DNA of 64,000 bases from an uncultured Actinomycetota bacterium (GCA_964392345.1 CAYMPQ010000001.1:5114-69113), one strand, 5' to 3'; counted from the stretch's first letter, positions 1 to 64,000 are shown. Made by a program: numbers and translations. Notes: a model not told the origin generated them from the letters alone.

Positions 1-182
1 TTATGTTTCTTGCAATGCTGCTCCTGATAGCTTATGTAGTGTGTGAAAATAAAATAGCTGGCACCAAAATTATTATTAATGATGAATAAATTATTTTTTA
101 AAAACAGCAAAAAGCCCTGTTGCTCATATAAAAATCTAAACGAAAGCTTGACAGAAAATAAAATTATTAGTACCATAATGCT

Positions 183-211
183 ATTGACTGTTAGCGGTAT
201 CATAATCATAA
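183..211 (+). promoter_or_regulatory. Candidate sigma70-like promoter for the LacI-family regulator gene: TTGACT, 17 nt spacer, CATAAT. A second similar TTGACA...CATAAT copy lies about 35 bp upstream.
   Basis: Hexamers read directly in the sequence upstream of the 232 start; the motif CATAATGCT is duplicated at ~174 and ~206. Confidence 0.3.
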
Positions 212-231
212 TGCTCGAATAAAATAAAGTT

Positions 232-1239
232 ATGAAAGCAAGAGCGACAATTAGAGATGTTGCAAAAAAGTCAAATGTTTCTTTGATGACGGTTTCCCGG
301 GTAGTTAACAAAAAAGGCAATATTTCAAAAGCAACTGCAGCCAAAGTTTTAAAAGCAATTAGAGAATTAAATTATAGGCCCAATATAACAGCAAGAAGCC
401 TGGCTGCTAAAAAGAGTGACTTTATTGCAATAATAGTACCTGATATTTCTAACCCATTTTTTTCTGAAATGATAAAAGGTGCCGAAGATTTTGCAAGAGA
501 AAATGGGTATAATATTTTTCTTGGTGATACCGAAGGTAGAGTAGAGCTGGAGAAGGAATATATTGATGCAGCTATCAATAGAATGGCTGACGGCATTATA
601 CTTGTTGCTCCCCGTTTAGAAAATAGTCTTATTTGTGAAATAAATGATAATATACCTTTAGTAATAGTAGATCGGTCTATAAATAAAAATAATATTCCGC
701 AGGTATACATTGATAATTTAAAAGGGGCCATATCAGCTGTGGAGCATTTAATTAATCTTAATCACAAACACATAGCATTTTTATCTGGACCTAAAGATGT
801 TCAGGATAGCTTACAGAGGGAAAAGGGATATATTATGGCACTGAAAAAACATAATATACCTGTTAATCCTAAATTAATGTTAACCGGTGATTTTAGCTTT
901 GAAGGCGGCAGAGATGCTTTTGAAAAATTTTTCAGTAATTATCATAAACCAACAGCAATTTTTGCTTCCAATGATATAATGGCATTTGGGTTGATTCAAC
1001 GCGCACATGAAATGAATGTAAAAGTTCCCAAAGATGTGTCAATTGTTGGATTTGATGATATTTCATTGTCTTCCCTGATTAATCCACCTCTTACCACGGT
1101 TCGCCATCCCATGTTAAAAATGGGAATCAAAGCAGTTGAACTACTTATAAATAAATTAAATAATAAGCTGGATACTAAAATTAGCTTTAACTTAGAAAAT
1201 ACATTAATAGTTAGAAAGTCTACAAGAGAAATTAAATAA
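232..1239 (+). CDS. LacI/GalR-family transcriptional regulator (N-terminal HTH, periplasmic-binding-protein-like sugar-binding core)
   Basis: N-terminus ATIRDVAKKSNVSLMTVSRVVNKKGNISKATAAKVLKAIRELNYRPN is the classic LacI HTH; 335 aa is the typical length; C-terminal FASNDIMAFG and VSIVGFDD are typical LacI core motifs. Confidence 0.85.
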   Translation: MKARATIRDVAKKSNVSLMTVSRVVNKKGNISKATAAKVLKAIRELNYRPNITARSLAAKKSDFIAIIVPDISNPFFSEMIKGAEDFARENGYNIFLGDTEGRVELEKEYIDAAINRMADGIILVAPRLENSLICEINDNIPLVIVDRSINKNNIPQVYIDNLKGAISAVEHLINLNHKHIAFLSGPKDVQDSLQREKGYIMALKKHNIPVNPKLMLTGDFSFEGGRDAFEKFFSNYHKPTAIFASNDIMAFGLIQRAHEMNVKVPKDVSIVGFDDISLSSLINPPLTTVRHPMLKMGIKAVELLINKLNNKLDTKISFNLENTLIVRKSTREIK

Positions 1240-1434
1240 GAATGGTTTAAAAACTTTATTGTTCTTTGACAATTTAATTAAAGGCTTAAGAATATTCTTG
1301 AGACTAGTTTTATAAGAAGGTTATAAGAACCAGTTATAAAATTGACTTGACAAACTAATTTATTTCACTTACACTATTTCATAGTACCCCTGAGGTCATT
1401 TGTAATTTTATAAATTTTTATAAAACTAACTGGA

Positions 1435-2649
1435 ATGACTACTTTAAGAAAACGAAAAGCAGTTAAGCAAATCAATAGAAAAGTAATTTTAAATATCCTT
1501 CGCAATTCAGGTGAAATATCGATAGCAGAACTTTCAAAAAAGGTAGATTTAAGCAAGACAACGCTCATGAAAATAATGAATTATTATATTGGCAAAGGGC
1601 TTGTTGCTGTCACAGGTAAAGGGAAATCTACTGAAGAAGGCGGCAAAAAGCCAAATATTTTTAAGTTTAATGCAGATGGAGGATACGCTGTTGGAATAGT
1701 GATTTTTGCGAACAAACTGCTATCAGTAATTACTAATCTTAGAGGAGAAATACTCAAGAAAATTTCAGTTGAATTACAAACTAACGAGAAATTTAATATT
1801 GTTTTAAAAAAGTTAGTCAATTCTTATGAACAACTTATAAATGATACAGGTATTGATAGAAAAAAGATCACAGGCCTTGCGGTGGGTACTTATGGTGTAA
1901 CAAATTTTGATAAGGGTGTGGTAATATTTTCCCCACATTTTCCTTCGTGGGGCGAAAATGTTGAACTGAAGAAAAATATATCTGAACAAATACCTGACAA
2001 AATACCTATCTATGTTGATAACGGCAACAGGTTTCAGGCTTTTGCTGAAAAAACCGTGGGCATTGCAAGACATGAAAAGAATATTGTTACCTTAATAGCA
2101 GGCAAAGGACTGGGTTCCGGGATAATAATGGAGAATGAAATAAAAAGGGGCGGACATTTCCTGGTTGGAGAAGTAGGACATATGATTATAAATCCTATAA
2201 GCGAAGAAATATGTGCATGCGGAGGAAAGGGCTGTTTTGAAGCTATGGTGTCAACCGCAAGAATAATCCGAATGGCTAAAGAAAAATATGATAGATACCC
2301 TGGTTCATTGGTTTTTAATGGAGGAAATCCTGGTGAAATAAATATATATAATATATTTAATGCATCAGCTAAATATGATGAACTTGCATTAGAACTTATA
2401 GATGATGTAATTAATTGGTTTGCTATTGGGATATCTAACATAATTCTTTTGTATGACCCTCAAATAATAATAATACAGGGAATATTTGCAAAAGCTGGAA
2501 AATATTTCTTAGATAATCTTAGAAAAAGGGTTAATGAAATTTCTCTGCCAAAGATAAAAAAAGAGACTAAAATTAAATATTCTGAACTTGGTGATAAGGC
2601 GGGTGTGCTGGGAGCAGTATCTTATGCTATTTCTAAATATTTTGAATAA
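1435..2649 (+). CDS. ROK-family transcriptional regulator (NagC/XylR-like): N-terminal winged HTH plus ROK sugar-kinase-like domain with a Zn-binding Cys cluster
   Basis: N-terminal HTH (INRKVILNILRNSGEISIAELSKKVDLSKTTLMKIM), 404 aa, ROK zinc motif HxxxxxEEICACGGKGCFEA, glycine-rich loops. Confidence 0.8.
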   Translation: MTTLRKRKAVKQINRKVILNILRNSGEISIAELSKKVDLSKTTLMKIMNYYIGKGLVAVTGKGKSTEEGGKKPNIFKFNADGGYAVGIVIFANKLLSVITNLRGEILKKISVELQTNEKFNIVLKKLVNSYEQLINDTGIDRKKITGLAVGTYGVTNFDKGVVIFSPHFPSWGENVELKKNISEQIPDKIPIYVDNGNRFQAFAEKTVGIARHEKNIVTLIAGKGLGSGIIMENEIKRGGHFLVGEVGHMIINPISEEICACGGKGCFEAMVSTARIIRMAKEKYDRYPGSLVFNGGNPGEINIYNIFNASAKYDELALELIDDVINWFAIGISNIILLYDPQIIIIQGIFAKAGKYFLDNLRKRVNEISLPKIKKETKIKYSELGDKAGVLGAVSYAISKYFE

Positions 2650-2767
2650 TATAATGGCAATACTGATGAGGATTTATATTAAAATATAAGTTTATTATAA
2701 GGGCAATATTAAAGAAATTTAAGGGGGTGGTTAAGGAGAAATATTAATCAAATTGTCAATTGTTTGT

Positions 2768-2784
2768 TGTAATCAAAATTTACA
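2768..2784. promoter_or_regulatory. Possible operator dyad TGTAA-N7-TTACA immediately upstream of the substrate-binding-protein RBS
   Basis: tgtaatcaaaatttaca read directly; cre/LacI-like half-sites; sits between a putative -10 and the RBS aaaggagggg. Confidence 0.2.
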
Positions 2785-2796
2785 AAAGGAGGGGAA

Positions 2797-4212
2797 ATGA
2801 AAAAAACATTATTGTGGATTGTTGTCTTAGTGATAAGCATATCGATGGTAATAGGCTTTTCACTCAGTGGCTGCAAAGAAGAAGCAGCACCTGCTGAAGA
2901 AGCACCTGCTGAAGAGGCACCTGCTGAAGAGGCACCTGCTGAAGAAGCACCTGCAGGTGAGCAGTTCATAACTATTCACTGGGCGCAATGGCAGCCGGCT
3001 GATGCTCTTGAAGAACTTTCTAAAGGCTTTACTGCTGAAACAGGTATTGGTGTAATTGTTGAGCAGACTCCATGGGAAACATTTGTTCAAAAGTATAATA
3101 CAGAGATGATTGCCCGTAGTGATGCCTGGGATATTATAGTTGGTGATAGCCAGGATATTGGTAATATGGCAGTAAACGGACATTATGTAGATTTAACCGA
3201 CTGGGTAATAGAGCATGGAGTTGATAAGAGCTTTACTCCTGCCTCTTTAACTTATTATGCAGAATATCCCAAGGGAGCTGGAAAATATTATGCAGTTCCA
3301 TGTGAAGGAGATGCACTTGGCTGGGCATACCGTAAAGACTTATTTGAAGATCCTGACAATATGGCTGCTTTTGAAGCAAAATATGGGTATGCACTTGGAG
3401 TTCCAGAATCATGGGATGCTCTAAAAGACATAGCTGAATTTTTCCATGACCCAGACAATGATTTCTACGGCGTTGCAATTTATGGGGATAATGGATACGA
3501 TTCACTTGCTATGTTTGCTGAGCAGGTTATCTGGGTTTACGGCGGAGAACTTGGTGATTATGCAACAATGCAGGTTGATGGCCTGTTAAATAGCGAGGGC
3601 GCTATTAAAGGACTAGAATATTACCGGGAACTCTTCCAATTTGTTCCTCCAGGGTTTGGGAATGCATTCTATGTTGCTACAAATGATGCGTTTACAGCTG
3701 GCATAGTTCCAATGGCTACTAATTATTTTGCATTTTTCCCGGCTCTTGCAAATCCTGCGACCAATCCATATGCTGATGTAACAGGTTATTTTGCTTGCCC
3801 GCCGCAGGTAGGTGTAGACGGTGTAGAAAGACAGTTCTCAGCTCTTGGCGGCCAGGGAGCTTCAATGGTAACTTATTCAAAGAAGCAGGATCTGGCATAT
3901 CAGTGGCTGGAATGGTTTGTAAGAGAAGATGTACAGATGGAATGGGTTAAATTAGGTGGCTACACTTGTCATGCAGGAGTTCTAGAGTCTGAAGAATTTC
4001 TTAATGCGGCACCTTATAATCCTGCATTTAAAGTAACCATGGAAATCTTTAAAGACTGGTGGGCATGTCCGGAATATGACATTCTTCTGAGGACATTTAG
4101 TGAGGAGATTGCCAGGTATGTTATTGCAGGAGAAGGAACTGCTGAAGAGACATTAAACAATCTTACAGAAATATGGACAGATATTTTCCAAGAAGCAGGA
4201 TATTATGATTAA
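2797..4212 (+). CDS. ABC transporter substrate-binding lipoprotein, CUT1 (family 1 extracellular solute-binding protein), carbohydrate-type
   Basis: Signal peptide plus lipobox LSGC; 471 aa; aromatic-rich fold typical of sugar SBPs; followed by two MalF/MalG-like permeases; strong RBS. Confidence 0.85.
   Translation: MKKTLLWIVVLVISISMVIGFSLSGCKEEAAPAEEAPAEEAPAEEAPAEEAPAGEQFITIHWAQWQPADALEELSKGFTAETGIGVIVEQTPWETFVQKYNTEMIARSDAWDIIVGDSQDIGNMAVNGHYVDLTDWVIEHGVDKSFTPASLTYYAEYPKGAGKYYAVPCEGDALGWAYRKDLFEDPDNMAAFEAKYGYALGVPESWDALKDIAEFFHDPDNDFYGVAIYGDNGYDSLAMFAEQVIWVYGGELGDYATMQVDGLLNSEGAIKGLEYYRELFQFVPPGFGNAFYVATNDAFTAGIVPMATNYFAFFPALANPATNPYADVTGYFACPPQVGVDGVERQFSALGGQGASMVTYSKKQDLAYQWLEWFVREDVQMEWVKLGGYTCHAGVLESEEFLNAAPYNPAFKVTMEIFKDWWACPEYDILLRTFSEEIARYVIAGEGTAEETLNNLTEIWTDIFQEAGYYD
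2878..2955 (+). repeat. Five tandem in-frame copies of a 15-18 bp unit (gaagaRgcacctgct) encoding (EEAPA)n, a flexible linker just after the lipoprotein Cys
   Basis: Direct tandem repeat visible in DNA; gives EEAAPAEEAPAEEAPAEEAPAEEAPAGE in the SBP and the mirrored SAGASS run in the antisense ORF 2748..2969. Confidence 0.8.
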
Positions 4213-4243
4213 TGCTGTCCTATAATGTTACCCTATGAAAATG

Positions 4244-4270
4244 CTTCCCCCGGGTTCTTCCCGGGGGAAG
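4244..4270 (+). terminator. GC-rich hairpin (cttcccccggg / ttctt / cccgggggaag) between the SBP gene and the permease genes: candidate partial terminator or attenuator giving SBP over-expression
   Basis: Perfect 11-bp inverted repeat read in the sequence; followed by an A-rich rather than U-rich tract, so probably only partial termination. Confidence 0.4.
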
Positions 4271-4302
4271 AAGAAAAATAAGTAGTTTTAGAAGGAATAA
4301 AT

Positions 4303-5223
4303 ATGTTTAAAAGATCAAGAGAAAATCAATTTAATGGCAATCAATTGTTACATCGCAGTATGCGTGATACTACGTTGGTGCGATTATTTATCTTACCAAC
4401 AATTATTTTGTTAATAGCGATAAATATATTTCCTCTGTTTTGGTCTTTGTTTTTAAGTTTCTCTTCTTATTCAGCTAAGGGGGCAACTGAGTGGGGAAAG
4501 AATCCCGAAATGATAGGGGGATTAAATTATTCCCGTATCTTAACCGATCCGAGGATATGGACAAAATTTATAACTACAGCCAAGTATGTAGTTATGTCTG
4601 TGGGTGGAGAAATGATTCTTGGTTTTGGACTTGCTCTTCTCCTCCAATTAAAATTTAAAGGTAAAGGTTTTATAACCACTCTTCTCATATTACCGATGAC
4701 CATGTCTCCTGTAATAGTCGGACTTATGTGGAGATTGTTTTATAACCCAAATTGGGGTATGTTTAATTATTTATTAGGTCTCGGCAAGATAGACTGGATT
4801 TCCGATCCAGCCAGGAATCTTTATTCTATTGTACTTGTAGATATATGGATGTGGACACCTTTTGTCATGCTTCTTTCAATTGCAGGGCTTTCAGCTATTC
4901 CAAAATATTTATATGAAGCTGCAGAAATAGACAGGGCTTCCTGGTGGTTCAAATTTACCCGTATAACTCTACCAATGGTATATCCGCTTCTTTTGGTAGC
5001 TTTAATATTTAGAACCATGGAAGCATTTAAAATATTTGATCTGCCAATGGGAATTACTGGAAGAGGAGCCATGGCGCCACCGCTATTGTCTATGTATCTG
5101 TATAATACTGCATTTGTTACCTGGAAAACAAGTTTTGGCGCCTCGCTTGGTTATATAATGCTAATAATGATTATAGCCATTACAAGCCTCTTTATTAAAT
5201 ATCTTAATAAAGCAAAGACATAG
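4303..5223 (+). CDS. ABC transporter permease, MalF/UgpA-like (CUT1)
   Basis: Six predicted TM segments; EAA loop EAAEIDRASWWFKFTRITLPMV; adjacent to SBP and MalG-like permease. Confidence 0.85.
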   Translation: MFKRSRENQFNGNQLLHRSMRDTTLVRLFILPTIILLIAINIFPLFWSLFLSFSSYSAKGATEWGKNPEMIGGLNYSRILTDPRIWTKFITTAKYVVMSVGGEMILGFGLALLLQLKFKGKGFITTLLILPMTMSPVIVGLMWRLFYNPNWGMFNYLLGLGKIDWISDPARNLYSIVLVDIWMWTPFVMLLSIAGLSAIPKYLYEAAEIDRASWWFKFTRITLPMVYPLLLVALIFRTMEAFKIFDLPMGITGRGAMAPPLLSMYLYNTAFVTWKTSFGASLGYIMLIMIIAITSLFIKYLNKAKT

Positions 5224-5247
5224 CATATTTAACCCGAAAGGAAATTT

Positions 5248-6195
5248 ATGGCAGGGATAGTTAAAAAGAAAAAAAATATTAGCAGGTTTTTTATAATATT
5301 TATACTAATTGTAATTACATTTGTTTATCTCATACCACTTCTGTATGTAGTAAATACATCTTTTAGGCCATGGATTGATATTAAGGAATACCCACCGAAA
5401 ATTATGTTTAAACCGTCAATCAGCAGTTATATAAGGATATTTACATCCAGAGCTGTTTATGCTCCCGGGAAAGAACCCACAGAGGAAGAGTTTGCTAATA
5501 TGAAATGGTATGAACGCATAGTTTATGAAGAGACTAATGAAAAGATAATCCGTATTGGTGATTTACCAAAGAGGTACTTAAATAGTATTATAATTGGTTC
5601 AATAAGTACCGCACTGACAATAATTCTTGGAACGTGTGCAGCATATGGGTTTTCCAGGTTTAAAGTAAGGGGCAAGGATGACCTTTTGTTTTTTATACTT
5701 TCTACTAGAATGCTCCCGCCTGTAGTTGTGGTCATACCAGTTTTTCTTATGTTCAGGTTTCTCGGCCTAAATGATACTCATTTAGGCCTTATACTTTTAT
5801 ACACTGCTTTTAATGTGTCATTTGCTGTCTGGGTGCTTAAAGGATTTATTGATGAGATTCCTATTGAATATGAGGAAGCAGCAATGGTTGACGGCTATAG
5901 CCGTTTACAGGTATTTAGAAAAATAGTTATTCCCCAGGCTTCAACAGGTATTGCTGCAACAGCGGTGTTTTGTTTTGTTTTTGCCTGGAATGAATATGCA
6001 TTTGCCTTTCTTCTTTCAAGGACAGTTGCGCAAACTGTACCTGCGTGGCTGCCTTACCAGATGGGCGTGCTCGGGTATGATTGGGGAGCTGCTGCTGCAG
6101 GAACAGCTGTTTTTCTGCTGCCAGCAATGATATTTACCATTATTTTGAGAAAACACCTGGTGAGAGGTATAACTTTTGGGGCAATAAGAAAATAG
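5248..6195 (+). CDS. ABC transporter permease, MalG/UgpE-like (CUT1) with a long periplasmic loop after TM1
   Basis: EAA motif EAAMVDGYSRLQVFRKIVIPQA; TM topology; operon position. Confidence 0.85.
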   Translation: MAGIVKKKKNISRFFIIFILIVITFVYLIPLLYVVNTSFRPWIDIKEYPPKIMFKPSISSYIRIFTSRAVYAPGKEPTEEEFANMKWYERIVYEETNEKIIRIGDLPKRYLNSIIIGSISTALTIILGTCAAYGFSRFKVRGKDDLLFFILSTRMLPPVVVVIPVFLMFRFLGLNDTHLGLILLYTAFNVSFAVWVLKGFIDEIPIEYEEAAMVDGYSRLQVFRKIVIPQASTGIAATAVFCFVFAWNEYAFAFLLSRTVAQTVPAWLPYQMGVLGYDWGAAAAGTAVFLLPAMIFTIILRKHLVRGITFGAIRK

Positions 6196-6204
6196 GAGAA
6201 AGAC

Positions 6205-6429
6205 ATGATTTCATTTTTTGTTGGCATAGGTTTCTATATCTTAATCGGCTTAATTTTTTGGAAATTTAAAATATTGAAGAGAAAATATTTGGAGCCAGTT
6301 TTTGTGTGGATTATGGTATTTGGAATATTTGCTCTTTGCCAGCCTTTGGTATTTGCTCTATATCATTATGGCTTTGCGATCCTTTTAACTGGGACGCTGG
6401 GATATATTTTTTCAATTCACTTAAAATGA
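6205..6429 (+). CDS. Small two-TM membrane protein (74 aa) immediately after the second permease gene
   Basis: ATG preceded by aggag RBS 9 nt after the permease stop; two clear hydrophobic helices; no recognisable family. Confidence 0.4.
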   Translation: MISFFVGIGFYILIGLIFWKFKILKRKYLEPVFVWIMVFGIFALCQPLVFALYHYGFAILLTGTLGYIFSIHLK

Positions 6430-6537
6430 TTCAAAACCAGAATAATAAACACTTCGGTTTTAATAGCTAGTTGTGTAAATTATTTAAATATTTAAAAACT
6501 ACATAAATAGTACAAATTATTAAATAGGAGGGTTAAG

Positions 6538-7503
6538 ATGAAGTTAGGCGTAATGGCAAATTGTTTTGGTGATAAATCATGGGAAGATGCATGCAAAGCT
6601 GCAAGTGATGCTGGCCTTAGAGCAATTGAACCTGGTTGCGGAGGGTTTGTTGGGAAAGCGCACTGTAATCCTGCCGAGTTATTGAAAGACAAAAATGCTA
6701 TAAAAAAATTCATGGAAGCAGCTGAGAAAAATGGACTGGAAATAAGTGCCCTGTCCTGTCACGGAAATGCAATCCATCCTCAAAAAAGCATTTCAGATGA
6801 GCATACCGCTGATCTGGTAGCATCAATTGAACTTGCTTCAAAAATTGGCGTAAAAGTAATAAACGATTTTGCAGGGTGCCCTGGTGCAGGAGAAGATGCC
6901 AAGTATCCAAACTGGATTACCTGTCCATGGCCGCCATATTTTGGGGATGCTGTCAAATGGCAGTGGGAAAAGAAGGTAGTCCCATTCTGGAAAGAAATGG
7001 TTGAAAAGGCTAAAAAGGCAGGAGTCAAATTTGCTTTTGAGATGCATCCCGGAGATGTAGTTTACAATACTGAAGCTTTGCTGAAGCTGAGAGAAGAAGT
7101 TGGAGCTGAAGAAATTTCCTGCAACTTTGATCCAAGCCACTTATTCTGGCAGGGTATGGACCCAATTGTGTGCATAAAAAAATTGGGCGATGCCATAGTT
7201 CATGTCCATGCAAAAGACAGTAAAGTTGACAGGTCAGTTGTTGATTTTAGAGGAGTAAATGACTGGAAACACTATGGAGATTTAGCTAAAAGGGCATGGA
7301 CATTCAGGACTGTAGGATATGGCCATGGTGTAGAGTTCTGGAATGACTTTGTGTCTGCTCTCAGGCTGGTTGGGTATGATGGGGTTATAAGTATTGAGCA
7401 CGAAGACCCGTTGATGTCTGCAAATGAGGGTTTGAGCAAAGCTATTGAATTTCTAAACAAGGTGCTTCTTTATGAAAAAGTTGGTGAAATGTGGTGGGCA
7501 TAG
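6538..7503 (+). CDS. Sugar phosphate isomerase/epimerase (xylose-isomerase-like TIM barrel, AP_endonuc_2 fold)
   Basis: 321 aa; E/D/H metal-ligand pattern (AIEPG, EMHPGD, HVHAKD) typical of the IolE/IolI/LgdB-type TIM-barrel family. Confidence 0.7.
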   Translation: MKLGVMANCFGDKSWEDACKAASDAGLRAIEPGCGGFVGKAHCNPAELLKDKNAIKKFMEAAEKNGLEISALSCHGNAIHPQKSISDEHTADLVASIELASKIGVKVINDFAGCPGAGEDAKYPNWITCPWPPYFGDAVKWQWEKKVVPFWKEMVEKAKKAGVKFAFEMHPGDVVYNTEALLKLREEVGAEEISCNFDPSHLFWQGMDPIVCIKKLGDAIVHVHAKDSKVDRSVVDFRGVNDWKHYGDLAKRAWTFRTVGYGHGVEFWNDFVSALRLVGYDGVISIEHEDPLMSANEGLSKAIEFLNKVLLYEKVGEMWWA

Positions 7504-7617
7504 ATTAAAGCCTGCTCCAAGTCCAGGTTTTATTTGATTTAAATTTGATAAGTTAAACAATTAAATATGGTTTATAAAATTTTAAAATTAATAAGTTTAA
7601 GGCAGGTGAGGTAATTT

Positions 7618-8817
7618 ATGGCAGAGAAAAAAGTAGGCTTTATAGGGATGGCTGCAGAAAAGAAAGCAGGCAAGATTCCAGAAATTGGGGTTGGGATGCT
7701 TGGCTACTCTTTTATGGGGAAGGCCCATTCTAATGGGTACAAGAAAATGCCTTACATCTTCTGGCCTCCTCCAGCAAAGCCAAAACTAATAAAAATGTGT
7801 GGAAGAACTGAAGAAAAGGTAGCCGAGGAAGCAAAGCGGTATAGATACCTCGAGTATTGTACAGATTGGCACGAGCTTATAAATGATGACAGGATTGATA
7901 TTTTTGTTAATGTTGGACCAAACAATATTCATGCTGAACCATGCATAGAAGCTGCAAAAGCTGGAAAAAACATTGTATGCGAAAAGCCTCTTGCCAGAAA
8001 TTCCGGGGAAGCAAAAGAAATGCTGGAAGCAGCAAAAAAAGCAGGAGTAAAACACCTGTGTAACTTCAATTATAGAATGGTTCCAGCTCTTGTACTTGCA
8101 AAAAATCTAATTTCGGATGGGAAGATTGGAAAAATATTTCACTTTAGAGCAAAGTACCTGCAGGAATGGATAGTAAATCCTAATTTTCCACTAATATGGA
8201 GGCTTGACAAAAAAGTTTGCGGCAGTGGAGCTATGGGTGATTTAGGGGCACATATAGTAGATCTTGCCAGATGGCTGTGCGGGGAGCCAGAAAGTGTTAT
8301 GGCTATGACCAAAACCTTTGTTACCGAAAGGCCTCTTCCGGATAATCCATCAAAGAAAGAAAAAGTAGAGGTTGATGATGCCTTTGTTTCTACTGTTGAA
8401 TTTAGAAATGGTGCAATTGGAGTATTGGAAGCCTCCAGGTTTTGCCCTGGCCGTAAAAATTACGAAACTATTGAAATTAATGGTGAAAAAGGAAGCATCT
8501 GGTGGGATCTTGAGAATATGAATAATCTTCATGTTTACTGGGCAGATGAAGAACCTGCTGATACAAGAGGATTTCACTGTATAAATGTTACTGAGTCATA
8601 TCACCCTTATTATGACAAGTGGTGGCCCCATGGCCATATAATTGGATGGGAGAATACATTCGTACATACTGCATACAATATGGTGAATGCAGTTGTAAAT
8701 GATGCCAAATTAGAACCTATGGTGGCAACTTTTGAAGATGGCTACAGGACAGCTGTAATCTGTGATGCAATGCTGAGGTCTGCAGAGTCAGGGAGAAAAG
8801 AGGAGATATCCTATTAA
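7618..8817 (+). CDS. Gfo/Idh/MocA-family NAD(P)-dependent oxidoreductase
   Basis: N-terminal Rossmann (IGVGMLGYSFMGKAHS), EKPLA motif, 399 aa; family typical of inositol/glycoside/levoglucosan 3-dehydrogenases. Confidence 0.8.
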   Translation: MAEKKVGFIGMAAEKKAGKIPEIGVGMLGYSFMGKAHSNGYKKMPYIFWPPPAKPKLIKMCGRTEEKVAEEAKRYRYLEYCTDWHELINDDRIDIFVNVGPNNIHAEPCIEAAKAGKNIVCEKPLARNSGEAKEMLEAAKKAGVKHLCNFNYRMVPALVLAKNLISDGKIGKIFHFRAKYLQEWIVNPNFPLIWRLDKKVCGSGAMGDLGAHIVDLARWLCGEPESVMAMTKTFVTERPLPDNPSKKEKVEVDDAFVSTVEFRNGAIGVLEASRFCPGRKNYETIEINGEKGSIWWDLENMNNLHVYWADEEPADTRGFHCINVTESYHPYYDKWWPHGHIIGWENTFVHTAYNMVNAVVNDAKLEPMVATFEDGYRTAVICDAMLRSAESGRKEEISY

Positions 8818-8879
8818 ATCCTATTAAAAGGTTAAGGCTTGAAGAGATAAATTGTTATATGTACTACTGGAGGGAATAA

Positions 8880-9731
8880 ATGAAATTTGGAATAAATACA
8901 CTATTGTTTACTGGTAACTATACAGACGAACATGTGAAAAGCTTGACTGGAAAATTTAAGGAATTAGGTTTTGATGGAGTGGAAATCGCACTTGGGAAAA
9001 AAGGTGATATTGATTACAAAAAAACACTGGGGGTATTTAAAGATAACGGGCTTGTATGCTCTTCAGTGTGCGGGCTTTTTGGAGAAGACAGGGATATCAG
9101 AGGACCAAAAAAAGAATATATTGAAGGCGGGCTTGCTTATATAAGAGATTGTCTTGAGGCATGTACAGATCTTGGCTGCAATGTTTTTGTGGGCCCTGTT
9201 TATTCTGCTGTTGGCCGTGCAGGCATGGTCCCGGAAAACGAGCGAAAGGTCCAATGGGATACAGTTGTTGAAAATTTAGGCAAAGCTTGTGAGTGGGCTG
9301 AAAAATATGGGGTATTTATAGCAATAGAGCCATTAAACAGATTTGAGACAGATTTTATCAATATCTGCAAGGACGCCGTAAAAATGGTCAAAGATGTTGG
9401 AAGCAAAATGTTAAAGGTTCATCTTGACACATTCCATATGAATATTGAGGAAAAGAATTCTGCAATGGCAGTTTTAGATGCCGGCGATTTGCTTTATTTA
9501 CTTCATGCGAGCGAAAATGACAGAGGTGCTGCAGGTACGGGGCAGGTTAACTGGAAAGCTATTGCAGATGCACTGCGAAGGATTAATTATGACAGATGGG
9601 TGGTAGTAGAATCATTTACACCTGAAAATAAAGTTATAGCAAAAGCTGCCTCAATTTGGAGACAAACCGAAAAAAGTGATTTTGTGCTTGCTGAAAAAAG
9701 TTTAAAGTTCCTGAAAGGGCTTTTAAGTTAG
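8880..9731 (+). CDS. Ketose 3-epimerase-like protein (D-tagatose/D-psicose/L-ribulose 3-epimerase family, xylose-isomerase-like TIM barrel)
   Basis: MKFGINTLLF start, IEPLNRFE and HLDTFHMNIEE motifs match the DTE/DPE consensus (IEVLNRFE, MLDTFHMNIEE) recalled from characterised enzymes; 283 aa. Confidence 0.65.
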   Translation: MKFGINTLLFTGNYTDEHVKSLTGKFKELGFDGVEIALGKKGDIDYKKTLGVFKDNGLVCSSVCGLFGEDRDIRGPKKEYIEGGLAYIRDCLEACTDLGCNVFVGPVYSAVGRAGMVPENERKVQWDTVVENLGKACEWAEKYGVFIAIEPLNRFETDFINICKDAVKMVKDVGSKMLKVHLDTFHMNIEEKNSAMAVLDAGDLLYLLHASENDRGAAGTGQVNWKAIADALRRINYDRWVVVESFTPENKVIAKAASIWRQTEKSDFVLAEKSLKFLKGLLS

Positions 9732-9772
9732 CTTAATATTTGTATTAAAAGAATAGATTGGAGATTTGGTAG

Positions 9773-10870
9773 ATGGCAGAAATAATTTTAAAACACATTT
9801 TTAAGAGATTTGACGACCTTGTTGCAATTAATGATTTAAGCCTGGACATCAAAGAGAGGGAATTCTTGGTCCTTCTTGGGCCATCAGGCTGTGGGAAAAC
9901 GACAACTCTTAGATGCATCTCTGGATTGGAAGTGCCGGATGAGGGGGAAATTTTAATAGGCGGAGAAGATGTTACAAATAAGAGAGCATCACAAAGGGAT
10001 ATAGCATTTGTTTTTCAGCTGTATGCCTTATATCCCCATCTGACAGTTTACGGTAATATAGCTTTTCCCTTGTTGACACAAAGAACTGATAAAAAAAAGA
10101 TAGAGCAGGAAGTAAATAGAGCTGCAGAAATTTTACAGATAAAACACATATTGAACAAAAAACCAAAAGAACTTTCAGGCGGGGATATGCAAAGAGTTGC
10201 TCTTGGAAGGGCAATTGTTAGAAGGCCAAAAGCTTTTTTACTTGATGAGCCGATAGGAACTCTGGATGCAAAATTTAGAGAAGAAATGCGAACCGAACTC
10301 AAGAGACTCCATGTTGACATAGGCGCTACTACAGTATATGTAACTCATGACCAGAGCGAAGCAATGGCTATGGGGGACATTGTTGCAATAATGAATCTTG
10401 GGGTTCTGCAACAAGCTGGGACACCTTATGAAATATACACCAATCCAAAAAATTTATTTGTAGCAAATTTTATTGGGACCCCTGGCATGAATTTTATAAA
10501 TTGTAAACCGGAAAGAGATTCAAATGGTAAGCTTGTGTTAAGGCTATCATTGATTGATGCCTGTATAGCAATATCTGATGAAATTCAAAAAATAATTTTA
10601 GATAGGAAAGAAGAAGAGCTAGTTTTAGGAATTAGGCCAGAAAATGTAGCGTTGAGCCTGAAGAAAGAGTGGAATTATATTAAATCAGAAGTTTTTGTTG
10701 TTGAAGCGACAGGCTCCTATAATATTATAGATGTAAGGTTAGGCAGCGATATTGTTAGAGTCCGAACACTGCCAACTGTGGCACCAAAAATTGGAGAAAC
10801 TGTGTATATCGGTATTGATATGGGAAGAATAAGCATCTTTAATAAAAAAGATGGGAATTCGATAATGTAA
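9773..10870 (+). CDS. ABC transporter ATP-binding protein, MalK/UgpC-like (NBD plus C-terminal regulatory TOBE-like domain)
   Basis: Walker A GPSGCGKTT, signature LSGGDMQRVALGRA, Walker B FLLDEP, H-loop; 365 aa. Confidence 0.9.
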   Translation: MAEIILKHIFKRFDDLVAINDLSLDIKEREFLVLLGPSGCGKTTTLRCISGLEVPDEGEILIGGEDVTNKRASQRDIAFVFQLYALYPHLTVYGNIAFPLLTQRTDKKKIEQEVNRAAEILQIKHILNKKPKELSGGDMQRVALGRAIVRRPKAFLLDEPIGTLDAKFREEMRTELKRLHVDIGATTVYVTHDQSEAMAMGDIVAIMNLGVLQQAGTPYEIYTNPKNLFVANFIGTPGMNFINCKPERDSNGKLVLRLSLIDACIAISDEIQKIILDRKEEELVLGIRPENVALSLKKEWNYIKSEVFVVEATGSYNIIDVRLGSDIVRVRTLPTVAPKIGETVYIGIDMGRISIFNKKDGNSIM

Positions 10871-10898
10871 TAATAAAATAAGTTGGGAGAATATGTAA

Positions 10899-11990
10899 AT
10901 GGCAGAGGTAAAATTAAATTCACTTACAAAGACTTTTGGTGATGTAGCTGCTGTGGATAATATGAATCTGGAAATTAAGGATAAAGAGTTTTTTGTTCTA
11001 CTCGGGCCAACAGGAGCCGGGAAAACTACGACATTAAGATTAATAGCTGGGTTAGAGAAAGCAGATAAGGGAGAAGTTTATATAGATAATATCTGTGTAA
11101 ATGGTCTTAGCCCAGCTGTAAGAGATGTTGCATTTGTGTTTCAGTATTACACTCTTTATCCCAATTATACTGTAAAACAAAATTTGGAATTTCCATTGAG
11201 GTCCAATCTTAGGAAAATGCCCCAGGCAGCAATTGATAAAAAGGTTTCCGAGGTTGCAGAGGTTTTGCACGTCGAGCATTTAATGAACAGGGAGACTGTA
11301 AATCTAAGCGGTGGTGAAATGCAGAGAGTGGCAATAGGCAGAGCCATAGTAAGAGCGCCAAAAGTTTTTCTGATGGATGAACCGCTGTCAAATTTGGATG
11401 CAAAACTAAGAGAAGAGATGAGAGCAGAGCTTGCAAGGCTTCACTTAGATATGGGATCTACTTTTTTTTATGTAACACATGACCAGATTGAAGCAATGAC
11501 AATGGGCGATAGGATAGCAGTACTTAATGAGGGCAAAATACTTCAAATTGGTACTCCTAATGAAATATATAATTCACCCAAAGATGTTTTTGTTGCTAAA
11601 TTTGTTGGAAGTCCTGCAATAAATTTATTTGATGCATCTATTGACGGAAATAATTTAATAATTGGCAAAGGGGCAATGATTTGCAGTGTTGTCGGGAAGC
11701 AATCAAGCTTGCTCAAGGGTTATAATAAGAAGAATGCAATTTTAGGAATAAGACCTGAAGATATTGAAATGTCGAGGGAAAAGAAAGGGGCCAATTCCAT
11801 TAAATGTTCTGTATATTTTAAACAGAGCATGGGCGTGGAAGATATTCTAAATTTAAAAATTGACAAAATTTTCTTTAAAGCGGTTGCTCCTGTAAAGTTT
11901 ATGGCTAAAGTTGGTGAAGTAGTTTATGCAAATATCAATATGGATAGAACCCACCTGTTTGATGCTGAAACAGAAACTTGCATAGTATAG
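10899..11990 (+). CDS. Second, distinct MalK/UgpC-like ABC ATP-binding protein
   Basis: Walker A GPTGAGKTT, signature LSGGEMQRVAIGRA, Walker B FLMDEP; 363 aa; clearly paralogous to but not identical with the preceding gene. Confidence 0.9.
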   Translation: MAEVKLNSLTKTFGDVAAVDNMNLEIKDKEFFVLLGPTGAGKTTTLRLIAGLEKADKGEVYIDNICVNGLSPAVRDVAFVFQYYTLYPNYTVKQNLEFPLRSNLRKMPQAAIDKKVSEVAEVLHVEHLMNRETVNLSGGEMQRVAIGRAIVRAPKVFLMDEPLSNLDAKLREEMRAELARLHLDMGSTFFYVTHDQIEAMTMGDRIAVLNEGKILQIGTPNEIYNSPKDVFVAKFVGSPAINLFDASIDGNNLIIGKGAMICSVVGKQSSLLKGYNKKNAILGIRPEDIEMSREKKGANSIKCSVYFKQSMGVEDILNLKIDKIFFKAVAPVKFMAKVGEVVYANINMDRTHLFDAETETCIV

Positions 11991-12079
11991 CTGGAAAGAA
12001 AAAATATTTTTAGAGGCTAAATTTTTATTATATAATCTATAAAATTTATTGACAGTTAGTCTGAAAGGATTTTCTGGTT

Positions 12080-13273
12080 ATGAAAAAAAGAGCTGCAGTC
12101 GAAAAAGCACTGGAGAGGAGCAATGGTATTTTAAATCTTAAGCCTGCGTGGGTAGCACGCGATTTTCTTCCTCCAGGCAGAAGGCTGGGGCTAAAAGAAA
12201 ATGAATACGAAGCAGGAAAGCGCGGCTGGATATCAGAGAGGTGGCTGGCATCCGTTACAAAGGCCGATAATGCAGTTGGCCCCCAGGATGAAGGACTTAG
12301 TTATTTAGCCATGGACGGCAACGAGAAAATAACTTTAAAGGAGGCAGTAGAAGTTGCAGGAGACCTGATAATGGGAAGACAGTATGCAAAGACCCATACC
12401 GGGTTAGGGAGGCTTGCAAAAATATATGATTTTGATGCCAGGATACCTTATCATATCCACCAGATGAAAAAAGATGCAGCTCTTGTTGGAAGAAATCCAA
12501 AAGATGAAGCTTATTATTTTCCCGAAGATGTAGATGCGGGCCCTCACCCTGAAACTTTTTTTGGCGTACATCCTTATATTGCAGAACAAAAAAAATATGA
12601 AATACTGCTTCCGTATCTGGAGGATTGGAACAGTGATTTAATATTAAAACATTCCAGAGCATACCTCAATGTTGCCGGAGAAGGTTTTTTCCTGCCTTCA
12701 GGAGCGCTCCATGGGCCGGGGACAGCACTAACAATAGAGCTTCAAGAAAATTCTGATGTTTTTGCTATGCTTCAGGCGCTAAATGCGGGAAAGATTATTT
12801 CAAAAGAGCTGCTGTTTAAAGATGTTCGCAGGGAAGACAGGGGAAAATATGGTGAAAGAGTGATCCTCGGTCAAATAGACTGGGAAACTAATGGGGATCC
12901 ATATTTCTATGAAAATCATCATCTTGAACCAAAACTGGTTGAAGAAACCAATCAGGAAGGCGGACAGGAGCACTGGATATATTATAATACAAGTAAGTTC
13001 AGTGGAAAGAAATTAACAGTAAAACCCGGGTGCACCTTTACCAGCACGGATAGAGGAGTTTACAACATACTTGTATGGAAAGGCAGCGGCAAATTTGACG
13101 GGCATGCAATAGAGGCCGATAATTTTAATTGTGATGAACTTTTAATTTCATTTGACAGAGCAGTAAAACCGCTAAATGTAGAAAATACTGGGACAGAAGA
13201 GTTGCAAATAATAAAGTTTTTTGGCCCCGACATAAATACCAATGTCCCAGTGATCAAACAGTATAGAAGTTGA
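12080..13273 (+). CDS. Cupin-fold protein resembling class I mannose-6-phosphate isomerase (PMI-like sugar isomerase)
   Basis: LAKIYDFDARIPYHIHQ and FFLPSGALHGPGTALTIELQENSD resemble the PMI type I motifs (LLDVKEDTSIKVHPDD, YYVPSGTLHA...LETQQNSD) from memory; 397 aa. Confidence 0.45.
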   Translation: MKKRAAVEKALERSNGILNLKPAWVARDFLPPGRRLGLKENEYEAGKRGWISERWLASVTKADNAVGPQDEGLSYLAMDGNEKITLKEAVEVAGDLIMGRQYAKTHTGLGRLAKIYDFDARIPYHIHQMKKDAALVGRNPKDEAYYFPEDVDAGPHPETFFGVHPYIAEQKKYEILLPYLEDWNSDLILKHSRAYLNVAGEGFFLPSGALHGPGTALTIELQENSDVFAMLQALNAGKIISKELLFKDVRREDRGKYGERVILGQIDWETNGDPYFYENHHLEPKLVEETNQEGGQEHWIYYNTSKFSGKKLTVKPGCTFTSTDRGVYNILVWKGSGKFDGHAIEADNFNCDELLISFDRAVKPLNVENTGTEELQIIKFFGPDINTNVPVIKQYRS

Positions 13274-13355
13274 TGGATCAGTTCTGGTACTATTTTGTTA
13301 AATTTTTTTCAGATAGTAATAGAAAAATTTTAAATTAAATTAATGGAGGTTTGTT

Positions 13356-14240
13356 ATGACGAAAAAAACATCAATTGGAGGATGGGCGTATATATGGGGC
13401 GGCTACGAGGAAAGCCCTATCCCTTTTAAAGATGTTGTTGAAAGGCTTTCTGTCCTTGGATTTGACGGTATTGAAATGGCTGCATTTCCTCCGCACCTGG
13501 AACCTAATACAAAAGAGAAGCGCAAAGAAATTAAGAAAATGCTGGATGATTATAAGTTAGGCGTGTCCGGCCTGGCTGCACCATTTCCATCACCGGCAAC
13601 ATCAAAGAAGAGTGATTATCTGGATGCGGTTAAAGCAAATCTTGAAATATGCAGCGACCTTGATATTCCCAAGCTCAGGGTTGACACTGTTGACCCGCCA
13701 ACTGGAATACCGGGCGGCATGGATTACGAGACCTGTTTTTCTAAAGTAGCCGAAGTCTGGAATGATGCTTCTGAAATATGTATGAAAAATAATGTGAAAC
13801 TTATATGGGAATTTGAGCCTGGTTTTTTATTTAACAAGCCAGGTGAAGTAGTCAGGATGGTTTACAAAGTGGAACACTCAAACTTTTCAATATTGTACGA
13901 TTCCTGTCATGCGCATATGTGTTCAGTAGTGGGTGCGCGGCAGTTAGGCAAAAAGGAGACGCTTCCAGGAGGCGTGGTTCAATTTACATATATGTTAACA
14001 GGGAAAATTGGACATATCCATTTAATTGATTCAGATGAGACTTTGCATGATGGTGATACAAGCACACATGCTCCTCTTGGAACAGGGGTACTGGATTTTG
14101 ACAAGATTATTCCAGCAATACTGGAAGCCGGATATACTGATGAGTGGTGGACAATTGACCTGTGCTTCTGGCCAAAAGCTTTGGATGTAACTGAAGACAA
14201 TAAAAAGTATCTTGACAAATTGATTAAAAAATTTGGATAA
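13356..14240 (+). CDS. Sugar phosphate isomerase/epimerase (xylose-isomerase-like TIM barrel)
   Basis: 294 aa; LGFDGIEMAA, WEFEPG, DSCHAHM and IHLIDSD pattern of AP_endonuc_2 TIM barrels. Confidence 0.7.
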   Translation: MTKKTSIGGWAYIWGGYEESPIPFKDVVERLSVLGFDGIEMAAFPPHLEPNTKEKRKEIKKMLDDYKLGVSGLAAPFPSPATSKKSDYLDAVKANLEICSDLDIPKLRVDTVDPPTGIPGGMDYETCFSKVAEVWNDASEICMKNNVKLIWEFEPGFLFNKPGEVVRMVYKVEHSNFSILYDSCHAHMCSVVGARQLGKKETLPGGVVQFTYMLTGKIGHIHLIDSDETLHDGDTSTHAPLGTGVLDFDKIIPAILEAGYTDEWWTIDLCFWPKALDVTEDNKKYLDKLIKKFG

Positions 14241-14308
14241 ATAAAAAGAAGCTGAAAGTTATTATAGCCGGGTTGGATGTTTGCTGTAATTTAAATTAAA
14301 AAGGAGGA

Positions 14309-15391
14309 ATGAAAGTGGCTGAGAAAATGAAAGCCCAGGTTTTTTATGAAGCTGAAAAGATGAAGCTTGAAGAGATACCAATTCCAGAGATTACAGATAT
14401 AGATATGCTGGTAAGAGTAAAAAATGTTGGAATATGCGGATCTGATATATCCTACTACTATGGCCTTAGTCCTCTTGGCACAGCTACAGGAAAAGGACCG
14501 CTGGTTTTAGGTCATGAATTTACCGGGGAAGTTGCAAAAGTTGGGAAAGTACCAGCAGGTATGGGACTTTTTAAAGAAGGGGACAGGGTTGTAGTTAATC
14601 CAGTTCAGCACTGCAATGCTTGTTATGCGTGTGCTTCTGGCCAAACTCATCTATGTGAAAATTCAAGTGTCCCGGGAGTTACCGTTAACGGTGGTTTTGC
14701 AGAATACTGTGTATCAAAATATACAGGTTTGTTTAAGCTTCCCGATGGTATGAGTTATGCTGCAGGTGCCTTTACAGAACCATTTGCCTGCGCTGTAAAT
14801 GGCATGAAGAAGTTAGAGATCGAGCCTGGCCAGTTTGTAGCAGTGTTTGGGCCAGGTGCAATTGGACTCATGATGGTACAGCTGGCAAAATCAATTGGTG
14901 CAGGAAAGGTTGCATTAATTGGAACCAGGGATTACCGTCTGGAAATGGGCAAAGAAAATGGAGCAGATTATATATTTAATACCAGAAATAAAGACTCAAA
15001 ATACTATGCAGCTGATCTTAAAAAAGCTATATCAGACTTAACAAATGGAAAATTAGCTGACAGGGCAATAGTTCCGACAAGCTCAAACGATGCTTTTGAG
15101 CAGGCTATTGATGTAACTGGAAATTGTGCAATTTTAGTACACTTTGGCTTGCCCAATGAAGGTGATGTCATACATGTCCCTGCACTTAGTTTTCACACTA
15201 TGGATAAACAAATAAGAGCAGCCTGGCTGGCGCCGCTGTCCTGGCCCACCACAATTCGATGTATGGCAGAAGGGCTTGTGAATGTTGAGGCATTGCTAAC
15301 GCACAGATATCCTTTAGAGGATACAGAAAAGGCAATAATAAATCTAAAAAACAGGGTTGGAAATCCAATGAAAGTTCAAATTGTGCTGTAA
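14309..15391 (+). CDS. Zn-dependent medium-chain alcohol/polyol dehydrogenase (sorbitol/xylitol/L-iditol dehydrogenase-like)
   Basis: GICGSD and GHEFTGEV zinc motifs, structural-Zn Cys cluster (CNACYACASGQTHLC), Rossmann GPGAIGL; 360 aa. Confidence 0.85.
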   Translation: MKVAEKMKAQVFYEAEKMKLEEIPIPEITDIDMLVRVKNVGICGSDISYYYGLSPLGTATGKGPLVLGHEFTGEVAKVGKVPAGMGLFKEGDRVVVNPVQHCNACYACASGQTHLCENSSVPGVTVNGGFAEYCVSKYTGLFKLPDGMSYAAGAFTEPFACAVNGMKKLEIEPGQFVAVFGPGAIGLMMVQLAKSIGAGKVALIGTRDYRLEMGKENGADYIFNTRNKDSKYYAADLKKAISDLTNGKLADRAIVPTSSNDAFEQAIDVTGNCAILVHFGLPNEGDVIHVPALSFHTMDKQIRAAWLAPLSWPTTIRCMAEGLVNVEALLTHRYPLEDTEKAIINLKNRVGNPMKVQIVL

Positions 15392-15451
15392 TACCTGTTT
15401 TGTTAAAAATTAATAAGTTTTGTTGATGTAAATATAATAGTATAAATTTAT

Positions 15452-16579
15452 TTGGTGGAGGGAGCAGACATGGATGAAATTATCAACACAAAATATCAGA
15501 AGATACAAAGAGATAAGGGTGAGCTCATAGAGCACATGAGCACTTTCAACCTAAAGGTAATGCCCTCTGTGGGAATATGGTATTTTACGCCTGGTGGCGG
15601 AAGATTTCATGACTCATTTGTCTCGCCAAAAGATATACCAGAAAAAATAGAAATGGCTGCTGAAATGGCAAAGTATGGTGTAAAAGCAATAGAGGCCCAT
15701 TATCCTTCTGAGGTAAACGAAGAAAATTACCACCTGTATCAAAAATTGGAGAAAGAAACAGGCATAAAGCTTATTAGCTGCTACCCGGCAATTTTTTTCC
15801 CAAAAGAATATGAATTTGGTTCACTGTCAAATCCATATAAAAAATATAGGGACAAGGCAGTAGAAACTCTTATAGGCTGTTTAAAGTTTGCAAAGGATAA
15901 TGGCCTGCATCATGCAGGCATATGGCCAGGGAGCGATGGCTACCTTTACTCACTTGGAACTGTTTTTTATAAGATGTGGGATATGTTTGAAGACGCAGTA
16001 GCTTATGCAATGGATGAAGTCCCGGGAGTAGCAGTTGCAATCGAACCAAAACCATATGAACCTGCACCAAACAATATATACAGGACAACAGCAGACGGAT
16101 TGTTAGCGTGCCGCGACATAGAGTTAAGACTTAAATCAGAACAAAACAGGAATCTTCTTTCCGAAGGGCGTGCTTTGCTGGGCATGCAGCCTGAGATAGG
16201 GCACATAAGAATGGGGTATGAAGATACGCCATATGCATTTTGCAGGGCAATGAGACAGGGCAGGTTGTTTCATACCCATTGGAATAGTCAGCCTCTGGGA
16301 AACTATGACCAGGATTTAAATGTGGGAGTTGTTGAATGGCAGCAGGCCGAGGCTGCTATGTATGTTTTAAAGATGCATGGCTACAGAGAATATTATGGAA
16401 TTGATATTAATCCTGAGAGGATGCCTGCTGAAAAGGCTGTTGAGATAAACTGTCTTGCATTAAATATTATAAATGACAAAATTAACAACCTTCCCCATGA
16501 AGAAATAATAGAATCATATTTTGACCCTGAAAACCACAGGGGAGATATAGAGCTGATACTTGCAAAGGCAATGAAATAG
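15452..16579 (+). CDS. Divergent xylose-isomerase-family protein (class I XylA-like), with an altered second-metal-site motif
   Basis: AIEPKPYEP, QPEIGHIRM and LFHTHWNSQPLGNYDQDLNVG parallel the class I XylA motifs (AIEPKPNEP, NPEVGHEQM, LFHIDLNGQ..KYDQDLRFG) recalled from Streptomyces XI; 375 aa. Confidence 0.6.
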   Translation: MVEGADMDEIINTKYQKIQRDKGELIEHMSTFNLKVMPSVGIWYFTPGGGRFHDSFVSPKDIPEKIEMAAEMAKYGVKAIEAHYPSEVNEENYHLYQKLEKETGIKLISCYPAIFFPKEYEFGSLSNPYKKYRDKAVETLIGCLKFAKDNGLHHAGIWPGSDGYLYSLGTVFYKMWDMFEDAVAYAMDEVPGVAVAIEPKPYEPAPNNIYRTTADGLLACRDIELRLKSEQNRNLLSEGRALLGMQPEIGHIRMGYEDTPYAFCRAMRQGRLFHTHWNSQPLGNYDQDLNVGVVEWQQAEAAMYVLKMHGYREYYGIDINPERMPAEKAVEINCLALNIINDKINNLPHEEIIESYFDPENHRGDIELILAKAMK

Positions 16580-16621
16580 CGTATATTTAATTGTTTTAAT
16601 AAGCTTGATTGGAGGTAGCGA

Positions 16622-17740
16622 ATGTCTGGTAACAAAATAAAGGTTGCAGTAATTGGCCTTGGCTTTGGTGCAGACTTTATCCCAATTTATCAAAACCATC
16701 CTGATTGTGAGTTGTATGCAATATGCAGAAGAAATAAGGAAAAGTTAAATGAATGCGGTGATAAATATGGCATTGAGCGAAGGTTCACTGACTACAGGGA
16801 TATTTTAGAAATAGATGAGGTTGATGCAATCCATATCGTAACACCAGTAAAAAGTCATGCCGAGTTAGCTATCAATTCGCTTAATGCAGGTAAACATGTT
16901 GCCTGCACGGTTCCAATGGCTACCACAGCTGAGGAATGCATGGAGATAGTTAAGGCAAGAAGAAAAGCAGGAAAAGTTTATATGATGATGGAAACTTCTG
17001 TTTATACTAAAGAATTTCTATACGTTAAAGATCTTGTTGATAGCGGCAAATTAGGGAAAATTCAGTTTTTGCGCGGCTCGCATCAGCAGGATATGGAAGA
17101 TTGGGGCGGGGCATGGCCCGGCTTTCCTCCCATGCATTATGCTACGCATGCTGTCAGCCCCTGTGCTGCTCTTGCCAGAGCTGATGTAGAATCTGTATTT
17201 TGCTTTGGATCAGGGAAAATACGCGAAGAATATATAAAAAAATATAACTCTCCTTTTGCGATTGAAACAACTCTTATAAAGTTTAAGAATTCCGATCTGG
17301 CAGCTGAGGTTACAAGGTCTCTTTATGATACTGTCCGCCAGTATATTGAAAGTTTTGATGTTTATGGAGGCAAACTCTCATTTGAATGGAACAGGTTAAG
17401 CGATGAAGACCCTACTCTGTTTACAGGAAAAGAAGATGCTGTAAGGGTAGAAGTACCTGATACAGGTAATATGCTGCCGAAGGAAATTGCCAGGTTCACA
17501 AGAGCTGAAGATGTGTTGGATGATGAAGAAAAAAAACATCTTTCTTTTGTACAGGGATCTGGACATGGGGGTTCTCACCCACATATGGTACATGAGTTTA
17601 TAAGGGCAATTGTTGAGAAAAGAGACTCAGCAATAGATGTTGAGACTGCAGCAAACTGGACATGTACTGGTATATGCGCCCACGAGTCAGCTATGAGCGG
17701 AGGGGAAAGAGTATATTTGCCAGATTTTTACAATATTTAA
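16622..17740 (+). CDS. Gfo/Idh/MocA-family oxidoreductase (second copy)
   Basis: N-terminal Rossmann KVAVIGLGFGADFIP, 372 aa, family-typical layout. Confidence 0.8.
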   Translation: MSGNKIKVAVIGLGFGADFIPIYQNHPDCELYAICRRNKEKLNECGDKYGIERRFTDYRDILEIDEVDAIHIVTPVKSHAELAINSLNAGKHVACTVPMATTAEECMEIVKARRKAGKVYMMMETSVYTKEFLYVKDLVDSGKLGKIQFLRGSHQQDMEDWGGAWPGFPPMHYATHAVSPCAALARADVESVFCFGSGKIREEYIKKYNSPFAIETTLIKFKNSDLAAEVTRSLYDTVRQYIESFDVYGGKLSFEWNRLSDEDPTLFTGKEDAVRVEVPDTGNMLPKEIARFTRAEDVLDDEEKKHLSFVQGSGHGGSHPHMVHEFIRAIVEKRDSAIDVETAANWTCTGICAHESAMSGGERVYLPDFYNI

Positions 17741-17775
17741 TGACAGAAATTAAGTTTTTAGCAGTGACTGTCAAT

Positions 17776-17814
17776 CTATCCCAAATGACTTGTACTGTAA
17801 GTTATTCGGGATAG
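17776..17814 (+). promoter_or_regulatory. Hairpin (ctatccc ... gggatag, 7-bp perfect arms) enclosing an imperfect dyad acttgtactgtaagt, between the oxidoreductase and FGGY kinase genes
   Basis: Inverted repeats read directly; could be a weak terminator or an operator for one of the locus regulators. Confidence 0.25.
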
Positions 17815-17840
17815 TATTATTTTATGGAGTTTTTTTAAAT

Positions 17841-19358
17841 ATGAGTTTGCTTGGGATAGACATAGGAACAACAGGATGCAAGGCAGTTATATTTAACAGA
17901 TATGGGGAAATACTGTCAGCAGAATACAGAGAGCACCCGCTGATCCATCCAAGAGAAGGGTGGGTGGAAATTGACCCCGGCCTTATCTGGAACAATGTAA
18001 AAGATCTTGTCAGAGATGCAAGCCAGAAGATAAAAAAAGACAAGATTAAAGCATTTAGCGTATCCTGCCAGGGAGAGACTACGGTTCCGGTAAGCAGGGA
18101 TGGAAGTGCTCTATACAATGCAATAGTTACATTTGACAGCAGAACAGAGAGCCAGTACAGGTTCTGGAAGAGAAGACTGGGAGAAAAAAAGATATTTAAA
18201 ATTACCGGAATGCCACTTCACCCAATGTATTCTGTAAATAAAATAATGTGGATAAGGGAAAACCTAAAAGATGTTTACAAGAGAGCATATAAGTTTTTAT
18301 GTTTTGAAGATTACATATTTTCAAAGTTTGGTCTCACCCCAACCATAGATTATACCCTTGCTGCAAGGACAATGGCATTTGATATTAAAAGCAAGAATTG
18401 GTCTGAAGAAATACTTAAAGAAGCAAAAATAAACGTAGATATGCTCTCAGAAGTTAAACCATCAGCAGAAATTGTTGGAGAGATAAATTCAAAAATTTTA
18501 TGTGATATTGGAATTGATGGAAACGTGTTTGGGGTAACAGGCGGCCACGATCAGGCATGCGGAGCATTTGGGGCCGGTATTACTGAAGAGGGCACTGCAA
18601 TGAATGCAACAGGTACATCAGATGTGATAACCCCGATTTTAAATAAAATTTACACAACTGATAGCATGCTGGGCAACAATTACCCCTGCTATCCATATGT
18701 GGTTAAGGATAAATATATGACAATAACATTTAATCTAACAGGCGGTCTTCTTCTCAGGTGGTACCGGGATAATTTTTGTTATGAAGAAAGGGCAGCTGCA
18801 GAAAGAGAAGGCAGGGATGCTTATGATGTGATAACCAGCAAGATGCACTCCAGTCCTGCTAACATATTTATACTTCCCCATTTTGTAGGAAGCGGGACTC
18901 CTTATCTTGATTCAAAATCCAGGGGTGCTGTTTTGGGACTTGACTTGGAAACAAACAAAGCAAAAATAGCAAGAGCAATACTGGAAAGCAATACTTATGA
19001 TTTAAGGCTAAACTTAGAAAAATTGGAAGAGTCAGGAATTACTGTAGACAAGATAATTGCAATAGGCGGGGGAGCAAAATCACACGAATGGTTAAAAATA
19101 AAATCAGATATATTAAATAGAAAGATACTGACTCTAAAGAATCCGGAGGCCGCAAGTCTTGGAGCAGCAATGCTTGCCGGGCTAGCGGTTGGAGAATATA
19201 GCTCTTACAAAAATGCAGTGGAAAATACTGTAAAAGAAGATAAAATGTATTGTCCTGATAGTAACCACAGCAAGCAATATGACATAAGATACTCAATATA
19301 TAAGGACATATACAGCAAAAATAAAAATTTACTGCATAGAATTAGTAAATTGGATTAG
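17841..19358 (+). CDS. FGGY-family carbohydrate kinase (xylulokinase/ribulokinase-like). Probable start MSLLGIDIGTT; the track ORF begins 51 nt earlier at 17790.
   Basis: FGGY N-terminal GIDIGTTGCKAV motif, C-terminal IGGGAKS; RBS ggag 8 nt before the 17841 ATG. Confidence 0.8.
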   Translation: MSLLGIDIGTTGCKAVIFNRYGEILSAEYREHPLIHPREGWVEIDPGLIWNNVKDLVRDASQKIKKDKIKAFSVSCQGETTVPVSRDGSALYNAIVTFDSRTESQYRFWKRRLGEKKIFKITGMPLHPMYSVNKIMWIRENLKDVYKRAYKFLCFEDYIFSKFGLTPTIDYTLAARTMAFDIKSKNWSEEILKEAKINVDMLSEVKPSAEIVGEINSKILCDIGIDGNVFGVTGGHDQACGAFGAGITEEGTAMNATGTSDVITPILNKIYTTDSMLGNNYPCYPYVVKDKYMTITFNLTGGLLLRWYRDNFCYEERAAAEREGRDAYDVITSKMHSSPANIFILPHFVGSGTPYLDSKSRGAVLGLDLETNKAKIARAILESNTYDLRLNLEKLEESGITVDKIIAIGGGAKSHEWLKIKSDILNRKILTLKNPEAASLGAAMLAGLAVGEYSSYKNAVENTVKEDKMYCPDSNHSKQYDIRYSIYKDIYSKNKNLLHRISKLD

Positions 19359-19487
19359 TAAAAAGAGAATACTAAAATTACCATGAAGTATTTTGGCAGG
19401 ATCAATGATTTTATTTGCTCAGGCAGGTAAGATGTAATTGAGATATTTAATCTTATTTTTTAAAATAATTAATAAAAGAGAGGCAAA

Positions 19488-21011
19488 ATGAAATATATAC
19501 TGAGTCTTGACATTGGAACAACTTCAACAAGAGCAATAATAATTGATGAGGATGGAGCCCTTATATCATCAAGCACCAAAGATTACGAGCTTTACACGCC
19601 TAAGCCGGGATGGGCGGAACAGGACCCAATTGATTGGTGGGGTGCATCTGTGTTTACCATAAAAGAAGCAATTAAAAGTTCAAATATTTCTCCAAAGGAT
19701 ATCTCTGCCATAGGGCTCTCGGGGCAGATGCACGGGAGTGTCTTTTTAGACAGAAATGGAGAAGTAATTAGGCCTGCAATACTCTGGTGTGATCAGAGGA
19801 CAAATGATCAATGCAATAAGATTTACAAAATATTTGGCAGGCAAAATTTTATAAAATTATCATACAACAAAGCTCTCCCGGGGTTTACAGCACCCAAGAT
19901 ATTGTGGCTGGAAGAGAAAGAACCTCAAAACTACAAAAAGGTATCAAAAATACTCCTTCCAAAGGATTATATAAGGTACAGACTATCAGGAAAGTATGTA
20001 ACTGAAGTGTCAGATGCATCTGGAACAATACTTATGGACATTGCCAAAAGGTGCTGGTCACATGAAATATTGGATGGACTGGATATAGACAGAGATTTGC
20101 TTCCAGATGTATACGAGTCAACAGAAATAACATCATATGTAAGTAAATCGGCTTCATCAGCAACCGGTCTTACAGAAGGCACGCCCATTGCCGGAGGAGC
20201 AAGTGACAATGCAGCAGGAGCAGTTGGCTCAGGTATTATAAGGGAAGGTCTCCTGTCGGATTCTATAGGAACAAGTGGTGTCGTGTTTGCCTACAGCAAA
20301 AAACCATTATATGACAGTCAGGGAAGGGTACACTCATTCTGTCATGCTGTGCCGGGCAGGTGGCACCTTACAGGAGTAACACTGTCTGCAGCAGGGTCCC
20401 TAAAATGGTATTATGAAAATTTTGGCCCAAGCAGGAAAATTGAAGACATGTATCCGAAAATAAAAGGCTACAACCTGCTAAACAAAGAAGCGGAAAGCAT
20501 TCCTGTTGGCTCAGACGGACTTATATTTTTACCATATCTGTCAGGCGAGAGAACTCCTCATGCTGATCCTTATGCCAGAGGTGTATTTTTTGGACTGTCT
20601 TATTTGCACACCCAGAATCATTTTGTACGCTCAGTTATGGAAGGTGTGGCATTTAGCCAGCTTGATTGTCTTTCTCTTATGAGAAAGCTAAATATTGTAT
20701 CAGACAAAATAGTCCTTTTTGGCGGTGGAGCAAAAAGCAAAGTATGGAAACAGATTATTTCAGATGTAATGAATGCAAAAATTGTAACACTGAATGTCGA
20801 AGAAGGGCCGGCTTACGGGGCAGCTCTTATTGCCGGGGTTGGATGCGGAATATACAGCAGCGTAGAAGAAGCAGCCGACAAGACAATAAAGGAAGCAAGC
20901 CAGATTGATCCCATAAGGGAAAATGTAAAAAAATATGAAAAGTTATATGGAATATACGGGTCTCTTTACGCAGACTTAAAAGATGATTTTGAGAAGTTAG
21001 GCCACATTTAA
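19488..21011 (+). CDS. xylB: Xylulokinase-like FGGY carbohydrate kinase
   Basis: LSLDIGTTSTRAIII, GWAEQDP...WW and FGGGAKS are typical of XylB; 507 aa. The symbol is tentative (family-level similarity). Confidence 0.7.
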   Translation: MKYILSLDIGTTSTRAIIIDEDGALISSSTKDYELYTPKPGWAEQDPIDWWGASVFTIKEAIKSSNISPKDISAIGLSGQMHGSVFLDRNGEVIRPAILWCDQRTNDQCNKIYKIFGRQNFIKLSYNKALPGFTAPKILWLEEKEPQNYKKVSKILLPKDYIRYRLSGKYVTEVSDASGTILMDIAKRCWSHEILDGLDIDRDLLPDVYESTEITSYVSKSASSATGLTEGTPIAGGASDNAAGAVGSGIIREGLLSDSIGTSGVVFAYSKKPLYDSQGRVHSFCHAVPGRWHLTGVTLSAAGSLKWYYENFGPSRKIEDMYPKIKGYNLLNKEAESIPVGSDGLIFLPYLSGERTPHADPYARGVFFGLSYLHTQNHFVRSVMEGVAFSQLDCLSLMRKLNIVSDKIVLFGGGAKSKVWKQIISDVMNAKIVTLNVEEGPAYGAALIAGVGCGIYSSVEEAADKTIKEASQIDPIRENVKKYEKLYGIYGSLYADLKDDFEKLGHI

Positions 21012-21047
21012 TAGCGATTATCACACCAATTATAAAATACTAAATAA

Positions 21048-21109
21048 TTAACTATAGTTAAAAAATATTTTGTTTGACTAAAAGACTTTTTTTATATAAT
21101 ATAGTCAAA
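21048..21109 (+). promoter_or_regulatory. Promoter/operator region: 14-bp perfect palindrome ttaactatagttaa, then an 8-bp inverted repeat (tttgacta ... tagtcaaa) bracketing a TTGACT-N15-TATAAT promoter-like element upstream of the SorC-family regulator gene
   Basis: Palindromes and hexamers read directly from the sequence. Confidence 0.35.
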
Positions 21110-21149
21110 TGTTCATAGAGTAAACAAATGTGCAATATTAAGAAATAAT

Positions 21150-22094
21150 ATGGCCTGGACTGAAAAAAAGAAACTTATATCTAAAATATCAAGACTCTAC
21201 TATATCAGCAACTTAACCCAGCAAGAAATTGCAAATAAACTAAATTTATCAAGAACAAAAGTCTCGAGATATTTGGATATGGCGAGAAAAGAAAGAATAG
21301 TTGAGGTAAAAATTAATTCGCCCGATGAAAGCTATGAAGAGTTAGAGTGTGCAGTAGAAAAAAAATATAAGATAAAAGAATGTGCTATTGTCCCTTCTTG
21401 CGAAAGCAAAGAAGAAACTTTAAAAGAGATTGCTAAAAAGTTAAGCAATATATTTGATAGGATATTAAAGGATGGGGATTATTTAGGAATTGGCTGGGGG
21501 ACTTCATTAAAAGGCATAGCAGATTATCTTGACGTCAGCAGAAATATAAGCATAAAAGTAATTCCTATAATTGGGGGGCTTGGGAAAGTTGGCACAGGAG
21601 TTCATACAAATTCAGTTGCAAGGGCTGTAGCTGATAAAATTGGAGGGGTTAGCTATATGATTAATGCTCCTGCAGTTTTGGATAGCAAAAAAGCAAGAGA
21701 AGTCATTGAAAATGAGGGCAGCACCAGAGAAATAATAAATATGGCAGATCAAATTAATACAGCCATGGTAGGAATGGGCGATATCAGTTCTGAATCTACA
21801 CTGGTTAAGACTGGAAATTTTAGTGCAGAAGAATTTAATTACTTGAGCAGTTTGGGAGTAGTCGGAGATGTAAATTTAATTTTTATAAATGAAGATGGAG
21901 AACACATAAAAAGCAAGACAGACGATAGAATTATCAGAATTTCAGCAAGTAAAATTAAGAAGATTAAAAATAAAATAGGAGTTGGCTTTGGGGACAAAAA
22001 AGTAAAAGTTATAGAAGGAGCTCTAAAGGGCAAATTCATAAATATTTTATTAACTGATGAAGATACAGCAAAAAGTATAACCAGAGGGGATTAA
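21150..22094 (+). CDS. SorC/DeoR-family (CggR-like) sugar-phosphate-binding transcriptional regulator
   Basis: N-terminal HTH (ISNLTQQEIANKLNLSRTKVSRYLDMARKE), 314 aa, C-terminal sugar-binding domain with the GIGWGTS motif typical of SorC/CggR. Confidence 0.8.
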   Translation: MAWTEKKKLISKISRLYYISNLTQQEIANKLNLSRTKVSRYLDMARKERIVEVKINSPDESYEELECAVEKKYKIKECAIVPSCESKEETLKEIAKKLSNIFDRILKDGDYLGIGWGTSLKGIADYLDVSRNISIKVIPIIGGLGKVGTGVHTNSVARAVADKIGGVSYMINAPAVLDSKKAREVIENEGSTREIINMADQINTAMVGMGDISSESTLVKTGNFSAEEFNYLSSLGVVGDVNLIFINEDGEHIKSKTDDRIIRISASKIKKIKNKIGVGFGDKKVKVIEGALKGKFINILLTDEDTAKSITRGD

Positions 22095-23123
22095 ATGGGG
22101 AAGATTTTAAATAAAAAAAGCAAATACATAAATATTGATGGCTACAGGATAGAAGATAAATTCTCCAACTTGGAAGATGCTGTAAAGATAGAAATGCTAA
22201 AAAAAATGTATCAGATAAGGCATTTTGAGAATGAAACCGAGCAATTCATTATAAGGGGTGCAATCCACGGTACATGCCATCTTTATACTGGTGAGGAGGC
22301 AACTGCTGTAGGTGCAAATTATGCTCTGGATAGCGGTGATTATATTACTTCAACCCATAGGGGTCATGGCCATTGCATCGCAAAAGGGGCAGACATGAAT
22401 ATTATGATGGCAGAGCTATTGGGCAAGAAGACAGGATATTGTAAGGGTAAAGGTGGGTCAATGCACATAGCTGATGTTGGCTCAGGAAACCTTGGCGCAA
22501 ATGGAATAGTTGGGGGAAGCATTGGCATTGCTACAGGAGCAGCACTTACCTGTAAGATGAAGAAGAATGGGAAGATTGTAGTATGTTTCTTCGGAGATGG
22601 TGCAGCCAATCGTGGAATATTTCATAGCTCCATTAATATGGCTTCTATATGGGGGCTTCCTATAGTTTACCTTTGTGAAAATAATGTCTATGGAATGTCA
22701 ACACCGGTAAAGGAAGCATTTAATATAGAAAAGATATCAGATAGAAAATTTGCTTACGGAATTGACGGGCTTACAATTGATGGCAATAATCTGGTTGAGG
22801 TATTTAATACAGTTTCACATTTTGTAAGAGAGTGCAGGGCTGGAAGAGGTCCAGTTTTGATTGAATGCCTAACTTACAGGTGGAAGGGCCATTCTAAAAG
22901 TGATGCTCAGGTTTATAGAACAAAGGAAGAAGTAAAGCAGTGGATTGACAAAGACCCTATCAAAAGATATAAGAAAGTTCTAATTGACCGAAAGATACTA
23001 ACTGAAAAAGAAGATAGAGATTTAGAAAAAGAAGTTGTAGGCCAATTAGAGAAAGCAACTAAATTTGCCAAGGAAAGCCCCTTTCCGGAACCTTCAGAAG
23101 TTGAAGAGGATGTTTATGCATGA
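22095..23123 (+). CDS. TPP-dependent 2-oxoacid (acetoin/pyruvate-type) dehydrogenase E1 component, alpha subunit
   Basis: TPP motif GDGAANRG...N, HxxGHG motifs; 342 aa; start codon directly abuts the regulator stop (TAAATG). Confidence 0.85.
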   Translation: MGKILNKKSKYINIDGYRIEDKFSNLEDAVKIEMLKKMYQIRHFENETEQFIIRGAIHGTCHLYTGEEATAVGANYALDSGDYITSTHRGHGHCIAKGADMNIMMAELLGKKTGYCKGKGGSMHIADVGSGNLGANGIVGGSIGIATGAALTCKMKKNGKIVVCFFGDGAANRGIFHSSINMASIWGLPIVYLCENNVYGMSTPVKEAFNIEKISDRKFAYGIDGLTIDGNNLVEVFNTVSHFVRECRAGRGPVLIECLTYRWKGHSKSDAQVYRTKEEVKQWIDKDPIKRYKKVLIDRKILTEKEDRDLEKEVVGQLEKATKFAKESPFPEPSEVEEDVYA

Positions 23124-23171
23124 AAAATAGTATTATTACAATTTATAATTTGTGGAGGAATTTTTACTAGG

Positions 23172-24164
23172 ATGAGAGAATTAACATACCTTGAAGCAAT
23201 AAGAGAAGCAATGCAGCAGAAGATGAGGGAAGACAGTAGTGTATATCTTATAGGAGAAGACATAGCAGAATATGGGGGAGCATTTGGTGTGACTGTAGGG
23301 ATGCTTTCTGAATTTGGGAAAGAAAGGGTAAGAAATACTCCAATTTCTGAAGCAGCCATAATAGGAGTTGCCACTGGAAGTGCTGTTACAGGGATGAGGC
23401 CAATAGCTGAGATAATGTTTTCAGATTTTGTAACTATAGCTATGGATCAAATTGCAAACCAGGCTGCAAAAATAAGGTATATGTTTGGAGGAAAAGCTAA
23501 AGTGCCCCTGGTAATCAGAACAGCAGGAGGTGGTGGGACAGGTGCGGCTGGCCAGCATTCACAGAGTCTTGAAGCACTGGTTGCTCATATTCCAGGTTTA
23601 AAGGTTGTTATGCCTTCTTGTCCATATGATGCAAAAGGACTGTTAGTTGCATCAATTAATGACAATAATCCGGTTGTATTTATAGAGCATAAAATGCTTT
23701 ATAAAAATAAAAAGTGTATCCAACATGTACCTGAGGAAATGTATGAAATTCCACTGGGCAGCGCAGATACAAAAAGGCAGGGAAGCGATATCAGCATAGT
23801 TGCTACTTCTTTCATGGTTCAAAAGTCAATTGAGGCAGCACAAGTACTGGCAGAAGAAGAAAACATAGAATGTGAAATAATAGATTTGAGAACATTGCGG
23901 CCGCTTGATATAGACACTGTACTGGATTCAGTTAAAAAAACCGGGAGGCTCCTGTGCGTAGAAGAAGCATGCAGTTTCGGAGGTTTTATGGGAGAGGTAG
24001 CAGCAGAGGTGGTAGAAAAAGGGTTTGATTACCTCGATGCTCCTATATGCAGAGTGGCGGGAAGAAACTGTCCGGTTCCATATAGTCTTGTTTTAGAACA
24101 GGAAATGATCCCAGGTGTTGACAGAATTAAAAAAGGCGTACTTGATATTCTGCATAAGGTTTAA
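23172..24164 (+). CDS. 2-oxoacid dehydrogenase E1 component, beta subunit (transketolase-like)
   Basis: E1-beta transketolase-like pyrimidine-binding domain ([17 protein letters not shown], dimer core); 330 aa. Confidence 0.85.
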
Positions 24165-24308
24165 TTGATGTTGCAGCGCATATTATACAGATTGGGCACA
24201 ATTTTAATTAATGCGCAATTTTAATTGATAACTCTGTTAATTAATTATAATATAAGTCCACGAGTTTTATTTTTTGGTTTTAAGTTTATTTGTTAGGAGG
24301 ATAAAGTA

Positions 24309-25511
24309 ATGCATGAAGTAATAATGCCTAAGTTAGGTCTGACCATGGAAACAGGGACGATTGAGAAATGGCATAAGAAAGAAGGAGACAAGATAGAGCA
24401 GGGAGATATACTCTTTGAAGTAATGACTGATAAAGTATCCCTGGAAGTAGAAGCATATAATTCCGGTGTTTTAAGAAAAATATTAAGAGGCGAAGGCGAA
24501 GAGGTTCCAGTAACAGAAATAGTAGCTTATATTGGCGAGAAGGATGAGGAGATTCCGTCTGGAGCCGGGAAGGCTGCTCCTGAAAAAGAGCAGGTAGCTG
24601 AAAAGAGTGAAAAAAAAGAAGCAGTTGAAGAAAAAGTTAAAGAAACTGCTGTTTCCAAAGAAAAAAGAGTTAAAATATCGCCTATTGCTAGAAAAATTGC
24701 CGAGAGCAAAAATATAGATATATCCAAAATTACAGGGTCCGGCCCCGGAGGAAGAATTGTAAAAGAAGATGTAATGGCTTTTTCAGAGACAGCTTCTGCT
24801 ATGCCAAAAGGAGAGATTGCAGTAAAATCTTCAACTCCGCTTAAAGGAATGAGAAAAGTAATAGCAGAGCGTATGAGCTATTCCAAGACCAACATTCCCC
24901 ATACTGTACTGAATGCTGTAGCCGATGCTACAGCCCTTGTGAACTTGAGGGAAAGAATAAAAGATAAAATATCATCTGTGTATGATGTAAAAATTACTTA
25001 TACAGATTTCTTGCTAAAGGCTTGCAGTGCAGCCCTAAGGGAGAGTATAGAAGTAAATTCATCTCTTCAAAATGAAAACCATATTATATATGATAATGTG
25101 AATATTGGACTTGCAATGTCTGTCAGCGGAGGGCTTATTGTTCCAACTATTTACGATTGCGATAAGATGAGCTTGATTGAAATTGCAAGGGAAAGAATAA
25201 AGTTAGTAGAGAAGGCAAAAAAAGGCGAGTTGAAGCTTGAAGAGATAACAAACGGTACCTTTACCCTGACTAATTTGGGCATGTTCGGAATAAGATCTTT
25301 TTCAGCAATAATCAATCCTCCTCAGGCAGCTATACTTGCAGTAGGTGAAATTTATGAAACACCTGCAGTAGTCAATGGAAAGATTGAAGCAGGATCAGCC
25401 TTAGAACTATCTCTTGCATGTGACCACAGGATTGTAGATGGAGCTGTTGGAGCTAAATTTTTACAGAAAGTTGTAGAATTGATTGAAAGACCTGAAATCC
25501 TTGTAATTTAA
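24309..25511 (+). CDS. Dihydrolipoamide acyltransferase E2 component (lipoyl domain, peripheral-subunit-binding domain, catalytic domain with DHRIVDGA)
   Basis: Lipoyl-lysine context EVMTDKVSLEVEA, PSBD ISPIARKIA, catalytic DHRxxDG; 400 aa. Confidence 0.9.
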   Translation: MHEVIMPKLGLTMETGTIEKWHKKEGDKIEQGDILFEVMTDKVSLEVEAYNSGVLRKILRGEGEEVPVTEIVAYIGEKDEEIPSGAGKAAPEKEQVAEKSEKKEAVEEKVKETAVSKEKRVKISPIARKIAESKNIDISKITGSGPGGRIVKEDVMAFSETASAMPKGEIAVKSSTPLKGMRKVIAERMSYSKTNIPHTVLNAVADATALVNLRERIKDKISSVYDVKITYTDFLLKACSAALRESIEVNSSLQNENHIIYDNVNIGLAMSVSGGLIVPTIYDCDKMSLIEIARERIKLVEKAKKGELKLEEITNGTFTLTNLGMFGIRSFSAIINPPQAAILAVGEIYETPAVVNGKIEAGSALELSLACDHRIVDGAVGAKFLQKVVELIERPEILVI

Positions 25512-25570
25512 AGTTGAGCTATAGCCATTGCTTTTTACGGGTGTTTTATAGTTAAATTAATAAAGATTGT

Positions 25571-25981
25571 TTGTTCATTAACATTAATTGTAAAATGAAA
25601 GACGAAGAATCAAAAATAATACTGTATTGCATAAACTGCGATGAAGAAGTAGCCCACTCTGTGTATTATACCGGCAGTTATTTGCGAAGCGTAAAATGTG
25701 ACAGGTGCGGCAAGAAAATAGAAATAGACAGACGCCACCTCAGGGCTGTTTTTGCTGAAGATTTTATAGACAGAATTTTAACAAAGCCTCACAGGATGAC
25801 TGAAGATGCGAAAAAAGCACTTGCAATTCTTGTGCCATTTTTTCCAAAGAGATTGATTAAAGAGCCTCTTGCAGTAATTAAAGATATTTGTGAAATTTTA
25901 AAAAGAGATAATGGAAGAAAGCAAGAGCGCAGAGGTAAAAAAATACATAAGGCAAAAAGTAAAAAAGAAAACAGCAGCTAA
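25571..25981 (+). CDS. Hypothetical zinc-ribbon protein with a strongly basic C-terminal tail (likely true start MKDEESK at ~25595)
   Basis: CxxC(x17)CxxC (CINCDEE...CDRCGKK) followed by K/R-rich tail RKQERRGKKIHKAKSKKENSS; no family recognised. Confidence 0.4.
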   Translation: MFININCKMKDEESKIILYCINCDEEVAHSVYYTGSYLRSVKCDRCGKKIEIDRRHLRAVFAEDFIDRILTKPHRMTEDAKKALAILVPFFPKRLIKEPLAVIKDICEILKRDNGRKQERRGKKIHKAKSKKENSS

Positions 25982-25985
25982 GATT

Positions 25986-26714
25986 TTATTTTAATACAGG
26001 AAGGCCAAATACCTCATTAAATTTTATCAGTATTTGTTCTTTGACATCGTTTATTGGAATATCTTTATTTAATATTTTTTGCATAGAAGTCTGGCTGTAT
26101 TTTTTTAATCCACAGGCTATTATGTTATCAAAGTAGCTTAAATCAACATCAACATTCAGGGAAAAACCATGCATCGTGATCCATCTTTTGATACGCACAC
26201 CGATGGAAGCAATTTTATAGTTTTCAACAAACACACCTCTATGCTTGTCAATTCTTGTGCCGCATATACCATAATGGTTTAATACTTCAATTATAAGCTG
26301 TTCAAGATTATAAACATATAAAGACAAATCTTTTTTTACATAAGATAGGTTTAAAATTGGATAACAGACAATTTGGCCGGGACCATGAAACGTTATATCA
26401 CCGCCGCGGTTGGATTGCACGAGCTCTATGTTTTGCTCTTTAAGCTTGGTATTGCTTACCAGTAAGCTATCTAATTTTTTATTATTTCCTATGGTTATAA
26501 CTGGTATATGTTCCAGGAGCAGGATTACTCCGCAGCAGTTACTGAGCTTGACTTGATCAAAAAAATATGTTTGCAGGTTATATGCATCATTGTAAGGTAT
26601 TATGCCTAAGTCCAGGTATAATATTTTACTGCTGTTTGCCTGCAGTCTGTTGATTATTTTTTTATCTTTAATAATATTATTTACGACTGAGTTATTTTGT
26701 TTTAAAATTTGCAT
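25986..26714 (-). CDS. lipB: Lipoyl(octanoyl) transferase LipB
   Basis: RGGDITFHGPGQIVCYP matches the LipB RGGxxTxHGPGQ motif; 242 aa; convergent with the E2 operon and adjacent to lpd. Confidence 0.75.
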   Translation of the reverse strand: MQILKQNNSVVNNIIKDKKIINRLQANSSKILYLDLGIIPYNDAYNLQTYFFDQVKLSNCCGVILLLEHIPVITIGNNKKLDSLLVSNTKLKEQNIELVQSNRGGDITFHGPGQIVCYPILNLSYVKKDLSLYVYNLEQLIIEVLNHYGICGTRIDKHRGVFVENYKIASIGVRIKRWITMHGFSLNVDVDLSYFDNIIACGLKKYSQTSMQKILNKDIPINDVKEQILIKFNEVFGLPVLK

Positions 26715-26787
26715 GATTCTACATATTATACTATAGATACATAATTTACTAATGCACTAATGCTGTATGGAAGGGAGATATTGGGTA

Positions 26788-28179
26788 ATGGAAATAAAAA
26801 GAGTAGATTTGGCAATAATTGGGGCTGGGCCCGGAGGATATGTGGCAGCTATAAGGGCGGCTAAGCTGGGAATAAAATCAGTGGTTATTGAAAAAGAACA
26901 CATAGGCGGAGTTTGCCTTAATTGGGGATGCATGCCTACTAAAGCGCTTACTACCGTCGCACATTTAGTAGAGAACATTGAAGGAGCCAATCAGTTTGGT
27001 ATTGGCGTTTCAGATTATGGTATTGACTTTAAAAAGGTAATGCAGAGAAAGGACAAGCTGATAAGCTCGTTAAGAGGGGGCCTGCAGTCTCATTTTAGCA
27101 AAAATAAAATAGAGCTTATAAAAGGAAAAGGAAAATTAACCGACACGGATAAAATACTAGTTGAATGCGAGAATGGTGACAATATTGAGGTTATTTCCAA
27201 AAATATTATCGTAGCTACCGGTTCTTCTCCAAGCCAGATCCCACCATTTGATTTTAAAGAAGAAGGTGTGCTGAACAATAGGGGGATACTATCACTTAAA
27301 GAAATACCGAAGGAGCTTCTAATTGTAGGCGGAGGAGTAGTAGGGTGCGAATTTGCAAGTATTTTTAATACTTTTGGCAGCAGTGTAACAATAATTGAAG
27401 TTCTTCCCAGGATACTCTCTACTGAAGATGAGGATATATCAAAGTTGGTAAAAGAAAATTTTGAAAAAAACGGAATAAAAATACTGACAAACTGCAGCAT
27501 AGATGAAATTAAAAAAGTAGAAGGCAGGTATAACTGTAAGGCAAATAATGGTGAAAGTATAACTGTGGATAATATTTTGGTTTCAGTGGGAAGGAGGCCA
27601 AATTCAACAGATATCGGAATTGAAGAAGCAGGAATTAAAACAGAAAGAGGATATATAAAAGTCGACTCTCACCTAAAAACAAGCATTGATAATATATATG
27701 CTATTGGAGATGTGATAGGCGGATATCAATTAGCTCATGTTGCATCGAAAGAAGGAAAGATAGCAGTAGAAAATATATCAGGGAAAGAGAGTAAAATGAA
27801 CTATAGAGTTGTTCCATGGGCCATCTTTACCTCTCCTGAAATTGGAGCAGTCGGGCTTACTGAAAATCAGGCTAAAGAGAAAAATATTCAGGTTAACTGT
27901 GGCCGGTTCCCGTTTTCTGCAAGCGGAAAAGCTTTTGTTATGGGGGAGGCAAGCGGCTTTGCAAAAATTGTAACCGACAAGGAAACAGGAGAGGTGCTCG
28001 GAGCTCAGATAATTGGTCCTCGTGCTTCTGATCTTATACACGAGGTTGCTGTAGCTATGAATGGAGAGCTGTCTGTAGATTATATTGCCGATACCATACA
28101 TTCCCATCCAACATTATCAGAGGCTGTTATGGAAGCAGCAGAAGACTGCTTTGGGATAGCAACTCATGCCAGCAAATAG
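26788..28179 (+). CDS. lpdA: Dihydrolipoyl dehydrogenase (E3). Probable start MEIKRVD; the track ORF starts 21 nt earlier.
   Basis: FAD motif IIGAGPGGY, redox-active disulfide GGVCLNWGCMPTK, NAD motif IVGGGVVGCE, C-terminal HAHPTLSE; RBS ggaaggga. Confidence 0.9.
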   Translation: MEIKRVDLAIIGAGPGGYVAAIRAAKLGIKSVVIEKEHIGGVCLNWGCMPTKALTTVAHLVENIEGANQFGIGVSDYGIDFKKVMQRKDKLISSLRGGLQSHFSKNKIELIKGKGKLTDTDKILVECENGDNIEVISKNIIVATGSSPSQIPPFDFKEEGVLNNRGILSLKEIPKELLIVGGGVVGCEFASIFNTFGSSVTIIEVLPRILSTEDEDISKLVKENFEKNGIKILTNCSIDEIKKVEGRYNCKANNGESITVDNILVSVGRRPNSTDIGIEEAGIKTERGYIKVDSHLKTSIDNIYAIGDVIGGYQLAHVASKEGKIAVENISGKESKMNYRVVPWAIFTSPEIGAVGLTENQAKEKNIQVNCGRFPFSASGKAFVMGEASGFAKIVTDKETGEVLGAQIIGPRASDLIHEVAVAMNGELSVDYIADTIHSHPTLSEAVMEAAEDCFGIATHASK

Positions 28180-28194
28180 TTAAAAAGGATTCTT

Positions 28195-28980
28195 ATGATA
28201 AAACTAATAGTCACGGATGTTGACGGCACGCTTCTTGATGGCGATTCAAATCTTCCCGAATTAAACAAAAAAGCTATTCTTGCATGCCTTGATGAGGGGA
28301 TAGGGGTGATTTTGGCAACTGGCAAATCAATTGATTCAGTATTTCCAATCATTAAATTTTTAAATTTAAAGCTTCCCCAGATAACTATGAACGGAGCAGT
28401 TGTAGTTAATAAAGATTTAAAGATAATAAATTCTGTAAAAATAAGACCAGATGACTACTTTGATGTGATAAGATCAATAAAAGAAAAAGGGTACTCGCCA
28501 CTTGCAGCGCTGGCAGGAGGAGGTATTTTTTATGAAAAATATCATCCTGACATGAAATATATTGAGAGAATCGGGGAGAGATTAATTAAAATTGATAGTA
28601 TTGAAACTGCTTATTTTTCAAAAAATTCAGTTGACATAAATGTTCCCATAAAGGAGGACGATCCTCTTGATTGCTACCTCAGGAAAAAGTTTTCAAGTAA
28701 ACTGGAAATTGTAAGGGCAGGTAAATATTTTTTTGATATTTTAAATTTGAATGCTACCAAAGGCAATGCGCTGTGCAGTATTGCCGAAATTTTAAATATT
28801 AAAAGAGAGGAGATAGCTGCATTTGGTGACAGCTATAACGACCTGAGCATGTTCAAAGAAGCTGGGCTTAAGATTGCAGTGAAGAATTCTAACAGCAAAG
28901 TACTTGAAGCGGCAAATATAATAACAGACGAGAATTATAAATCTGGTTTTGGCAAGGCGATATACGAGCACATATTGTAA
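28195..28980 (+). CDS. HAD-superfamily hydrolase, Cof-type (IIB) sugar phosphatase-like
   Basis: Motif I IVTDVDGTLLD, Cof-type cap, C-terminal FGDSYNDLSMF motif; 261 aa. Confidence 0.8.
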   Translation: MIKLIVTDVDGTLLDGDSNLPELNKKAILACLDEGIGVILATGKSIDSVFPIIKFLNLKLPQITMNGAVVVNKDLKIINSVKIRPDDYFDVIRSIKEKGYSPLAALAGGGIFYEKYHPDMKYIERIGERLIKIDSIETAYFSKNSVDINVPIKEDDPLDCYLRKKFSSKLEIVRAGKYFFDILNLNATKGNALCSIAEILNIKREEIAAFGDSYNDLSMFKEAGLKIAVKNSNSKVLEAANIITDENYKSGFGKAIYEHIL

Positions 28981-29098
28981 TAGATACATTAATATAATTT
29001 ATCAAAACTTTGAGGTATTGTAGTTTAAAATTAATTTGTGCTAAAATAGAGCTCTCTGAGTTTATAATATTTTATTATAGATTTTTTATAAAAGTCAT

Positions 29099-29467
29099 AT
29101 GGCTGCAAATAATTCAATAGCTCTAACCAGAAAAGTAGTTATTACTTCTGAAAAAACTATAGCTAAAGAAGATTTCATCAAAAAGATATTAGAAATCACT
29201 GATGGCATACTTCTTTATCTTAAAAACAATGGCTGCAAGAAGTTAGGTCATTTAAAATTAATATCTACTACTAATGGTGAAGACTATCTCCAGATCAGCG
29301 TAGTTGACACAGCCAAAAAACCGGCAATAAAGGGCATGCTAAAAAAAACTTTTGCAAAGATCAAACTTACTTTAAATATTATAGAATTTGGTGTTAGCAA
29401 AGAGGATATTGTTAATAAAATTGATGAAGAACTGAAAAATATACAGGATTATTTTAATAGCGTGTAA
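29099..29467 (+). CDS. Hypothetical protein (122 aa), no recognisable domain
   Basis: ORF only; moderately K/E-rich; no motif recognised. Confidence 0.35.
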   Translation: MAANNSIALTRKVVITSEKTIAKEDFIKKILEITDGILLYLKNNGCKKLGHLKLISTTNGEDYLQISVVDTAKKPAIKGMLKKTFAKIKLTLNIIEFGVSKEDIVNKIDEELKNIQDYFNSV

Positions 29468-29480
29468 ATTAGGAAATCTA

Positions 29481-30068
29481 TTAGTTGCTATAGTAAATCC
29501 TAAAATCAGAAGGTAAATATTTTAAATGTATAAATTTTGAAATACTGCTGTAATCTATGGCCAGCATATCTTCCGGGTCAATATATTTTCCATCATATAT
29601 TATTCCAAAGTGCAAATGATATGAAGAGCTGGATGGGTCATCCATGGCACCAATAGATGCAATAGCTTCTCCTTGCTGAACAGAAGTTCCTACTGGAACA
29701 TATATTTGCAGTAAATTTAGGTAAGTAGTTCTTATATTTTTATTATGCTTTATCACCAAAGTCTTTCCTCCTGTTGGAGAAAAACCAATGTAGCTGACCA
29801 CGCCATTTGCTGCTGCGATAACTTTTTGCCCGTATCTTCCCTCTATATCAATTCCTGTGTGTCTTCTGCTGGTTTCTTTTTTGTAATCCCAGTAAACTTG
29901 TCTGAATTTAACTACAATACTGCCATTAAGCGGCATAATAAAAGGAGACTTACAGTAGGAATATAGCGGTACTGGCTGGCAGATTAATATTAAAAATGAA
30001 AAGAGAAAGAAAAGAAATATCCCGGTTACACATTTTTTATGTATGCAAATTAAATTAACAAAAAACAT
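29481..30068 (-). CDS. M23-family metallopeptidase (LytM/lysostaphin-like), N-terminal membrane anchor
   Basis: HTGIDIEGRYGQKV...ANG and HLHFGIIYDGKYIDP are M23 HxxxD / HxH zinc motifs; N-terminal hydrophobic segment. Confidence 0.8.
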   Translation of the reverse strand: MFFVNLICIHKKCVTGIFLFFLFSFLILICQPVPLYSYCKSPFIMPLNGSIVVKFRQVYWDYKKETSRRHTGIDIEGRYGQKVIAAANGVVSYIGFSPTGGKTLVIKHNKNIRTTYLNLLQIYVPVGTSVQQGEAIASIGAMDDPSSSSYHLHFGIIYDGKYIDPEDMLAIDYSSISKFIHLKYLPSDFRIYYSN

Positions 30069-30266
30069 TTCTTAAAAATATTTATTATAAAATTTACAAT
30101 TTCAATTGTTTTAAGACGGGTTAATTATATAACAATAAAGTATTTGTGTAAATAGCAATTTAGGTAAATACATAAATATTGACTAAGCTGTTTTACTAAT
30201 TATGGATTAACTTTTATAATCATCTAATAAATAAGCATGGGAACTTACTGATGAAATAATACAGTT

Positions 30267-31058
30267 TTGCAGGAGGTAGCCTTGGGAGATAAAATTTTAA
30301 CGATGCCAATTATTTTCGGAGCTCTAAAATTTGAGATATCAGGGCTCATTAAGATGATGAAGGTGGAGCGCATTGACAGGAAGGGCAATATTACTATGTA
30401 CAGGGGCAGCATAAGTGGCAGGGAAGTACTCTTAGTTAAAACTGGAATGGGCAAGCACAATGCACAAAAAGCAGCAAGGCTAATTGTGAAAAATTATTCA
30501 GGCGACAGCAGTATAAGTAAAAGAATGTTGGCAATCGGATTCTGTGGCGCAACCAGCGGAAATCTACAAATTGGAGATGTAGTTTTGTATAAAACTATAA
30601 AAAATTTAGAAAATATTGATTTTTCTAAAGCTTGCAATAACATAAATTTTTATGGCAGCAAAGATATTAATTGTAGTGTATACATAAAAAATAGCTGCAA
30701 AATACTTAAGGTAAATGGAGGTACTGTTTCTAATGTAATTGCTGATTCTGAATTGAAAAAAAACATTGGTGCTAAATTTGATGTTCAGGCTGTTGATATG
30801 GAAACCTATTGGATAGGAAAGACAATGATTGAGAATAATTTGCCTTTTTATTGCATAAGAGCTGTTTCTGATAGTGTTGATGAAAATATCCCTGATTTTC
30901 TGTTAACCCTCTTTGGAAAAAGTATATTTGCCAATATTTTTAATTTACTGTTTTTAGCAATTAAGTCGCCCAAAAAAATATTCCAAATCACCAGGGCAGT
31001 AAGAAATATGAAGAAGGCAAAAGGCAGTTTAACTGCTGCAGTAATGGAAATGATCTAA
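30267..31058 (+). CDS. PNP_UDP_1-family nucleosidase (MTA/SAH nucleosidase or futalosine-hydrolase-like). True start may be TTG at ~30281 after an aggagg RBS.
   Basis: AVDMETYWIG...FYCIRAVSDSVDE parallels MtnN AVEMEATAIA...VVVRAISDVAD; 263 aa. Confidence 0.65.
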   Translation: MQEVALGDKILTMPIIFGALKFEISGLIKMMKVERIDRKGNITMYRGSISGREVLLVKTGMGKHNAQKAARLIVKNYSGDSSISKRMLAIGFCGATSGNLQIGDVVLYKTIKNLENIDFSKACNNINFYGSKDINCSVYIKNSCKILKVNGGTVSNVIADSELKKNIGAKFDVQAVDMETYWIGKTMIENNLPFYCIRAVSDSVDENIPDFLLTLFGKSIFANIFNLLFLAIKSPKKIFQITRAVRNMKKAKGSLTAAVMEMI

Positions 31059-31067
31059 AAATTACTT

Positions 31068-32162
31068 TTAACCAATTGGCTTTATATTAAAAGGAACGCC
31101 AGTATTGGCACAGTCCTTTTTGATATCATCTATTACTTTTGCAAGGATCGGGACACCATGCTTTTCATTATACTCCGCATTTTCAAATTCTTTTTCCCCG
31201 GCTATGTAGATTCGGTCATGGCCCTTAACTTTTGGAGAGTTTTTTAATATATCAACAGCATAGTCCAATTGTTTTTTAAAATCAGCAACGGGCCTGAACG
31301 CATCAATTTTAATTACTGCAAAAAAGTGGCTTACATCTGACTCTTTTGAATAATCATGAGGAAAACCAATGTCTGTAAGATTTGAGCCGCCCGATAATGT
31401 TCCGCAAAGAATATCCACCATAAGCGCTAGACCATATCCTTTGTACCCTCTCATAATATCTGTTCCTCCCAACGGCATAAGAGCACCGGGTCCGCCGCTT
31501 CTAACCTTTTTTGGGTCATCAGTCATGTTCCCATCATCGTCAATGCCCCAGCCAAGTGGAATTTTTTCGTTCTTTTTCTCATAAACTTTAATCCGTCCTA
31601 TGGGAACTGTACTTGTTGCCATATCAAGAAGATATGGATATTTTTTATGTGATGGGGCAGCAAAACTAATTGGATTTGTGCCAAGCACAGGAGTTTTTCC
31701 ATAAGTTGGAGCAACCAGAGGCTGGGAATTTGTGAGGCTTATGCCAATCATATCATGCTTTAGCGCCATCATGGAATAATATCCGGCAATGCCATAATGA
31801 TTGCTGTGCCGCACAGTTGCTATGGCCACATTAGATTTTTTTGCTTTTTCAATGCATTTTTGCATTACTTTATAAGAAACAACCTGTCCAAGACCATTGC
31901 CGCCATCTACTAACATAGTTGTATCAGTTTCTGAAACTATTTTTATCGGAGTAAGTGGATTGATCATTTTTTCAGACAGCCTGTTTCCGTAATATGTATT
32001 TAGCCTGATTAAACCATGGGAGTCTGTCCCCCTGATGTCTGCTGTAATTAATACGTCTGCAACAATTTTTGCATCTCCTTCTGGAACACCAAACTTTTTC
32101 ATAAAACTAACTGCATAACCAGCAAGATCCTCTTTTTTAAAGCGTAATAACTTTTCCATTTC
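31068..32162 (-). CDS. Ldh_2-family (malate/L-lactate dehydrogenase family 2) NAD(P)-dependent oxidoreductase, e.g. sulfolactate/ureidoglycolate-dehydrogenase-like. Start MEKLLRF chosen for its ggaggagg RBS; the track ORF extends 33 nt further.
   Basis: IRGTDSHGLIRLNTY and HSNHYGIAGYY motifs typical of Ldh_2; 364 aa. Confidence 0.75.
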   Translation of the reverse strand, partial: EMEKLLRFKKEDLAGYAVSFMKKFGVPEGDAKIVADVLITADIRGTDSHGLIRLNTYYGNRLSEKMINPLTPIKIVSETDTTMLVDGGNGLGQVVSYKVMQKCIEKAKKSNVAIATVRHSNHYGIAGYYSMMALKHDMIGISLTNSQPLVAPTYGKTPVLGTNPISFAAPSHKKYPYLLDMATSTVPIGRIKVYEKKNEKIPLGWGIDDDGNMTDDPKKVRSGGPGALMPLGGTDIMRGYKGYGLALMVDILCGTLSGGSNLTDIGFPHDYSKESDVSHFFAVIKIDAFRPVADFKKQLDYAVDILKNSPKVKGHDRIYIAGEKEFENAEYNEKHGVPILAKVIDDIKKDCANTGVPFNIKPIG

Positions 32163-32464
32163 AAACCTCCTCCGTGCTAAAATTTGATTATACAAAAAAT
32201 TACTGCTTCCAGTAGCAGCAAAAATTTATTTATTTGTTATTTGCCATATTATAACATAGTAATAGCAAATTGTTTTACTAAAAAAACTTGTCGGCCAAAT
32301 AAAAATTTTTTTTGGAAAAACATGGAAAGTATAGTATAATCAGCCGTAATATCTAAACTTGTGTTTAGATATTTATTAAAATTAAACTTAGATATATCAT
32401 TAAGGAATTAATATAAAGTAAAGCATAAGACAATTTTTGTAAAAAATAGTGAAAGGAAGTGAAG

Positions 32465-32737
32465 ATGAACAAGACAGAGCTGGTAGAAAAGGTTAGCAGT
32501 AAGGCAGGACTTACAAAGAAAGATGCTGCTTGTGCTATCGACACATTAGTAGATGTTATCACTACTACAATTAAGAAGGGCGACAAGGTTGCATTAGTAG
32601 GTTTTGGTACTTTCCAGGCAGTGCAAAGAAAAGCAAGAACAGGATTAAACCCTCAGACAGGAAAAACTATCCAGATTCCAGCAAGAAAAGTTCCCAAGTT
32701 TAAACCGGGCAAGGTACTAAAGGAAGCAGTTAACTAA
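32465..32737 (+). CDS. hup: HU-family nucleoid-associated DNA-binding protein
   Basis: MNKTELVEKV...GFGTFQAVQRKARTGLNPQTGKTIQIPARKVPKFKPGK is near-canonical HU; RBS aaggaag. Confidence 0.9.
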   Translation: MNKTELVEKVSSKAGLTKKDAACAIDTLVDVITTTIKKGDKVALVGFGTFQAVQRKARTGLNPQTGKTIQIPARKVPKFKPGKVLKEAVN

Positions 32738-32765
32738 GAATAAATATTTATGATTGATTAATTAT

Positions 32766-32795
32766 AAGAGGGCCAATCAAATGATTGGTCCTCTT
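32766..32795 (+). terminator. Hairpin downstream of hup (aagagggccaatc / aaat / gattggtcctctt) followed by a T-containing tract
   Basis: 13-bp inverted repeat with one G.U position read directly. Confidence 0.45.
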
Positions 32796-32984
32796 ATCTT
32801 TACAAGCAGGCCTCCTTGCGCAGGCAGTATTGTAGCTATTATGCAAATTTTTAGTCGTATTCATGAAAAAATCAGCAAATATTAGACAAATATTTTTAAA
32901 TATGTTAGCATTCAATACTAATCATACATAGATTGTGATTGATGTTTTTTGAAAATTAAATATAACTATAAAGCCTGCGATCAG

Positions 32985-33297
32985 AAATAGTAAGCACTAA
33001 GCAGCATACAGAGAGCCGCTGATGGTGAGAATGCGGCTGCAAGGCTGGTGACCGAATGGCTCTGTGAGGCTTCTGGCTCAAATCATATACCCGAAAAGTA
33101 AGCAGGAGAGAGTAAGCCAGAACGGGTTCCTCCGTTACCAAGGGATAGGATATTATAGTGTATCCGAGATAGTATGAGTGCACAGCGAATACAAGCGTTA
33201 CTGAATTTGCTGTGAAATAGAGTGGCACCGCGGAGTTTAACCTCTCGTCTCTATATAAATTATTTTATGTAGGGATTATGAGAGGTTTTTTGTTTTA
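32985..33297 (+). promoter_or_regulatory. T-box riboswitch leader with apparent Trp (UGG) specifier, antiterminator T-box sequence and terminator plus U-tract
   Basis: aaatAGAGTGGCACCGCGGag matches the T-box consensus AGGGUGGNACCGCG (1 mismatch); GA-rich stem I; candidate specifier loop GAAUGGC; terminator cctctc...gagagg followed by ttttttgtttt; downstream gene is a Trp synthase beta homolog. Confidence 0.6.
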
Positions 33298-33472
33298 TAT
33301 GGGTTAATACGCGTGGGAGCGGGCAGCCAATATATAATTTTTTAATAAGGAGGTGGTACAAAAATAATTACATTTACATATAGTCAAAGAAATGCCAGAA
33401 ATGGCTAAGAACAGATGAAGAGAAATTAAAAATGCTTTTCTAAACAAGAAAGCTAAGAGAAAGGAAAATAAA

Positions 33473-34834
33473 ATGGACAAAAGAACAAAGTTTGTGCTGG
33501 ATGAGGAGGAGATGCCAAAGCAGTGGTACAATATCCAGGCAGATTTGCCAGAGCCTCTGCCGCCAGTGCTGCATCCGGCTACAGGGAAACCAATAACTCC
33601 GGATGATCTTGCTCCACTGTTTCCCATGGAACTTATTAAGCAGGAAGTGAGTACCGAACGATGGATTGAAATTCCTGAAGAGGTAAGAGATATTTACAGG
33701 CTATGGAGGCCTACTACTTTGTTCAGGGCGCATAGATTAGAAAAAGCGCTTGATACTCCGGCTAAGATTTTCTATAAGTATGAAGGATCAAGCCCTCCCG
33801 GGAGCCATAAGCCCAATACTGCTGTAGCTCAGGCTTATTACAATAAAAAAGAGGGCATCACTCGTATAACTACAGAAACCGGGGCTGGACAATGGGGAAG
33901 TGCCCTGGCATTTGGAGGTGCTTGTTTTGGTATAGAAATCAAAGTTTATATGGTATCAATTAGTTATCAGCAGAAACCTTACAGGCGTGTGATGATGGAA
34001 GTATGGGGTGCAAAATGTGTCCCAAGCCCAAGCAAGGATACAAAAGCAGGGCGAGCTATGCTGGCAGAAGACCCTAATTGCCCCGGCAGTCTGGGCCTTG
34101 CCATCAGCGAGGCTGTAGAAGATGCAGTTTCCCGTGATGATACTCATTATTCACTGGGTAGCGTGCTTAACCATGTTTTGCTGCATCAGACAGTAAATGG
34201 CCTGGAAACAAAGGAATTAATGGAAAAGGCAGATGTTTACCCGGATATTATTGTCGGCTGTGTTGGCGGAGGTTCAAACTTTGCAGGACTCTTTCTGCCT
34301 TTTGTTAAGGACAAAATTGATGGGGCAAAACCTAACTTGCGTATAATCAATGTAGAGCCTATGTCTGCACCAACTTTAACCAAAGGACCTTATGCCTATG
34401 ATTTTGGTGATAAAGCAGGGCTGACACCGCTGATTAAGATGTTTACCCTGGGGCATGATTTTATGCCACCACCAATTCACGCAGGAGGCCTTCGCTATCA
34501 TGGAATGGCGCCTATTATCTGCCATCTGGCTAATCTGGGCTTTGTTGAAGCAAGAGCCGAGCACCAGCTTGGAACTTTTGAAGCCGGGATAACTTTTGCC
34601 CGAAGTGAAGGTATTATAAGTGCGCCTGAAACAGATCATGCAATAAAGGCTGGTATTGATGAGGCTTTAAAGTGCAAGGAGACAGGAGAGGCAAAGATTA
34701 TTCTTATAGCTCATAGCGGGCATGGGCATGTTGACATGGCTGCCTATGATGCATATTTGGCAGGCAAACTAAAAGATTATGAGTATCCTGAGGAGAAAGT
34801 TAAGGAAGCATTAGAAAAGCTGCCGAAAGTTTAG
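33473..34834 (+). CDS. trpB2: Tryptophan synthase beta chain homolog, TrpB2 type (long, stand-alone PLP enzyme)
   Basis: 453 aa (TrpB2 length); PLP-binding GSHK lysine context; glycine loop GGGSNFAG; no trpA nearby. Confidence 0.8.
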
Positions 34835-34859
34835 CTGCTAAATAAGTTTGAATTATGTT

Positions 34860-34898
34860 GAGTGGCCTGCAAATAAGTTATTTATTTGCAGGCCACTC
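34860..34898 (+). terminator. Strong 17-bp perfect hairpin (gagtggcctgcaaataa / gtta / ttatttgcaggccactc) just after the trpB2 stop; no U-tract
   Basis: Perfect inverted repeat read directly; may be a terminator, RNA stability element or processing site. Confidence 0.4.
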
Positions 34899-35386
34899 GT
34901 GCTGGACAACATTAGGCAGAAATTAATCACCCTAAATAAATCTTCTAAAAAATACCACTATGTAAGCACACTGGAAGTTTTGCTTGATTTTTTTTAAATT
35001 AGCATATATCATAAACCATATAATTTTTTATTTTTTATAATTAATGTAATGGTGAGTTTTTCTTCTTGTTATCCATGTTCCAAATTCTTTAAAGAAATGG
35101 TGATATAGTTAATTGCTTTATATAAATTTGCTCAGAGTTAATAAACCCAAAAATATCTAAAAATCCTTATAATTTTTTTACTTGAAGGCCATATACAACT
35201 TACCCAAAAGTTTATTTTAATAAAAATTTTATAGCTATGTATTTTTAGATAGATATGTCGAGGGATATGAAATTATTTGTATGTATGGCTAACCTAAAAC
35301 ATGTGGAAAACAAAAGGATCGAGCAGCCGGAGAGTGTTGGGCTGGCCAGCGTTAATTAAGCTTTAGTATAAAGGGAGGAGAAATAG

Positions 35387-36841
35387 TTGGTTGAAGAAAT
35401 TAAAAATATAAACGAAGCGAATCTTAAAAAAAAGTTATTGCCGGAACTGCGTGAAATTGCCAGGCAGTTAAATATTTCTGGAGTGCCAAGATTTAAAAAG
35501 GAAGATTTAATAAAAAGGATATTAGAGGTGTTATCAATGAGAGGTGTAAAAGAGACAGCGGGTAGTGAGGTTATAGATAGAGAGGAAACGAAAGAAGAAA
35601 TAGAGGAAGTGAAAGAAGAAATAGAGGAAGAGGTAGAAGCGGAAGAGGCGAAGGGAGCAATAAAAGCTAGAAAAAAACCACCTGGCATGAGGGAGGAGCA
35701 CGAAGAGAAAAGGAAAGGGATACTGGATATACTGGCAGATGGCTATGGTTTTTTAAGGACAAATGGATATTTGCCGGGACCAAACGATATATATGTATCT
35801 CAATCTCAAATAAGGAGATTCCATCTGAGGCAGGGAGATGAAGTGTATGGCCAGGTTAGGTCTCCAAAGGATAATGAAAAATACAATGCTTTGCTTAGAA
35901 TTGAAAAGGTAAATGATTCTGATCCGGAATCTATAAGGAAAAGAAAGCCTTTTCCGACGCTGACTCCTATTTATCCTATAGAGAGGTTAAGGCTTGAGAC
36001 AAAGCAGGGATGTATTTCGACGCGAGTAATAGATTTAATTGCCCCAATAGGGAAAGGGCAAAGAGGTCTTATAGTGTCTCCGCCTAAAGCAGGCAAGACT
36101 ACCATACTAAAAGATTTAGCTAATAGCATCACTGCCAATAATCCTGAAGTATACATAATGGTGCTGCTTGTTGATGAAAGGCCTGAGGAAGTAACTGATA
36201 TTGAAAGATCGGTAAAAGGTGAAGTAATAAGTTCCACGTTTGATCAACCTTCAGATAATCATATCAAAGTTGCAGAATTGGTGCTGCAAAGAGCAAAGAG
36301 ACTTGTGGAACATGGAAGGGACGTTCTAATTCTTTTAGATAGCGTAACCCGCCTCGCCCGTGCATATAATTTATCTATTCCTGCCAGTGGCAGGGTTCTG
36401 TCAGGCGGAGTAGACTCAACTGCGCTGTTCCCGCCAAAGCGGTTCTTTGGAGCAGCTCGAAACATAGAAGATGGCGGTAGTCTTACGATCCTTGCTACAG
36501 CATTAGTTGAAACAGGAAGCAGGATGGACGATGTAATATTTGAAGAGTTTAAGGGTACCGGGAACATGGAACTTAAGTTGGACAGAAAATTAGCAGATAA
36601 GAGAATATTTCCTGCAGTAGATATAACAACGTCTGGAACAAGAAAAGAAGAGCTTTTGATGGATAAGGAAGAGGCAGAATCGGTATGGAAATTAAGGAGA
36701 ATTATATATGAGAAAGAACCGCAGGTAGCTTTAGAGCAATTAATTGATTATGTCAAAAAAACCAAAACCAATAGGGACTTCTTAAATGCAATAAAAGTTA
36801 GCTTGCAGAATGCAAATTCTTCTTTAAACTCCAAAATATAA
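35387..36841 (+). CDS. rho: Transcription termination factor Rho, with an acidic low-complexity insertion in the N-terminal domain; TTG start
   Basis: Rho N-terminal motif [27 protein letters not shown]; RNA-binding OB; Walker A; 484 aa; preceded by a ~500-nt leader. Confidence 0.9.
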
Positions 36842-36980
36842 ACAAGCTTCCCAAGCTTCCCGGGGACTTTTTTAAATAGAGTTTTGAAATTTAATCTGCC
36901 TTGTTTACCGATTTATATATTTATGCTAACATATGGGCTTTAAAATAAAAAAGATAATAATTTAATGAGGGTAAAAAATT

Positions 36981-37187
36981 ATGAAGAAAGACATACATCC
37001 AAAATATTATGATTGCACTGTTACATGCTCTTGCGGTGCTACTTTTAAAACTGGATCTACAGAGAAAGAGCTAAGGGTAGAAATATGCTCAAACTGCCAC
37101 CCATTTTATACAGGGAAGCAGAAGTTTATAGACTCAGGCGGAAGAGTGGAAAGATTCCAGAAAAGGCTTAAAAAAACTAAAAAATAA
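36981..37187 (+). CDS. rpmE: 50S ribosomal protein L31
   Basis: [10 protein letters not shown]...CSCG...[13 protein letters not shown] is canonical L31 (Zn-binding form). Confidence 0.9.
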
Positions 37188-37202
37188 GTAAGGGGCATGC
37201 AC

Positions 37203-37352
37203 ATGAAAATTAAATTGCTGAGATATGCAGAGAAATCAACAAATATGCTGAAACCTGTAAAAAAGATAAGCCCTGCAATCTTTGAAAAGGCAGGCAGGTA
37301 TCATGGAAGCAATCTTAAGTGTGGCAGCATGCAAAAAGTGAGTTGGCTTTGA
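37203..37352 (+). CDS. Small ORF (49 aa, basic) whose TGA stop overlaps the ATG of the downstream DUF1385 gene (TGATG)
   Basis: ATG at 37203 preceded by aagggg RBS; stop 37350-37352 overlapping the start at 37352; below the 60-aa track cutoff, so found by manual reading. Confidence 0.25.
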   Translation: MKIKLLRYAEKSTNMLKPVKKISPAIFEKAGRYHGSNLKCGSMQKVSWL

Positions 37353-38278
37353 TGACTGAAGGTAAAAATTTCCAGATAGGCGGCCAGGCAGTAATTGAAG
37401 GGGTTATGATGAAGAGCAAAAACTTCTGGTCTCTTGCAGTAAGACAGCCTGACAATAACATTTCAACAAAACTTTACAAGGGTGCTTCCATAATAAAAAA
37501 ATATCCAGTATTGGGACTTGCTTTTATAAGAGGGATAGTAATATTAATGGAAACTATGGTGATTGGATTTAAGGCACTTAGCTACTCTGTTAACGAGGCT
37601 ACTGAAGAAGAAATAAAATTTTCAAAAAAGGAGATGGCTGTTTCAATAATAATAGCAGTCTTATTTTCGGTCGGTGTTTTTTTTGTTCTTCCTACTTTGA
37701 TTGGCAGGAGCTTTAGCCACTTTTTCGCAAATTCTGTTGTATATAATTTTGTGGAAGGCCTGATAAGGATTAGCTTTTTTTTAGCGTACGTATTGCTAAT
37801 TTCGTTATTGAAAGATGTAAAAAGGCTCTTTCAATATCATGGAGCAGAGCATAAAACTATACAGGCTTATGAAAGTGGTGAAGACTTAAAGCCTGAAAAT
37901 GTTAAAAAATACAGCAGGCTTCATATGAGATGCGGGACAAGTTTTTTGCTTATCGTGATGGTTGTGTCAATTCTTGTTTTTGCGCTGCTTGGCAAACAGA
38001 CAATCATGTTGAGAATTGTGTCTCGGATACTTTTAATCCCTGTAGTTGCAGGGATATCTTATGAATTAATTAAAATTGCTGGAAAGTTCAGCAAATATAA
38101 AATTGTAAATATTATATTTTATCCCGGTCTCCTGCTGCAAAAAATTACTACAAGGGAGCCTGATGATTCTCAAATCGAGGTAGGAATTAAAGCATTTAAC
38201 AAAGTGCTTGAGGCAGAGGGAAGGTTAGCAGCAGAAAAGGATGAAACAGACGAAAATCTAAAGGCAGGGGAAAACTAA
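37352..38278 (+). CDS. DUF1385-family membrane protein (the conserved gene found between rpmE and prfA in many Firmicutes)
   Basis: MTEGKNFQIGGQAVIEGVMM N-terminus typical of DUF1385; several TM helices; conserved genomic context. Confidence 0.7.
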   Translation: MTEGKNFQIGGQAVIEGVMMKSKNFWSLAVRQPDNNISTKLYKGASIIKKYPVLGLAFIRGIVILMETMVIGFKALSYSVNEATEEEIKFSKKEMAVSIIIAVLFSVGVFFVLPTLIGRSFSHFFANSVVYNFVEGLIRISFFLAYVLLISLLKDVKRLFQYHGAEHKTIQAYESGEDLKPENVKKYSRLHMRCGTSFLLIVMVVSILVFALLGKQTIMLRIVSRILLIPVVAGISYELIKIAGKFSKYKIVNIIFYPGLLLQKITTREPDDSQIEVGIKAFNKVLEAEGRLAAEKDETDENLKAGEN

Positions 38279-38282
38279 GATA

Positions 38283-39362
38283 ATGGCAGAGATATTGGAA
38301 AAGTTAAAAATTTATGAAAATAATTATAAAAAGTTAGTGAAAGAACTTACCAGTCCTGAAGTTTCTTCCAATCCTTTAAAAATAAAGGAGTATGGCAAAA
38401 AAATTTCTGATCTTGAGGAGATAGTAAGAATTTCTGAAAAATATAGAGAGGTTATTTCTTCAATTCATGAAGCAGAGGGAATGTTAGAAATTGAAGAAGA
38501 TGAAGAAATGAAGAAATTTCTTAAAGAGGAATTGGATAAAAATATAAAGGAAAAACAATGCTTGGAAAAGAAGATAAAAATAGCCTTAACACCCAAAGAT
38601 CCAGATGACAAAAAAAATGTTATAGTGGAGATAAGAGCGGGCGCAGGAGGTGATGAAGCTGCGATATTTGCTAAAGATTTGTACAGGCTTTATACAAAAT
38701 TTGCGGAAAGCAAAAACTGGCACCACAAAGTACTTAGCTCAAGTTCCATTGGCGCAGGAGGATTTAAGGAAATTATATTTGAAATTGAGGGAACAGATGT
38801 TTACGGAATAATGAAATATGAATCTGGGGTACACAGGGTTCAGAGGGTTCCCGCAACAGAATCGCAGGGCAGGATCCATACTTCTACTGCCACTATAGCA
38901 GTGCTGCCGGAAGCAAAAGAAGTTGAGATAAAAATAGATCCAGCAGACTTAAGAGTGGATGTGTTTAGATCAAGCGGTCCGGGTGGCCAATCTGTAAATA
39001 CTACAGATTCTGCTGTAAGAGTGACGCATGTTCCAACTGGAATAGGCGTAAGCTGCCAGGACGAGAAATCACAATTACAAAATAAAGAGAGAGCATTTAA
39101 AATCTTAAGGGCGAGGCTTAAAAAAAAAGAAGAACAGAAACAGATGGAAAAGCAGGCAAAAGATAGAAAAATGCAGATAGGAAGCGGAGATAGAAGTGAG
39201 AAAATAAGGACTTATAACTTTCCGCAGGGCAGAGTGACTGATCATAGAATTAATCTAACTTTATACAAACTTGATGAAATCATGGAAGGTAATCTGGAAG
39301 AATTGCTGGAGTCTCTGAGAAGAGCAGACGAGGAAAAGAAAATGGAAAAGATAGGAGTTTAA
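38283..39362 (+). CDS. prfA: Peptide chain release factor 1
   Basis: GGQ motif SGPGGQSVNTT, PxT-type region, 359 aa; followed by prmC. Confidence 0.95.
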   Translation: MAEILEKLKIYENNYKKLVKELTSPEVSSNPLKIKEYGKKISDLEEIVRISEKYREVISSIHEAEGMLEIEEDEEMKKFLKEELDKNIKEKQCLEKKIKIALTPKDPDDKKNVIVEIRAGAGGDEAAIFAKDLYRLYTKFAESKNWHHKVLSSSSIGAGGFKEIIFEIEGTDVYGIMKYESGVHRVQRVPATESQGRIHTSTATIAVLPEAKEVEIKIDPADLRVDVFRSSGPGGQSVNTTDSAVRVTHVPTGIGVSCQDEKSQLQNKERAFKILRARLKKKEEQKQMEKQAKDRKMQIGSGDRSEKIRTYNFPQGRVTDHRINLTLYKLDEIMEGNLEELLESLRRADEEKKMEKIGV

Positions 39363-39368
39363 TTATAT

Positions 39369-40298
39369 TTGCAAGTCTGGAACGTAAAAAAAATTTTAGA
39401 TTGGACCATAAATTTTTTTAAAGCTAAGAATATACCCCAGCCACGATTATCATCAGAACTTCTGCTTAGCGCAGTTCTTAATCTTTCGCGGATGCAGCTT
39501 TACCTAAAATATGATTATGTTTTAACCCAGCAAGAACTAAAAGAATATAAAAAATTTATCATTAGAAGACTTGAGTTTGTCCCAATTCAGTACATCTTGG
39601 GAGAAGCATATTTTAGAAATATAAAATTATATGTAGATAAAAATGTACTGATACCGCGCCCTGAAACTGAATTATTGGTTGACAGGGCCCTGTGCTGCAT
39701 TAAAGAAATTCACAGTGATAAAAAGTTTGTTAATGTTTTAGAAATTGGAGTTGGAAGCGGGGCAATTTCCATAAGCATGGCTTCTGAAATTGATACTATA
39801 CTGGAAGATAGCGAGGGAGACCTATCCTGGCATTTAGTAGCAACAGACAAAAGCAGCAGCGCCCTCAAGGTGGCAATGGAAAATGCAAAAAATATTCTTG
39901 GCAGCAATAAGTTGGATAATATAAAATTTATAGAGTGCGACATAATTCCAGAAAATGATGCGGAATTTCTCAAAAAGTATAAAAAAAACATAAATCTAAT
40001 AATTTCAAATCCTCCTTATATCAAAGAAAAAGATTACCAGAAACTTCCAAGAGAGATAATAGAATATGAACCAAGAGTTTCTCTTCTTGCCGGGGAAAGC
40101 GGCCTTGAAGTATACGAAAAAATTTTTTCCAAAATAAAACCTTTTATGTCACCTGATTTGTGCTATATCGTATTTGAAACTGATCCTAAAATAAGCAGTT
40201 CTTTAAAAAAGCTTGCGGAGGAGCAGGTTGATGTTAAAAGAATAGAAATAGAAAAAGACTACAATCAAAGAGATCGTGTCCTAACCATAAAAGTGTAA
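39369..40298 (+). CDS. prmC: Release factor glutamine N5-methyltransferase PrmC/HemK
   Basis: SAM motif LEIGVGSGAIS; catalytic NPPY; position immediately after prfA. Confidence 0.85.
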   Translation: MQVWNVKKILDWTINFFKAKNIPQPRLSSELLLSAVLNLSRMQLYLKYDYVLTQQELKEYKKFIIRRLEFVPIQYILGEAYFRNIKLYVDKNVLIPRPETELLVDRALCCIKEIHSDKKFVNVLEIGVGSGAISISMASEIDTILEDSEGDLSWHLVATDKSSSALKVAMENAKNILGSNKLDNIKFIECDIIPENDAEFLKKYKKNINLIISNPPYIKEKDYQKLPREIIEYEPRVSLLAGESGLEVYEKIFSKIKPFMSPDLCYIVFETDPKISSSLKKLAEEQVDVKRIEIEKDYNQRDRVLTIKV

Positions 40299-40439
40299 AA
40301 ACTGCAAAAAGTATTTTTTTAAAAAAGAATTCACCTTCTAAAACAAGCCTTGTGCTGTAATTTATATTTCCACTTTTGTGTGATAGGATATTATCTTATT
40401 AATTTCAATATATTAGAAATTGTTGAAGCAATGAATTAA

Positions 40440-41759
40440 TTGAAGGAGAGTTTTTTGGAGCCTGCTGTTGTAGCTATTGTAATTTTTAGCATAACTTATA
40501 TAGCTATTGCAACCGAAAAGTTAGATAAAACTGTAATTGCAGTTATAGGGTCTCTTTTGCTCATTTTATTTAAAGTATTTACACTGAATGAGGCTGTGGG
40601 ATACATAAGCTGGGAGACCATAGGATTGCTTTTTGGGATGTTTATCATAGTCACAGCTTTATCTGATTCTGGTTTTTTTGCTTATCTCGCACTGCTTATT
40701 GCTAAATGGCTGGATTATTCTCCAAATAAAATATTTATATTTTTCCCTTTAGCAACATTTGTTCTGTCTGCATTTATGGACAGCATAACAGTGATACTTT
40801 TCTTTGCTTCATTAACTTACGAATTGTGCAGGATGTTAAAGATAGATTCTAGGCCTCTTGTAATAACAGAAGTAATCCTGGCAAATATTGGTGGTTCGGC
40901 AACTCTGGTAGGGGATCCGCCAAATGTTATTTTAGGCCTAAAGCTTGGCTATAACTTCAATGACTTTGTGATTCATAATGGGCCCATATCCATTTTAGCA
41001 GGGATTGTAGTTTTATTTTACTGCTATATGGTCAGCAGGAAATCATTGGTTCCTGAAGGAAAAATATCAATAAAAGAGCTCGAACAAATGGACCCTGTCG
41101 AAGCTATTGAAGACAAAAGAGAGTTTAAGATTGCACTGGGTGCCTTAGGAGCAGCAATTTTTCTTCTGATTACGCATACTTTTATAGAAAGATATTTGTA
41201 TTTTTCTCTCACAGTACCGCTTGCCACAATGATTCCTGCTTTTATAATGCTTATGCTTTTAAGAGAGAGAACAGAAGACATCATATCAAAAGTGGACTTT
41301 AAGATAATTTTATTCTTTGCGGGTTTATTTATAGTGGTAGGCGGACTTGAGCACACAGGTATCATCAATAAAATTGCCAGCTCGATTACAGATCTATTTA
41401 AGAATAACCACATTGGATTGCTTGGCACGCTCTTGTGGGGCTCTGGCTTTGCAAGCGGTGTCATAGACAATGTTCCTTTTGCGCTTTCCATGGCGTATGT
41501 TCTCGAAAATATGGTAAAGTTTGCAGGAGTGCCAGCTTTATCTATTATGGTCTGGGCAGTTTCGCTGGGCGCAGATATAGGTGGGAACTTTACCCCAATA
41601 GGCGCATCTGCGAATGTAGTGGCCTGTGCTTCCATGGAAAAAAGAGGGAACTCTATTGGATGGGGAATGTGGCTTAAGCTTGCTGTCCCTGCGAGCATAA
41701 TCGCTCTTATAATTTCCAACATAGGAATTTTTATAAAATATATTATAGGCTTTTATTAG
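40440..41759 (+). CDS. ArsB/NhaD-superfamily (CitMHS/DASS-like) ion or organic anion permease; alternative TTG start at 40455 after an aaggagag RBS
   Basis: About 12 TM segments with the internal repeat architecture typical of the ArsB/NhaD permease fold; 439 aa. Confidence 0.65.
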   Translation: MKESFLEPAVVAIVIFSITYIAIATEKLDKTVIAVIGSLLLILFKVFTLNEAVGYISWETIGLLFGMFIIVTALSDSGFFAYLALLIAKWLDYSPNKIFIFFPLATFVLSAFMDSITVILFFASLTYELCRMLKIDSRPLVITEVILANIGGSATLVGDPPNVILGLKLGYNFNDFVIHNGPISILAGIVVLFYCYMVSRKSLVPEGKISIKELEQMDPVEAIEDKREFKIALGALGAAIFLLITHTFIERYLYFSLTVPLATMIPAFIMLMLLRERTEDIISKVDFKIILFFAGLFIVVGGLEHTGIINKIASSITDLFKNNHIGLLGTLLWGSGFASGVIDNVPFALSMAYVLENMVKFAGVPALSIMVWAVSLGADIGGNFTPIGASANVVACASMEKRGNSIGWGMWLKLAVPASIIALIISNIGIFIKYIIGFY

Positions 41760-41780
41760 GGACAAAAGGCTACAAGCTGA

Positions 41781-43058
41781 TCAAATGTCAGTATAAACCG
41801 GGAAGTCACTTACAAGTTTCTTGACTTTTTTGCGTACATCATCTAGTTTTGTCTTATTTTCCCTGTTTTTTAGTGTGTAAGAAATTAACTCTCCAATTTT
41901 ATACATTTCTTCTGTTCCCATACCCTGAGTAGTAACCGCAGGTGTTCCTATTCTTATTCCACTTGTTAGATCCGGGTTAAGCTTGTCGTATGGAATAACA
42001 TTTTTATTCAGTATTATTCCCACAGACGACAAAACATTTTGAGCTTCCATGCCAGTTATACCCAACTCCGTGAGGTCAATTAAAAAAAGATGGTTGTCTG
42101 TATCGCCTGAAACAATTCTAAACCCTTCGTCTTTTAAGAATGAGCACATAGCTTTTGAATTTTCTATTATTCTCCTGCTGTATTCCTTAAAGGAATCTTT
42201 CATTGCCTCCCTGAATGCGACAGCTTTTGCAGCAATTATATGCATGAGCGGACCGCCCTGGATTCCCGGGAATACAGACTTGTTTACCAGCCCGGAATAT
42301 TTTTTATCTGCTAAAATTAATCCGCCTCTTGGCCCTCTTATGGTCTTGTGTGTGGTAGCAGTTGTAAAATCCGCAACTCCAACAGAAGTGGGATGGCAGC
42401 CGCCTACTATAAGGCCCGCAATATGTGCAATATCAGCCATAAGGTATGCTCCAACTTCATCAGCTATTTCCCTGAATTTGTTAAAATCAATTATTCTTGA
42501 ATAAGAACTTGCACCGGCAATTATAAGTTTTGGCTGAACACGTTTTGCTAATTTTCTTACATTTTCATAATCAATTTGTTCAGTTTCAGGATCCACATTG
42601 TAGGTATGAATTTCAAAATATTTACCGGAGAGGTTTTGCACGTGCCCGTGGGACAGGTGTCCTCCATCTCTAAGGTTCATGCTGAGTACCCTGTCGTGAG
42701 GGTTTAACACTGCCAAAAAAATAGCTGTATTTGCCTGAACACCGCTGTGCGGCTGAACATTGCTGTAATTTGAACCAAATAATTTATTGGCTCTATTTAT
42801 AGCAAGTTCTTCAATTTCATCAATATGCTCACAACCCCCATAATATCTGTTGCCCGGATAACCTTCAGCATATTTATTTGTCAGCACCGACCCCATAGTT
42901 TTTATTACTTCTTTTGATGTAAAATTCTCAGAGGCTATCAGCACTAACTGGCTTTTCTGTCTTGCAAGCTCTTTTTCTATGATATTTCTTACCTCGGTAT
43001 CGGTGTTTTTGCTTAAAGTATGATTTTCATGTTTCTTTTTGTTATTATCTTTTTTCAC
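41781..43058 (-). CDS. glyA: Serine hydroxymethyltransferase
   Basis: PLP lysine context TTTTHKTIRGPRGG, 425 aa, canonical SHMT N-terminal region. Confidence 0.95.
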   Translation of the reverse strand: MKKDNNKKKHENHTLSKNTDTEVRNIIEKELARQKSQLVLIASENFTSKEVIKTMGSVLTNKYAEGYPGNRYYGGCEHIDEIEELAINRANKLFGSNYSNVQPHSGVQANTAIFLAVLNPHDRVLSMNLRDGGHLSHGHVQNLSGKYFEIHTYNVDPETEQIDYENVRKLAKRVQPKLIIAGASSYSRIIDFNKFREIADEVGAYLMADIAHIAGLIVGGCHPTSVGVADFTTATTHKTIRGPRGGLILADKKYSGLVNKSVFPGIQGGPLMHIIAAKAVAFREAMKDSFKEYSRRIIENSKAMCSFLKDEGFRIVSGDTDNHLFLIDLTELGITGMEAQNVLSSVGIILNKNVIPYDKLNPDLTSGIRIGTPAVTTQGMGTEEMYKIGELISYTLKNRENKTKLDDVRKKVKKLVSDFPVYTDI

Positions 43059-43509
43059 AGGTTTTGTTCCTTTCTTCTATAGCCATTATTTTTTTAACTC
43101 TTCTCACGTGGCGTTTCTCACTGCTTTCAGGAGTACGGATAAAGACTTTTACTATTTTAATACATTCTTCTTCGGATAAAAATCTTGCGCCAAGGCACAG
43201 TACATTTGCATGATTATGCTGGCGGGCCAAAAAGGCAGCTTCTGTATTCCAGCAAACGGCAGCTCTAATTCCCCTGATCTTGTTTGCTGCAAGGCTTATG
43301 CCTATTCCGGTTCCACAGATGAGTATTGCCATATCAGCTTTCTTACAGGCAACTAATTGTGCACCCTTTTCTCCATAATCTGGATAGTCAACGCTTTTTG
43401 TGCTGTTTGTCCCGACATCTATTGCAGTATGCCCAAGGGAGCTAACTAACTCAATTATTTTGGATTTGTGGTTATATCCTGCATGGTCCGATCCTACCGA
43501 TATTTTCAA
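43045..43509 (-). CDS. rpiB: Ribose-5-phosphate isomerase B (RpiB/LacAB family)
   Basis: MKISVGSDHAGY start and CGTGIG motif; 154 aa. Confidence 0.85.
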   Translation of the reverse strand: MKISVGSDHAGYNHKSKIIELVSSLGHTAIDVGTNSTKSVDYPDYGEKGAQLVACKKADMAILICGTGIGISLAANKIRGIRAAVCWNTEAAFLARQHNHANVLCLGARFLSEEECIKIVKVFIRTPESSEKRHVRRVKKIMAIEERNKTCEKR

Positions 43510-43660
43510 ACTTGCCTTCCTTTGAAGATGTAATGATTATTCTATTTTTATATCTTCAGTATTATATTCTAATTAAAAAGATAGTCAAAGATAATAACTA
43601 TATTTTTTAGAAATAACTATGTCAATATTCAGCGATCATGTCACCTGAGAGGTGATAGTT

Positions 43661-44329
43661 TTATTCATGGGAAATGTCACCTTTTATATTTAAAATTTCC
43701 TGTATCTTGCTGTGCTTTATTTTACCTTCCCTGATAATAACAGGATTTATGCCTGTAGTATCAATAATTGTGGACTCAGTTCCTGCAAGCACATTCTGGC
43801 AGCTAACTATTAAATCAGCATTTGTTCTAATCTTAACGGGGATGCCATCAATTGTTACAGGGTCTGCGCCCTGCCCTGAAATACTAGCGCTTGTTGAAAT
43901 AATTGGGCCGCTTATGTCTATAACCTGCCTTATAAATTTTAGGCCCGCCCTCCTTATGGCAATTTTTGTGCTCCTGCTTGTGATAAATGAATTTAAAGAT
44001 TTATTTTTTTCAAAAATTATCGTAAGAGGGGACGGATTTTCTGTATCCCAGTAACAGTCAATCAAGGTTTTTGCTTGCGGGCTTATATTTTCTACCAGGC
44101 TATTTAAAGTTGAAAGTTTTGAAATCAAGACAATAAAAGGGAGGCTTGCATCCCTTTTTTTAATTTCATATACTTTTTGAAGAGCTTTTTTATTATTGTA
44201 TGCACAGCTTATTCCATAGATTGTTGCTGTTGGCAGGATAACTATCTTTCCATTTAATATAGCTGAAGCTATATCTTCTATAGTTTTTAAATTGACTTTA
44301 TCCGGATTGTTAATTTTTATTGTTTTCAT
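43661..44329 (-). CDS. tsaC: L-threonylcarbamoyladenylate synthase (TsaC/YrdC/Sua5 family, YrdC-domain only)
   Basis: YrdC motifs ILPTATIYGISC, KKRDASLPF and IISTSASISG; conserved position upstream of rpiB-glyA as in Bacillus ywlC. Confidence 0.8.
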   Translation of the reverse strand: MKTIKINNPDKVNLKTIEDIASAILNGKIVILPTATIYGISCAYNNKKALQKVYEIKKRDASLPFIVLISKLSTLNSLVENISPQAKTLIDCYWDTENPSPLTIIFEKNKSLNSFITSRSTKIAIRRAGLKFIRQVIDISGPIISTSASISGQGADPVTIDGIPVKIRTNADLIVSCQNVLAGTESTIIDTTGINPVIIREGKIKHSKIQEILNIKGDISHE

Positions 44330-44645
44330 GAAAAAGTAAAGGTAATGCTTGGGAAAAATTTCGGTATTTTGTCTTGTATAGATAATTTTATCATAATTAA
44401 ATTTTAACTATTCGTTAGTTAAATTGCAAAGAGCGTGTTCAAAAGGACTATTGCAAGCGCAAGCAGAAATATTTTTTGCTTCAGAATAAAATTATTGATA
44501 ATATTAAACCATCTTTACTTACAGGTTTTGGAAAAGTTGGAAGATTATGAAGCGGTTGTTAAATTGGGAGTAGTAAAAAATAGATGGGATTTATGATTTA
44601 GATAAAAACTGTGGCTGGCTTTAATTGTAATACATATAAATTTTA

Positions 44646-45107
44646 ATGGTTATGAAGGATAAACGCCCTACCTGGGATGAATATTTTGCAGCTATAGCAA
44701 GGCAGGTCTCTACCCGTGCAACCTGTCTGAGGAGAAAAGTCGGGGCGGTAATCGTAAAGGATAAAAGAATACTTGCCACAGGCTATAATGGCGCTCCTAT
44801 GGGGGTAAGAAGCTGCCTGGAAAGGGGAAGCTGTCTTAGAGAAAAACTTGGCGTTCCATCCGGGGAGAGGCAGGAGATTTGCCGGGGAATGCATGCAGAA
44901 CAGAATGCTATAATTCAAGCTGCCTACCATGGGGTCCGGATAAGAGATAGTGTTATCTATGTTACAAATCAGCCATGTATTCTTTGCGCAAAAATGATTA
45001 TAAATAGTGGAATTAGAAAAATATATTACCTGGAAGAATACCCTGACCCTCTGGCGGTAGAGATACTTGATGAAGGAAAGGTAGAGTTAGTCAAACTAAA
45101 TTTTTAA
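44646..45107 (+). CDS. dCMP/CMP deaminase (ComEB-like zinc deaminase)
   Basis: HAEQNAI and PCILCAKMI zinc-binding motifs; 153 aa. Confidence 0.8.
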
Positions 45108-45115
45108 AAGAAACC

Positions 45116-45736
45116 TTAGTGGCCCCTTATAATATCTTTGATTTTCATCAACCTTACAATACTTGAACGCTCTGTTTCATCAAGTTTCATTGTGATATAT
45201 TTTATGGATTCTGTCAGGTTTGGAATAAGCTTGTATTCAAGGGAATTAACTCTTCTTCTTGTCTCTTCAATTTCATCAGCCATTAACTGAACGGATTTTT
45301 CCTTTTCGGCAAGATTAAAAAGGGATTCAATAAATTTGTCAAATTTAATCAGGGCAGCGTCCATTCCACTGGAAGTATTAAGATATCCATAAGGAATGAT
45401 ATTCCCTTCCACCTCTTTTTCAAACAGGGGAACACGCACACTCATAAGATTTTTCTTCTTTACTGAAACAGAGATTTTTTTTGTTGGCAGCAGCAGCGCT
45501 TCTTCGGCCTGAGACGGCCCCATTTTGGCACTGGCAAGAATGAATTCAAAAAGTATTGACTGGAACTTTCTTTCAATGGAAAGTCTTAAGTTTTTTACCT
45601 CGTCAATAATTGCCAGAAGCTGGCTCATCAATTCATCCTGTTTGTCTTTTAAAAGTTTGTGTCCTCTCTGTGCAAGCTTTAGCCTCCGTTTTAACCGGAG
45701 TAGCTCCATCCTTGTTGCGCTAATATTTTCTATCAT
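45116..45736 (-). CDS. atpD: V/A-type ATP synthase subunit D
   Basis: 206 aa coiled-coil protein, position after subunit B; typical V-type D N-terminus. Confidence 0.85.
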
Positions 45737-47139
45737 TTAACAGCTGCGTCCTCTTTCTTTTTTTTGTATTGTTCCATATATTTGTCAAGATATTCGTCCC
45801 TGATTCTCTTTAGTTCTTCTCTTGGGAACACTGATATCAATTTCCACCCAAGATCCAGAGTTTCACCGATGGTTCTATTTTCATATTCATTCTGAGATAT
45901 ATATTCCTTTTCAAAATTTTCAGCAAATTTAAAATAAATTTTATCCATATCTGACAGCGCAGCTTCGCCTAAGATAACCGCAAGTTCCTGCACTTCTTTG
46001 CCCTTCGCATATGCAGCATAAAGCTGGTTAAACATATCGGCATGGTCCTCTCTTGTTTTTCCCTCTCCAATACCCTTATCCTTTAGCCTTGAAAGCGAGG
46101 GAAGAGCATCCACTGGAGGAGATATTTTCTTTTTGTAGAGAGATCTTGAGAGCATTATCTGCCCTTCTGTTATATATCCAGTAAGATCAGGAATTGGGTG
46201 AGTCTTATCATCCTCAGGCATTGTAAGTATTGGTATAAGCGTAATTGAACCTTTTTTTCCTTTTATCTTTCCGGCTCTTTCGTATATTGTAGAGAGGTCT
46301 GTATATAAATAACCAGGATAGCCTCTTCTTCCCGGGACTTCCTTCCGTGCAGCAGAAATCTCTTTTAATGCCTCACAATAATTGGTCATATCTGTAAGAA
46401 TTACAAGAACATGCATATCTTTTTCAAACGCAAGGTATTCTGCACAGGTCAGCCCAACTCTTGGGGTAGCAATTCTTTCAATTGCAGGGTCATCTGCAAG
46501 ATTTAATATAAGTACCGATCTGCTTAATGCTCCTGTTTTTTTCAAATCATTTATAAAATACTGCGATTCGTCAAATGTTATGCCCATTGCAATAAACACA
46601 ACTGCAAATTCTTCCTTCTCTCCCAAAACGGTTGATTGTCTTGCAATCTGTGCTGCCAATTTATTGTGGGGAAGCCCTGACCCTGAAAATATTGGAAGTT
46701 TCTGGCCGCGGACCAATGTATTTAAACCGTCTATTACCGATATTCCTGTTTGAATAAATTCATCAGGATAATCTCTTGCAAATGGATTTATTGGGGCACC
46801 ATTTATGTCAGCTCCCTTTTCAGGTATTATTCTATCGTTTTCTGTTTTTGGTTTTCCAAGTCCTGTAAAAACTTTTCCTAATATGTCAGGTGAAAGGTAC
46901 ATGTGGATTCCTTTGCCAAGAAACCTGACTTTTGTATTTTCAGCATCAATCCCGGCTGTTCCCTCAAAAACCTGAACAAGGGCTTTGTCTTTATGAACTT
47001 CAAGCACCTTCCCATTTCGCCTGCTGCCATCGGTAAGCATAATTTCAACAAGTTCCTCATACTTAACACCTTCAACACCTTCTATGAGCATCAGGGGCCC
47101 TGTAATATTTGCGATACCCTTGTATTCTTTTAACATCAT
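45733..47139 (-). CDS. atpB: V/A-type ATP synthase subunit B (regulatory, non-catalytic)
   Basis: 468 aa; A/B fold without a complete P-loop; canonical V-type B N-terminus. Confidence 0.9.
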
Positions 47140-48900
47140 TTACTCCTCTATTAATGATGAGATTTCTTTATTGATGTCTTCTTTGATTTCATCAATTTTA
47201 TCTATCTCTGTATTCTTAATGTATCTCATTCTTGCTATCTTATTTTTTACTTTCATGGTTTCAATCAAATTAATATCTGCTCCCATCTGGATGTATTCTT
47301 TAGCCTGATTATAGAAATAATTAATTATACTTATTATCTTATACTGTTTTTCAATTGGCGAATAAGTATCTATCTCGTGGAATGCATTTTGATGAAGAAA
47401 ATCTTCTCTTATCATTCTGGCAACAAGAAGCACCAGTCTGTCAGAGCCTGACAGAGCATCAATACCAACAAGACGGACTATTTCTTCAAGCTCTGATTCT
47501 TCCTGAAGCAGTCTCATTGCTTCTGCCTGAAGGTCAAAATAATCATCTGCAATATTTTTTTTCACATATTCTTTTATATTCTCATTGTAAAGAGAGTATG
47601 AATTTAGCCATGATATCGCCGGGAAATGCCTGCTGTATGCCAGATTTGCCTCAAGCGACCAAAACACTTTTACAACTCTTAGTGTTGCCTGTACAACAGG
47701 GTCCGAGAGGTCCCCGCCCGGAGGTGATACTGCACCAATAACAGAAAGTGCGCCAAACCGGTCTTTTTTTTGTGACAGGCATCTGACTCTGCCGGATCTC
47801 TCATAAAATGACGCTATTTTTGAACCTAAGTATGCAGGGTACCCTTCCTCGCCCGGCATTTCTTCAAGTCTGCCGGAAATTTCTCTCATTGCTTCGGCCC
47901 ATCTTGAAGTTGAATCTGCCATTAGCGCTACAGAGTAGCCCATGTCCCTGAAGTACTCTGCTATTGTTATCCCTGTGTAAACAGATGCCTCTCTGGCTGC
48001 AACCGGCATATTTGATGTGTTGGCAATTAAGACTGTTCTTTCCATTAGAGGCTTGCCTGATTTTGGGTCAATAAGCTTTGGAAATTCAAGAAGTACATCT
48101 GTCATTTCATTTCCTCGCTCCCCACATCCTATGTAGACAACAATCTCAGCGTTTGCCCATTTTGCCAACTGATGCTGTATGACTGTTTTGCCTGAACCAA
48201 ATGGACCCGGAACGCAAGCTGTTCCGCCATTTGCAATTGGGAAGAACATATCAATAACTCTTTGTCCTGTGATAAGCGGTTCATTGGGAGTAATCTTTTC
48301 AAGAAACGGTCTCGGCTTTCTTACGGGCCATTTCTGCATCATTGTGATACCTGTATCGCCATTTTTAGTTTTTATTACGGCAATAGTTTCTTCTAAAGTA
48401 AAGTTTCCATCTTTTATTGTCTGTATCTCGCCGCTTAATCTAGGAGGTACCATTATGTAATGTTTTATGATACTTGTTTCAGCAACAACCCCAAGATAAT
48501 CACCGCTTTCCACTAAATCACCTTTTTTAGCAATTGGTTCAAATTTCCATTTTTTTTCTCTATCAAGCGCTGACACATGCACGCCTCTTGTGATAAAGTT
48601 TCCTGTTTTGCCATATATTATGTCAAGGGGCCTTTGTGTCCCATCATAGATTGATTCAATAAGTCCGGGGCCCAGCTCAACAGTAAGAGGTTCGTTTGTT
48701 ACATATACCGGTTCCCCGACTCCTACGCCTGCAGTCTCTTCGTAAACCTGTACGGAAGCAATGCTGCCATTTAATTCAATGATTTCACCCATAAGCCTTT
48801 TTTCAGATACGTAAACTACATCAAACATTCTTGACCCTGCCATATTCTCAGCTGCCACAAGCGGGCCTGCCACTTTAATGATTTTACCGATTTTTTCCAT
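47140..48900 (-). CDS. atpA: V/A-type ATP synthase catalytic subunit A
   Basis: 586 aa with Walker [10 protein letters not shown] and the non-homologous insert typical of V/A-type A subunits. Confidence 0.9.
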
Positions 48901-48913
48901 ATATTTTCTCCTA

Positions 48914-49234
48914 TTATTGCTCAGTTATAACATCCACGCCGACAGCTTTTATTATCGCATGCCTGAGTCTCTGTATTGCATAATCATTTCTTTTGCCCAG
49001 ACCGGGGATAACTACTATCGAAGGCAGAAATTTATCTGAATATTCTTTAATAATAAAGTCAAGTTTGACTGCAATCGTCTCTGTTACAAAAATAATGCCA
49101 TATTCTTCTGCTGCAAGATGTTTTATCTTTACTGCTGCTTCCTCTGCTTCACTGACTGGAAAAACATCAACTCCAATTGCCTTGAATATGAGCATAATAT
49201 CATTTTCACCAATTGCTGCGATTTTTGTCTTCAT
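48914..49234 (-). CDS. atpF: V/A-type ATP synthase subunit F
   Basis: 106 aa, [25 protein letters not shown] typical; operon position. Confidence 0.8.
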
Positions 49235-50261
49235 CTAACAATAAAACCTCGTGTCTTATTTTACTTCTGTCAATATCATACAGGATGCCTGTAAATACAA
49301 TACTTAAGTTTTTTAACTCTATCCTTTTTTTAATGAAAAAATCAACAATTTTTTCAAGATTTGATACAGTATATTTTACTGGATCAAAAAAATAAATGTA
49401 AAACAGTTCCTCACTTTTTTCAAAGGAATAAACTTCATCTGTAGCCTCATGCGGCAGTCCGGGCGCTTGCTTTACCAGCGGAGCATATCTTGTTTTGCTT
49501 ATCTGCTGTATAAAATATTCAAGGTTCTCATTCTCAAAATTTTTTAAAAATTTTATATCCAAAAACCCATTTTTATGCAGAAACAGGTCAAAATCAATTT
49601 TCTCGCCGGAAAACTTATTTCTGTAGATGTTTTTTATATTGAACATATCTATTATATGCTTTAAAAAGTCTTTTACCATGCTGCTCTTTATGGCAGCAAT
49701 TAAGCTGTACAACTTTTCCAAAAAAAATAATTCAAGTTTCAACTCTGCAGTTCTATGGTTTTTTTCCGTGATGCCGAGCATTGCTGCATACTGCAAAATA
49801 CTGCCGGTGTATAAATCAATATTTTCATGGCTCCCAGGATCCATAGCCCTTTTTAGTTGATTGTAGGAGTAAGAGACAGGGATGAAAAGTTTTTCCATGT
49901 CTCTGCTTAGGAATACAGATTTCATCATAAGCTTTATATTGTGCAGGTCCTCTTTAAGTGTTAGCAAATTAATAATAATCTGGTGTTCTGTTTTTAATCT
50001 ATCCTTTAGAAAACTAACCATGCTTTTTAGTTCAGAGGTTGCAACATTTTCAAAATTATAATTTACACCAGCACCAGTATCGGTAAGGTACTTTGAATAA
50101 TAAGTTTCATGCAGCATTCTAAGGAATTCATTTGCACTCTTTACGCCTACCATCCTTTTAATCTTCTGTTCTTCTATAAATTCTTTTTCTCTTGCTTTTA
50201 GCTCTGCGCATGCAAAAAGGTAGAAACTGTCATCGTTAATTGTGTAATCTGTTAGTGCCAA
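49206..50261 (-). CDS. atpC: V/A-type ATP synthase subunit C (d-like)
   Basis: 351 aa helical protein in the conserved position between E and F. Confidence 0.75.
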   Translation of the reverse strand: MALTDYTINDDSFYLFACAELKAREKEFIEEQKIKRMVGVKSANEFLRMLHETYYSKYLTDTGAGVNYNFENVATSELKSMVSFLKDRLKTEHQIIINLLTLKEDLHNIKLMMKSVFLSRDMEKLFIPVSYSYNQLKRAMDPGSHENIDLYTGSILQYAAMLGITEKNHRTAELKLELFFLEKLYSLIAAIKSSMVKDFLKHIIDMFNIKNIYRNKFSGEKIDFDLFLHKNGFLDIKFLKNFENENLEYFIQQISKTRYAPLVKQAPGLPHEATDEVYSFEKSEELFYIYFFDPVKYTVSNLEKIVDFFIKKRIELKNLSIVFTGILYDIDRSKIRHEVLLLDEDKNRSNW

Positions 50262-50857
50262 CTATCCTCCCTGCCAAAAAGAAAGAAAGCTATTTCCATT
50301 TTAATATCATCAATTTCAGCTTCAACTAATGTCTCAGGAGAAATGCAGTACTGTGCATTTCTGTTAAATATCTTAAGCCCTGTTTCAAACTCATCTCTGC
50401 TGTTTGATTTTTTTAAATGCACTTTCTCTAAAATAGACTGTATTGTTTCATCATCAATGCGTTTTTCATTTCTGCCGATCAGGTATGTTCCTTCCCGGAT
50501 GTCTGAACTGGCGAGACTCTTTTTTATAAATTTTATATAATCTTCTTTTCCCATTTCTGCGAGCTTATTTTTTGCCTTTTCTGTAATCCTGTCAATGACT
50601 TCAAGTTTATAGAGAAGTATTTTTTGCCTGAATTCTGTTTTTGCTTTTAAAATTTCCAGATCGTAAACCTCTCTGTACTTTTCACTGGCTTTTTGCTTCC
50701 CTTCATCAAGAAGTTTCTTTCTTCTGTTTTCTGTTTCTTTCAGCACTGCCAGAGCTCTTTCCCTGCCGCTATTTAAAATTTTTTCCCTTTCCAGGGCTGC
50801 GTCATCTAGAATCTTTTTTGAGACATTGTCTATGCCTGCAATCATATTTTCACCCAT
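50252..50857 (-). CDS. atpE: V/A-type ATP synthase subunit E
   Basis: 201 aa, N-terminal coiled coil rich in K/E/A, operon position. Confidence 0.8.
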   Translation of the reverse strand: MGENMIAGIDNVSKKILDDAALEREKILNSGRERALAVLKETENRRKKLLDEGKQKASEKYREVYDLEILKAKTEFRQKILLYKLEVIDRITEKAKNKLAEMGKEDYIKFIKKSLASSDIREGTYLIGRNEKRIDDETIQSILEKVHLKKSNSRDEFETGLKIFNRNAQYCISPETLVEAEIDDIKMEIAFFLFGREDSWH

Positions 50858-51321
50858 TAAAATTGTATGGAATTAATAAGAAAGAATGTAATAAGAAGTC
50901 CGAGTACCGCATAGGTTTCAACCATTGCAGCAAATATAACTCCCTTCATAACCTGGGTTGCCTGTTTTGCAACAAGGCTCACACCTGCTGCACAAACTTT
51001 TCCCTGATGTATTCCTGATGCCAGACCTGTAAGCGCAATTGGCAGTGCTGCAAAAAATAATTGCAGTCCCTGGTCAAGGCTTGTCACCTGACTAATTTTT
51101 CCAATAATTAAGAAAGCAGCAACAAAACCATAAAACCCCTGTGTTCCCGGAAGCACAACAAGTAGAAACAAGCTGCCGAATTTTGATGGATCCTCAGACA
51201 GCACGCCTGCTGCGGCTCTTCCAGAGTAGCCAATACCTATAATGGAACCAATGCTTGCGAGAGCGACTGCTATGCCTGCGCCAAATATTGCTGTTGCTGC
51301 AGCGAGTGATACGTTATCCAT
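50857..51321 (-). CDS. atpK: V/A-type ATP synthase proteolipid subunit K (c-ring)
   Basis: 154 aa, four hydrophobic helices (duplicated hairpin), G/A-rich helices, conserved carboxylate in the last hairpin. Confidence 0.85.
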   Translation of the reverse strand: MDNVSLAAATAIFGAGIAVALASIGSIIGIGYSGRAAAGVLSEDPSKFGSLFLLVVLPGTQGFYGFVAAFLIIGKISQVTSLDQGLQLFFAALPIALTGLASGIHQGKVCAAGVSLVAKQATQVMKGVIFAAMVETYAVLGLLITFFLINSIQF

Positions 51322-51335
51322 TTTTCCTCCTGTTG

Positions 51336-53321
51336 TTAATCAACTATTGTTATATATTTATAATTATCTTTAAGTAGTTTGAATGGCCTTCCGCCGCCAA
51401 CATAAAATTTTTGAAAAAATTCCACATACTGAAGCCTTAACGTGTGAACAAATCCGCCAAGTATATTAATTGCTATATTCATTATATGGCCAAATACAAG
51501 AATTAAAATCATAATTATAAAGCCGACTGCCGGGAATGAAAGTGCCTGAAATGCTATCTTGTTTATAGCAACACCGATGCCAGCTGTTACCAGCCCCAGC
51601 GCCATTAGCCTGATGTATGAAAGAAAATCACCAAGATATGATGTTAATCCGTTAACTACTGTAAGGTTTAAAACCCCCATAAACAACCTGAACCCCCAGC
51701 TTTTTTCATTTCTTGCAGAGAATAAAATTATGACCAGAGCTGAAGGAAGAATTACCCAGATAAGGTATTTTGACAGGTATGCCGGGAATATAGGGGCATC
51801 CGCAAACTGCATGCTGACTGCGATGCTTGATGAGAGTACGATTACAAGAAGGGAAAGAATAATCAAAATCCATGGGAAAGCGTCAAGGAATGCACCTCCA
51901 TAATCTTTACGTCTCAGCGAGTCAAAGAACCTGATAAACATGCCAAAGATAATCTGGACAGCCCCGACAAACAGTGCAAGCCTGAAGAAGTTCATAGAAC
52001 CTTCACTTGTGTTTATAGGGTCGCCCAGAATAGCAAGTTTTAAGAAAAATTTATCAATACCCATGTAAGCAGGCAGATCACCAAACCATCCGTTAAATAA
52101 TACACCGGAAATTATAGTAAAAACTGCCCCATAAAATATCAGCATCATGAATTTTTTAGCCCCTTTCATCCTGAAAGCAAGAACCAGGGCCAACACTGCA
52201 AGGATAATCCCATAACCTGCATCAGTAAGGCAAAGACCGAAAAAAGCTGCAAAAAATATTGAAACGAGCGGAGTAGGATCAAGCTCAAAATATTTTGGGA
52301 CGCCATAAAGGTCAATAATTATTTCAAAAGGCCTAAATAATGGCTTGTTTTCCAGTATAGTTGGGATTTCTTCGCCTTCATCCGGCTCCACTTCTGTAAC
52401 TTTTGTAAATTTATGTTTTTTGATAATTGAAAAAACTTTATCCATGTCAGTTTCCTTAACCCAGGCAGTATAGAAGGACACAGATTCTGTTGAAAATCCT
52501 GATTCTATGGCATTATTTATTTCAAGATTATTTTCCAGGTAATTAAGGTAAACTATCAGATTTTTCTTATGGTTTTTAGATATTTCTTTTATCTCAGCCA
52601 GTATGGCATTTTTTCTCTTTTCGTGATAGCCAAGCTGCTTTTTTGCGGCGGCAATATTTTCTGTAACAGTTCCGCTGCAGCCTGCTGTCTCAGCTTCTTC
52701 AAAGGATAACTTACTCAAACATTCTTCTGCATCTTTTTTATTTATGTTGTGATAGGCTGCTATAATGCAGGCATGGTCTTTGCCTTGAGATATTTTCTCA
52801 ACCGGGATATTTTTTTTGTTTAACTCTTCTGTGAGGCTGCTAAATTCTTTTTGCCTGCATTTGATTTTTCCTAATTTAATTGTATATAGATCTGTTGTTC
52901 TAATATCTTCAAGTTTACCCCTGTAGGCTGTCCACTTAGCCAGGCTGCCCAGCCGTGATTTAATATCGTTGATTTTTGAAGATGTAATGCTGATTTCCTC
53001 TTTTGCTTTTAATACTTCATTGATTATCTGCTCAAAATCATATTTTTCTAAAATTTCTTCATACTCTTTTCTTTTAAGAACATATTTTCCAGCTTTTGAG
53101 CCAATTTGTTTTTTTTCTTTAAAGCTATCAAGGATATCAATAGCCTTGCTTAAATCTGTTGCGTGCCCTGAAGGTGCGCTTAACTGTATAAAAGCTGCAT
53201 CTATTTTTTCTTTGTAAGGCTTAATTTCCACTACTGCTGCTTTTTGCAGCTCTTTCAGGACATTTTCTTCATCAGATTTGTGGGTAATGATGAGTAATTT
53301 TTTTAATTTTGCTACTGCCAT
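51336..53321 (-). CDS. atpI: V/A-type ATP synthase subunit I (a-like stator)
   Basis: 661 aa: N-terminal soluble coiled-coil half plus C-terminal polytopic membrane half with a conserved Arg-containing helix. Confidence 0.85.
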   Translation of the reverse strand: MAVAKLKKLLIITHKSDEENVLKELQKAAVVEIKPYKEKIDAAFIQLSAPSGHATDLSKAIDILDSFKEKKQIGSKAGKYVLKRKEYEEILEKYDFEQIINEVLKAKEEISITSSKINDIKSRLGSLAKWTAYRGKLEDIRTTDLYTIKLGKIKCRQKEFSSLTEELNKKNIPVEKISQGKDHACIIAAYHNINKKDAEECLSKLSFEEAETAGCSGTVTENIAAAKKQLGYHEKRKNAILAEIKEISKNHKKNLIVYLNYLENNLEINNAIESGFSTESVSFYTAWVKETDMDKVFSIIKKHKFTKVTEVEPDEGEEIPTILENKPLFRPFEIIIDLYGVPKYFELDPTPLVSIFFAAFFGLCLTDAGYGIILAVLALVLAFRMKGAKKFMMLIFYGAVFTIISGVLFNGWFGDLPAYMGIDKFFLKLAILGDPINTSEGSMNFFRLALFVGAVQIIFGMFIRFFDSLRRKDYGGAFLDAFPWILIILSLLVIVLSSSIAVSMQFADAPIFPAYLSKYLIWVILPSALVIILFSARNEKSWGFRLFMGVLNLTVVNGLTSYLGDFLSYIRLMALGLVTAGIGVAINKIAFQALSFPAVGFIIMILILVFGHIMNIAINILGGFVHTLRLQYVEFFQKFYVGGGRPFKLLKDNYKYITIVD

Positions 53322-53632
53322 CAGTTAGAAATCCTCTGGACAATTTTATTTACTGCTTCCTCTTCCTTGTACGAAGCAATTTTTTTTATGTCACTTAATT
53401 CTTTGTCAAAATCTTCTTTAAGTACTTCAATTTCTTTTTTTGCATCAGCTTTTGCTTTAGTTTCGTATTTACTGATCATATTGCCAATTTCTTTTTTTGT
53501 TTCTTCTAAGATTTCCTTGCTTTTAGAGTAAGCTTTTTCAACAATTTCTGCAGATTCTTTCTTGGAAAGGTTAATTATCTCTTTTGCCTTTTCTTCAGAT
53601 TCTTTAATTTTCTTAATAATGTTGTCAACCAT
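53321..53632 (-). CDS. atpG: V/A-type ATP synthase subunit G/H (peripheral stalk)
   Basis: 103 aa, K/E-rich predicted coiled coil, first gene of the operon. Confidence 0.6.
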   Translation of the reverse strand: MVDNIIKKIKESEEKAKEIINLSKKESAEIVEKAYSKSKEILEETKKEIGNMISKYETKAKADAKKEIEVLKEDFDKELSDIKKIASYKEEEAVNKIVQRISN

Positions 53633-53900
53633 AATTTTACCTGCAAGCTGTAATGATATTATAAAATAGTTTTGAAGGTTTATTATATCAATAGACTTAT
53701 TTGTGTCAATAATTTCAAACTGTCTTAAGAAAAGATATATTTACAGTAAAGCACTTTTCCGTGGGGTGAAAGCAGGTTTGACAGTTAACGCTTTTGTGAT
53801 AAAATTTTATACCCTTACAGGTGTTTAATTTTTATGTTTAGCTGAAGATACTATATAATATTAATATGTGCAGAATAAAAATTCATGCTGTTTGAGGCAT

Positions 53901-55181
53901 ATGGAAAAATTTATAATAAATGGCGGAAAAACTTTGTCAGGAAGGGTAAGAGTAAGCGGAGCAAAAAACTCTGCGCTAAAACTAATTGCTGCGTCTATAA
54001 TGGCTGACAGCAAGGTCACCTTAAAAAATGTTCCTAAAATTGAAGATGTAGCCACCATGGTTGAGGTTATAAAGACGCTTGGCGTAAAAGTTAATGTTGA
54101 TGATAAGAACGGTATTCTGGAAATAGATCCGCGCAATATAAAAAGTTACGAAGCTCCTTATGAACTGGTAAGGAAGATGAGAGCATCTGTACTGGTGGCA
54201 GGGCCGCTGCTAAGTAAGTTTGGCAGTGTAAAATTAGCAATTCCAGGCGGCTGTAATATTGGTTCAAGGGGAATTGATCTCCACCTTAAGGGGTTTGAAG
54301 CTATGGGCGCAGAAAATGTTGTAGAGCACGGGTATATTTACTGCAGGGTAAAGAGTGGTAAAACAGGCAGCAGGTTAATTGGAAGTAATATAAATTTAGA
54401 TTTTCCCTCAAGAGGAGCTACTGAAAATATAATGATGGCTGCAGTTCTTGCAAAGGGTAAAACTGTGATTAACAATGTTGCGCAGGAGCCAGAAATTGTG
54501 GACCTGGCAAATTTTTTAATCTCTATGGGCGCAGAGATCCAGGGCGGAGGAACAAATTGCATAACCATATATGGTGTAAAAAAGCTTCATGGGGCCAGTT
54601 ACAGTGTTATACCTGACAGCATAGAAGCAGGAACTTTTATTGCGGCAGCAAGTTTGTGCGGCGGGACAGTAGAGGTGGAAGATGCAATATGGAAAAACCT
54701 TGAAATGTTTTGTCTCAAGCTGAAAGAAGCAGGTGTAGATATAAATACTATTGGTGAAAATAAAATAGTCGTGAGCAATTCAGGAAATAAGCTAAATCCG
54801 GTATGCATAAGCACTCTTCCTTATCCGGGGTTTCCTACTGATCTGCAGCCTATAGCGGTAGTGCTGCTATCTGTAGTTCCGGGAATATCTGTGGTTACAG
54901 AGAATGTTTTTGAGAACAGGTTTATGTATGTAGATGAATTAAATAGAATGGGGGCTAACATAAAAATTGATGGCCATCATGCAGTAATAAACGGAACAGA
55001 AAAATTATCAGGTGCGCCGATCAGGGCCTTTGATCTTCGTGCAGGAGCTGCCATGGTACTGGCCGGGCTTGCAGCGGAGGGAGTTACGGAGGTAAGTGAT
55101 ATCTACCACGTAAAGAGGGGATATGAAAATTTTGAGGAAAAATTAGCAAGCATTGGAGCTGACATAAAAATAGTTAATTAA
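53901..55181 (+). CDS. murA: UDP-N-acetylglucosamine 1-carboxyvinyltransferase. Start MEKFIINGG; the track ORF begins 33 nt earlier.
   Basis: Canonical MurA N-terminus, active-site Cys loop (GGCNIGSRGID), 427 aa; gagg RBS. Confidence 0.9.
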   Translation: MEKFIINGGKTLSGRVRVSGAKNSALKLIAASIMADSKVTLKNVPKIEDVATMVEVIKTLGVKVNVDDKNGILEIDPRNIKSYEAPYELVRKMRASVLVAGPLLSKFGSVKLAIPGGCNIGSRGIDLHLKGFEAMGAENVVEHGYIYCRVKSGKTGSRLIGSNINLDFPSRGATENIMMAAVLAKGKTVINNVAQEPEIVDLANFLISMGAEIQGGGTNCITIYGVKKLHGASYSVIPDSIEAGTFIAAASLCGGTVEVEDAIWKNLEMFCLKLKEAGVDINTIGENKIVVSNSGNKLNPVCISTLPYPGFPTDLQPIAVVLLSVVPGISVVTENVFENRFMYVDELNRMGANIKIDGHHAVINGTEKLSGAPIRAFDLRAGAAMVLAGLAAEGVTEVSDIYHVKRGYENFEEKLASIGADIKIVN

Positions 55182-55249
55182 AACTAAGATTTATATAAAT
55201 TTGCTGTATTTTTAAATGGTGTTTACCAGATTTTGCAGAACAGTAAAAA

Positions 55250-57349
55250 ATGAAAGGAAAAAGAATTAAAAAAGAAATAATAAATAATAAAAAAAATAAT
55301 AACCCCAGCGCTGCAAAGAGCAGCAAGAATCTAATTATTAAAAAAGAAGGTAAAAAAAGAACAAAATTTGGAAAATTACCAAAATATGCAAGGATAATTA
55401 TAATAACTGTTTTGTCGCTGGCTGTTGTTGTTGGTTTGTGCGCAGTTAGTCTTTTTATTTATATTGGATCAATCAATGACAGCATAAATTCTATTACTAC
55501 TTCTGAAATTGAAAATATCCTTGCTCCTGTAGAATCTCCAAAGGAGCCGGTAACTATCCTCATATTAGGGAGGGACAGCAGGGATAGTGAAAATGAAAAG
55601 GGCCGGGCCGATACTATTATGCTGATGTACCTGGATCCGCAGGAAGGAAGGGGTTCGCTTCTTTCCATACCAAGAGACACCTTTGTTGAAATTCCGGGAT
55701 ACGGAGAAGATAAAATAAATGCAGCTTATACCTATGGCGAAGAAGAGCTTATGATAAAAACCGTCTCTAATCTTTTAGAAGCGGAAATAAATCATTATAT
55801 CACTGTGGACTTTGAGGGATTTGTCAAACTGGTTGATGAGCTTGGCGGAGTGGATGTTGTCATTGAAAGGCCGCTTGTTGATCCAAAGAGCGGCGCTAAT
55901 TTTTCTGCTGGTAATCACCACTTTACAGGTGAACAGGCGCTTTCTTATACAAGGAGCCGGTCTACAGAACTTGGTGACATAGGAAGGATACAACGTCAGC
56001 AGTATCTTGTCAGCCAGCTTTTAGATCAAAAATTAAACATAAAGTACCTGTCTAAAATTTCGTATTATTTTAATATCCTTGTGGAAAATACCAAGACAGA
56101 TCTGGATACTTTGACAATAGCTCAATATGCGAAGGCAGTCCTGTCTTTTAATACAGATAGTTTTAAAACTGCCATTATACCATCCTGCCCTGACTGGACC
56201 AAGAATGGAACCATAAGTGTTCAAATACCTGATGTAGAAGAAGCAAGAGCAATGTGGCAAAGAATACTTAACGGGGAGCCGTCAAGCGAATACAGTGCTT
56301 CATATGGTGATGTTGATGATATTCCTGATAATATGGCTGAAGGTACAGAATATAATTTTAAAGTAATAGTAAAAAACACAGGAGTTCTTACATGGGACAA
56401 GGGTGGAGAAAACCTGGTTTACTTAAGCTATCACTGGATAGATTTTAAAAGTAAAGAAATGATTGTTTTTGATGGCTACAGAAGTGTTCTTCCCCAACAG
56501 CAGGTAAAGCCAGGGGAAAAAGTAATATTTGACATAAAAGTGAAGTCACCTCCCGAGGAGGGAGAGTATGTTCTGCAGATAGATCTGGTCCATGAGCGCA
56601 TCACCTGGTTCTCTTATCAAGGTGTTCAGCCGCTTGAAAAGTATGTAAGTGTAAATATAGCTTATTCTGCAAAGTATGATGATTTTGGAACTACTCCCAA
56701 TTATCTGGATCCGGGGCAGGAATTTGAATCAGAAGTTACAGTTAAAAATAGCGGGTTCCTGTTGTGGGAGCATAGCAAAAGACGTGGAAGAGTGAATTTG
56801 GGAACTCACTGGGTTAATAGAGACACAGGAGAGATTGTAGTGTGGGATGGAGGCAGAGGTTTGCTTGCAGGTGATGTCTCACACGATGAGGAGTCTGTCG
56901 TAAACATGAAAATTAAGGCACCTGATAAACCGGGGAGATACACGCTTCAATATGATATGGTTCATGAAGGGGTCACGTGGTTTTCAGAAAAAGGAGTCAT
57001 ACCTTTAGAGATAGATATAAATGTTGGCGAGACTTTAGATAAGGGAGTAGTTAAAAGCACTTCAGTTAAGATATTTAATGGGAATGGGACCGGCGGATCT
57101 GCCCGTGAATTTGGAGAATATTTAAAGAGCTATGGTTTTAAAGTTTATTCTCTGGCAAACGCAGAAAGTTCTGATTTTGAAGAAAGCATTATAATTTACA
57201 AGGAGAGCGAAAAAGAAAAAGCGCAGCAGTTGGCCCTTGTTCTTAGCAGTTACAGTACTGAAACGTACAGCAGCAAGTGGAGCTATTACGGTACTTCTGC
57301 AGACTTGATTTTAATACTGGGTAAAGATTATAAAGAAAATATGCGCTAA
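55250..57349 (+). CDS. LytR-CpsA-Psr (LCP) family glycopolymer transferase: basic cytoplasmic tail, TM anchor, LCP catalytic domain, two tandem ~100-aa beta-sandwich repeats and a C-terminal LytR_C domain
   Basis: LCP motifs ILILGRDSRD...RADTIMLMYLDP...SIPRDT; internal repeats share VKNTG..W...HW.D...E.VV.DG.R...G......K.P...G.Y.LQ.D.VHE..TWFS..GV.PLE; terminal VKIFNGNGTGGSAREFGEYLKSYGFKV is LytR_C-like. Confidence 0.8.
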   Translation: MKGKRIKKEIINNKKNNNPSAAKSSKNLIIKKEGKKRTKFGKLPKYARIIIITVLSLAVVVGLCAVSLFIYIGSINDSINSITTSEIENILAPVESPKEPVTILILGRDSRDSENEKGRADTIMLMYLDPQEGRGSLLSIPRDTFVEIPGYGEDKINAAYTYGEEELMIKTVSNLLEAEINHYITVDFEGFVKLVDELGGVDVVIERPLVDPKSGANFSAGNHHFTGEQALSYTRSRSTELGDIGRIQRQQYLVSQLLDQKLNIKYLSKISYYFNILVENTKTDLDTLTIAQYAKAVLSFNTDSFKTAIIPSCPDWTKNGTISVQIPDVEEARAMWQRILNGEPSSEYSASYGDVDDIPDNMAEGTEYNFKVIVKNTGVLTWDKGGENLVYLSYHWIDFKSKEMIVFDGYRSVLPQQQVKPGEKVIFDIKVKSPPEEGEYVLQIDLVHERITWFSYQGVQPLEKYVSVNIAYSAKYDDFGTTPNYLDPGQEFESEVTVKNSGFLLWEHSKRRGRVNLGTHWVNRDTGEIVVWDGGRGLLAGDVSHDEESVVNMKIKAPDKPGRYTLQYDMVHEGVTWFSEKGVIPLEIDINVGETLDKGVVKSTSVKIFNGNGTGGSAREFGEYLKSYGFKVYSLANAESSDFEESIIIYKESEKEKAQQLALVLSSYSTETYSSKWSYYGTSADLILILGKDYKENMR

Positions 57350-57391
57350 ATTTGGACCATATGCTCTTCTAATCTATGTTATAATATTTTT

Positions 57392-59296
57392 ATGGATAAA
57401 AGATATTCGTTTAAAATAATAAGGCAAGCTATATTTGATATACTCATAATTTTTTCTTCCTTTGTCATTTCCTTTTTTCTCAGGGGGCAACTTGACTTTG
57501 GTGGAGGCGGAGGGCTCTTCTCCCAGTATTATAACTTTATTGTATGGTATGTCACCGTCATAATCATAGTAAAAGTTCTGATGTTCTGGTTGTTTGGGAT
57601 GTACAGGAGGGTTTGGAAATATGCGTCACTGAAAGATTTGACAGCTATAGTGGAAGCAGTTACCTTAAGCTCAATTATTGTAATAGCAATCTTTTATGCT
57701 ACAAGCCATCCGATATCTGTGTTCGGAGTAAAGATAAATTTTTCTCTTCCTTATTTTCCAAGAAGCATTTTTGTAATTGATTATCTTCTTACCTTAATTT
57801 TGGTAATGGTATCCCGATTTTCTGAAAGATTTTTTAATGAACTTAAGTTTGGCAACCCGGATACCCGAAAGAAAAGAGTGCTTATTGTTGGTGCCGGGGA
57901 TGCAGGAGAGATGATTGTCAGGGAAATGATAAGGCAGAGAAATAGTGAATATATGCCCATAGGCTTTTTAGATGATGATAAATTGAAATTAAAGCAGCAG
58001 ATACATGGAGTCAAAGTTTTGGACACAATACTGAATATGGAAAATGTTATTAAAAAATATTCAGTTGACGAGGTAATAATAGCAATGCCTTCTGCTTCAA
58101 GCAAAGCCAGAAAAGAAGTTGCTTTTAGAGCAAAGGAAGCCGGCGCTAACTGTAAAACACTCCCAAGCTTGTATGAGGTAATTGATGGGAAGGTCTATCT
58201 GTACCAGATAAGGGACATAGAAATAGAAGATATCCTGGGAAGAGAGCCTGTAAAGATAAAAATTCCTGAAGTAGCGTCGGAAATAAAAGATAAAGTAGTT
58301 TTAATAAGCGGCGCCGGCGGTTCTATTGGATCTGAAATATGCAGGCAAATATTAAGGTTTAGTCCGGGGAAAATAATACTGGTTGATCATGCAGAAAATA
58401 ACCTATTTTTAATAGAAGAAGAACTAACCAATAAACTTGCCTTTACAGAAGTAGTTCCAGTAGTTGCCGATATAAGGGACAGGGAAGCTATGAATGGGGT
58501 ATTTGAAAATTACAGGCCATCTATTGTATTCCATGCTGCTGCATATAAGCATGTACCGCTGATGCAGTTAAACCCGGAAGCTGCTGTCAGAAACAATTAT
58601 TTGGGCACTAAAATGCTGGCCAAATTTTCTATAGATTTTGGAGTAAGCAGATTTGTGATGCTGTCTACAGATAAAGCAGTACATCCTGAAAATATAATGG
58701 GGGTTTCAAAGTTACTTTCAGAAAAATACCTCCAGGCTTTATCAAAAGTAAAAAATACAAGGTTTATGATAGTAAGGTTTGGCAATGTTCTTGGAAGCCA
58801 TGGAAGCGTGGTCCCTGTATTTAAAGAGCAAATTCGTTCCGGAGGCCCGCTAAGAGTTACTCATCCTGACATGAAAAGGTATTTTATGACCATACCTGAA
58901 TCAGCACAGCTTGTGATACAGGCATGCATAATGGGAAAAGGCGGAGAGATATATGTTCTGGATATGGGTGAGCCTATAAATATTTTAGATCTTGCAACAA
59001 ACATGATAAAGATATACGGAATGGAACCCGGAAAAGATATTGAAATTATATATACTGGTCCAAGATATGGTGAAAAGATGGACGAGGAACTGGTTGGAGA
59101 AGACGAAAAGCTGGTATCAACTGAACTTGAACAAATATTTGAGGCAAAAAATAAAAATAAGGGAGATAAAGAGAAAAATTTAGATATATTGTTCAATATA
59201 GAAAAAGAAGTTCAACTCCATGATTACAATAATTTATTTAAAGATTTAAAAAAGATAGTGCCTAACTTTGATGAAAAAAAGATGTGGTTTAGATGA
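57392..59296 (+). CDS. Polysaccharide biosynthesis protein CapD/WbpM/PglF-like (membrane-anchored UDP-sugar 4,6-dehydratase)
   Basis: N-terminal four-TM domain, two Rossmann motifs (VLIVGAGDAGE; VLISGAGGSIGSE), SDR YxxxK (YKHVPLM... K); 634 aa. Confidence 0.85.
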   Translation: MDKRYSFKIIRQAIFDILIIFSSFVISFFLRGQLDFGGGGGLFSQYYNFIVWYVTVIIIVKVLMFWLFGMYRRVWKYASLKDLTAIVEAVTLSSIIVIAIFYATSHPISVFGVKINFSLPYFPRSIFVIDYLLTLILVMVSRFSERFFNELKFGNPDTRKKRVLIVGAGDAGEMIVREMIRQRNSEYMPIGFLDDDKLKLKQQIHGVKVLDTILNMENVIKKYSVDEVIIAMPSASSKARKEVAFRAKEAGANCKTLPSLYEVIDGKVYLYQIRDIEIEDILGREPVKIKIPEVASEIKDKVVLISGAGGSIGSEICRQILRFSPGKIILVDHAENNLFLIEEELTNKLAFTEVVPVVADIRDREAMNGVFENYRPSIVFHAAAYKHVPLMQLNPEAAVRNNYLGTKMLAKFSIDFGVSRFVMLSTDKAVHPENIMGVSKLLSEKYLQALSKVKNTRFMIVRFGNVLGSHGSVVPVFKEQIRSGGPLRVTHPDMKRYFMTIPESAQLVIQACIMGKGGEIYVLDMGEPINILDLATNMIKIYGMEPGKDIEIIYTGPRYGEKMDEELVGEDEKLVSTELEQIFEAKNKNKGDKEKNLDILFNIEKEVQLHDYNNLFKDLKKIVPNFDEKKMWFR

Positions 59297-59327
59297 TGAA
59301 AAATTTAGGTTGGCAAATTTATAGTCT

Positions 59328-59900
59328 ATGTTTTATAAAATTTTAAAGCGAAGCTTCGACATAATATTTTCAATCATTCTCCTGATATTATTTATACCTC
59401 TCTGGATAATCATTCCTATTTTAATAAAAATAGATTCTCCCGGGAAAATCATTTTCAGGCAAAAAAGAATTGGCACAGGCAGCAAATATTTTACTATTTA
59501 TAAATTTAGAACAATGAAAGAAGGAACGCCTGATATACCAACTGACAAGCTAAGCGGCCAGAACAGGCTAAATACTAAAACAGGCAGCACGCTCAGAAGG
59601 CTCAGCCTGGATGAAATCCCGCAGCTTATAAATATACTGAAAGGCGATATGAGTTTTGTGGGGCCAAGGCCCGCGCTCCACAACCAGCCTCTGCTTATAA
59701 GGCTTAGAAGGCAGAGAGGCATTGATAAAGTTCGCCCAGGTGTGACAGGACTTGCCCAGATCAGCGGAAGAGACAGTTTGTCCATACCTAAAAAAGTTGA
59801 ATATGATGGTTTGTATATAAAAGATGCCTCAATGCTTCTTGACATAAAAATTATGCTTGTTACCGTAAAAGCAGTTCTAACAGGCAAGGGTGCAAATTAG
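59328..59900 (+). CDS. Undecaprenyl-phosphate sugar phosphotransferase (small PglC/WbaP-C-terminal type bacterial sugar transferase)
   Basis: PRP motif GPRPAL, DE dyad region, re-entrant membrane helix; 190 aa. Confidence 0.85.
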   Translation: MFYKILKRSFDIIFSIILLILFIPLWIIIPILIKIDSPGKIIFRQKRIGTGSKYFTIYKFRTMKEGTPDIPTDKLSGQNRLNTKTGSTLRRLSLDEIPQLINILKGDMSFVGPRPALHNQPLLIRLRRQRGIDKVRPGVTGLAQISGRDSLSIPKKVEYDGLYIKDASMLLDIKIMLVTVKAVLTGKGAN

Positions 59901-59911
59901 CTTAAATATTT

Positions 59912-61027
59912 TTACTTGCTGTTATTTAACTTATACACAAAGCCGCCGCTATCTTTATATTTGTCTACCATAACCAGTTTATCTGAATATAGCTTGTCAC
60001 TTTCTGACAGGGCAATGATGTAGTTGTACCTATTTTGAGATTTGGAATTAACAAGCGCAGCCTCTTCTAAGATTTCACCGGTTTCCTTCTGGCTAATGTT
60101 TATAAATTTTACATCCGCAGGATATAAGTTATATGCTATCTCAGACATTATATATATTGGCTCACCTCTTACCAGAACTATAATATTTTCATCTTCTGGA
60201 ATCCTATCGCCTAACCAGGATATAAATTTCTCAAAATCATAAAAGCCAACATAAGTTTTGCTTAAATTACCGCTTAAAATATATCTTTTGTAAGAATCCC
60301 AGTAGCTTTTCACAGTGCATGCCTCAGATGCCATAAAATTAAAAGAGGCAAATATTAAAATTGATATCAGTATAATTAAGAAGGCTTTGTAAGTTTTAGC
60401 ACTTCTTTTAAATAATAAATTGTTGGCGATATATATTACAAGGAGTACCGCTAAAAAAATATATGCTGGAGTTAAAAATCTATTTATATGCTCAATATTA
60501 AAAATATTTTTGGAAAGATAATTTATGTATGAATCCAGAGAGGGCAGAACTCTTTCTTTTAGAACAATATTGCTTACAGATATTTTAACGCCTGCTACTT
60601 CCGGGACATCTACTTTTATGTGGCTGATCTTATTTTGGGTTTTCCCAGTCCAATATTTATTTTCCCCAATTGGCACGTAGTAATTGTGGCTTATCCCATC
60701 TATAAAAATTTTAAATTTCTGCTGGCTGGTGGTTTCAAATTCATCCTGCCCGGCATATTTCCACCTGACCCGCACACTTCCAGCTGGAAAATCTACAGAA
60801 CCAGTATTTTCAGCTTTTATATTTACTATGAGATAATCTGAGATTTTAGTAGTTTTTGGATTATCTAATTTAAACTCCAGAGGCTCGTATGCAATTTGCG
60901 TTAAACCTGCGTATGATGTATTAAATATTGGAAAGCAAAATGAGATAAAAATAAGCAGGAAAAACACAGAGACAGCTATGGAAATACGCTTTTTATATTT
61001 AAGAGGTATATTTTTTAATTTTGCCAC
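59912..61027 (-). CDS. Hypothetical membrane protein (N-terminal signal/anchor, ~150-aa extracytoplasmic domain, central TM pair, C-terminal alpha/beta domain)
   Basis: Hydrophobic segments at aa 15-35 and ~195-240; no family recognised; sits between the sugar transferase and an SDR epimerase. Confidence 0.5.
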   Translation of the reverse strand: MAKLKNIPLKYKKRISIAVSVFFLLIFISFCFPIFNTSYAGLTQIAYEPLEFKLDNPKTTKISDYLIVNIKAENTGSVDFPAGSVRVRWKYAGQDEFETTSQQKFKIFIDGISHNYYVPIGENKYWTGKTQNKISHIKVDVPEVAGVKISVSNIVLKERVLPSLDSYINYLSKNIFNIEHINRFLTPAYIFLAVLLVIYIANNLLFKRSAKTYKAFLIILISILIFASFNFMASEACTVKSYWDSYKRYILSGNLSKTYVGFYDFEKFISWLGDRIPEDENIIVLVRGEPIYIMSEIAYNLYPADVKFINISQKETGEILEEAALVNSKSQNRYNYIIALSESDKLYSDKLVMVDKYKDSGGFVYKLNNSK

Positions 61028-61059
61028 TTACAGCTGGTCCAATTTTTTTGTTACAGGTT

Positions 61060-61941
61060 CTAATTTAACTCTTTTATTAATTTCTCAATGCCGCTCTCAA
61101 AGCTTATAGGTGAAAAACCAAAATCACGTTTAGCCTCTTCATAAGAATAGCGCTTGTCAATTCCCATTCTTTCTATCTGTTCCGGGGTTAAGGCAGAATT
61201 TTTAGAAATCTTACTGTAGACGGATATTAAGAATTTACTTAAGCCAATTGGAAGTTTTATTACTTTAAATTGTTTGCCCATCTTGCTTTTCACAATTTTT
61301 ATCATATCATTATATTTTAAGGGTTTTTGCCCGGCTAAGTTATATGTTTTTCCGTATGTTTTTTTATTTTCCAAAACGCTGGCTGCAGCACAGGCTACGT
61401 CTCCAATATATATTGGCTGGATTAAATTATTCCCGTTTCCAAAGGTTATAAAGAAACCTCTCTTTTTTATAAATCTAATCATTTTTGAAAAATTAGTGTC
61501 ATTCTGGTAGCCATAAATCATGGAAGGCCTTAAGATTGTGTAATCTAATTTTGATTTTTTTATCAATCTTTCAGAATTTATTTTTTGTTCTTTTATTTTA
61601 TCCTCAGTAGGGATTAGAACAGTGGTAGAGCTAATAAACACAACTCTTTTAGTATCTGTACGATTTACTGCACCTAAGAAATTTTTAAGAAGCTGTGCAT
61701 GCTTTAGATCTACCATGTAAATTATTGCGTCTGCATCCCTAACGGCAGAGATTATTGAATCTCCGCTTTGGAGCGTTCCTGTGCTAAATTTAACTTCCTT
61801 ACCAGGCGACCTTGAAACTTCCTCAAGCCTGGATTTATTGCTATCTGTCCTGACCAGACAGTTAACTTTGTAGTTATTCTCTAATAGTTTACCAAGAACA
61901 TGCGGCCCCAAAAAGCCTGTCGCACCAATCACTAAAACCAT
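61060..61941 (-). CDS. NAD(P)-dependent epimerase/dehydratase family (atypical SDR, NmrA/NAD(P)H-binding type)
   Basis: N-terminal VLVIGATGFLG Rossmann; 293 aa. Confidence 0.75.
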   Translation of the reverse strand: MVLVIGATGFLGPHVLGKLLENNYKVNCLVRTDSNKSRLEEVSRSPGKEVKFSTGTLQSGDSIISAVRDADAIIYMVDLKHAQLLKNFLGAVNRTDTKRVVFISSTTVLIPTEDKIKEQKINSERLIKKSKLDYTILRPSMIYGYQNDTNFSKMIRFIKKRGFFITFGNGNNLIQPIYIGDVACAAASVLENKKTYGKTYNLAGQKPLKYNDMIKIVKSKMGKQFKVIKLPIGLSKFLISVYSKISKNSALTPEQIERMGIDKRYSYEEAKRDFGFSPISFESGIEKLIKELN

Positions 61942-62088
61942 TTCTATCCTTTTATTTGTAGTGGCATATAAGATTTTTGTAATTAAACCGTTATGGCAAA
62001 ATGCTCTGAAAGCAAATCAAAGTGTTTGTTTATATTGTCATAGTGCAATCATATCTTAACCAAAATTCACCCATAACGCTAAAAGTTT

Positions 62089-62499
62089 TTATATTAATAT
62101 GTCAAAAGAATCAAATCCTCTTGGTGCAACCACTTCAAAATGTTTTCTATCCAATGTAAGTATTTTATTAATCTTAAGCCGCTCAGCTATTGCAATAATA
62201 GAAGCATCAACATAACCAATGTTAAGGGTATCATATTTTTTCAATACCTCTATAATACGGAAGATGTCCTCATCTTTTAATATTTCCAGGTGGAAACTTC
62301 TGTTAATTTCTTGGAGGAAAATAAGCTCGATTTTATTTCCAAATCTACTGTTCAACATATAGCATATCTCACCAATGGTAGCAGAAGGTAGAATGTATAC
62401 ATTCTCTTTTTCTGTAAATATTCTTTTTAAATATTTGTGTTTCCCATATTTTTTATCCATCAAACCTATAACAGCACTGGTATCTAAAATAATTTGCAT
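62089..62499 (-). CDS. vapC: PIN-domain ribonuclease toxin (VapC-like)
   Basis: N-terminal ILDTSAVI with conserved Asp; later GYVDASIIAIAE acidic residues; start placed at MQIIL, 1 nt after the upstream gene stop. Confidence 0.75.
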   Translation of the reverse strand: MQIILDTSAVIGLMDKKYGKHKYLKRIFTEKENVYILPSATIGEICYMLNSRFGNKIELIFLQEINRSFHLEILKDEDIFRIIEVLKKYDTLNIGYVDASIIAIAERLKINKILTLDRKHFEVVAPRGFDSFDILI

Positions 62500-62500
62500 T

Positions 62501-62752
62501 TCAGTCCTTTCCAAAGTTTTTCTCTAAATATTCTTCATCATTTTCAGCAAAATGAGGATCACCGCTATCAACAATTCCAACAATATTAGTTTCTTTCTTA
62601 GGAATTTTTTTAACAATATATTCACTAATTGCTTCTCTAATAATAAAGGATGTAGATTTACTAGTAAATTTTGCTATTTTTTTTAGTTTAAACATAACAT
62701 CCTTATCTAAAAGCACAGATGTTCTTTCTCTTTCCATTATATCTAACCCCAT
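62501..62752 (-). CDS. vapB: Antitoxin, probable ribbon-helix-helix (CopG/VapB-like) DNA-binding protein
   Basis: 83 aa; RTSVLLDKDVMFKLKKIA...FIIREAISEYI fits a beta-strand plus two-helix RHH; stop-start adjacency with the PIN gene. Confidence 0.6.
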   Translation of the reverse strand: MGLDIMERERTSVLLDKDVMFKLKKIAKFTSKSTSFIIREAISEYIVKKIPKKETNIVGIVDSGDPHFAENDEEYLEKNFGKD

Positions 62753-62763
62753 CTTTAATTAAT

Positions 62764-62793
62764 ATGCATATTAATATTATGCATATTAATATA
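62764..62793. repeat. Tandem 15-bp direct repeat (atgcatattaatatt x2), each containing the palindrome aatatgcatatt: probable antitoxin operator upstream of vapBC
   Basis: Read directly; lies in the divergent promoter region between vapB and the downstream membrane-protein gene. Confidence 0.4.
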
Positions 62794-62882
62794 TCTGACT
62801 CTTTATGTCAATTATTTTTTGCATTTTTTTGTTTGTTTTATTATTGTAATTAAAACTTATTAATATTTGATTGTCTCTATAA

Positions 62883-64000
62883 ATGTTAGTTTATCTTAAA
62901 TTGATTTTAGCAATACTCTCGCTTTTTTTTATAGGGTATATACCTGTCTATTTTCTGCTGCTTAAAAACAACAGTTCATCTGCAAGATACAATTCTATTT
63001 CCAGAAGATTTTATATATTTTTCATAAGTTTTTATGCAGGCGCGCTCATCATCTCACTTTTTTTCATAGCTGTGTCACTGCTTGAAATAAAGTATAATAT
63101 TTGGCTGGTACTGAGCCTTAGCCTGATTGCTTTTATTTTCTTTTTGTACTGTTATTTTAGCGGAAAACATTTTAATGAAAAAAATAAATTTCCAAAAAAT
63201 TTTGGCCCTGCGAAAACCGAAAAAGCAATATTTATCATCTTTGCCGCACTTATTGCAGTTAATTTTGCCATAGTGCTATTTTTTGCAATGCTGTTTCCAA
63301 TAAGATTCTGGGACGCAGTCTCATGCTGGAGCCTCAAGGGAAAAGCTTTTTTTATAGACGGGAGCATAAATACTTTTTATAGCGAACATCATTACGGCTT
63401 TTCTCATCTGTCATACCCTCTATACCTGCCGCTGATACAGACCTGGATTTATTTCTGGATGGGAGAGATCAATGAAAATCTGGTAAAAATTATCTTCCCA
63501 CTATTTTACTGCTCTTCCTGCTTTATCCTTTATTATTATTTCAGGTTTAAAGTAAGCAGGATTTTATCTATCGTATTTGTATTCATATTTTCCACACTGC
63601 CAATTGTCACCGATCATGGCTATATTGAATATACAAATTTGCTTTTTTCCATAATCCTTGCCATAGGAGTTTTTAACTTCTATTTATCAAGGATAGAAGT
63701 TAAAAGCGCAAGAAAGCATCTTATGATTTCTGCTGTATTTTTTTCCATGCTGGCACTTACCAGAAGCGAGGGACTGCTATATGCATTTATATTTATTTTA
63801 CTAAACCTCATCTTTTTTATAATTAGCTTAAATGGAAGAAAAAATTTTATAAAAAATCTTTTGAATCTGGCAATTCCCACAGGCCTTGCTGCTGCAGTAC
63901 TGCTCCCATGGTTTCTGCTTAAAATTAAACTTAGTCTTCCGCTTGTGAGCATGGAATGGAGTGAACTGCTAAGAGCAAATGCAAATACTGGATTTGGCGC
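62883..64000 (+). CDS. Polytopic membrane protein, 3'-partial (runs off the window); possibly a GT-C-type (ArnT/PMT-like) glycosyltransferase
   Basis: Manually translated open frame from ATG 62883 to the window end (absent from the ORF track because it is incomplete); at least 10 hydrophobic helices. Confidence 0.45.
   Translation, partial: MLVYLKLILAILSLFFIGYIPVYFLLLKNNSSSARYNSISRRFYIFFISFYAGALIISLFFIAVSLLEIKYNIWLVLSLSLIAFIFFLYCYFSGKHFNEKNKFPKNFGPAKTEKAIFIIFAALIAVNFAIVLFFAMLFPIRFWDAVSCWSLKGKAFFIDGSINTFYSEHHYGFSHLSYPLYLPLIQTWIYFWMGEINENLVKIIFPLFYCSSCFILYYYFRFKVSRILSIVFVFIFSTLPIVTDHGYIEYTNLLFSIILAIGVFNFYLSRIEVKSARKHLMISAVFFSMLALTRSEGLLYAFIFILLNLIFFIISLNGRKNFIKNLLNLAIPTGLAAAVLLPWFLLKIKLSLPLVSMEWSELLRANANTGFG

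Follow-up and report, generated by a model that had tools for sequence, protein, structure and literature searches.

T-box riboswitches that sense tRNA-Trp are commonplace on the trp operons of Bacillota (PMC12452182), and Trp is among the most frequent specifiers of this class of RNA (TBDB, PMC7778990). In the trp operon of Lactococcus lactis and on trpE of the Bacillus cereus group, for example, a UGG specifier and a terminator/antiterminator pair are used to sense tRNA-Trp and thereby increase the supply of tryptophan (PMC12452182, PMC2494555). The Trp T-boxes of Bacillota control the whole trpEGDCFBA pathway and often occur in tandem. Closer to the case considered here, Wels et al. (2008, PMC2494555) had already listed a T-box on a gene called "trpB-like" in Dehalococcoides CBDB1 and D. 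ethenogenes 195. In the Actinomycetota, the first T-boxes to be described were translational (PMC1262725). Those actinobacterial leaders precede ileS and respond to tRNA-Ile; they have no terminator and work by sequestering the Shine-Dalgarno sequence (PMC1262725).

TrpB2 proteins that are encoded outside of trp operons (TrpB2_o) are known from Thermotoga maritima, Sulfolobus solfataricus, and Thermococcus kodakarensis, and a role in indole salvage has been proposed for them. As of 2007, the role of the out-of-operon enzymes was unsettled and a second function had been proposed, and the serine deaminase activity of TrpB2_o was poor (PMC1854888). As cited in more recent papers (PMC11917138, PMC11085991), TrpB2 has a high affinity for indole, and the enzyme of T. 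kodakarensis has a role in indole salvage. Also, TrpB2 enzymes reportedly prefer O-phospho-L-serine to L-serine (Busch 2014, as cited in PMC11917138). The literature that we examined does not mention a T-box, or any other control by RNA, for the TrpB2 proteins of these three organisms.

We analyzed a stretch of 64 kb (the window) from a metagenome-assembled genome (MAG). An initial annotation of the window had proposed that a T-box leader lies upstream of a trpB2 gene, and the Rfam covariance-model scan bears this out: the T-box family (RF00230) matches 32968-33255 on the plus strand over the full model (positions 1-219), with 109.8 bits (E = 2.2e-23), which is above the gathering score of 93. 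This was the sole match to Rfam in the entire window at the gathering threshold. The elements of the leader lie where they had been placed, but its start had been put at 32985, and the T-box model begins 17 nt further upstream. Overall, we estimate a probability of roughly 85% that this leader is a canonical class-I (transcriptional) T-box riboswitch that is specific for tRNA-Trp and that controls a monocistronic trpB2 (Table 1).

As in Dehalococcoides, a Trp-related T-box lies directly before a TrpB2-type gene that is away from trpA. Given that precedent, the coupling of a T-box to trpB2 has already been published, under the name "trpB-like," and the locus in the window is a further example, found in an unusual host lineage, of a mechanism that is already known. 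There are also differences. The host is Actinomycetota-like (a MAG with 37% GC), the base after the specifier codon is a C instead of a purine, and 218 nt separate the end of the model from the start codon, versus 53-166 nt in most Dehalococcoidia. With the trp operons of Bacillota, the locus shares the class of riboswitch, the UGG codon, the terminator and antiterminator, and presumptive sensing of tRNA-Trp, but it has a single T-box and just one salvage-type gene. The ileS leaders belong to the same RNA family and probably to the same phylum; the leader in the window differs from them in its full Stem I and its intrinsic terminator. Finally, the gene belongs to the same family as the TrpB2_o of T. 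maritima, S. solfataricus, and T. kodakarensis and also lies outside of a trp operon, but here it has a T-box.

Table 1. Features of the T-box-trpB2 locus. Positions are counted from the first nucleotide of the window.
Feature	Position	Strand	Basis
HU gene	32459-32737		Pfam
Candidate sigma-70-type promoter: -35 TTGTGA (32933-32938), 17-nt spacer, -10 TTAAAT (32956-32961)	32933-32961	+	Sequence inference
T-box leader, Stem I through antiterminator	32968-33255	+	Rfam RF00230
Stem I	32974-33069	+	Covariance-model alignment; RNAalifold
Stem I base pairs CC/GG	32974-75 with 33068-69	+	Covariance-model alignment
GA/K-turn region	32976-81 and 33065-67	+	Covariance-model alignment
Helix under specifier loop, CAGA/UCUG	32982-85 with 33061-64	+	Covariance-model alignment
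Specifier loop halves AAUAGUA and GAAUGGC	32986-92 and 33054-60	+	Covariance-model alignment
AG bulge AGAGA	33010-14	+	Covariance-model alignment
Distal loop	33020-32	+	Covariance-model alignment
Specifier codon UGG (Trp)	33057-33059	+	Invariant in 30/30 trpB2 T-boxes
Stem II	33072-33121	+	Covariance-model alignment
Stem IIA/B hairpin	33123-33134	+	Covariance-model alignment
F-box CCGUUA	33132-33137	+	Covariance-model alignment
Stem III, CACAGCG paired with UGCUGUG	33181-33214	+	Covariance-model alignment
T-box sequence AGAGUGGCACCGCG	33219-33232	+	Covariance-model alignment
Antiterminator	33219-33252	+	Covariance-model alignment; fold
Antiterminator bulge UGGCACC, 7 nt	33223-33229	+	Covariance-model alignment
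UGGC, putative pairing with 3' GCCA end of tRNA-Trp (G73-C74-C75-A76)	33223-33226	+	Covariance-model alignment
Intrinsic terminator: hairpin 33239-33287, U-run UUUUUUGUUUU 33286-33296	33239-33296	+	Folding
A-rich spacer without detectable conserved element	33297-33460	+	Identity comparison, scans
Shine-Dalgarno AAGGA, 7 nt ahead of ATG	33461-33465	+	Sequence
trpB2, 453-aa TrpB2-type PLP enzyme	33473-34834	+	NF009057, TIGR01415, Pfam PALP
Perfect 17-bp hairpin, 26 nt past stop codon, no U-run	34860-34898	+	Sequence
rho	35387-36841		Window ORF

Stem I has a GA/K-turn at its base, both halves of the S-turn (AGUA ... GAA), and a distal AG bulge and loop, all of which match the RF00230 model. If the leader in the window is folded on its own, then the minimum-energy structure of Stem I differs from the canonical fold, so we base the structure on the covariance model and on covariation. 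Noncanonical single-sequence folds of Stem I are usual among T-boxes. From 30 Stem I segments, RNAalifold recovered the helices de novo, with compensatory changes in 18 of 20 pairs. In particular, the helix that closes the specifier loop covaries: the CAGA/UCUG of the window is replaced by CAGG/CCUG, CAAG/CUUG, CGGG/CCCG, or UGGG/CCCA in other leaders. Across the 30 sequences, columns 17/108 of the alignment are A-U in 22 and G-C in 8; columns 18/107 are G-C in 20, A-U in 8, and G-U in 2; and columns 19/106 are G-C in 29 and A-U once (in the window).

Because the covarying helix fixes the boundary of the loop, UGG lies at the canonical specifier position, which is nt 2-4 if one counts from the loop's 3' end (TBDB, PMC7778990). 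The sequence GAAUGGC had been put forward as a candidate specifier loop, and it is present at 33054-33060. Wherever Stem I is intact, the specifier loop follows the pattern (G/U)AA(A)UGG-N, and UGG (Trp) is invariant across 30 of 30 trpB2-associated leaders. In the window there are 7 nt on the 3' side of the loop, versus 8 in the Rfam consensus, while the leaders of Atribacterota have the 8-nt form (G/U)AA-A-UGG-A with UGG in the canonical frame. On the basis of a single sequence, the reading frame would be arguable (due to the 7-nt side and the C after UGG), which is why we collected the relatives. The comparative data strengthen the call of a Trp codon beyond what one sequence allows.

The base just 3' of UGG is C33060 in the window, and this is shared with only one other leader, that of a 97%-identical relative of the window (L082); the relatives have A or G in 26 cases and U in 3. 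A conserved purine at this position is said to pair with U33 of the tRNA (PMC2879506). The purine is absent from the leader in the window, and the C in its place could weaken tRNA binding. We view the purine as a frequent but not absolute feature, and C33060 as one small structural oddity that leaves the leader's membership in the T-box family standing.

Downstream of Stem I, the near-consensus T-box sequence that the initial annotation had pointed out (AGAGUGGCACCGCGG) is present at 33219-33233, and the terminator hairpin and U-tract that it described are also there, with the hairpin at 33239-33287 followed by UUUUUUGUUUU up to 33296. On its own, the segment 33215-33256 has the classical bulged antiterminator as its minimum-energy fold (-8.9 kcal/mol), but once the downstream arm is included (33215-33297), the terminator prevails (-26.9 kcal/mol). 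The two structures are mutually exclusive: nucleotides 33239-33252 are both the 5' arm of the terminator and the 3' strand of the antiterminator. This overlap between a strong terminator and a weak antiterminator is the ordinary design for transcription attenuation, in which only the binding of tRNA would be expected to hold the antiterminator. A 96-nt stretch with the terminator hairpin has a folding energy of -31.2 kcal/mol (z = -5.15 relative to dinucleotide shuffles). Over the terminator's 3' arm and the U-run (33256-33297), L082 is 100% identical to the window, and the sister group has the hairpin as well.

The bulge of the antiterminator begins with UGGC in the window and with UGGC or UGGU in every trpB2 T-box among the relatives. 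Trp T-boxes carry C or U at the variable position of the bulge, facing G73 (TBDB, PMC7778990), and the UGGC seems to fit the G73 discriminator that is expected of tRNA-Trp. A search for tRNA genes came up empty in the window, and in the 60 related loci that we scanned it turned up none for tRNA-Trp. As for the start of the transcript, the candidate promoter in Table 1 would plausibly put it near 32968, which is where the T-box model begins. The -10 box (TTAAAT) and the 17-nt spacing of this candidate are kept in 6 of 6 related leaders in the alignment, while a scan with consensus promoter sequences preferred another site (TAGACA-17-TAGCAT, 32883-32911).

The regulated gene was described as encoding a TrpB2-type protein of 453 amino acids, and the open reading frame at 33473-34834 has that length. 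Both of the TrpB2 models match it over their full length (NF009057 with 732 bits, cutoff 366; TIGR01415 with 646 bits, cutoff 519), while the model for canonical trpB (TIGR00263) gives 134 bits, which is below its cutoff of 392. By these scores, membership in the TrpB2 family holds at the level of an equivalog. Pfam's PALP domain covers residues 77-416, and the lysine that binds PLP is K113, which lies within a GSHKPN motif. The closest chains of known structure are TrpB2 proteins (6hul_B, 4qys_B, and 6hte_B, with 381-430 bits); TrpB1 structures score around 120 bits. By analogy to characterized TrpB2 enzymes, the product probably makes L-tryptophan from free indole and either O-phospho-L-serine or L-serine. 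The initial annotation had proposed condensation of indole with serine, and the preference for O-phospho-L-serine that is attributed to Busch 2014 refines that choice of substrate. The reported absence of trpA holds at the scale of the window, as neither Trp_syntA nor any other trp gene was found among the window's open reading frames that were scanned with Pfam.

To see how often trpB2 has a T-box, we scanned a genome collection for the protein, which gave 80 trpB2 loci, and we searched for leaders with a hidden Markov model (HMM) that was built from 12 leaders that Rfam had confirmed. A T-box lies directly upstream of trpB2 in 32 of the 80 loci. These include 27 of 41 evaluable loci from Chloroflexota, 4 of 4 from Atribacterota, and 1 of 1 from Actinomycetota; across the other phyla, 0 of 24 evaluable loci had one. 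The Chloroflexota T-box loci have the UGG specifier and a 7-nt loop side (GAAUGGN) like the window's. So, the proposed coupling of a tRNA-Trp-sensing T-box to a TrpB2 gene is supported by these loci, but it is not new, given the Dehalococcoides precedent. Among close relatives, the T-box remains attached to trpB2 regardless of whether the upstream gene is HU or phosphoglycerate mutase.

We also compared the window to its sister lineage (L001 and L083-L085), whose TrpB2 proteins are 93-95% identical to it. Identity is 78-80% in the T-box, 68% at the gene's third codon positions, and 46-49% in the spacer between the terminator and the start codon, and given this difference, the T-box is under purifying selection. 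The TrpB2 protein itself is 83-86% identical across several phyla. In a rough neighbor-joining tree of TrpB2 (no bootstraps), the nearest neighbors of the window's clade are Planctomycetota and Deltaproteobacteria that lack the T-box. Together, the tree and the distribution across phyla indicate that the presence of the T-box tracks the host phylum and not the history of the gene. We considered co-transfer of the T-box with the gene and rejected it for this reason, although a tree with no bootstraps makes for a weak rejection.

The initial annotation had remarked on about 175 nt of extra leader. The U-run and the ATG are 176 nt apart, so this part stands, but we would describe it as an unconstrained spacer, and the T-box motif's distance from the start codon (around 240 nt) is within the published range: 839 of 887 T-boxes are at most 300 nt from the start codon (PMC2494555). 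The spacer is 45% A and 10% C (33298-33472), and in the sister lineage, a 340-nt stretch stands in its place. A potential second, degenerate T-box was suggested by GGUGGUAC at 33354-33361. We rejected it: Rfam in permissive mode found no second T-box on 32740-33520 (at E <= 10 there were only chance matches), and the spacers of the window and its relatives scored about 0 bits against an HMM of four second modules from Atribacterota. (The Atribacterota relatives do have a second T-box module.) We also rejected a leader peptide with Trp codons, as the spacer has only mini-ORFs of at most 10 codons and none of these contains Trp. There is a strong AAGGAGG at 33347-33353 with no usable start codon behind it. 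Judging from these comparisons, the spacer is probably unconstrained sequence and not a second regulatory device. It ends at a conserved site: nucleotides 33461-33480, which include the Shine-Dalgarno sequence and the ATG, are identical at 19-20 of 20 positions in all relatives and at 95% relative to the sister lineage.

We considered whether the leader might respond to another tRNA or might act at another level. If the frame within GAAUGGCU is shifted, then the specifier becomes AUG (Met) or GGC (Gly), and TBDB also considers the -1 and +1 frames (PMC7778990). The short 3' side of the loop (7 nt versus 8 in the consensus) and the pyrimidine after UGG could be taken as signs of such a shift. 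However, the closing helix fixes the end of the loop, with an A-U pair in the window where the other 29 leaders have G-C; the base after the invariant UGG varies (A, G, U, or C), so GGC is not conserved; and the 8-nt loops of Atribacterota keep UGG in the canonical frame. The bulge is also informative. UGGC implies G73, which fits tRNA-Trp, and it does not fit bacterial tRNA-Gly, which has U73, or elongator tRNA-Met, which has A73. Given that the regulated gene is also expected to make tryptophan, we think it very improbable that another tRNA is read. We see even less chance of a translational T-box that would sequester the Shine-Dalgarno sequence. That idea draws on the ileS leaders and on the host, which the relatives of its release factor 1 place in the Actinomycetota, where translational T-boxes were the first to be described. 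But a strong hairpin with UUUUUUGUUUU comes directly after the antiterminator, the Shine-Dalgarno sequence of trpB2 lies around 165 nt further downstream and has no part in the switch, and Stem I is full-length with its distal platform.

A transcriptional Trp T-box could still be a decaying or bypassed relic, with trpB2 expressed mainly from a promoter inside the 176-nt spacer and with little influence from tRNA-Trp. The spacer is long and unconserved and the post-codon purine was lost, as might be expected of a relic, and an additional promoter or control step within this untranslated spacer is possible. On the other hand, the consensus scan found no promoter-like site at 33297-33472, and all of the elements of the T-box are intact. 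Furthermore, the T-box is better conserved than the synonymous sites of the gene, a pair in the loop-closing helix changed on both sides within the lineage with pairing kept, and the terminator and U-run have no differences in L082. We therefore view a relic as unlikely. It also seems quite improbable that the protein does not form tryptophan in vivo, i.e., that it is a serine deaminase or another beta-replacement enzyme and that the T-box reflects a different need. The long debate about out-of-operon TrpB2 and its proposed second function allow for this (PMC1854888), but the poor serine deaminase activity of TrpB2_o argues against it (PMC1854888), as do reports, as cited in PMC11917138 and PMC11085991, that the TrpB2 of T. 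kodakarensis makes Trp and salvages indole and that there is O-phosphoserine-dependent tryptophan synthase activity. Also, the fact that a Trp-specific T-box is conserved in three phyla counts, at the level of regulation, as evidence for a product that relieves the deacylation of tRNA-Trp.

If the leader is a tRNA-Trp-responsive attenuator, as we favor, then it would work as follows. Transcription would begin near 32968. Stem I would bind tRNA-Trp by pairing the UGG specifier with the CCA anticodon, and the platform formed by the distal AG bulge and loop would make a second contact. Uncharged tRNA would pair its 3' GCCA end with the UGGC of the bulge and stabilize the weak antiterminator, and RNA polymerase would continue into trpB2. 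With charged tRNA, the terminator, which is much stronger, would form and transcription would stop. Since the product is expected to form Trp from indole, a fall in the charging of tRNA-Trp would switch on indole salvage.

The conservation of the UGG specifier in three phyla indicates that out-of-operon TrpB2 is expressed when the charging of tRNA-Trp falls. In this sense the T-box is a dependable functional label, and it supports a role for TrpB2 in supplying tryptophan by indole salvage. For annotation, there is now a solid call of a regulatory RNA, together with the gene that it controls, in the low-GC, Actinomycetota-like genome of an uncultured organism. What the analysis chiefly adds is comparative evidence for a widespread coupling of a Trp T-box with trpB2. 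A broader scenario, which we consider possible but rather doubtful, is that trpB2 is a laterally mobile gene for scavenging indole in anaerobic sediment bacteria and that it has come under tRNA-Trp control in all of the T-box-using phyla (Chloroflexota, Atribacterota, and low-GC, Humimicrobiia-like Actinomycetota) and in no other. If this is true, then a Trp T-box would mark TrpB2 as the source of tryptophan for community members that depend on indole and may be deficient in the trp pathway. The window would then hold a rare terminator-type T-box on a biosynthetic gene of Actinomycetota, and this T-box would function with a pyrimidine as the base that follows the codon.

The host is probably a low-GC lineage of Actinomycetota. 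The window is 36.9% GC, and for its release factor 1, every named relative (70-74% identity) comes from an Actinomycetota MAG, with Candidatus Hydromicrobium (class Humimicrobiia) among them. Within the window, trpB2 is monocistronic and lies between HU and rho. The HU gene has a hairpin of its own at its end (32766-32795). The perfect hairpin downstream of trpB2 is likely the 3' end of its transcript or a stabilizer; since it has no T-run, a scan for terminators passed over it. Two antisense open reading frames (32956-33228 and 33304-33627) have no match to any family, and we treated them as spurious. According to Pfam, other genes in the window include genes for sugar transport and catabolism, a 2-oxoacid dehydrogenase complex, rpmE, a DUF1385 gene, prfA, prmC, glyA, a murA-like gene, and an LCP gene. 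Based on the sizes of the open reading frames only, there is also a probable operon for a V-type ATPase at 45116-53632.

In four Atribacterota leaders (loci L013, L014, L019, and L022), the complete Trp T-box and terminator upstream of trpB2 are followed by a second module. Of the T-box elements, this module has only Stem III and an antiterminator (AGGGUGGCACC...), along with a separate terminator and U-run; Stem I is absent. Between two subgroups, the antiterminator and terminator arms show compensatory changes (GCGGA..UCCGU versus ACGAAA..UUUCGU). A natural tandem T-box that lacks Stem I (“discriminator-only”) is unusual. Downstream of the second terminator, all four leaders also contain a uORF of 17–26 codons with a good Shine-Dalgarno sequence. 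Its core is conserved ([R/N]-W-P-[P/L]...G, e.g., MYEVIREKRWPPPGGYI), and it overlaps a GGCCCCC/GGGGG palindrome. This uORF could add a third layer of control, either as a leader peptide with a Trp codon or as an arrest peptide.

Small ORFs are also found in the sister lineage (L001, L083, L084, and L085), whose TrpB2 is 93–95% identical to that of the window. Its 340-nt spacer between the terminator and trpB2 contains two overlapping ORFs. The first ends in ...RL(I/M)PLLW-stop, and the UGG codon of this ending overlaps the AUG of the second, which encodes a conserved, hydrophobic peptide of 30 amino acids (MV[I/V/T]ISNICS...LAGEH). Both ORFs are absent from the window and from its 97%-identical relative, L082.

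The base 3' of a T-box specifier codon is normally a purine, which pairs with U33 of the tRNA (PMC2879506). The window and L082 share a pyrimidine at this position (C, at 33060 in the window), and three Dehalococcoidia leaders have U.

Locations of features in the window and in related trpB2 loci
Feature	Location	Strand	Remark
Atribacterota trpB2 leaders with second module	L013:97-458, L014:2362-3000, L019:909-1562, L022:2376-3000		
uORF between second terminator and trpB2	L013:349-402, L014:2881-2961, L019:1440-1493, L022:2871-2939		
Sister-lineage spacer small ORFs	L001:974-1125, L083:1764-1879, L084:724-878, L085:1764-1879		
trpB2 next to trpB1-trpA	L087:1-3365		
trpB2-rho gap	window 34835-35386		552 nt, non-coding
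Hairpin in this gap	window 34860-34898		perfect, 17 bp
rho, rpmE, DUF1385, prfA, prmC ... Sua5, glyA, with the probable V-type ATPase operon	window 35387-40298 and 41781-53632 region		rpmE at 36981-37187
Probable V-type ATPase operon	window 45116-53632	minus	from ORF sizes alone
Sugar or inositol-like catabolism cluster	window 232-21011	all one strand	large

The window's TrpB2 (33473-34834), from an Actinomycetota-like MAG, is 83–86% identical to homologs (L002-L011) from MAGs labelled as Pirellulales, Sedimentisphaerales, Dehalococcoidia, and Deltaproteobacteria. In comparison, its release factor 1 has only 70–79% identity even to the closest other matches (the named ones are Actinomycetota MAGs). 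Also, the GC content of trpB2 is 45.5%, versus 36.9% for the window. These sequence comparisons suggest lateral mobility of trpB2, very strong constraint, or mis-binning of some MAG contigs. In another lineage (L087; TrpB2 88% identical), trpB2 lies directly downstream of trpB1-trpA and is oriented the same way. This TrpB2 subtype is thus found both within and outside of trp clusters.

The gap between trpB2 and rho begins with the hairpin, which has no U-run, and matched no Rfam family. This gap is possibly a long leader of rho, like those through which Rho regulates its own expression. The gene order from rho through glyA is similar to that of Bacillus and Clostridia. The position held by the F-type atp operon in those genomes is taken in the window by the probable V-type ATPase operon. 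Such an arrangement is notable in a genome with markers that point to Actinomycetota. Among the products of the catabolism cluster are regulators of the LacI and ROK families and an ABC sugar transporter that has two MalK-type ATPases. The cluster also encodes four xylose-isomerase-like TIM-barrel proteins, two FGGY kinases, and GFO/IDH/MocA oxidoreductases.
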